Of a DNA stretch of 28,982 bases, positions 1-28,982 are shown one piece after another. The notes under the pieces are model-generated. The model saw only the letters and a list, made by a program, of their open reading frames with translations, did not search any database and was not told where the DNA came from. The stretch's first letter is position 1. Each line of letters begins with the position of its first letter. The translations under genes were made by a program, and so were the position numbers. Origin of the DNA: an uncultured virus (IMG/VR IMGVR_UViG_3300032270_000884) (lineage: Duplodnaviria; Heunggongvirae; Uroviricota; Caudoviricetes); the IMG/VR virus record IMGVR_UViG_3300032270_000884. One strand, given 5' to 3'.

Positions 1-2592
1 ACTTCTCAGCCACCTGTCGATCCGACTCCCGGTTCAAGTCAGACAAGTGATCAGGGTTCAACAACCCAGCCTGATACAACTTCCACGTCTTCGCCCTCGG
101 GTAATCCTGTTGTCCAGACACAATCCGATCCACAGTCTCAGACGCCCACTTCTGGTTCTTCTCAGCAATCCGATCCAAATCAATCTGGTACATCTGGTTC
201 TTCGACTTCAAGTTCTTCATCTCCTGCTCAGACTTCTCCAGAGCCTCAACCATCCCCTTCGCCGACTCCAACAAGTTCTGATTCTGGCGTAAGCGGTTCT
301 CAGTCTGTTCAATCAACCACTCAAGATCCTTCACCTGCGCCCGTGCAACCGACAGGGCCAACAACAGATTCTCCAACAGTTACCTCCATTCAAACAAAGA
401 TAGACAGTGCAACTGTAACATTGACAACATCTGTGAGCGCCGCAAATCCTACAGCAGTTTTAGAAGCAACAGTACAAGTCACAGAAGCACAGACAGCAAT
501 TACAACCGCTCAAACAGCCTTGTCTACAGCCACTACAGCAGTCGCAGCCGTAGATACTCAAACAGCAGTAGTAACGCAAGCCGTTACTAACGTAGATTCA
601 GCTACAGTAGTAGTGGCTACAGCAACTACAAACTTAAGTAATGCTCAAGCTGATCTCTCTACAGCTCAAACAGTAGCAACAACAGCTCAGGCTGCTGCTG
701 ATGCCTCAGGCGTTATTACAACCGCACCTGGTCTTGCTGTAAAGGTTTATAACGTTCAAGGTCAAAATAATGCTCCAGTATTACCACAAGGCGCAACACC
801 TATCCACACAGCAGTTGACACTAACGGTATCAATGAAAACTGGGGAAGCGGTAACGTAGCTGGTTCTAATCGTTCAGAGGATGTAATTGTTACTTATGAA
901 GGACAAGTTACTGCACCAAATGGTGTTAATAGCATTCGTTTTTTAACTTACTCTGATGACGGAGCAAGAATCTATATAGATAACGTACTAGTAGTTGATA
1001 GATGGGTGGACCAGGGGCCTACCTGGAGCACCGCAAGTCAGTGGCTTGATTTTACTAACGACAGAACTAAAGACATTGCAGTGTGGTATTACGAAAATGG
1101 TGGTGGTGCAACCCTTCATTTAGGTTGGCAACACAGCGGTATTCATACTGGCGTAGGCGCTGAGTACTTATCACATACAACAACTACTCAAGACCCAGCA
1201 TTAGTTGCTGCTGCTGCTACAGCAGTTGCTGCTGTGCCTGTAGCAGAAGCAGTTGTTACAGATAAGACGCAAGTGAAAGAAGTAGCAGAGACAGAACTTG
1301 CAACAGCTCAGACCACATTAACAACAGAGACTCAAACATTAACTACCCTCCAATCAACGGCTAGTACGGCACTTACTACAGCAAATGAATTAGCAAACAC
1401 GGCTACTACAAAAGTAGTTACTGCTGTTTCCGCAATTCAAGCGTACGTTCCACCCGCACCCGCACCAGAGCCTGCACCAGAGCCTGCGCCTGCGCCGCAG
1501 CCAACCCCAACGCCTGCGCCTGAACCTGCGCCTGTGCCAACACCTGCTCCTGAGCCTGCTCCAGAGCCAACACCTGCGCCCGAGCCTGCTCCAGAGCCGA
1601 CTCCAGAGCCTGAACCACCTGTGGCAATTCCTGATCCTGAACCGACACCTACTGAGCCACCCACAGAAGAGCCATTACCACCCACAGAACCCCAACCAGA
1701 ACCGGTAGAGCCTGAAGCGCCACCCGTAGAGCCCGAGGCGCCTCTGGAACCTTCCATACCCGAGGAACCAGCACCAGAACCAGAGTCACCAGCGCCAGAG
1801 CCAGAAAATCCGTCAGAAGAATCACAACAACCTCCAATTGAGGAACCACCAGCAGAAGAACCTCCTGCTGAAGAACCGCCTGCCGAGGAACCTCCCGCTG
1901 AGGAACCACCTGCGGAAGAATCTACACCACCAGAAGAACCACCTGCAACTCCTGAAGAAGCAGTTGCAGAGTCTGTAGACGAGGCACTTTCTGATGGAAA
2001 GCTTTCTGAGGCTGATGCTGATGCAATCATGGAATCTTTAAGCGCTGATGGAGAAGTTACAGCCGAAGAAGTGTCTGCGCTTTCTGATGCGCTGTCTGAA
2101 GATGGAAAACTAACTACAGCCGAAAAAGAACTTGTTGCTGAAGCCTTGATTGAATCAGTGGCTCCAGGAGAGACTCTTACTAAAGAACAAATTCAAGATG
2201 CTGGTATTGAGTATAAAGACCTACCAGCGGAGACCCCAGTTGAGGTTAGGCAGGATGAAAACGGTAACGAAGTTATAATTACAGCAGACGTAGCTGCGGC
2301 TCTAGTTTTACTAGAGAACCCTTCAGAATTAATTGGCGCAATCTTTAGCGATCCAGGGGAAGCACTACAAGCACTAGGAAGTATTGGTGCCGATATGTCC
2401 GCTGAAGAACGTGAAGAAGCAACCGACATGGTTGTTGCAACTGTTGTTGCTGCAGGTGCCGCTATGAATGCTGTAGGCGCTGCCGCTGGTGCTGCGGGTG
2501 GTTCATCCACTGGTGGTTCTGGTGGGGGAGGAAGTTCTGGAGGCGGAGGCGCTTCTGGAGAATCAAAAGGAGTCAGGAGAAGGAAACCGTGA
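1..2592 (+). CDS. 5'-truncated large protein: Ser/Thr/Gln-rich region, Ala/Thr helical stalk, PA14 domain, Pro/Glu-rich linker, hydrophobic and basic C-terminus
   Basis: Frame 1 is open from base 1 (TSQPPVDPTPGSSQ...) into the 343..2592 ORF, so the true start lies upstream of the window. PA14 motifs at ~730-1170 (GLAVKVY, INENWG, YSDDGARIYID, WYYENGGGA). C-terminus MVVATVVAAGAAMNAVGAAA...GVRRRKP. Confidence 0.85.
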   Translation, partial: TSQPPVDPTPGSSQTSDQGSTTQPDTTSTSSPSGNPVVQTQSDPQSQTPTSGSSQQSDPNQSGTSGSSTSSSSSPAQTSPEPQPSPSPTPTSSDSGVSGSQSVQSTTQDPSPAPVQPTGPTTDSPTVTSIQTKIDSATVTLTTSVSAANPTAVLEATVQVTEAQTAITTAQTALSTATTAVAAVDTQTAVVTQAVTNVDSATVVVATATTNLSNAQADLSTAQTVATTAQAAADASGVITTAPGLAVKVYNVQGQNNAPVLPQGATPIHTAVDTNGINENWGSGNVAGSNRSEDVIVTYEGQVTAPNGVNSIRFLTYSDDGARIYIDNVLVVDRWVDQGPTWSTASQWLDFTNDRTKDIAVWYYENGGGATLHLGWQHSGIHTGVGAEYLSHTTTTQDPALVAAAATAVAAVPVAEAVVTDKTQVKEVAETELATAQTTLTTETQTLTTLQSTASTALTTANELANTATTKVVTAVSAIQAYVPPAPAPEPAPEPAPAPQPTPTPAPEPAPVPTPAPEPAPEPTPAPEPAPEPTPEPEPPVAIPDPEPTPTEPPTEEPLPPTEPQPEPVEPEAPPVEPEAPLEPSIPEEPAPEPESPAPEPENPSEESQQPPIEEPPAEEPPAEEPPAEEPPAEEPPAEESTPPEEPPATPEEAVAESVDEALSDGKLSEADADAIMESLSADGEVTAEEVSALSDALSEDGKLTTAEKELVAEALIESVAPGETLTKEQIQDAGIEYKDLPAETPVEVRQDENGNEVIITADVAAALVLLENPSELIGAIFSDPGEALQALGSIGADMSAEEREEATDMVVATVVAAGAAMNAVGAAAGAAGGSSTGGSGGGGSSGGGGASGESKGVRRRKP
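1450..1950 (+). repeat. Coding low-complexity repeats: (PAPE/PTPA)n followed by (EEPPA)n
   Basis: Visible in the translation and in the DNA (cctgcaccagag-type units; gaagaacctcctgct-type 15-mers). Confidence 0.9.
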
Positions 2593-2759
2593 GAATCATC
2601 AGAGACATGATTGACCAACTATGGACGCTGCTAGGCATGTTTATTGCTTGGGTAGTTCTTGATGGTTCTGCAAAAACAATTGTGGGGTACGCAATTGTAG
2701 GAACACTATTTGCGTGGGCAGTTACCTACCCACTACGCAACCCAAAGGACGACGAATGA
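2589..2759 (+). CDS. 56-aa two-TM membrane protein (not in ORF track)
   Basis: GTG overlaps the upstream TGA (GTGA). Translates MRIIRDMIDQLWTLLGMFIAWVVLDGSAKTIVGYAIVGTLFAWAVTYPLRNPKDDE. Its stop overlaps the next ATG (ATGA). Confidence 0.8.
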   Translation: MRIIRDMIDQLWTLLGMFIAWVVLDGSAKTIVGYAIVGTLFAWAVTYPLRNPKDDE

Positions 2760-2962
2760 AAAAAATTACATGTGGATTAGCCGCATTACTATTGACTCTG
2801 TCACTAACTAGTTGCGGATACAGCGGTTTCTTCAGATATCCTTGCCAAGACCCAAAAAACTGGGAAACAGCAGAATGTAAGCCCCCTATCTGTACTGCAA
2901 CTCAGACTTGTCCTGTAGACTTAGTAAAGACCCCTCAACCAGAAGGAACACCAAATGGCTAA
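2756..2962 (+). CDS. Small Cys-rich lipoprotein
   Basis: ATG 2756 gives MKKITCGLAALLLTLSLTS-C, a signal peptide II with lipobox LTSC. The mature part has 4 further Cys. Confidence 0.8.
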   Translation: MKKITCGLAALLLTLSLTSCGYSGFFRYPCQDPKNWETAECKPPICTATQTCPVDLVKTPQPEGTPNG

Positions 2963-3362
2963 AGAAAGATTAACGGCGCAAGATTTAGATGCTAGATTAA
3001 AGTTTATTCTAGGCATCACGCTTGGAACAATTCTATTGTGCACATCTCTAGGTATTCTTTACGGTCTTTTATTTGTAACACAGCCTATTGGGGCCCAGTC
3101 AGAAAACGACAAGATGTTCTTTAACGTCTTGGGAAGCATTGCTACTTTTATTACAGGAACCCTCGCTGGTATTTTAATTGGATCTTCTGGCGCTAAAGAT
3201 GTTATGGCAGCCCAGCTATCAAACAAAGAGATGGACGCTAAAAACACAGCGGCCGATAAAAAGCTTGAAGCAGAAATTGATGCTACTGCAGCACGTCTTG
3301 CAGCAAAGCCATCTGGTGCAATGCCAGAAGAACAACCAGTGGATACTGATTGGGATAAGTAA
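2955..3362 (+). CDS. Two-TM membrane protein with charged C-terminal tail (possibly holin-like)
   Basis: Hydrophobic segments FILGITLGTILLCTSLGILYGLLFV and FFNVLGSIATFITGTLAGILIG; AAGGA RBS upstream. Confidence 0.75.
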   Translation: MAKERLTAQDLDARLKFILGITLGTILLCTSLGILYGLLFVTQPIGAQSENDKMFFNVLGSIATFITGTLAGILIGSSGAKDVMAAQLSNKEMDAKNTAADKKLEAEIDATAARLAAKPSGAMPEEQPVDTDWDK

Positions 3363-3440
3363 TTGAACTGGATACAGGCATCAATTATTTTTGGGCCCGT
3401 AATAATCGTACTCATTGCATTTTGGAAGGATATTAAATAA
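3363..3440 (+). CDS. Putative 25-aa single-TM peptide (not in ORF track)
   Basis: TTG directly after the previous TAA; MNWIQASIIFGPVIIVLIAFWKDIK; stop overlaps the CHAP start (TAATG). It exactly fills the gap. Confidence 0.55.
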   Translation: MNWIQASIIFGPVIIVLIAFWKDIK

Positions 3441-3991
3441 TGGCAGATCAAGGCACAGCAGCTCGTTTTATTGAGGTTGCTACAGCGGAACTAGGAACTA
3501 TTGAAGGCCCTAAAGATAACGAAACAAAGTACGGAGCTTACACAAAGGCTAACTTCCAACCCTGGTGTGGAAGTTTCGTTAACTGGTGTGCAAACGAGGC
3601 TGGGGTAAAAATCCCTAACACTGTTTACACTCCAGGTGGTGCACAGGCATTTAAGAAGGCTGGGCAGTGGATTGATGGAGACCTTGCTGATCCAGAACCA
3701 GGTGATGTCGTTTATTTTGATTTCCCGTCAGATGGTGTCGACCGGATCAGTCACGTAGGAATTGTTGTTAAAGACAATGAAGATGGAACTGTTTGGTGTA
3801 TTGAAGGAAATACGTCTTCAAAGAAGTCTGGGAGCCAACGAAATGGCGGAGAAGTGTGTAAACAACTTCGTGCTTTTAAAAAGAACAAGGCTGGCGTTAT
3901 GGTTTCAATTGTTGGGTTTGGTCGCCCAAAGTTCGGTAAAGCACCAGCAAAGAAAGAATCTTCCGACAAATGCCCGACTTGCGGTAAATAA
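3440..3991 (+). CDS. CHAP-domain peptidoglycan hydrolase (endolysin-like)
   Basis: PWCGSFVNWC (catalytic Cys), PGDVVYF, SHVGIV (catalytic His), IEGNT; AAGGA RBS. Confidence 0.88.
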   Translation: MADQGTAARFIEVATAELGTIEGPKDNETKYGAYTKANFQPWCGSFVNWCANEAGVKIPNTVYTPGGAQAFKKAGQWIDGDLADPEPGDVVYFDFPSDGVDRISHVGIVVKDNEDGTVWCIEGNTSSKKSGSQRNGGEVCKQLRAFKKNKAGVMVSIVGFGRPKFGKAPAKKESSDKCPTCGK

Positions 3992-4731
3992 TGAAAACTA
4001 CGGACTACGAATCCCCTAAGCTTCGCATTGTTGAAGACTTTGTATCAAAAGAAGACTGTGATTGGTTTGTTAACTACGTAACAGAAAAGAACCTGTGGGC
4101 GTATAACAACGCTAAGGCTGGAGATTTTCCAGACAAAATGGATTACGACATGGTTGCCAAGCAATGGGATAACCGTAAAGTTGAATTTAATAGCCTTTAC
4201 GCTAGTAAGGAACAGCCAGAACTACTAAGCCACGCTTACCCAATTATGCGACGTGCCAAAGAGCAAGTTGCTGATTTCTTTAAGGTAGAGGACTCTTCGT
4301 TTCAACTAGAGAGTTGGGAGTCGGTTCGTTGGTACAACCCATACCACCAAGGTCCACATATCGACTACATTGATAAAGACTTTGACAGAACTCAACTACC
4401 TGCTGATTATGACGCTTCATTCTTTACACCAGAAGAAGAAGATATGTACAAGCGCCATTGCACAACAAAGCACTACACGGGCATGATCTATATGAATGAA
4501 GATTTTGAAGGAGGGGAACTTTATTTCCCTAAGCACGATAACTTTGAGATTAGACCCAAGCCCGGCATGCTGGTTATATTTAGCGGAAACATCTTTAATC
4601 CACACGGTATTCGACAGATTACTAGCGGAACCCGCTACGTACACACCACCTTTTGGACAAAAGGGCAGAATAAAAACTGGCAAGTTGGATACGAAGAAAG
4701 CCTAGGCAAGCTAGACAAATTCTGGCTATAA
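3991..4731 (+). CDS. 2OG-Fe(II) oxygenase, prolyl 4-hydroxylase-like
   Basis: HID metal motif, YMNEDFEGGELYF, PKPGMLVIF, HGIRQITSGTRY (distal His and 2OG-binding Arg). Confidence 0.88.
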   Translation: MKTTDYESPKLRIVEDFVSKEDCDWFVNYVTEKNLWAYNNAKAGDFPDKMDYDMVAKQWDNRKVEFNSLYASKEQPELLSHAYPIMRRAKEQVADFFKVEDSSFQLESWESVRWYNPYHQGPHIDYIDKDFDRTQLPADYDASFFTPEEEDMYKRHCTTKHYTGMIYMNEDFEGGELYFPKHDNFEIRPKPGMLVIFSGNIFNPHGIRQITSGTRYVHTTFWTKGQNKNWQVGYEESLGKLDKFWL

Positions 4732-4732
4732 T
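4727..4732 (+). promoter_or_regulatory. -10 element (TATAAT) for hsp20
   Basis: Consensus TATAAT ~57 nt upstream of the hsp20 ATG. Confidence 0.6.
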
Positions 4733-4737
4733 ATATT

Positions 4738-4791
4738 TAGGTCGCCAACCGGGACCTATTTAACTTATATCGTCTAAGGAGATATAAAATG
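4738..4791 (+). promoter_or_regulatory. Structured 5'UTR, candidate ROSE-like RNA thermometer
   Basis: Hairpin 1 is TAGGTC(4738-43)/GACCTA(4753-58). Hairpin 2 is TTATATC-G-TC/GA-GATATAA (4765-4787), which pairs part of the AGGAG SD opposite a bulged G. Confidence 0.55.
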
Positions 4792-5298
4792 GCTTCAGGC
4801 ATTCCAAATTACAGTCCAACATCAACTTGGCCCCACGAACAATTCAGTAAGTACCCAAAGGGCCTTCCAGAACCATCACCCAAACTAATGACTCTGCAAC
4901 AACTAATGAGTGATCAGTTTTTCTTGGGATTCGATGAACAGATCAAACGGTGGAACTCACTCACATCTACAAAGGTTGTGACATTTCCTCCCTACAATTT
5001 AATCAAGTCAGATGATGACCACTACACGGTAGAACTTGCCGTGGCTGGGTACTCTAAAGAAGACATCGAGATTACTGTTGAGAAAGACCTTCTTACAGTA
5101 AAGAGCGTTGCTACTGAAGAACAGACCACAGATACCGTCCTTCATCGGGGCATTGCTAAGCGCCAGTGGACCCAGAAGTTTGTGTTGGGAGAGTGGTTCT
5201 CTATTAAGGGGGCGACCCTTGTTGACGGGCTTTTGACCATTAAAGTCGAGCGAGAAGTCCCAGAAGAGTTAAAACCAAAAGTTATCAAAATAAAGTAA
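4789..5298 (+). CDS. hsp20: Small heat-shock protein (Hsp20/alpha-crystallin family)
   Basis: FPPYNLIK, YTVELAVAGYSKEDIEI, LHRGIAKR, ATLVDGLLTI, PKVIKI C-terminal IxI motif; AAGGAG RBS. Confidence 0.95.
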   Translation: MASGIPNYSPTSTWPHEQFSKYPKGLPEPSPKLMTLQQLMSDQFFLGFDEQIKRWNSLTSTKVVTFPPYNLIKSDDDHYTVELAVAGYSKEDIEITVEKDLLTVKSVATEEQTTDTVLHRGIAKRQWTQKFVLGEWFSIKGATLVDGLLTIKVEREVPEELKPKVIKIK

Positions 5299-5303
5299 TA
5301 AAT

Positions 5304-5331
5304 GGACCTGAGCATGTCCTTAAACTGCTCA
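5304..5331 (+). other. Compact H-type RNA pseudoknot just after the hsp20 stop
   Basis: GGAC(5304-07)/GTCC(5316-19) and TGAGCA(5309-14)/TGCTCA(5326-31) are perfect, interleaved stems. Confidence 0.6.
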
Positions 5332-5338
5332 TATTATC

Positions 5339-5347
5339 TGTGATAAT
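5339..5347 (+). promoter_or_regulatory. Extended -10 (TGtGATAAT) for a probably leaderless gene
   Basis: Ends 6 nt before ATG 5354, which has no SD. Confidence 0.5.
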
Positions 5348-5353
5348 TACAGC

Positions 5354-5878
5354 ATGACAAAAATGAAAGGCAGCTTTGGATTCAGCGCCAAAGTCTCTAG
5401 CGGCAACTCTGCTGGATTTTCTAACATACCTGGTGCCGGAAACTACACCGTAACCGTAGGTAAGCAATTCCTTTCTGGTTGGAATAAAGAAAAAAATAAA
5501 ACAAAACCCGGTAAGCCAAAGGGTGAAACAATTCAAGATCCAGTCAAGACTCCAGATAAGCCAATAAAACCACCCAGCAATACTAAAGGTAAAGACGCAA
5601 CGACCGCCGATGTTGAAGAGGCAGTGTCTAAAGGGTTTATTACTCCAGAAGAAGCCACTGGTGGCGAGTGGGGTAAAGATATGGGTCTAAGTAAAACTTA
5701 TCAAAGAAAGTTTGCTGCTAACGCTGCTGGAAATGGCGGAACAAATATTGGTAAACAATTTACAGGTGTTCGAGCTGGTCAAGCAATCCCAGATCAGTCT
5801 CAAGGAGCTATGAACTACGATAAAGCTCCAGACACCCGACCTGGTGTAGGCGCAGTAAATCTGGACGATGTTAAGTGA
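5354..5878 (+). CDS. Hypothetical Lys/Gly-rich protein
   Basis: 174-aa ORF containing an internal GKQF repeat; no family recognised. Confidence 0.7.
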   Translation: MTKMKGSFGFSAKVSSGNSAGFSNIPGAGNYTVTVGKQFLSGWNKEKNKTKPGKPKGETIQDPVKTPDKPIKPPSNTKGKDATTADVEEAVSKGFITPEEATGGEWGKDMGLSKTYQRKFAANAAGNGGTNIGKQFTGVRAGQAIPDQSQGAMNYDKAPDTRPGVGAVNLDDVK

Positions 5879-5973
5879 GAGATAGAGAATTTCGTGATGC
5901 TTTGACCCGCGCTAATGGTGCGGTAAAGGGCGAAGAAACAAACGCCATTCAATGGGATCGTTTTAACCCATGA
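5875..5973 (+). CDS. Putative 32-aa peptide (not in ORF track)
   Basis: GTGA overlap upstream and ATGA overlap downstream; MRDREFRDALTRANGAVKGEETNAIQWDRFNP. Confidence 0.5.
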   Translation: MRDREFRDALTRANGAVKGEETNAIQWDRFNP

Positions 5974-6134
5974 GAAAGGCGGAGTTTAAAGAGGGTAAGT
6001 TAAGAAATGACGAGCCAAAGATGATTGACTCCCGTTTTGGAATACGCCCTAGGTATGCAAGTCCAAATGAACTTCCTAGCATTTTTTCCTACACTCAACC
6101 AGGAAAAGGTGTTCAAGGGGAGCACCAAAACTAA
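5970..6134 (+). CDS. Putative 54-aa hypothetical protein (not in ORF track)
   Basis: ATGA-coupled; MRKAEFKEGKLRNDEPKMIDSRFGIRPRYASPNELPSIFSYTQPGKGVQGEHQN. Confidence 0.55.
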   Translation: MRKAEFKEGKLRNDEPKMIDSRFGIRPRYASPNELPSIFSYTQPGKGVQGEHQN

Positions 6135-6193
6135 TTTAGCAAGATTCGGGTACTCTTATAGCGTATCTTGGTGTTGCCTAAGAAAGGACCAAT

Positions 6194-6529
6194 ATGGCTT
6201 CTTATATTTCTAAGAAAATGACCAGCCCAACTCAGTTGGGTACTTCGGCATCTACTGTTTACACAGTTGGAGCAGGCGTTACCGCTACCGTAAAAGAGAT
6301 CTTAGTAGCAAACGTTTCTGGCTCATCTTCCTCAGTTTCTATTCATTTTGTTAATAGCGGCGGTATTGCGTCTTCTTCTAACTTACTATTCCCAGCTGTA
6401 GGTATTTCCGCTAACTCATCCCTTGCTTTTGACGTTAATCAAGTCCTAGACGCTGGTTCTACTATCCAAGCATTCGCTGGAAACGCAAGCGCTGTAAACA
6501 TTATGATTTCTGGATTTGAGGCCTCGTAA
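6194..6529 (+). CDS. Small beta-rich virion/fibre-associated protein
   Basis: AAGGA RBS; TVYTV...ILVAN...VSIHFV...ISGFE pattern, similar to 26078..26410. Confidence 0.7.
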   Translation: MASYISKKMTSPTQLGTSASTVYTVGAGVTATVKEILVANVSGSSSSVSIHFVNSGGIASSSNLLFPAVGISANSSLAFDVNQVLDAGSTIQAFAGNASAVNIMISGFEAS

Positions 6530-6669
6530 TGTCTAGAGGAACTCGCGTATGGGGACCTACAATTGTCACAGATAACACTGACGGTCGCCGAAACATTTTT
6601 GCATCTACATCTGCCCCATCTAACAGCAATGGCCGTGACGGAGATATCTGGCTCACTTATACAGCGTAA
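6529..6669 (+). CDS. 46-aa fibre-motif peptide (not in ORF track)
   Basis: TAATG overlap; MSRGTRVWGPTIVTDNTDGRRNIFASTSAPSNSNGRDGDIWLTYTA, with an AP...G.DGDIW motif typical of phage fibre proteins. Confidence 0.7.
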   Translation: MSRGTRVWGPTIVTDNTDGRRNIFASTSAPSNSNGRDGDIWLTYTA

Positions 6670-6684
6670 TTTAGGAGACCAGAC

Positions 6685-8031
6685 GTGGCAAGTAGCTCGA
6701 AGGTTAACGGTAGCTGGAAGAATAATTCTGGCTGGTATGTAAAAGTAAACGGCGTATGGAAAGCCGTTAGTTACGGCTACACAAAAACAAACGGAACTTG
6801 GAAATCTTTCTTAGTTCCAACACCAACGCCTACTCCAGTCTTTACTCCTACACCAACTCCAGTTTTCACACCGACTCCTACTCCAACGCCTACACCTACG
6901 CCAACTCCTACGCCAACTCCTACACCTGTATACACTGCAAACGATTGTATAGATGATGATGCTGGATACTGCACAAACGTAGACGCTCAAGGTTACGGAG
7001 ATTTCTACCAGTATCAATATAGTCCTAGTGGTATTTATACGTGTCCAGCAAGATTTACTGGAAGAACTTTCTGCGGAATTACTCCAACTCCAACACCTAC
7101 TCCAACACCTACACCTACTCCAACACCTACACCTGTTTATACAAGTGGATGTACAACAACCAGCGGTCCTTGCGGTGGATCTTGTTGCCCATACGGAAGC
7201 GGTACTCAGCCTTGCGGTAATGGTGGAACTCAAACTTACTGCATTACTCCTCAAGGTTGTGCTGATGTGTATGGACCATGTACTGGTCAAACTCCAACAC
7301 CTACACCTGTTTACACTCCAACACCTACGCCAACACCTACACCTGTCTTTACTCCTACTCCTACTCCTTACAGCATTTACCCAACACCTACACCTACTCC
7401 AACACCAGTTTATACACCTACTCCAACCCCTACTCCAACACCAGTTTATACACCTACTCCAACCCCATTTACAATTCCTACTCCAACACCTTACACAGCA
7501 CCACGTTTCGTTGATCCATACTACGGTGTTGGTAACCCTTGTATTCAAGGTGACACTATGGTTCTTGTATCAGTTGATGGACTGGTCACAACAAAGAAGG
7601 CTCGTGAAGTTGAAATCGGAGACCTTGTTGTTTCATTGAACTTCTCAGAAATTGATAAGGATGATCCAGATTGGAACTTGTACGAGTGGATGTCTGAATC
7701 TCTTACATTTGTTGATCCTCAAGTATCTAAGGTCATTAACAAGACTCAATCAGTCCACGCTAAGGTTGCCTACTTCAACGGTAACGTTGCCGCTACCTTC
7801 TCTGAGTTCCACCCATTCCTAGTACGTCGTAGCGGAACTTATGAGTTCTACACAGTTTCTACCTTGCTACCTGGTGACACAATATTTACTTACAACAACG
7901 ATACAAACACTGTTGATCCACTTGTTATTGAAACTGTTGCTTGGATTGAAGGGGCAACGGATGCTTACAACTTCAGCGTTGAAGCGTACGACATTGTGAT
8001 TGCTGGTGGCTATGTCACCCACAACAAGTAA
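6685..8031 (+). CDS. Fibre-like protein: KxNGxWK repeats, (Thr-Pro)n tracts, two Cys-rich modules, C-terminal Hint (intein-like) domain
   Basis: AGGAG plus GTG start; KVNGSWK/KVNGVWK/KTNGTWK. The Hint domain starts at C286 (nt 7540, CIQGDTMV) and has [21 protein letters not shown] and terminal VTHNK. Confidence 0.85.
6817..7495 (+). repeat. Three coding (Thr-Pro)n tracts punctuated by VY/VF
   Basis: actcca/acacct hexamer arrays at ~6817-6930, ~7081-7140 and ~7291-7495. Confidence 0.9.
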
Positions 8032-8638
8032 TCTGTATTCATCGGTAACGGAGATTGCGCCTTGCGTAAAACTCTATGATGATGTGTGGCCCGGTTCTAC
8101 CGCTTTTATTGAAAAACTAGAGGCTGGTACTGAAACTAGCTTTATACGTTGGGGCGCTGGAACCCTTAACACAGATAAAGGACCACTAGTTGATACTAAG
8201 TATAGAAATGTTCAACTTATAGGCATACCTTCATTTGAAGGGTTTCCACCTAAAGAGGACGCAGACCCAGCCGTATTTAAAATGTACGATATGTATAACG
8301 AATTGGTTTCCAACTTTGATCCAATAATTGAAGAATACCGCAGCGAATACGGGGTACCTACTGAAACTAAAGAAGGCATACAGCTTTTAAAATACGGGGT
8401 AGATCAGTTTTTTGCGGCCCATGTAGATGACTCACCTAAACGCCCTAGAAGAATCTCATACGTTTACTACGTTAACGAGGACTACGAAGGCGGAGAAATA
8501 GAGTTCACCAACTTCAAGGTAACGGTAAAACCCAAGGCGCATCAACTGTTGGTATTCCCATCAAGCTATGCCTACCGTCATGCGGTCCACCCAGTTACCG
8601 CAGGTACTCGCTATGCTATGGTTCAATGGTGGAACTAG
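8012..8638 (+). CDS. 2OG-Fe(II) oxygenase, prolyl 4-hydroxylase-like
   Basis: [43 protein letters not shown] 8012 preferred over TTG 8000. Confidence 0.9.
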
Positions 8639-9357
8639 AGCCAACAACAATTTATTTTATCTCGTCCGATTCGCAAGAGCCTGGGCTTGAGCCAGAAGTT
8701 AGCGCAAAATCACTACCCGCTTGGTATAAAACCGCTGACAGATATGATGAAGCCCACAGTAGTACTTTTAGAAACTGTGTACCAGTTTTTGACTCTATGA
8801 CAGCTGGGTATGTGTATTTGACACCCTGTGACATAGAGTTTACTGAGGTTAACGGTAAGTTAGAGGTAAAAGTGTTGGACCAAGACTTTGTTGCGTTTGT
8901 AACGGCCAGAGAACCAACTCCTCATCTTCATAACCCAGAGGGTTACTACGACCATCATTTTGCTTGGTTACCTAGGTGGGGGCTTTCTTTAGGAGAAGGC
9001 TACAGCGCTCTGTACGTAACACCTTTAAACCGCTTTGAACTTCCGTTTATCTGTGCTTCTGGAATTATCGACAATGACAAAATGAACACTCCGGGAATGA
9101 TGCCGTTTTGGGTTAGAAAAGGATTCTCTGGTGTTATCCCTAAGGGAACCCCATTTATGCAAATACTGCCGTTTAAAAGAGAAAATTGGCAGGCTATCAA
9201 TATTGCTGCCGATGAGGTTCAAGTAACGCGAAATTTAAAAAGAGCGCTTAGATTTAGATCAGAACCCAACGACTACTATAGAAACCACACTTGGAGCCGT
9301 AAAAAGTACAAGATTCAAGATGGGGTAAGATTGAGCCAAGAAGAAGGGGACCAGTAA
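8626..9357 (+). CDS. Conserved phage protein, DUF6065-like (possible dUTPase-like fold)
   Basis: LPAWYK, CVPVFDSMTAGY, GYSALYVTPLNR, SGIIDND, IPKGTPFMQILPFKRENW. Recalled as a family that co-occurs with phage 2OG oxygenases; family name unverified. Confidence 0.65.
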   Translation: MVELEPTTIYFISSDSQEPGLEPEVSAKSLPAWYKTADRYDEAHSSTFRNCVPVFDSMTAGYVYLTPCDIEFTEVNGKLEVKVLDQDFVAFVTAREPTPHLHNPEGYYDHHFAWLPRWGLSLGEGYSALYVTPLNRFELPFICASGIIDNDKMNTPGMMPFWVRKGFSGVIPKGTPFMQILPFKRENWQAINIAADEVQVTRNLKRALRFRSEPNDYYRNHTWSRKKYKIQDGVRLSQEEGDQ

Positions 9358-9575
9358 TGGCAGAAGAACAGAGATCGGTTAAACCTTGGGATATGTGGAA
9401 TGATGATGTCCCACGTGCAACAGATGAAGTAAGAGATGAACGTTTAAGCGTTTGTATGTCTTGCGAGCATTTAATTAAATTTACAAAACAATGTAAAAAG
9501 TGCGGGTGCTTTATGGCTATTAAAACAAAGCTAGCGGGAGCGGAATGCCCTGTTGGAAAATGGAAGGCAGTTTAA
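9357..9575 (+). CDS. Small Cys-rich metal-binding protein (DUF6171-like)
   Basis: CMSC...CKKCGC...K......CPVGKW; TAATG overlaps at both ends. Confidence 0.75.
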   Translation: MAEEQRSVKPWDMWNDDVPRATDEVRDERLSVCMSCEHLIKFTKQCKKCGCFMAIKTKLAGAECPVGKWKAV

Positions 9576-10177
9576 TGAACTTTATTGCTCCAGGATTAGC
9601 AACTGTTGATAACGTTTTGCTCTCAGAAATTGACTCACTAATTTCTGATTTAGAATACAGCGCAAGTACTGGGATTCTTAATTGGGTCGGTGGAGAGGTA
9701 TCTGGGCAGTACGAGTCGCAGCAAAACACTAAAGTACGCGATACATCTGTTCTTTCCATTCCAATGCCTAACATAGATGACAAGGGACCAGACGAGTTTG
9801 GAAACCCGAAAGATTTAATTTCTCACGGTGTAGGAACAGTTTTTAGAGATGCGTTTATGCCTCATCTTAACCAGTACTTTGGGCGTTTTGGTGTAGACAT
9901 TAGAGATTACGATGGTTACCAAGTCCTTAAATACGGAATTGGTCAAAAGTTTGACCGTCACGCAGATGATCATTGGAGGTATCCTCGTAGGGTATCTCTG
10001 ACTTATTACGCAAACGATGATTACGAAGGTGGCGAAATCGAGTTTGATGAGTTTGAGGTAATGCTCAAACCTAAAAAAGGTCAGCTACTTATATTCCCAT
10101 CAACTTATGTTTATACTCACACGGTGCACCCAGTTACTGCGGGCACCAGATATGCGGTGGTTCAATGGATGAAATGA
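9575..10177 (+). CDS. 2OG-Fe(II) oxygenase, prolyl 4-hydroxylase-like (paralogue of 8012..8638)
   Basis: [43 protein letters not shown] 9575 overlaps the upstream stop. Confidence 0.9.
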   Translation: MNFIAPGLATVDNVLLSEIDSLISDLEYSASTGILNWVGGEVSGQYESQQNTKVRDTSVLSIPMPNIDDKGPDEFGNPKDLISHGVGTVFRDAFMPHLNQYFGRFGVDIRDYDGYQVLKYGIGQKFDRHADDHWRYPRRVSLTYYANDDYEGGEIEFDEFEVMLKPKKGQLLIFPSTYVYTHTVHPVTAGTRYAVVQWMK

Positions 10178-10767
10178 CAAGTTCAACTAGGTCTCCTAGA
10201 CCAGCACCTGCGTTAATCGACGGTGTTTTTACAGCAGATGATTTTAAACGACTATCTGGTCTTATGGCAGCACAAGACCATAGTGTTCAAAATCAGTCTG
10301 GCTTTGGTCGAGTTGGGATAAGCGATCTAGACGTTCCAGAGTTAGTTGAATACGCAAATAAAGCTAGGGGTATAGTTCGTCAAACTACTGGAAGTGAAAC
10401 GCTACTCCACACATATACCCTTTACTCTTACTACTACGGAAACACAGCTAATTTACCTAAGCACACAGATAACAACGCTTGCACATATACGTTAGATTTA
10501 ATGATTAGGTATGGAACAGCAAATTGGGGTCTTTTTGTAGAAGGTCAAGAGTACTTTGTTGAACCAAACCAAGGACTTGTATTTTACGGAAATGATCAAG
10601 AACACTGGCGTGGAGATTTTCCAAATCCTAGCAACAACGGTGTTGCGGTAATTTTCTTTCACTACGCTGAGCCAGACCACTGGTACTTTACCAAGGGGCG
10701 AGATTACGTAAATGTAATTAACGGAACTTGGACAGAAGCCGAATGGGAAAAGCGTAAAGAACGATGA
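10174..10767 (+). CDS. 2OG-Fe(II) oxygenase superfamily protein (distinct subfamily)
   Basis: LPKHTD..CTYTLDL, GLVFYGNDQEHWR, IFFHY; ATGA coupling at 10174. Confidence 0.75.
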   Translation: MTSSTRSPRPAPALIDGVFTADDFKRLSGLMAAQDHSVQNQSGFGRVGISDLDVPELVEYANKARGIVRQTTGSETLLHTYTLYSYYYGNTANLPKHTDNNACTYTLDLMIRYGTANWGLFVEGQEYFVEPNQGLVFYGNDQEHWRGDFPNPSNNGVAVIFFHYAEPDHWYFTKGRDYVNVINGTWTEAEWEKRKER

Positions 10768-11720
10768 AAACTGCCCTAGTACTTGGTGCTGGGGGTTTCA
10801 TAGGTAGCCACTTAGTTAAGAAACTAAAAGAAGAAGGCTTCTGGGTTCGTGGCGTTGACCTAAAGTACCCTGAGTATTGGAAGACGTACGCTGATGAGTT
10901 TTTGTTATCTGACTTACGTAATAGGCATGAAGTAGACCATGTAATAGACCGTAGGTTTGACGAGGTGTATCAACTAGCCGCAGATATGGGTGGCATCGGC
11001 TATATCAGCGGAAACCATGACGCAGAGATAATGAGTAACTCTGTGCTAATCAACGTTAACGTTTTAAAGCGTTGTGAGCAGATGGGTATCCGTGGAGTGT
11101 TCTACTCTTCATCAGCATGCATCTACCCAGAGCATAACCAACTAAACCCTAATAACTTTACGTGTGAAGAGTCCAGTGCTTATCCAGCAAACCCTGACAC
11201 TGAATACGGGTGGGAAAAACTATTTAGCGAGCGCCTCTACCTTGCTTACAATAAAGAACACGGTATGAAAAACAAAGTGGCTAGGTACCACAACGTATTT
11301 GGCCCATATGGAACTTGGAAGGGCGGTAAAGAAAAAGCGCCCGCTGCTCTATGCCGCAAAGTAGCCTCCGCTACAGACGAGATTGAAATATGGGGTGATG
11401 GAGAACAACTACGGTCATTTTTATACATTGACGAATGCGTACAGTCAACCATTGATTTCTACAGAGAGCCTACATTTTTTGATCCATTAAACATAGGCTC
11501 AACACAAACTATTTCAATAAACGCTCTTGCGGATTTAATTTGTTATATTGCTAATAAACCGCTATCTAAAAAACACATTGAAGGCCCTACTGGAGTTCGA
11601 GCAAGAACTTCTGATAATGAACTAATTACTAAAGTGCTTGGAAAAGCTCCCAAAGAAGATTTGAAGTACGGGCTAGAGCAAACATATGCTTGGATTGCTG
11701 AATGCCTAGCAACCTCCTAA
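10764..11720 (+). CDS. NAD-dependent epimerase, GDP-mannose 3',5'-epimerase (GME)-like
   Basis: GAGGFIGSH, LAADMGG, SSACIYPE, YGWEK, GGKEKAPAALCRK, WGDGEQLRSF: the GME subgroup signatures, including the catalytic Cys and Lys. Confidence 0.88.
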   Translation: MKTALVLGAGGFIGSHLVKKLKEEGFWVRGVDLKYPEYWKTYADEFLLSDLRNRHEVDHVIDRRFDEVYQLAADMGGIGYISGNHDAEIMSNSVLINVNVLKRCEQMGIRGVFYSSSACIYPEHNQLNPNNFTCEESSAYPANPDTEYGWEKLFSERLYLAYNKEHGMKNKVARYHNVFGPYGTWKGGKEKAPAALCRKVASATDEIEIWGDGEQLRSFLYIDECVQSTIDFYREPTFFDPLNIGSTQTISINALADLICYIANKPLSKKHIEGPTGVRARTSDNELITKVLGKAPKEDLKYGLEQTYAWIAECLATS

Positions 11721-12751
11721 TTTATGAACTTTACAACCCTTGTGGTCTATTTAACCAAGTAACTAGCCTTGAAAAAGGTGTGGCGCTTTCTTACGCATTT
11801 AAAAGAGATTTACTAATACATAACGTTGTAAATATGGCTTACCCTAGTTTAGAAAAACGTCAAGGGATGTTTACCAATAATACTAGTCCAAAATACAAAG
11901 TAGACAGAAAAGGATTGACGGACGAATCCCGTAACCCTCAAATAAATGATCTACTTAGTTTTACTCCTTATTCAAATGCTGTATTTGTAGATAATCAACT
12001 GGGAAATATATCTTCCAAGCCCGTTGGCCCTGTTAACTTTAGAAATATGTACGTTAATCTAAGTGACGATAAAACAAATGAATATGATTTCTCGTTAGGC
12101 AGATCTAAGTTAAAAAACCCAATTGGTTATGACCTTGAGGTTAGGTGCACTATTGGCTGGTATTCAGCGTTCTTTATGAACAGAACGCCCGAGGTAGATT
12201 TTGGACTGTCTACAGTCCGTTTTAAGCCCGAGTATTACGAGCTAGCAAAAAGGGTAGCCGACTCCCTTGGCGACTTCTCTGGGGCTCATATAAGGCTCAC
12301 AGACAACCAATTTGGCTACCCAACCACTAAGCAGGTTGAGGCCGGTTTAGACAGCCTTGAAAAACACCCAATTGTCATTTCTACTGATCAGCCTAGTCAC
12401 TTAACAATTACCAACCAAAATCACACACTCTTAGATTCCTACATACAAGAGAACTTTTTTAAAGAGTTTAGGGAGTTAGAGTTTACTGACGAGATATCTT
12501 TGGGTCTTGTGTGCAACCTTGTGATGCATCACGCTAAAGACTTTATTGGAAGCCAAGGAAGTACCTTTACTGGATACATACAAAGATACGTGCGTAACGA
12601 CATGAAGATTTTTGGGGAAGAGGATTACAACATAACTGGAGCCTTTACTTGGAACGGCTACAAGTTGCCAAGGCTTAAGCAATACAACTTGACGGTCAAC
12701 GACATCCCTTGGTGGCGTGAATGGCCTGAGGCTAAACTACAGATAGGCTGA
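11702..12751 (+). CDS. GT-B glycosyltransferase, O-fucosyltransferase (POFUT/NodZ)-like
   Basis: GLFNQ, AHIRLTD, VISTD, FIGSQGSTFTGYI: the GDP-sugar-binding motifs of the fucosyltransferase superfamily. Confidence 0.8.
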   Translation: MPSNLLIYELYNPCGLFNQVTSLEKGVALSYAFKRDLLIHNVVNMAYPSLEKRQGMFTNNTSPKYKVDRKGLTDESRNPQINDLLSFTPYSNAVFVDNQLGNISSKPVGPVNFRNMYVNLSDDKTNEYDFSLGRSKLKNPIGYDLEVRCTIGWYSAFFMNRTPEVDFGLSTVRFKPEYYELAKRVADSLGDFSGAHIRLTDNQFGYPTTKQVEAGLDSLEKHPIVISTDQPSHLTITNQNHTLLDSYIQENFFKEFRELEFTDEISLGLVCNLVMHHAKDFIGSQGSTFTGYIQRYVRNDMKIFGEEDYNITGAFTWNGYKLPRLKQYNLTVNDIPWWREWPEAKLQIG

Positions 12752-12776
12752 CAATCAACTCCTCCTCTTGGATACT
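12748..12776 (+). promoter_or_regulatory. Sigma70-type promoter CTGACA-N17-GATACT
   Basis: Exact 17-nt spacer; followed by an AGCACC/GGTGCT hairpin and a GAGGAG RBS. Confidence 0.55.
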
Positions 12777-12822
12777 TGGATAGCACCCCGATCAGGTGCT
12801 TAATCACTCTAGAGGAGATAAA

Positions 12823-13536
12823 ATGGCAACAGATACATCAGGTCAGCAAGCAGTTGACTTCGTATGGGGACCTTTCCCTATGCAACCAAATAACGACCGT
12901 GCTGCGGCAATCACCCCAGCAAACATCGGCGGAGGCGCCGGAGACTATTCTTGGTCTGCAACTACACGCGTAGCTTCAGACCGTCTTGACCCAGCACTTT
13001 CAAACCACGCAGTCGCAGAGGCTGCCTACGCTGGATACCCTGGCTTTACAGGAAATGATGATGGCGCATATGTTTCAGGAGTTGCGTATATCGTAGTTCC
13101 TTCAGTACTTGGTGACACAACAGCCGTAGCTCTTGATGAGCTTAAGGATGCTGGTTACGAAGCATCTAACATCACAACAGCTTCAGCAGCTACAAACGCA
13201 GCTTCAACAATCACAGCAGTTACACGCACAGGCACAGCGGCACAAATTAACTCAACAGGTGCTGGTGCTAAGTATCCAGTAGGCACAAAGATTACAGTTG
13301 CAAACCTTGTTTCTCCAGATACAGCACTAAACGGTACTTGGACAGTTACAGGAGTTGGAACAAATACAGTTGCATTTACAACCACAACATCAGGTACTCT
13401 TTCAACAACAGGTATTTCTGTTGCTGGACTCACAGGTGTTGCTGGAACAATCAAGACTCAGTCAACAGCAGCAGGTGCTGCTTCTGTGGCTACAACAGCA
13501 ACAATCACAATCACACCTTGGGCAACAGCTTCATAA
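12823..13536 (+). CDS. Ala/Thr-rich probable virion protein with a split PASTA-like motif and an inserted beta module
   Basis: ATG 12823 after GAGGAG; VPSVLGDTTAVALDELKDAGY ... GTIKTQSTAAG; codon usage resembles the MCP gene. Confidence 0.65.
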   Translation: MATDTSGQQAVDFVWGPFPMQPNNDRAAAITPANIGGGAGDYSWSATTRVASDRLDPALSNHAVAEAAYAGYPGFTGNDDGAYVSGVAYIVVPSVLGDTTAVALDELKDAGYEASNITTASAATNAASTITAVTRTGTAAQINSTGAGAKYPVGTKITVANLVSPDTALNGTWTVTGVGTNTVAFTTTTSGTLSTTGISVAGLTGVAGTIKTQSTAAGAASVATTATITITPWATAS

Positions 13537-13547
13537 GTTTCCCAAAC

Positions 13548-13581
13548 AAAAAAGCCCCCTGCTATATGCAGGGGGCTTTTT
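13548..13581. terminator. Bidirectional intrinsic terminator
   Basis: AAAAAGCCCCCTGC-TATAT-GCAGGGGGCTTTTT between convergent genes. Confidence 0.92.
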
Positions 13582-13584
13582 GCT

Positions 13585-14124
13585 TTAGTACCAATGGTTC
13601 TTTTGCCAGAAGGCCCATGCGTTGCATGCGCCGTGCGGATCGCTGGCGGATCCATATCGCTTGAAGATATAACGAAGTCCGTATTTGATTTGGAGTTTTG
13701 CTTCGGCAGTCTTTTCGACTCCGTAGTTGCCCCAAGTAGATGGCATGAACTGGGCAATTCCGTATGCGCCAGAGCTCATGTTCTTAGCCTTAGGGTTGAA
13801 ATGGCTCTCCTTTTGCCAGATATTGCGGAGGCACTTCCACTCTTCCATTGGCCAATCATTTGCATAAGTGGTCAAGAAAGCGAGCGCTTCAGCGTCAAAG
13901 TATTTGACGGTGTCACTTGCCAAGGCGGCCTTGGCTTCTGTTTTAGTAGTTGTTACCTTCAGGTAGGTCAAACTGACCGTAACTGATTTTTCGGGCTTTG
14001 CAGGTGTTGTCAGAGCCTGTGCCGTTGGTGGAACTACTAGGTGCGATGTAGCAATAAGAAATACTGCTAACTTCGCTCCTAACTTCTTTAGATCAACTTG
14101 GAAGTTGATTCTGATATTAAGCAT
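13585..14124 (-). CDS. Secreted or membrane-anchored lytic transglycosylase (SLT/lysozyme-like)
   Basis: WKCLRNIWQKESHFNPKAKNMSSGAYGIAQF, QIKYGLRYI..RYG, AWAFWQKNHWY; N-terminal hydrophobic stretch; GAGAGGAG RBS. Confidence 0.9.
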   Translation of the reverse strand: MLNIRINFQVDLKKLGAKLAVFLIATSHLVVPPTAQALTTPAKPEKSVTVSLTYLKVTTTKTEAKAALASDTVKYFDAEALAFLTTYANDWPMEEWKCLRNIWQKESHFNPKAKNMSSGAYGIAQFMPSTWGNYGVEKTAEAKLQIKYGLRYIFKRYGSASDPHGACNAWAFWQKNHWY

Positions 14125-14143
14125 TGCTGCTCCTCTCAGTTGG

Positions 14144-14187
14144 AAAAAGGCACCTTGTGGGTGCCTGTCTCTGCCTTAACGGTATCA
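14144..14187 (-). promoter_or_regulatory. Extended -10 (TGaTACCGT) plus leader hairpin with U-tract
   Basis: Minus strand: TGATACCGT (14187-14179), then AGGCACC-CACAA-GGTGCCT-TTTT (14166-14144) just before the RBS. Confidence 0.5.
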
Positions 14188-14295
14188 CATGCCATACATA
14201 GTAAAACAAACTGAACTAGATACTAAATAATAATTACGTTTAAAACGGACAAACTGTACAGAATTACAGTATAAATAATCCATTGCAGTAAATAA

Positions 14296-14311
14296 TGTGA
14301 CATAATTCACA
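14296..14311. promoter_or_regulatory. Perfect CRP/GlxR-type palindrome TGTGA-N6-TCACA
   Basis: TGTGA CATAAT TCACA in the AT-rich divergent intergenic region; the spacer is itself -10-like. Confidence 0.55.
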
Positions 14312-14350
14312 CGACAATTCGGTTCCCCCTTCTACCTATAAGGAACTTTA

Positions 14351-14587
14351 ATGACCCCAATGGATTGGGCAGGTATTTCTGCCTCTGTAGTCGCAACTCT
14401 TGCAGGCGTAGGAGCGTTTTCACGCTGGATGATTAAATCCTACCTTTCAGAACTTAAGCCCAACGGCGGGACAAGCCTCAATGACAAGATCAAATTAGAG
14501 GTCCTTCCTATGCTCACAGAGATTAAAGTCGACATAGCGGAGATGAAGGGTCGATTAGACACCCACATCGAAGAGACAAATAAGTAA
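14351..14587 (+). CDS. Small membrane protein (one TM plus coiled coil), lysis-cassette type
   Basis: WAGISASVVATLAGVGAF TM, ELKPNGGTSL motif, heptad-like tail; AAGGA RBS. Confidence 0.75.
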   Translation: MTPMDWAGISASVVATLAGVGAFSRWMIKSYLSELKPNGGTSLNDKIKLEVLPMLTEIKVDIAEMKGRLDTHIEETNK

Positions 14588-14590
14588 TAC

Positions 14591-14599
14591 TGCTACACT
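14591..14599 (+). promoter_or_regulatory. Extended -10 TGcTACACT
   Basis: TGnTAnnnT 40 nt before ATG 14639; hairpin-forming sequence follows. Confidence 0.5.
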
Positions 14600-14638
14600 G
14601 TAGCTAGGGCCAAAAGCCCGCTACACATAAGGAGAAAC

Positions 14639-14872
14639 ATGTCACCAAAGATTAAAGCAATGCTAGCGTCATACGGACGCTCATTTCTAGCAGCAGCAAC
14701 CGCTGTTTACGCAACTGGCAATACTGATATTAAGTCAATTGCAATTGCAGCTCTTGCATCCACACTTCCCGTCGCATTACGTGCGGTTAACCCTAAGGAT
14801 CCAGCATTTGGTCTTATCGCTGGAGTTGTTGAAGCAGAACTTGCAAAGGTAGCAAAGAAGAAGACTAAGTAA
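14639..14872 (+). CDS. Putative holin
   Basis: SYGRSFLAAA..., second hydrophobic segment, ALRAVNPKDPAFG, basic tail; AAGGAG RBS. Confidence 0.7.
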   Translation: MSPKIKAMLASYGRSFLAAATAVYATGNTDIKSIAIAALASTLPVALRAVNPKDPAFGLIAGVVEAELAKVAKKKTK

Positions 14873-14874
14873 TT

Positions 14875-15138
14875 ATGAAGTGCGTTAACTGTCCAACCTC
14901 TGCTCATTACTCAGTAGTTGAGCCCGGTGTACGACCAGCAGACTATTGCAATAATTGCTTGCCTAAAAGCTTGCGACCACGTGCAGAGGCTGGGCAGTTA
15001 ACACTTCGTACTGATGAGTCAGAAGTAGTTGAAACTCCTGCACCAGCACAAACAAAAAAGAAAGCCGCTAAAAAGGCTGCGGCCCCTGCTCCCGTAGAAG
15101 AGCCATCAGAGGTTTCTGATGAAGATAACCAGAGTTGA
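14875..15138 (+). CDS. Hypothetical protein with N-terminal CxxC...CxxC and Lys/Ala-rich tail
   Basis: CVNC, CNNC, KKKAAKKAA. Confidence 0.7.
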   Translation: MKCVNCPTSAHYSVVEPGVRPADYCNNCLPKSLRPRAEAGQLTLRTDESEVVETPAPAQTKKKAAKKAAAPAPVEEPSEVSDEDNQS

Positions 15139-15382
15139 TGCGCGGCAAGCGCACCCTGTTCCAAAATCTATAATTAACCCGCAGGGTCCTTTTCCTAGAG
15201 AACTGTATAACGAAAAGCCTGTTGTAGATGATTATGAGCCAGAGATGGCCGAGGACGGTGCAAACCTTCCTATAGGCGGAACCGCCCAAAACAATTTTAA
15301 GAGCCCAAAGACTATGATCTGTTCTTGGTGCAACGCAAGGGTATTGGCTAATAAAACTGGCGACCATGTCTGTGAGGGATAG
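15119..15382 (+). CDS. Hypothetical protein with C-terminal CxxC...HxC
   Basis: CSWC...HVC; GAGG RBS; overlaps both neighbours. Confidence 0.7.
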   Translation: MKITRVDARQAHPVPKSIINPQGPFPRELYNEKPVVDDYEPEMAEDGANLPIGGTAQNNFKSPKTMICSWCNARVLANKTGDHVCEG

Positions 15383-15825
15383 TGGCTAAATCACGTAACG
15401 GCATAAGTCGCTCTGAACTCCAGCGTCAAGATGAGGCAAATAAGAAGTTAAACCTAGCCGTCAGAATGATGGAGAAGGTTGGCCTTGAAGAGAACTTTAA
15501 TAAACAGTGGACAGACTTTGAGGTGTTTGAACCTAGAGAAACCACGCCTACCTACAAGACTCAACCGGCTCCAACAACTAACGCTGATCGCCCTAGGGCT
15601 TTAAAGATTGCCTACAGTCGTGAGGCTAGAAAGCTTGTTGTTAAGTTTAGAGACGGAACTTGGTGGGAGTACAACGATATTCCTCTAAGGATGTGGGTTG
15701 GTCTAAAATCAAGTGACTCAACTGGCAAGTACTTAAAGTACTCTGGTCTTGATGCCCATGATGATATGGGCCCGTTTAATCCAAATGAAATGCCTCCAGA
15801 AGTAAGGGTGATGTTTAACAGCTAA
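15382..15825 (+). CDS. KTSC-domain protein
   Basis: IAYSREARKLVVKFRDGTWWEYNDIP..MWVGLKSSDSTGKYL matches the KTSC pattern. Confidence 0.8.
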   Translation: MAKSRNGISRSELQRQDEANKKLNLAVRMMEKVGLEENFNKQWTDFEVFEPRETTPTYKTQPAPTTNADRPRALKIAYSREARKLVVKFRDGTWWEYNDIPLRMWVGLKSSDSTGKYLKYSGLDAHDDMGPFNPNEMPPEVRVMFNS

Positions 15826-16112
15826 TGAAATCAATCGGATCACTATACGTAGGAACACTTAAGTACTACCACAGGGACATATTTCCAATCTTAGAAAAAG
15901 GTTGGACTCAAGAGACAGAACTCCCATACAGAAAAGGCGCTTGCCTAGTTTTTAGGTTCCCTAAAACTTACCCCGGGTTTTACATAGGTTTTTGGAAAGA
16001 CTCTGGATTACCAGAATATGACGAAGAAGGCGCATCAGATAGACTAGCCCAAGCGATTAACATACGAGACATGGGGTTAACGGCAGATGAAATTGAAGAC
16101 TGGAATGTTTAA
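15825..16112 (+). CDS. Hypothetical protein
   Basis: TAATG-coupled 95-aa ORF. Confidence 0.7.
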   Translation: MKSIGSLYVGTLKYYHRDIFPILEKGWTQETELPYRKGACLVFRFPKTYPGFYIGFWKDSGLPEYDEEGASDRLAQAINIRDMGLTADEIEDWNV

Positions 16113-16344
16113 AAAGAAAGAGCCTTGGGTTAAGCCTTTTAATGAAAAAATAGCAAAAAGAGTTAAGCGGATCCCTACTGGAGAACTTGACCTTTGGGTA
16201 GACCAATCTTTAGTTGAACTTGGTAGGTGCCTTAGCATGTACTCAAGAAGCAAAGACGCGGTCTATTTAAACGAGGCTTTGACTGGAGCAGAGGCAATTC
16301 ACGCCATCGTGGATGAACTGCACTCCAGAATGACCAAAGTGTAA
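16105..16344 (+). CDS. Hypothetical helical protein
   Basis: ATG 16105 (8-nt overlap) or 16087; no family recognised. Confidence 0.65.
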   Translation: MFKKKEPWVKPFNEKIAKRVKRIPTGELDLWVDQSLVELGRCLSMYSRSKDAVYLNEALTGAEAIHAIVDELHSRMTKV

Positions 16345-16379
16345 AAACGCTAAATCTATAACTCCCCTACAATTGTACC

Positions 16380-16446
16380 TACCTCACTTCCTTCTCCCCG
16401 TGTGGCAACGTAGAGCTCTGGTATAAAAGCCAGAGCTTTATGTTTT
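16380..16446 (+). ncRNA. Candidate small RNA with C/U-rich (anti-SD-like) loop
   Basis: TACAAT at 16368-73; CCTCAC-[TTCCTTCTCCCC]-GTGTGG stem-loop; terminator hairpin follows. Confidence 0.4.
16412..16446 (+). terminator. Intrinsic terminator-like hairpin
   Basis: AGAGCTCTGG-TATAAAAG-CCAGAGCTTT followed by ATGTTTT. Confidence 0.65.
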
Positions 16447-16465
16447 CTACTAAACTAAGGTTGAT

Positions 16466-18049
16466 ATGAGCGACATTGAATTCTTAGACGAAGACGATCT
16501 TTTAGACGAAGACGAAGACCAAGACCTCCTGCCCGAAGAAGAAGGCGATGGGTTAGATGAATTATCTCGTGAATTTGTAAACAAGTTAATTGATAAGACC
16601 ATGACTTTTATGGAAGCGCTTGTTGGTCACGATCTACACCCTTATCAAAAACCTCTTGCTCGTAGAATTATTGAATCAGTAATTATTAACGATGGTGAAG
16701 AAGTAACAGCGTTAGCCGCACGCCAGTCTGGTAAGTCAGAAACTATTGCTAATACTGTTGTAACACTTATGGTTCTTCTTCCGCGTTTAGGTCGTATGTA
16801 CCCAGACTTGCTTGGTAAATACAAAGACGGAATTTGGATTGGCATGTTTGCCCCAGTTGAAGGTCAGGTAGAAACTCTCTTTGGACGTGCCCTAAACCGC
16901 CTTACGTCTGAGCGTGCATTAGAGATTTTAAATGACGCTGAGATTGATGATTCTTTAGGTAAGGTCCCCGGAGTGACCCGTCAGATACGCTTAAAGAATT
17001 CTGGGTCAAGTCTTTCTATGATGACCGCCAACCCACGTGCAAAGATTGAATCTAAATCCTTCCATCTTATTGTTATTGATGAGTGCCAAGAAGCTGATGA
17101 TTTTGTAGTGTCTAAGTCAATTTCTCCTATGTTGGCTTATTACTCTGGAACAATGGTGAAGACTGGCACTCCTACTACACACAAAAATAATTTCTATAAG
17201 TCAATACAATTAAACAAACGGAGACAGACAACACGCTCTGCAAAACAGAACCATTTTGAATGGGACTGGAGAGATGTTGCTAAATGTAATACCAACTACG
17301 GTAAATTTATTAGAAAAGAAATGCTTCGTATTGGAGAGGACTCAGATGAGTTCCAGATGTCGTATTCATGTAAATGGTTGTTGGAGAGAGGAATGTTCGT
17401 CACCTCCCAAATCATGGATGAATTGGGTGATACCTCGCAAGAGACGGTCAAGGCTTGGCACCGGACACCAGTCGTGGTGGGAATTGACCCGGCACGGAAG
17501 ATGGACTCCACTGTGGTTACGGTCGTCTGGGTCGACTGGGACAGACCAGACGAGTTCGGATACTTCGACCACCGAATCTTAAATTGGATGGAAATCCAAG
17601 GAGACGATTGGGAAGATCAATACTTTCAAATTGTTAACTTTTTATCTAACTACGATGTTCTTGCGGTTGGCGTAGATGCTAACGGTGTTGGTGATGCGGT
17701 AGCGCAAAGACTTAAACTTTTATTACCTAGAGCTGAAGTTCACTCAGTCGGCAGTAGTTCTCAAGAGCAATCAAAGCGATGGAAACACCTTAAAGCACTT
17801 ATTGATCGACGTATGGTTGGGTGGCCAGCCCACGCAAAAACACGTAGACTTCGTTCTTGGAAGCGTTTCTACCAGCAAATGACTGACCTTGAGACCAAGT
17901 TTCAGGGCCCTAACTTTTTGGCACACGCCCCAGAAGAAGCCCATGCTCATGACGATTATGCAGATTCTTTAGCAATTGCTTGCGCCCTGACTATGGATTT
18001 AACCCTGCCTCAGGTGGAGATGACTTCATCCCCATTCTATGGCAGATAA
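16466..18049 (+). CDS. terL: Terminase large subunit
   Basis: LHPYQ (Q motif), ARQSGKS (Walker A), LIVIDECQE (Walker B), TGTP (motif C), VGIDPA and HDDYADS (nuclease). Confidence 0.95.
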   Translation: MSDIEFLDEDDLLDEDEDQDLLPEEEGDGLDELSREFVNKLIDKTMTFMEALVGHDLHPYQKPLARRIIESVIINDGEEVTALAARQSGKSETIANTVVTLMVLLPRLGRMYPDLLGKYKDGIWIGMFAPVEGQVETLFGRALNRLTSERALEILNDAEIDDSLGKVPGVTRQIRLKNSGSSLSMMTANPRAKIESKSFHLIVIDECQEADDFVVSKSISPMLAYYSGTMVKTGTPTTHKNNFYKSIQLNKRRQTTRSAKQNHFEWDWRDVAKCNTNYGKFIRKEMLRIGEDSDEFQMSYSCKWLLERGMFVTSQIMDELGDTSQETVKAWHRTPVVVGIDPARKMDSTVVTVVWVDWDRPDEFGYFDHRILNWMEIQGDDWEDQYFQIVNFLSNYDVLAVGVDANGVGDAVAQRLKLLLPRAEVHSVGSSSQEQSKRWKHLKALIDRRMVGWPAHAKTRRLRSWKRFYQQMTDLETKFQGPNFLAHAPEEAHAHDDYADSLAIACALTMDLTLPQVEMTSSPFYGR

Positions 18050-18127
18050 GTTTGACTTTACTATGAGAACTTTCTCGTAATAATGGATACTTTAAACCGA
18101 GGCCTCAACCTTACATAAGGAGTCATA

Positions 18128-18526
18128 ATGACAATTGCACCATCACCTAAGTTCCCAGAGCGTCCAGGTACTGTTTACGACCGCAAGGTTTCTTCAGCAC
18201 TTCCAGGACAACGTGGTCCACTTCGTTTCGAAGAAGGTATCGCAACCGATACCGATGTGCCACAAGAGTTTTCTAAGGGAGCATCGCAGGCATACCAACC
18301 TGCAGCTGGTCGTCCAAATCGCAATGCTAACGTCTTCACAAAGACAGCAGAAGAAACAATGCGTGAACGCGCACATGTTGGTTCTGCTTCATGGGTAGAA
18401 GCACCTAACTCTCTTGGAGAGTTTTCAAAAGGTGGTTTTGCAGATCACGGTTCAAACGTGTTCGAAGAAGTATTCCGCGACGGAGCACATCAGCAAGCTG
18501 CTAACCCAGCAGTAGTCCGCGACTAA
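18128..18526 (+). CDS. Hypothetical protein, probably abundant
   Basis: TAAGGAG RBS, MCP-like codon usage, own terminator. Confidence 0.8.
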   Translation: MTIAPSPKFPERPGTVYDRKVSSALPGQRGPLRFEEGIATDTDVPQEFSKGASQAYQPAAGRPNRNANVFTKTAEETMRERAHVGSASWVEAPNSLGEFSKGGFADHGSNVFEEVFRDGAHQQAANPAVVRD

Positions 18527-18539
18527 TAAAGAAGTAGTT

Positions 18540-18575
18540 CCCCACCGTCCTGGTAACGGGACTGGTGGGGCTTTT
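18540..18575 (+). terminator. Intrinsic terminator
   Basis: CCCCACC-GTCCTG-GTAA-CGGGAC-T-GGTGGGG-CTTTT (GNRA loop). Confidence 0.75.
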
Positions 18576-18591
18576 CTAAAGAGGATTACTT

Positions 18592-18897
18592 ATGGCATAC
18601 ATCCAAGGTAAAGCGGTTCAAGAAGGTCCTAAACAGATCCCTGCTAACCCACGTCTATATAACATGGTTCGTGTACAAGCAACTACTCGCTTTTCAAAAG
18701 AGTCACCTTCAAAAGGTCACTGGATTCATACTAAGTACAATCAAATGGGTGGCAAATATGTCAAATCTAAAAAAGAGATTGATCCTCGCAACAGAGACTT
18801 AATTGCTGAGAAACAAGAAAAACAAGAAGACAAGGTCAAGAAGAAGGTTACTAAACCTGTCGGTAAGGGCCTTATCAAAGGCGAATCTCGTAAGTAG
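18592..18897 (+). CDS. Basic hypothetical protein
   Basis: GAGGA RBS; Lys-rich, 101 aa. Confidence 0.75.
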   Translation: MAYIQGKAVQEGPKQIPANPRLYNMVRVQATTRFSKESPSKGHWIHTKYNQMGGKYVKSKKEIDPRNRDLIAEKQEKQEDKVKKKVTKPVGKGLIKGESRK

Positions 18898-18919
18898 AAA
18901 TCCAACTTAATATAGGCAC

Positions 18920-18928
18920 TGCTACGAT
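18920..18928 (+). promoter_or_regulatory. Extended -10 TGcTACGAT upstream of portal
   Basis: TGnTAnnnT match 33 nt before the GTG start. Confidence 0.45.
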
Positions 18929-18961
18929 AAGCGTCTTAACATTTTTAGATAGGGAGTAAAA

Positions 18962-20677
18962 GTGAGTTCAATTGACTTTTCACCGCCAAGTTATAGAGCG
19001 GCGTCAAGCGATTTAACAATCTCCATTTCTCCACTTGGTTTAGTAGAACTTGCCGATGAAGAATTTGAAGTACACGGGCCACGCCTCAACCGTTACTCAA
19101 TGAACTGGGCAATGTACCTTGGTCACCACTACTCATACCGCCGCCCAACGGGCGAAAGCCAAATCGCGCTAAACTATTACCGTGCATTTACAGACTTCAT
19201 TATCAACTTCACTTTTGGAAAGGGCGTACAGTTCCGCTCTCCAAAAGAAACAGAAGCAATCGTTCCTGACATTCTTGAAAGAGTTTGGGAAGTTGACAAC
19301 AACAAAGCAACCGTTTTGTGGGAAATTGGTCAGCAAGGAACGGTCTCTGGCGACTGTTTTATCAAAGTTGCTTACGAAGAAGAGTACAAAGATCCTGCTG
19401 GTCGTGTTCACCCAGGTCGCGTTCGTATTCTTCCTCTCAATTCTTCCTTTTGTTTCCCAGAGTTTCACCCGCATGACCGCGAACGTCTTATTCGCTTTAA
19501 ACTTAAGTATCGCTTTTGGGGTACATCGCTTGAAGGTACTCGCCAAGTATTTACGTACACCGAGATTTTAACTGATGACATTATCGAGGAGTACATCAAT
19601 GATGAACTTATTGACTCTCGCCCTAATCCGCTTGGTGTTATCCCTGTTATTCATATTCCGAATGTTCGTATCTCTGGTTCTCCTTGGGGTCTTGCTGACT
19701 GCAACGATATTATTAGCATTAACCGTACTTACAATGAAACTGCTACTGATATTGCCGACATTGTTAATTACCACGCTGCACCGGTTACGGTCATCATTGG
19801 TGCGAAAGCAAGCCAACTTGAAAAAGGCGCAAACAAAGTCTGGGGCGGTCTACCAAAAGAAGCTCGAGTCGAAAATCTTGAGGGTGGATCACAAGGACTA
19901 AAGGGCGCAATGGAGTTCATGGAACTTCTAAAGAAATCTATGCACGAAATGGTCGGTGTTCCTGAGACCGCTCTAGGTCAGGCAATGCCAGTATCTAATA
20001 CTTCTGGTGTGGCACTTTCTATTATGTTCCAGCCTTTAATGAACCGCTACCATCAAAAAATTATTCAATACGCACATGGACTAGAGCGTATTAATGAGCT
20101 TATTCTTCTTAACCTTGCAGTTAAAGAGCCAGAAACTTTTACGTGGAATCCAACAACTAACACGCCACTAAAACCTGATCAGGTGGCCCAGTTAGACCCA
20201 AACGATCCAATCACGTACCGTTCTTACGTACATTTCCCACAACCACTTCCACTAGACAAGCTGATTGCTCTTAACGAAGCGCAGACAATGCTTTCATTAG
20301 GACTTGAGTCTAAGGAAGGTGCTCTTCGTGCGCTTGGCGAAGAATTCCCTGCTGAAAAGATGCAAGAAATTCGTCAAGAACTTATGGATGACGCCAAGGC
20401 TGATGGCGCCCTACAAATGCTAAAGAATGAAATTGCTGCTGAAATAACTAAGTTGACTGGCTTTATGCCAGGTCCTGATGGGGCCCCTGGTCAACCTATG
20501 ATGAACCCAGAGTCTGGAATGCCTATGGCAGGACAGCCTAATGCAGCAAGTCCTGTACTCGATGAGGCCCAAGCAATGGTGGCTGCAGGAGAACAAGGCA
20601 TACGTAATCGTTTGGTAACCGAGGCTTATGGAACAAAACTTCCACAAAGACGTGTACCAGAGGAATACGAAAAATAA
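18962..20677 (+). CDS. Portal protein (SPP1 gp6-like)
   Basis: Position between terL and scaffold; MYLGHH, NPLGVIPVIHIPN, SPWGLAD, SNTSGVAL motifs. Confidence 0.9.
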   Translation: MSSIDFSPPSYRAASSDLTISISPLGLVELADEEFEVHGPRLNRYSMNWAMYLGHHYSYRRPTGESQIALNYYRAFTDFIINFTFGKGVQFRSPKETEAIVPDILERVWEVDNNKATVLWEIGQQGTVSGDCFIKVAYEEEYKDPAGRVHPGRVRILPLNSSFCFPEFHPHDRERLIRFKLKYRFWGTSLEGTRQVFTYTEILTDDIIEEYINDELIDSRPNPLGVIPVIHIPNVRISGSPWGLADCNDIISINRTYNETATDIADIVNYHAAPVTVIIGAKASQLEKGANKVWGGLPKEARVENLEGGSQGLKGAMEFMELLKKSMHEMVGVPETALGQAMPVSNTSGVALSIMFQPLMNRYHQKIIQYAHGLERINELILLNLAVKEPETFTWNPTTNTPLKPDQVAQLDPNDPITYRSYVHFPQPLPLDKLIALNEAQTMLSLGLESKEGALRALGEEFPAEKMQEIRQELMDDAKADGALQMLKNEIAAEITKLTGFMPGPDGAPGQPMMNPESGMPMAGQPNAASPVLDEAQAMVAAGEQGIRNRLVTEAYGTKLPQRRVPEEYEK

Positions 20678-20801
20678 TCAGTTTAGGCAGTATTTTTCTC
20701 TAAATACTAGAAAAATTGATACTGCTTGAAAATGTTTGGTCATATGTGTTAAGGGCTTCGGCTCATTCGTAAAACGACCCCTAGGATGTAAAGGAATCAA
20801 A

Positions 20802-21602
20802 ATGTCAGAAGGTTTAGAAACGGCTGTAGCAGAAGCATTTGCAACTGACTCAGCAACTGTCCCAGTAGTAACACTGTCTGGTGTTGACGCACCTACTGCT
20901 ACTACCGCTGTATCGGAAGATGTGAAGAACAAGTTCTACACAGAAGAAGATTTAGCAAAGGTTCGTTCACAGGAAAAAGAGAAGCTTTACCCACAGATTG
21001 AAAATCTAAAGGAAGAGCTCAACTCAATCAAAAGAGAACGAGAAGAAGAAGCCGCTCGTAAAGCAGCAGAGGCCGCAAATATTGAAGCCGCCGAAGCAGC
21101 AAAAGCTAAAGAACAAGCAGAGTCCGAACTTGAAGTTCGTGAATTACTGAAGGTTAAAGAAGCAGAGTGGCAGGAGCAGTTGGAGCGTGAACGTCAAGAA
21201 CGTGAACGAGCCTTCGCTCTACTGGAGCAAGAACGTACGTTTACAGACCTTCAGAACTACCGCTCACAGCGGTTAGAACAAGAACGCGAAACAATCATGC
21301 CAGAGCTTGTTGATCTTCTAGCGGGTAATACTCGTGAAGAAATCGAAGCAAGCATTGAAGGATTGAAAGAGCGCTCAAACAGAATTCTCGAATCGGCGCA
21401 GCAAGCAATGCAAACCGCACGTCGAGATATGACGGGGACAAGGGCAACCTTGCCTCCAGCCGGACCACTGGAAAATAATTCGTCACAACGTAACTTCACC
21501 GCAGCAGAAATCGCTGCAATGTCTGTTCAAGAATACGCACAATACCGAGATAAGCTTATGAGCCCAACGGCTCGTGGCATATCACAGGGCATGCTCGGCT
21601 AG
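20802..21602 (+). CDS. Capsid scaffolding protein
   Basis: ATG 20802 after AAGGA; FYTEEDL, Glu/Arg coiled coil, IAAMSVQEY C-terminus; directly precedes MCP. Confidence 0.85.
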   Translation: MSEGLETAVAEAFATDSATVPVVTLSGVDAPTATTAVSEDVKNKFYTEEDLAKVRSQEKEKLYPQIENLKEELNSIKREREEEAARKAAEAANIEAAEAAKAKEQAESELEVRELLKVKEAEWQEQLERERQERERAFALLEQERTFTDLQNYRSQRLEQERETIMPELVDLLAGNTREEIEASIEGLKERSNRILESAQQAMQTARRDMTGTRATLPPAGPLENNSSQRNFTAAEIAAMSVQEYAQYRDKLMSPTARGISQGMLG

Positions 21603-21645
21603 TAACCCTACAATCCAAAAATCCAACTAAGGAGCTAATAGCTAA

Positions 21646-22713
21646 ATGGCATCTGGAATCACGGGTACCGGCAACCTCGCTGCGTCCCCAACCGCTTACA
21701 GCGGCACAAACACACAACTAACTCAGGCGATCCAACAGATCTGGTCAAAGGAAATCCTTTTCCAGGCTCTGCCAATTCTTCGCTTTGAGCAGTTTGCAGT
21801 AAAGAAGACTGAACTAGGTGTTGCACCTGGTCTTCAGATTAACTTCATGCGTTACAACAACCTCGGATACGCTTCAGCGCTTGTTGAAGGTGTTCGTATG
21901 CAGACTAACGCACTTACAGCGCAACAGTTCTCAATCACAGTAACTGAGCATGGTTATGCTCTTGCTGTTTCTGAGCTTCTATTGAACGCTTCATTCGATG
22001 ACGTAATGGCTTCAGCCTCACGTCTTCTTGGTCGTAACATGGCTATCTACCTAGATAACCTTTCACGCGACACACTCATGGCTGCATCTTCAACCATTTA
22101 CGGTGAAGATCGCTCAGACCTCACAGCAGTTAACAACTGGTACGCAAACGGCACAACTGCCGGTTCACGTGCTGCAATGACTGGTAACTTCTTCTTGACA
22201 CCACATACTGTCAAGGACGCTGTTGAGTCACTAGCCACAAAGAACATTCCTCGCCTTGGTGAGACATATGTTGCTTTCGTTCACCCACACCAGAGCCGTA
22301 AGCTCCGCGACAACGCAGAGTTCATCGAAGTAACAAAGTACGCAGCTCCAGGTAACTTCATGCTAGGTGAAATTGGTCGTCTATACGACACAGTATTCAT
22401 CGAAACAACACAGGTTGAAAAGGTTGCTGGCGGTGCTGGTTCAGGTTACTCAGCTGACACAGCAGTAACACCAACAATCACAGCTGGTGGTGGATACATC
22501 ACTCCAGCAACAAAGACAGGTAACGGAAACAAGGATCGTTATGCAGCTATCTTCATCGGAGATAACGCATTCGGTCACGCAATCTCACTTCCTGTTGAAC
22601 TACGCGATGGCGGTATTCTAGACTTCGGTCGTGAGCACGCTCTTGCTTGGTACTCAATCTTCGGTCTTGGTCTAATTACTGACCAGTCTGTAATCATTGC
22701 AGAAACCAACTAA
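21646..22713 (+). CDS. Major capsid protein (N4-gp56-like)
   Basis: IWSKEIL, F.RYNNL, L.EG, YVAFVHPHQ..KLR, GEIGRL, DFGR...LAWY; TAAGGAG RBS. Confidence 0.93.
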   Translation: MASGITGTGNLAASPTAYSGTNTQLTQAIQQIWSKEILFQALPILRFEQFAVKKTELGVAPGLQINFMRYNNLGYASALVEGVRMQTNALTAQQFSITVTEHGYALAVSELLLNASFDDVMASASRLLGRNMAIYLDNLSRDTLMAASSTIYGEDRSDLTAVNNWYANGTTAGSRAAMTGNFFLTPHTVKDAVESLATKNIPRLGETYVAFVHPHQSRKLRDNAEFIEVTKYAAPGNFMLGEIGRLYDTVFIETTQVEKVAGGAGSGYSADTAVTPTITAGGGYITPATKTGNGNKDRYAAIFIGDNAFGHAISLPVELRDGGILDFGREHALAWYSIFGLGLITDQSVIIAETN

Positions 22714-22747
22714 GTTCAAAAAGGCTTAAAAAAACTTAATAGCAGAG

Positions 22748-22775
22748 GGGAGGGGGGCCTAAAAACCCCCCTTCT
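22748..22775 (+). terminator. GC-rich hairpin after MCP (weak terminator or stabiliser)
   Basis: GGGAGGGGGG-N8-CCCCCCTTCT; no canonical U-tract. Confidence 0.4.
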
Positions 22776-22808
22776 ACAAATTCACTTTTAAAACTTCGGA
22801 GGATACAA

Positions 22809-23174
22809 ATGGCAGGAAAATCACCAACTGACGTCACGGGTCGTAAGCGAGATGCTCTCGCAGCGGCTAACGCAGAAGCAATGCAAGAGCGAGCAAATGA
22901 AATGTCGCTAGCAACAGCAGAAGCACAGATCAAATTAGAAACAGAAGTAATTGACGCAACAGTTCCTAATCGTCCAACAGTAGTTGTCGATAAGGTAACA
23001 ACCGTAGGTAAGCAAGATGGCGAAACCGTAGAAATTCGTGTGGTTTCAGACATTGAGAACATGACACTTGGCTCTGGGAATAACTATTCTTTTAAAGCCG
23101 GTCAGAAGTATCAGGTTACTACGCAAGTTGCTCAACACCTTAAAGAAAAAGGTTATTTAGCTGGCGTTATCTAA
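22809..23174 (+). CDS. Hypothetical capsid-region protein
   Basis: GGAGG RBS; 121 aa. Confidence 0.8.
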   Translation: MAGKSPTDVTGRKRDALAAANAEAMQERANEMSLATAEAQIKLETEVIDATVPNRPTVVVDKVTTVGKQDGETVEIRVVSDIENMTLGSGNNYSFKAGQKYQVTTQVAQHLKEKGYLAGVI

Positions 23175-23190
23175 TATTGGTTTCTAACGT

Positions 23191-23222
23191 GACGGCGGGT
23201 CTTCGGGCCCGCTGTTTCGTTT
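23191..23222 (+). terminator. Intrinsic terminator with cUUCGg tetraloop
   Basis: GACGGCGGGTC-TTCG-GGCCCGCTGTT-TCGTTT. Confidence 0.8.
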
Positions 23223-23289
23223 ATAAAGACTTTTAGTAACAGCACGTGGGATTATATGTCTAACGTGTGCCAACAAATAAGGAGCAAGA

Positions 23290-26077
<2,788 letters not shown>

Positions 26078-26410
26078 ATGGCAGCTATTGAACGCCTAGG
26101 CGTAACCAAGTTAACTAGCGACGTAGCTTACGGTGCTAGTGGAACTACAGTATTTACGGCAAATGATAAATACCTAATTTCAGTAATTGCAGCAAACACC
26201 GTCTCTACTGATGGGCGCATATTTGTATACGTTGTGCCTTCAGGAGCTTCAGTAGCCGATTACGGAGTAATTGCGTACGCACTACCCGTATCCGGATATA
26301 ACTCATATGAAACTTTTAGATTTGGTGTTAATAACACCGACGTAGTAAAAGTTGCCGGCTCTGCTGGTTTAGCTTTTTACGTTCAAGGTATAGACCAAGT
26401 AACGGTTTAA
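26078..26410 (+). CDS. Small beta-rich virion/fibre-associated protein
   Basis: AGGA RBS; same overall pattern as 6194..6529. Confidence 0.75.
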   Translation: MAAIERLGVTKLTSDVAYGASGTTVFTANDKYLISVIAANTVSTDGRIFVYVVPSGASVADYGVIAYALPVSGYNSYETFRFGVNNTDVVKVAGSAGLAFYVQGIDQVTV

Positions 26411-26419
26411 GGAGACTAA

Positions 26420-26740
26420 GTGCCAGGCTTTGCAAATCCCGCAGATCTAGTATCAGCAACGGTAATAGGTTACGACTCAAGAGACACTCTTCCCCTAGCT
26501 AGCGCTATTGGTGGGTACCCAACCCTTGAAGAAATTGGCGATAAAACCTTCTACGGATGGAAATTAGACCCGTATACAGGCCGCCTTACTGTTACTAAAA
26601 TTGACTCAGACGATAACTCAGTAGTTGACCTACCAAAAGAAAACATTTTAAGAGATAATGACTACAAAGTATGGGTCTGGACCACAAGCTTAATCAAGCT
26701 AAGTTGGAACTCTGACCATCTAAATATGGAGGTAAATTAA
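26420..26740 (+). CDS. Hypothetical virion-region protein
   Basis: AAGGAG plus GTG start; stop overlaps the next ATG. Confidence 0.75.
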   Translation: MPGFANPADLVSATVIGYDSRDTLPLASAIGGYPTLEEIGDKTFYGWKLDPYTGRLTVTKIDSDDNSVVDLPKENILRDNDYKVWVWTTSLIKLSWNSDHLNMEVN

Positions 26741-28982
26741 TGGCACAGATTATTGACCTAGGCAAACTTCGGTTTGTCTTTAAAGGGGCATACTCTGGTT
26801 CAACAACCTACGAGCTAAACGATGTGGTTCGTTACGGTGGTAACCTCTATGTTTACAAGTACACACTAGAGACAAGCGCAAACCTCCCAACCAACGCTAC
26901 CTATTGGGACTTGATGCTTGAAGGCATTGACTTTAAAGGCGCTTATAACAACTCAACCGCGTATAAAATTGGTGACCTTGTAAGTGAAGGCGCTAAAGGC
27001 TATATCTGTATTGCAGATTCAACAGGAAACCGTCCACCTAATGGAACGTACTGGACAACAATTGTAGATGGCCTTCAGTACGAAGGCGAATATTCAGGCT
27101 CTACAACTTATCAAGCAGGAGACGTAGTTAGCTACGGCGGTTCTGCATATATCTGTACTCTTCGTACAACTGGAAATGCACCAACAGATACTACTTATTG
27201 GAACTTGTTTGTAGACGGAGCTTACCCAGATCAAACTAATAAAGCAACGTACCTTCTTACAACTAATGGCACTGCCACATCTTGGACAGACGGTGCTACT
27301 CTTACCACACTTGCAACTCGTTCAGACATTACTGTTGGTGGAGACGTTCTTGCTAAGGGAAGCGTTGAAGTTTCTGGTCGTTCAGTGTCTATTACAAACA
27401 AAGCAATTGCTTCTAACACAGCCACTGTAACAGCATCCACTAAACACTACTTTGACATTGGCGACACTGTTACTGTATCTGGCGTAGGCTCTGGTTGGAA
27501 TGGCACTAACATTCTTACTGGCGTAACTGATTACACATTTAGTTTCTTTACTTCTGCCGTAGATGCAGCCTCTTCAGCGGTGTCCCCAGCCGGAACAGGA
27601 ACCGTAGTAGGACACATTGTTGATGGCGGAGATCTTTCCGTAGCGGGCTCTACAACTCTTACAGGTCTTTTAAGCGCTAATGGCGGAATTGCTGTCGACA
27701 CAAACAAATTCACAGTAGACGGTGCTACAGGAGAGACTGTAGTAGACGCTGACTTCCACGTTGAAGGTATTCCTTACCATGGCGCTGGAGCGGTAGCTAT
27801 TGCTGAGAACAATGGTGCTAACGTAAAGTCAACCTCATTTAAGGCCCGTACTTCAAACGTAGCCACGATTACTACCGCGGCAGCTCACGGCTTCTATCCC
27901 TTCCAGTTTGTAACTGTTGCAATTGGTGATGCCACATTTGACGGCGAAGTAGAAATTATTGCTACTCCTACTGCAACTACCTTTACATACGCTAACACAG
28001 GAACTAACTTAGCTTCAACAGCAGCGTCTGGTTCTGGAAAGCAAGTAAGCGCAGTAACTGGCTTTACTAACCTAATGTCCTTTACCACAATTGAAGCGGC
28101 AGACGACTACGCTCAGTTCTCAATCCAAAACACAGGTTCTGGCGTTAACTCTTCTACTGACTTCCAAGCATACGCAGACAATGGAACAGACTTCTCTGGC
28201 TACATTGACATGGGTATTACATCTTCTGTCTTTGCTGACCCAGAGTTCACAATTACCGGTCCTAACGATGGTTACATATTTATGACTGCTCCTGTAGGAA
28301 CTACAGGTAACGGTAACCTTGTCCTTGCAACAGGCGGTCAAGGACTTCAAAACAAAATTGTTTTTGCTGCTGGTGGTCTTGACTCTAACTCTACACAAAT
28401 GGTTATTACACCTGGCCAGAATGTAAAGATCAATATTGCCACCCCATCAACTTCTGCCACTACTGGTGCTTTCCAAGTAGTTGGTGGCGTGGGTATCTCT
28501 GGTGATATGAACATTGCGGGTAACGTTAACATCGTTGGTACTATTTCATTCGGTGGTTCAGGAACAACTGTTACAACTAACAACCTATCTGTTGGTGAGC
28601 CAATGATCTTCTCTGGTGCTGGTAACCAAGCAGATATCCTTGACGAAGGTATGATCTTTGAATACGCAAAGACTGTATCTGCCATTACTAACACAGTAAC
28701 TAATAAAGCTCTTACATCTAACGTAGCAACACTTACTACCGGAACTGCACACACTTACCGTGCCGGTGACGTAGTAGTTGTTTCAAGCGTGGATGCAACC
28801 TTTAACGGTACTTACTCAATCATTGCGGTTCCTACATCAACAACCTTTACTTACGCTAAGACAGCCTCTAACGTAACTTCTGCTGCGGTATCTCCAGTAG
28901 GCGGAACCTCTGTAGCGGCTCGTCGTGAGTTTGCGGGTATGGTTCGTGACGCATCCGATTCAGGTATCTTTAAGGTATTTAC
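26740..28982 (+). CDS. 3'-truncated large tail-fibre/structural protein (not in ORF track)
   Basis: GGAGG plus ATG 26740 (MAQIIDLGKLRFVFKG), apparently open to the window end. Three CBM5/12-like repeats (Y...DVV.YGG..Y...P...YW) and three repeats of a VAT.TT...H....GD.V.V...FNG...TFTY module. Confidence 0.88.
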   Translation, partial: MAQIIDLGKLRFVFKGAYSGSTTYELNDVVRYGGNLYVYKYTLETSANLPTNATYWDLMLEGIDFKGAYNNSTAYKIGDLVSEGAKGYICIADSTGNRPPNGTYWTTIVDGLQYEGEYSGSTTYQAGDVVSYGGSAYICTLRTTGNAPTDTTYWNLFVDGAYPDQTNKATYLLTTNGTATSWTDGATLTTLATRSDITVGGDVLAKGSVEVSGRSVSITNKAIASNTATVTASTKHYFDIGDTVTVSGVGSGWNGTNILTGVTDYTFSFFTSAVDAASSAVSPAGTGTVVGHIVDGGDLSVAGSTTLTGLLSANGGIAVDTNKFTVDGATGETVVDADFHVEGIPYHGAGAVAIAENNGANVKSTSFKARTSNVATITTAAAHGFYPFQFVTVAIGDATFDGEVEIIATPTATTFTYANTGTNLASTAASGSGKQVSAVTGFTNLMSFTTIEAADDYAQFSIQNTGSGVNSSTDFQAYADNGTDFSGYIDMGITSSVFADPEFTITGPNDGYIFMTAPVGTTGNGNLVLATGGQGLQNKIVFAAGGLDSNSTQMVITPGQNVKINIATPSTSATTGAFQVVGGVGISGDMNIAGNVNIVGTISFGGSGTTVTTNNLSVGEPMIFSGAGNQADILDEGMIFEYAKTVSAITNTVTNKALTSNVATLTTGTAHTYRAGDVVVVSSVDATFNGTYSIIAVPTSTTFTYAKTASNVTSAAVSPVGGTSVAARREFAGMVRDASDSGIFKVF

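What the first reader, a model, noticed from the sequence alone, without database searches (positions are those of the whole stretch)
6194..12751. Candidate phage-encoded protein hydroxylation/O-glycosylation system dedicated to a Thr-Pro-rich, Hint-processed fibre
Seen: one chain of overlapping or abutting genes, comprising two fibre-associated genes, a (TP)n/Cys-rich/Hint protein, three 2OG-Fe(II) oxygenases (two P4H-like), a DUF6065-like protein, a Cys-rich protein, a GME-like epimerase and an O-fucosyltransferase-like enzyme, ending where a new promoter begins. Known: GME converts GDP-D-mannose to GDP-L-galactose/L-gulose, and L-galactose is 6-hydroxy-L-fucose, so a FucT-fold enzyme is a natural user of that donor. 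Prolyl hydroxylation followed by O-glycosylation is the logic of plant extensins and protist Skp1. Inference: substrate, hydroxylases, donor synthesis and transferase form one cassette that builds an extensin/mucin-like glycosylated virion appendage.
Basis: partly seen in the sequence, partly recalled or inferred. Interest (0 to 1): 0.9.

Follow-up and report, generated by a model that had tools for sequence, protein, structure and literature searches.

The report
Phage fibre hydroxylation and glycosylation island
An uncultured phage encodes, right behind a proline/threonine-repeat fibre-like protein, enzymes that look able to hydroxylate its prolines and attach an unusual L-sugar; this pairing recurs and co-varies across many phages, but no chemistry has been shown.

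Summary
The gene chain is real. It runs: a 448-aa (TP)n/Cys-knot protein with a Hint-like end, two P4H-type 2OG oxygenases, a DUF6065-like protein, DUF6171, a third oxygenase (oxyC), a true GDP-mannose 3,5-epimerase (GME) and a POFUT-fold glycosyltransferase (FucT).

In 80 viral contigs plus the window (30 lineages), oxyC is found in 30/30, GME in 28/30 and DUF6171 in 26/30. The window's TP/Hint protein itself is lineage-specific. However, a Pro-repeat/Cys-knot protein lies just upstream, on the same strand, in 27/30 lineages. The other three have under 1.5 kb of upstream sequence.

A control set of 50 related fibre clusters shows a hypervariable enzyme slot behind the fibre gene.
- All 42 Pro-repeat fibres have an oxygenase there, against 3 of 8 poly-Thr fibres.
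- A PVAP repeat motif tracks oxyC and FucT, and switches with them repeatedly on the fibre tree.
- Sister slots hold GT60, GT61, JmjC and radical-SAM genes.

Best reading (about 0.58): the phage hydroxylates and L-glycosylates its own fibre repeats. No chemistry is shown, and adjacency alone could produce the covariation.

This scan has already noted the same cassette on other DNA (e1-6053841). My searches found no paper describing it.

The parts
6194..6529 (+). 111-aa conserved protein of unknown function that precedes the Pro-repeat protein
   Evidence: phrog_1276, E 3e-7. The same family precedes a Pro-repeat protein in L001, L006, L060 and L061. A fibre role is not shown.
6685..7536 (+). 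N-terminal 284 aa of the 448-aa protein: an NGxWK-type N-terminus, TP repeats of the TPTPTPV[FY] type, and two Cys-rich modules. This is the candidate substrate.
   Evidence: Translation. TP runs counted. Positionally equivalent to the Pro-repeat/Cys-knot fibre parts found upstream of the module in 27/30 lineages.
7537..8031 (+). C-terminal Hint-like domain (aa 285-448). It starts at Cys after ...GVGNP, has SEFHPF in mid-domain, and ends THN-K.
   Evidence: Atlas feature hits to PT-HINT, Intein_splicing and Hint clusters at 0.93. Homologous C-terminal domains that start P/G-C and end HNK or HNR occur on fibres of L012 (two fibres) and L062, with an incomplete match in L006. No Pfam hit and no PDB sequence hit.
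8000..8638 (+). oxyA, a P4H-type 2OG-Fe(II) oxygenase
   Evidence: PF13640 at 1.3e-17. HVD...H motif readable. The family lies within 5 kb in 13/30 lineages.
8626..9357 (+). DUF6065-like protein of unknown role
   Evidence: phrog_7084 at 1e-25. Atlas neighbours score 0.97-0.98, and 12-21% of their members carry PF19541. Found in 7 of 81 loci.
9357..9575 (+). DUF6171, a small six-Cys protein and near-universal member of the island
   Evidence: PF19668 at 30.1 bits, above the cut-off of 27. Present in 26/30 lineages and in the slot of 48/50 control clusters.
9545..10177 (+). oxyB, a P4H-type 2OG-Fe(II) oxygenase
   Evidence: PF13640 at 1.9e-17. Best PDB sequence hits are B. anthracis P4H 3itq/5hv0 at 2e-5, followed by PiuC, LH3, the PBCV-1 P4H and PHD2.
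10165..10767 (+). oxyC, a 2OG-oxygenase-fold protein and the universal partner of FucT
   Evidence: Model pLDDT 91.8. Foldseek top hit is PHD2 at E 1e-7. VIA Z 16.5-13.9 to many 2OG oxygenases, including prolyl hydroxylases and sugar-tailoring oxygenases. H100, D102 and H147 are invariant in 42 sequences. Present in 30/30 lineages.
10764..11720 (+). GDP-mannose 3,5-epimerase (GME)
   Evidence: PDB 2c59 at E 1.8e-90 over residues 6-314. The residues aligned to the plant enzyme's Ser/Cys/Tyr/Lys/Lys are identical. Present in 28/30 lineages.
11702..12751 (+). FucT-like GT-B glycosyltransferase
   Evidence: Model pLDDT 90. VIA: POFUT2 Z 15.3, CePOFUT2 14.7, NodZ 12.9, POFUT1 12.7, AtFUT1 12.5, FUT8 11.1, next hit 8.4. 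The invariant G-A-H-L-R-L-T-D aligns with POFUT2's HLRRKD.
12796..13536 (+). 246-aa Thr/Ala/Ser-rich protein between FucT and the transglycosylase. Whether it belongs to the island is uncertain.
   Evidence: Homologues follow FucT in L001, L006 and L043-L048. Only a sub-threshold PASTA hit.
13585..14124 (-). SLT-type transglycosylase on the opposite strand. It marks the downstream boundary of the variable slot.
   Evidence: PF01464 at 1e-11. The same family closes the slot in the related fibre loci.
3991..4731 (+). Fourth oxygenase of the same P4H family, outside the finding's range
   Evidence: PF13640 at 2e-9. Falls in the same BLAST cluster as oxyA and oxyB.
1..2592 (+). Large PA14-domain protein with long acidic Pro-rich repeats (open at the 5' end). 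A possible second substrate.
   Evidence: Translation. PF07691 at 8.6e-6. Flagged as Pro-rich.
24350..26077 (+). Collagen-like tail fibre, the rival substrate for the P4H-type enzymes
   Evidence: PF01391 at 2.4e-43. Tail-fibre PHROGs.

Best explanation
This is a phage fibre-tailoring island.

Proposed steps:
1. The 448-aa protein carries TP repeats, Cys-rich knots and a self-cleaving Hint-type end. It is the substrate.
2. The downstream oxygenases (oxyC; in this phage also the P4H-type oxyA and oxyB) hydroxylate prolines in its repeats.
3. GME converts host GDP-D-mannose to GDP-L-galactose or GDP-L-gulose.
4. The POFUT-fold transferase puts that L-sugar on the hydroxylated repeat. Less likely acceptors are Thr, or Ser/Thr in the Cys knots.

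DUF6171 is a constant accessory of unknown role. The island is one variant of a hypervariable slot behind fibre genes. This slot swaps enzyme sets together with the repeat chemistry, presumably to diversify or shield the fibre surface.

Shown: gene identities, folds, co-occurrence, position and covariation.
Inferred: every chemical step, the acceptor residue, the sugar, and that the protein is part of the virion.
For: 1. Enzyme identities.
- GME: E 1.8e-90 to a solved GME, with the aligned catalytic positions identical.
- FucT model: the six best representative chains are all GDP-fucose transferases (Z 15.3-11.1), with protein O-fucosyltransferases first, then a gap to 8.4. The HxR motif is invariant.
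- oxyC model: a 2OG oxygenase with invariant H..D...H.

2. Co-occurrence. 80 IMG/VR loci plus the window collapse to 30 lineages at 90% FucT identity. oxyC is present in 30/30, GME in 28/30 and DUF6171 in 26/30.

3. Position.
- 86 of 4057 ORFs have a Pro-rich window.
- 77 of these lie within 6 kb upstream of FucT on the same strand. None lie downstream on that strand (two on the other strand). Searched sequence was similar on both sides: 377 kb upstream, 359 kb downstream.
- 27/30 lineages have such an ORF. The three without have under 1.5 kb of upstream sequence.
- The proteins belong to several unrelated BLAST clusters but share one architecture: Pro repeats alternating with Cys knots.

4. 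Control. 74 loci were fetched through the conserved fibre N-domain, giving 72 complete fibres in 50 clusters.
- All 42 fibres with at least 150 aa of Pro-rich repeat have an oxygenase in the slot.
- Only 3 of 8 poly-Thr fibres do (Fisher 2.6e-5, uncorrected).

5. Motif covariation.
- PVAP/PAPV occurs at 5 or more copies in 12/12 FucT+ clusters, 17/23 oxyC+ clusters and 0/19 oxyC- clusters.
- On a tree of the N-domain, oxyC changes at least 16 times.
- In independent pairs, the motif goes the same way in a mean of 7.5 of 10, and never the opposite way (median p 0.008).
- For FucT the figure is 6.4 of 7 (p 0.03).

6. Sister slots hold protein-type modifiers: PF11397/GT60 (the family that glycosylates Skp1 hydroxyproline and T. 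cruzi mucin Thr; PMC6939170, passages), GT61 with a cupin, a JmjC-type cupin, and NDP-sugar enzymes.

7. Some partner proteins are nearly Thr-free: 3.3% in L008 and 2.5% in L050. Pro is therefore the common denominator.

8. FucT never occurs without oxyC, while oxyC does occur without FucT. This fits hydroxylation first and sugar transfer second.
Against: - No chemistry, expression or virion data exist.
- The repeat part of the fibre and the slot are adjacent. One recombining cassette would therefore give the same covariation without any functional link.
- The window's own protein lacks the PVAP motif that tracks FucT elsewhere (0 copies in L001 of the window's lineage; none is visible in the window's own translation).
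- The fold of oxyC does not resolve its substrate. Sugar-tailoring oxygenases (AviO1, EvdO, HygX) and AlkB-type enzymes score within 1-3 Z units of prolyl hydroxylases.
- FucT fails Pfam's gathering score.
- Collagen-like proteins are also present: in the window, in 18/30 lineages, and in 30/30 control loci with enough upstream sequence. They could be the P4H target.
- The any-oxygenase versus Pro-rich test has only 3 independent pairs (p 0.25).
- Only the best 80 of 462 fibre loci were fetched, 74 of them were analysed, and the two locus sets overlap.
- For PBCV-1, a review's reference list carries an unpublished note that no hydroxyproline was found in particles (PMC7019647).
Confidence: 0.58

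Rival explanations
1. The enzymes remodel host cell-envelope glycans (an auxiliary metabolic or superinfection-exclusion function). They sit next to fibre genes only because that is a permissive insertion site.
For: Published cyanophage genome papers read phage glycosyltransferases and NDP-sugar epimerases as host cell-wall modification genes (PMC12801897, passages). GME homologues occur in T4-like cyanophages at 66-72% DNA identity. No acceptor has been shown.
Against: - The GT fold is closest to protein O-fucosyltransferases.
- The obligatory partner is a 2OG oxygenase, which has no obvious role in envelope glycan synthesis.
- There is a strong one-sided positional link to Pro-repeat proteins: 77 upstream against 0 downstream.
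- The repeat motif co-varies with the enzyme set.
- The FucT family is nearly absent from 185,579 species genomes: 5 loci, only one of them close.
Confidence: 0.12
2. The enzymes do modify virion proteins, but not the Pro/Thr linkers. The P4H-type enzymes would hydroxylate the collagen-like fibres. Alternatively, or in addition, the POFUT-fold transferase would glycosylate Ser/Thr inside the small Cys-knot modules, as POFUT1/2 do on EGF and TSR modules.
For: - oxyB's best solved relatives are collagen-type P4Hs.
- A collagen-like fibre lies at 24350-26077, and collagen-like ORFs occur in 18/30 lineages.
- The closest folds of the transferase are POFUT2 and POFUT1. From recall, these act only on folded Cys-knot modules.
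- All partner proteins carry Cys knots.
Against: - Collagen-like genes are present whether or not the slot has an oxygenase (30/30 control loci), so they do not explain the slot's variation.
- Cys knots are also present in poly-Thr fibres that lack oxygenases and FucT.
- FucT and oxyC track the linker motif.
Confidence: 0.15
3. There is no common substrate. The fibre's variable 3' part and a hot spot for accessory genes are merely adjacent and are exchanged together by recombination.
For: - The slot is highly mosaic: at least 12 enzyme combinations in 50 clusters.
- Near-identical N-domains carry different cassettes, for example L126 and L127.
- Covariation of adjacent DNA is expected from linkage alone.
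Against: - The same pairing is kept in at least five different gene arrangements: the window type, and those of L003, L043-48, L060 and L062.
- The enzymes in the slot are repeatedly of protein-modifying families.
- FucT is nested within oxyC presence.
Confidence: 0.08
4. The oxygenases and the transferase hypermodify phage DNA or nucleotides, in the manner of TET/JBP-type hydroxylation followed by glycosylation.
For: Phage 2OG oxygenases combined with glycosyltransferases are known to do this (recalled). A few slot oxygenases give sub-threshold Tet_JBP hits at E 0.004-0.005.
Against: - The best matches are P4H/PHD-type. NgTET1 scores only Z 12.2, at rank 43.
- The genes lie among late and structural genes.
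- No fucosyltransferase-fold enzyme is known to me to act on DNA (recalled).
- This reading does not explain the link to the repeat protein.
Confidence: 0.03

Closest known systems
Chlorovirus PBCV-1 prolyl 4-hydroxylase (A085R; PDB 5c5t) and that virus's own Pro-rich repeat ORFs (Eriksson et al. 1999, seen only in the reference list of PMC7019647; content recalled)
   Same: A virus-encoded P4H-type 2OG oxygenase paired with virus-encoded Pro-rich repeat proteins. 5c5t is a sequence hit of oxyB (E 0.004) and a fold hit of oxyC (Z 14.0).
   Different: It is a virus of a eukaryote, and no dedicated donor-synthesis plus transferase module is linked to the hydroxylase. Here the genes are contiguous with the repeat protein and co-vary with it.
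Skp1 hydroxyproline glycosylation pathway of Dictyostelium and Toxoplasma (PhyA prolyl hydroxylase, then Gnt1 of CAZy GT60, then further transferases including a fucosyltransferase; PMC6939170, passages)
   Same: The logic is the same: a soluble PHD-type prolyl hydroxylase, then a sugar on Hyp. DdPhyA is a fold hit of oxyC (Z 13.9). GT60-family genes (PF11397, E 1e-31 to 1e-35) occupy the sister slots of related phages.
   Different: The window has no GT60 gene. Its transferase is of the fucosyltransferase fold and has its own GME. The presumed target is a long repeat rather than a single proline.
Plant and algal hydroxyproline-rich glycoproteins (extensins and arabinogalactan proteins; recalled)
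   Same: Repetitive AP/TP/VP/SP-type motifs, P4H, and O-glycosylation of Hyp that gives rod-like, protease-resistant segments. GME is otherwise a plant and algal enzyme.
   Different: There are no SPPPP motifs. None of the plant Hyp-transferase families was found here: the only GT in the window is FucT-like. The system is cytoplasmic and phage-encoded.
Protein O-fucosyltransferases POFUT1 (GT65) and POFUT2 (GT68)
   Same: They are the closest folds (Z 15.3 and 12.7). The profile hit to 4ap5 is E 2.6e-4, with the HxR donor-binding motif aligned. The likely donor is a GDP-beta-L-sugar.
   Different: Identity is 10-15%, and the Pfam score is below the gathering threshold. The phage enzyme is soluble and is paired with GME rather than with GDP-fucose synthesis. 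Its acceptor is unknown.
Mycobacteriophage virion glycosylation (Freeman et al. 2023, Cell Host Microbe; not held; seen only as a reference; content recalled)
   Same: An actinobacteriophage-encoded set of glycosyltransferases that O-glycosylates the phage's own virion proteins.
   Different: As recalled, the targets are the capsid and tail-tube C-termini, with no oxygenase, no GME and no repeat/Cys-knot fibre.
Mimivirus L230 collagen lysyl hydroxylase/glucosyltransferase (PDB 6ax6; function recalled)
   Same: A viral 2OG oxygenase coupled to a glycosyltransferase that acts on a viral repeat protein. 6ax6 is a fold hit of oxyC (Z 12.9).
   Different: It hydroxylates Lys in GXY collagen, uses UDP-glucose, and is a fused enzyme in a giant virus.

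Membership tests
GDP-mannose 3,5-epimerase (extended SDR) | Full-length similarity to biochemically and structurally defined GME | tested here: met
   E 1.8e-90 to 2c59 over residues 6-314. The next non-GME SDR hit is at 4e-21.
GDP-mannose 3,5-epimerase (extended SDR) | N-terminal GxxGxxG NAD site, and the Ser/Cys...Tyr-x3-Lys...Lys catalytic positions (roles recalled) | tested here: met
   GAGGFIGS is present. SSSAC, YGWEK and GGKEK are aligned and identical to the plant enzyme at these positions.
GDP-mannose 3,5-epimerase (extended SDR) | Converts GDP-D-mannose to GDP-L-galactose or GDP-L-gulose | not testable with these tools
   Needs an enzyme assay.
GT-B GDP-fucose-type fucosyltransferases (POFUT1/2, NodZ, FUT8, AtFUT1) | Two-domain GT-B fold of this superfamily | tested here: met
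   The top six of 48,161 representative chains are all of this group (Z 15.3-11.1), and the next hit is at 8.4. The Foldseek top hit is POFUT1 at E 3e-7.
GT-B GDP-fucose-type fucosyltransferases (POFUT1/2, NodZ, FUT8, AtFUT1) | Conserved Arg of the HxR(x)xD motif that binds the GDP phosphate (role recalled) | tested here: met
   H196, R198 and D201 are invariant in 42 sequences and align with POFUT2's HLRRKD.
Pfam O-FucT (PF10250) | Score at or above the gathering threshold | tested here: not met
   21.3 bits against a cut-off of 31.5. 10 of the 43 homologues carry a precomputed PF10250 hit.
P4H-type 2OG-Fe(II) oxygenases (oxyA, oxyB) | PF13640 above threshold and an HxD...H iron triad | tested here: met
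   65 and 64.5 bits against a cut-off of 27. HVD...H and HAD...H are readable.
P4H-type 2OG-Fe(II) oxygenases (oxyA, oxyB) | Peptidyl-proline as substrate | not testable with these tools
   There is only resemblance: the best solved relatives are B. anthracis P4H at 2e-5, followed by PiuC and LH3.
2OG-Fe(II) oxygenase superfamily (oxyC) | Double-stranded beta-helix fold with conserved His-x-Asp...His | tested here: met
   Z 16.5 (6n1f), with 149 representative chains at Z>=8. H100, D102 and H147 are invariant. No Pfam hit for the window protein.
PHD/P4H prolyl hydroxylases (oxyC) | Closer to prolyl hydroxylases than to other 2OG oxygenases | tested here: inconclusive
   Foldseek ranks PHD2 first. 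VIA-align puts uncharacterised oxygenases, SnoK and HalB above or level with TaPHD (15.2), and the sugar-tailoring AviO1 at 14.8.
Hint/intein superfamily (C-terminus of the 448-aa protein) | Profile match to a Hint family | tested here: not met
   No Pfam family at E<=0.1 and no PDB sequence hit.
Hint/intein superfamily (C-terminus of the 448-aa protein) | First-residue Cys, a mid-domain (S/T)xxH, and a terminal His-Asn (motif names recalled) | tested here: met
   ...[14 protein letters not shown] and ...THN-K are read. The same start and end occur in homologues of L012 and L062. Atlas neighbours are Hint families at 0.93 (a lead only).
DUF6171 (PF19668) | Score at or above the gathering threshold | tested here: met
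   30.1 bits against a cut-off of 27.
DUF6065 (PF19541) | Profile match | tested here: not met
   No Pfam hit at E<=0.1. Only Atlas clusters in which 12-21% of members carry it.
Skp1-type Hyp-GlcNAc pathway | A GT60 (PF11397) transferase next to the hydroxylase | tested here: not met
   No PF11397 hit in the window's genes. It is present in sister slots L116, L150, L135 and L110.
Plant HRGP pathway | Plant-type Hyp O-glycosyltransferases and SPPPP/AGP glycomodules | tested here: not met
   No GT other than the FucT-like one was found in the window. The repeats are TPTPTPV[FY]. The system works like this pathway but is not a member of it.

The most novel reading that the evidence does not exclude
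Bacteriophages make hydroxyproline glycoproteins.
- oxyC, with the P4H-type enzymes, would convert prolines of PVAP/TP/VP fibre repeats to Hyp.
- A phage-specific POFUT-fold enzyme would then attach L-galactose or L-gulose, supplied by a phage GME.
- This would be a Hyp-O-L-hexose linkage unknown in any organism.
- The hypervariable slot behind fibre genes (GT60, GT61, JmjC, radical SAM, FucT/GME variants) would be a swappable 'glyco-code'. It would be exchanged together with the matching repeat, to alter fibre stiffness, protease resistance or receptor and defence recognition.
- It would also give the abundant, long-unexplained phage '2OG-Fe(II) oxygenase/P4H' genes a substrate.
Probability: 0.3. 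Interest if true: 0.9.

Novelty: new variant of a known kind. Interest (0 to 1): 0.75.

Why it matters
- 2OG-Fe(II) oxygenases annotated as prolyl hydroxylases are frequent in genomes of aquatic phages, and I know of no assigned substrate for them (recalled; not tested here). This locus and its relatives name a concrete, testable one: the repeat linkers of the fibre encoded immediately upstream.
- If confirmed, it would extend prolyl hydroxylation followed by O-glycosylation to bacterial viruses. As far as I recall, that chemistry is known from plants, protists and giant viruses.
- It would add an L-galactose or L-gulose donor route.
- It would show that phages diversify their host-recognition organelles post-translationally, through swappable enzyme-plus-substrate cassettes.
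- That bears on host range, on resistance of fibres to proteases, and on engineering of phage surfaces.

Tried and rejected
- Homology test for the TP/Hint protein. tblastn found it in only 5-8 of 81 loci, which at first looked like a refutation. A composition-based search then showed that the partner is conserved in architecture, not in sequence.
- A pure (TP)>=4 criterion was too narrow: it caught 13/30 lineages.
- Isolate phages (50,697 records). No FucT, no Hint domain and no oxyC by tblastn, so no cultured model was found.
- DUF6171 does occur in 67 isolate records. In S-IOM18, however, the neighbouring fibre is not Pro-rich.
- Fusion search. Two longer FucT forms were found (647 aa, and 798 aa with NTP_transf_5). 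Neither is fused to an oxygenase or to GME.
- PDB sequence searches found nothing for FucT, for the Hint part or for a GT60-like slot protein. The profile of oxyC found nothing meaningful.
- Collagen covariation test. It is uninformative because a collagen-like gene is present in all 30 control loci with enough upstream sequence.
- A loose 'P>=8 per 30 aa' filter blurred the 2x2 table (p 0.045). This is because poly-Thr fibres carry short PPFF repeats.
- Promoter scan: at chance level.
- The window's own genome is not held.
- Earlier notes near this place: none.
- Complex prediction, sequencing-run look-ups and the representative-library search were not used.

Full report
**What is in the window.** The 28,982-base window is a phage-like contig, and no host genome is held for it.
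- Its genes run almost entirely on the + strand.
- The major capsid protein is 72% identical to that of about 112-116 kb Streptomyces siphoviruses such as LuckySocke and BRock. The window's G+C is about 44%.
- I therefore take this to be an uncultured actinophage-type virus.
- The chain is 6194-6529, a 155-nt gap, 6685-8031, and then seven genes up to 12751, each overlapping the previous one by 1-32 nt.

**Gene identities.**
- The 448-aa product of 6685-8031 has an N-terminal NGxWK-type segment, TP repeats (longest run 10; 48 TP units in runs of 3 or more) and two Cys-rich modules.
- Its C-terminal about 164 residues begin at a Cys and end THN-K. Pfam does not recognise this part. Its language-model neighbours are all Hint/intein clusters at 0.93, and homologous domains with the same start and end close other fibres.
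- oxyA and oxyB are PF13640 oxygenases. oxyB's best solved relatives are the Bacillus anthracis collagen-type P4H (2e-5), PiuC, LH3, the PBCV-1 P4H and PHD2.
- 9357-9575 is DUF6171. 8626-9357 is DUF6065-like only by Atlas neighbours.
- oxyC has no Pfam hit. A confident model (pLDDT 91.8) is a 2OG-oxygenase fold with invariant H100, D102 and H147.
- Foldseek ranks PHD2 first for oxyC. An exhaustive structural comparison places prolyl hydroxylases, sugar-tailoring oxygenases and AlkB-type enzymes within a few Z units of each other. Its substrate is therefore not resolved by fold.
- GME is unambiguous: E 1.8e-90 to Arabidopsis GME, with the aligned catalytic positions identical.
- The last gene fails Pfam's O-FucT threshold. 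Its model (pLDDT 90) matches GDP-fucose transferases and nothing else at the top: POFUT2 Z 15.3, CePOFUT2 14.7, NodZ 12.9, POFUT1 12.7, AtFUT1 12.5, FUT8 11.1, next 8.4. The HxR motif is invariant in the family.

**Points of the observation that fail.**
- The 'fibre-associated' label of 6194-6529 is unproven, and ORF 6563-6742 is not conserved beyond the near-identical contig.
- The promoter-like match at 12748 is no better than chance.

**Co-occurrence of the enzymes.**
- A profile of 42 FucT homologues found 120 relatives in IMG/VR. The best 80 loci were fetched.
- With the window, they collapse to 30 lineages at 90% FucT identity.
- oxyC is present in 30/30, GME in 28/30 and DUF6171 in 26/30. 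The P4H family of oxyA and oxyB lies within 5 kb in 13/30.
- Homologues of the window's TP/Hint protein were found in only 5-8 of 81 loci, and Hint-type ends in 4/30 lineages.
- The conserved core is therefore DUF6171-oxyC-GME-FucT, not the whole chain.
- The family is nearly confined to viral contigs. It gave 5 loci in one genome each of 185,579 species, only one of them close, and that one on an 8.8-kb MAG contig. It gave none in 50,697 isolate phages.

**The partner protein is conserved in architecture.** Searching by composition instead of homology changed the picture.
- Of 4057 ORFs in these loci, 86 have a Pro-rich window.
- 77 of them lie within 6 kb upstream of FucT on the same strand, and none lie downstream on that strand. 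Similar amounts of sequence were examined on both sides.
- 27 of 30 lineages have such a protein. The three without have under 1.5 kb upstream.
- The proteins fall in several BLAST clusters but share one design: long PTPVAPTPV, (TP)n, (PV)n or APPV repeats alternating with small Cys-containing modules. This is the window protein's design.
- Two are almost free of Thr, at 3.3% and 2.5%. Pro, not Thr, is therefore the common element.
- In most lineages this protein is a tail-fibre-like gene with a conserved about 240-aa N-domain, lying among collagen-like and other fibre genes.

**Control set.**
- The conserved N-domain was used to fetch related fibres irrespective of the module. There were 462 relatives, and the best 80 were kept.
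- 74 new loci were analysed. Six loci already held were left out, and two fibres were incomplete.
- This gave 72 complete fibres in 50 clusters at 90% identity. This set overlaps the first one, since some contigs are shared.
- Between the fibre's stop codon and an SLT transglycosylase on the opposite strand (also present in the window at 13585-14124) lies a slot of variable content.
- DUF6171 is in the slot in 48/50 clusters.
- The enzyme combinations seen in the 43 clusters with at least 100 aa of Pro-rich repeat were:

| Slot content | Clusters |
|---|---|
| P4H only | 17 |
| P4H + oxyC | 7 |
| P4H + oxyC + GME | 3 |
| P4H + GME | 2 |
| oxyC + GME + FucT | 9 |
| P4H + oxyC + GME + FucT | 3 |
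| oxyC only | 1 |
| GME only | 1 |

- In the other seven clusters, four slots hold none of these four enzymes, two hold P4H only and one holds P4H + GME.
- All 42 fibres with at least 150 aa of Pro-rich repeat have an oxygenase in the slot.
- The other 8 fibres carry poly-Thr linkers instead. Only 3 of them have an oxygenase, and those three also carry PPFF repeats (Fisher 2.6e-5, uncorrected).
- Other slot genes are a PF11397 glycosyltransferase, radical-SAM/SPASM proteins, NDP-sugar epimerases, GT61 with a cupin, a JmjC-type cupin, a HAD-nucleotidyltransferase and GT2.
- PF11397 corresponds to CAZy GT60, the family of the Skp1 Hyp-GlcNAc transferase and of the T. cruzi mucin Thr-GlcNAc transferases (PMC6939170, passages). 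The equation of PF11397 with GT60 is recalled.

**Motif-enzyme covariation.**
- PVAP/PAPV units (5 or more) occur in 12/12 FucT+ clusters, 17/23 oxyC+ clusters and 0/19 oxyC- clusters.
- P4H-only fibres instead carry TPTP or VTPV/AVTP units.
- On a quick maximum-likelihood tree of the N-domain, oxyC changes state at least 16 times, FucT 12 times and the motif 15 times.
- Among independent pairs on well-supported branches, the motif follows oxyC in a mean of 7.5 of 10 and never opposes it (median p 0.008).
- It follows FucT in 6.4 of 7 (p 0.03).
- The any-oxygenase versus Pro-rich test has only 3 pairs (p 0.25).
- FucT is never seen without oxyC, while oxyC occurs without FucT.

**Limits of this evidence.**
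- The repeats and the slot are adjacent, so co-transfer as one cassette would produce this pattern even without a functional link.
- The window's own repeats (TPTPTPV[FY]) have no PVAP.
- In the FucT-anchored set, 19 of 27 partner proteins reach 5 PVAP copies.

**Mechanism proposed.**
- Shown: identities, folds, linkage and covariation.
- Inferred step 1: oxyC, here together with oxyA and oxyB, hydroxylates prolines of the repeats.
- Inferred step 2: GME makes GDP-L-galactose or GDP-L-gulose from host GDP-mannose. The activity of this family is established knowledge (recalled).
- Inferred step 3: the POFUT-fold enzyme transfers that L-sugar. L-galactose is 6-hydroxy-L-fucose, and plant fucosyltransferases are known to accept GDP-L-galactose (recalled).
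- Inferred step 4: the Hint-type end removes itself.
- The acceptor could be Hyp (favoured by the obligatory oxygenase and by the Thr-poor repeats), Thr, or Ser/Thr of the Cys knots by analogy with POFUT1/2.

**Rivals.** The rivals are host envelope remodelling (the reading printed for cyanophage GT and epimerase genes; PMC12801897), collagen-like fibres or Cys knots as the real target, linkage without function, and DNA modification.

**Prior knowledge.**
- Three literature searches found no description of such a phage system. The term sets were:
  - phage / hydroxyproline / tail fiber / glycosylation: 1 paper, on E. coli prophage collagens.
  - phage / prolyl hydroxylase / proline-rich / tail fiber: 0 papers.
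  - phage / prolyl 4-hydroxylase / virion / hydroxyproline: 4 papers, none on this subject judging by title and abstract.
- Subscription papers are not covered. Freeman et al. 2023 on mycobacteriophage virion glycosylation could not be read.
- This scan has noted the same logic before on other DNA. One note concerns the same (PTPVA)n-hydroxylase-GME-FucT cassette (e1-6053841). Others concern the GT60, GT61/JmjC and PPFF variants. Those are unchecked AI notes. The tests above were run here independently.

**Verdict.** The system is a new variant of known hydroxylation-glycosylation chemistry in a new host, namely bacteriophage fibres. It is still without any biochemical proof.

Noticed in passing
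L012:6643-8673, L012:18751-20019, L062:4910-6556; L135 and L149 fibres: Hint-like C-terminal domains close several otherwise different fibre proteins. They start ...PP-C or ...GG-C and end HN-K or HN-R. This suggests self-cleaving fibre precursors as a recurrent design.
   Followed up: partly
L116:13434-16142, L096:5676-8381, L150:6622-9252: Sister slots behind poly-Thr or (TP)n fibres hold a radical-SAM/SPASM protein, a PF11397 (GT60-type) glycosyltransferase and a short SDR epimerase. The oxygenase is absent where the linkers are poly-Thr. The radical-SAM enzyme next to Cys-knot repeats is unexplained.
   Followed up: partly
window 1-2592: A 5'-open large protein with a PA14 domain, long acidic Pro-rich repeats (PEPAPEP, EEPPA x5) and a Gly-rich basic tail. 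It is a second Pro-rich candidate substrate, conserved in L001, L006, L047 and L048.
   Followed up: partly
window 3440-5298: A CHAP endolysin is followed directly by a fourth P4H-family oxygenase (3991-4731) and then an Hsp20 (4789-5298).
   Followed up: no
window 12796-13536: A 246-aa Thr/Ala/Ser-rich protein with a sub-threshold PASTA hit sits between FucT and the transglycosylase. Homologues follow FucT in L043-L048. It could be another substrate or a structural protein.
   Followed up: no
L008:7394-8676, L063:7068-8409, L065, L050, L051: In some lineages the fibre is split. An N-domain ORF is followed by a separate ORF that begins ...PSGIGVHLRVV and continues as (PV)n or APPV repeats. This could be a frameshift site or a true two-gene arrangement.
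   Followed up: no
L054:9650-10597 and homologues (cluster c20, 9 lineages): A 315-aa protein without a Pfam hit, carrying a GCSxTxG-type motif, is inserted between FucT and GME in several lineages. It may be a further glycan-tailoring enzyme.
   Followed up: no
window 9357-9575; NC_021536.1 20939-21193: DUF6171 homologues occur in 67 isolate phage records (T4-like cyanophages, Stenotrophomonas and Rhizobium phages). In S-IOM18 the homologue lies a few genes after a tail-fibre gene and directly before an ORF annotated 'endonuclease V'. PHROGs with that name also matched oxyA and oxyB here.
   Followed up: partly
window 24350-28980: A collagen-like fibre (PF01391, E 2e-43) is followed by a fibre protein with a CBM5/12 carbohydrate-binding module.
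   Followed up: no
P0165, P0166: Two longer forms of the FucT-like family were found. One has an unassigned 300-aa C-terminal half. The other is fused to an NTP_transf_5 nucleotidyltransferase domain.
   Followed up: partly
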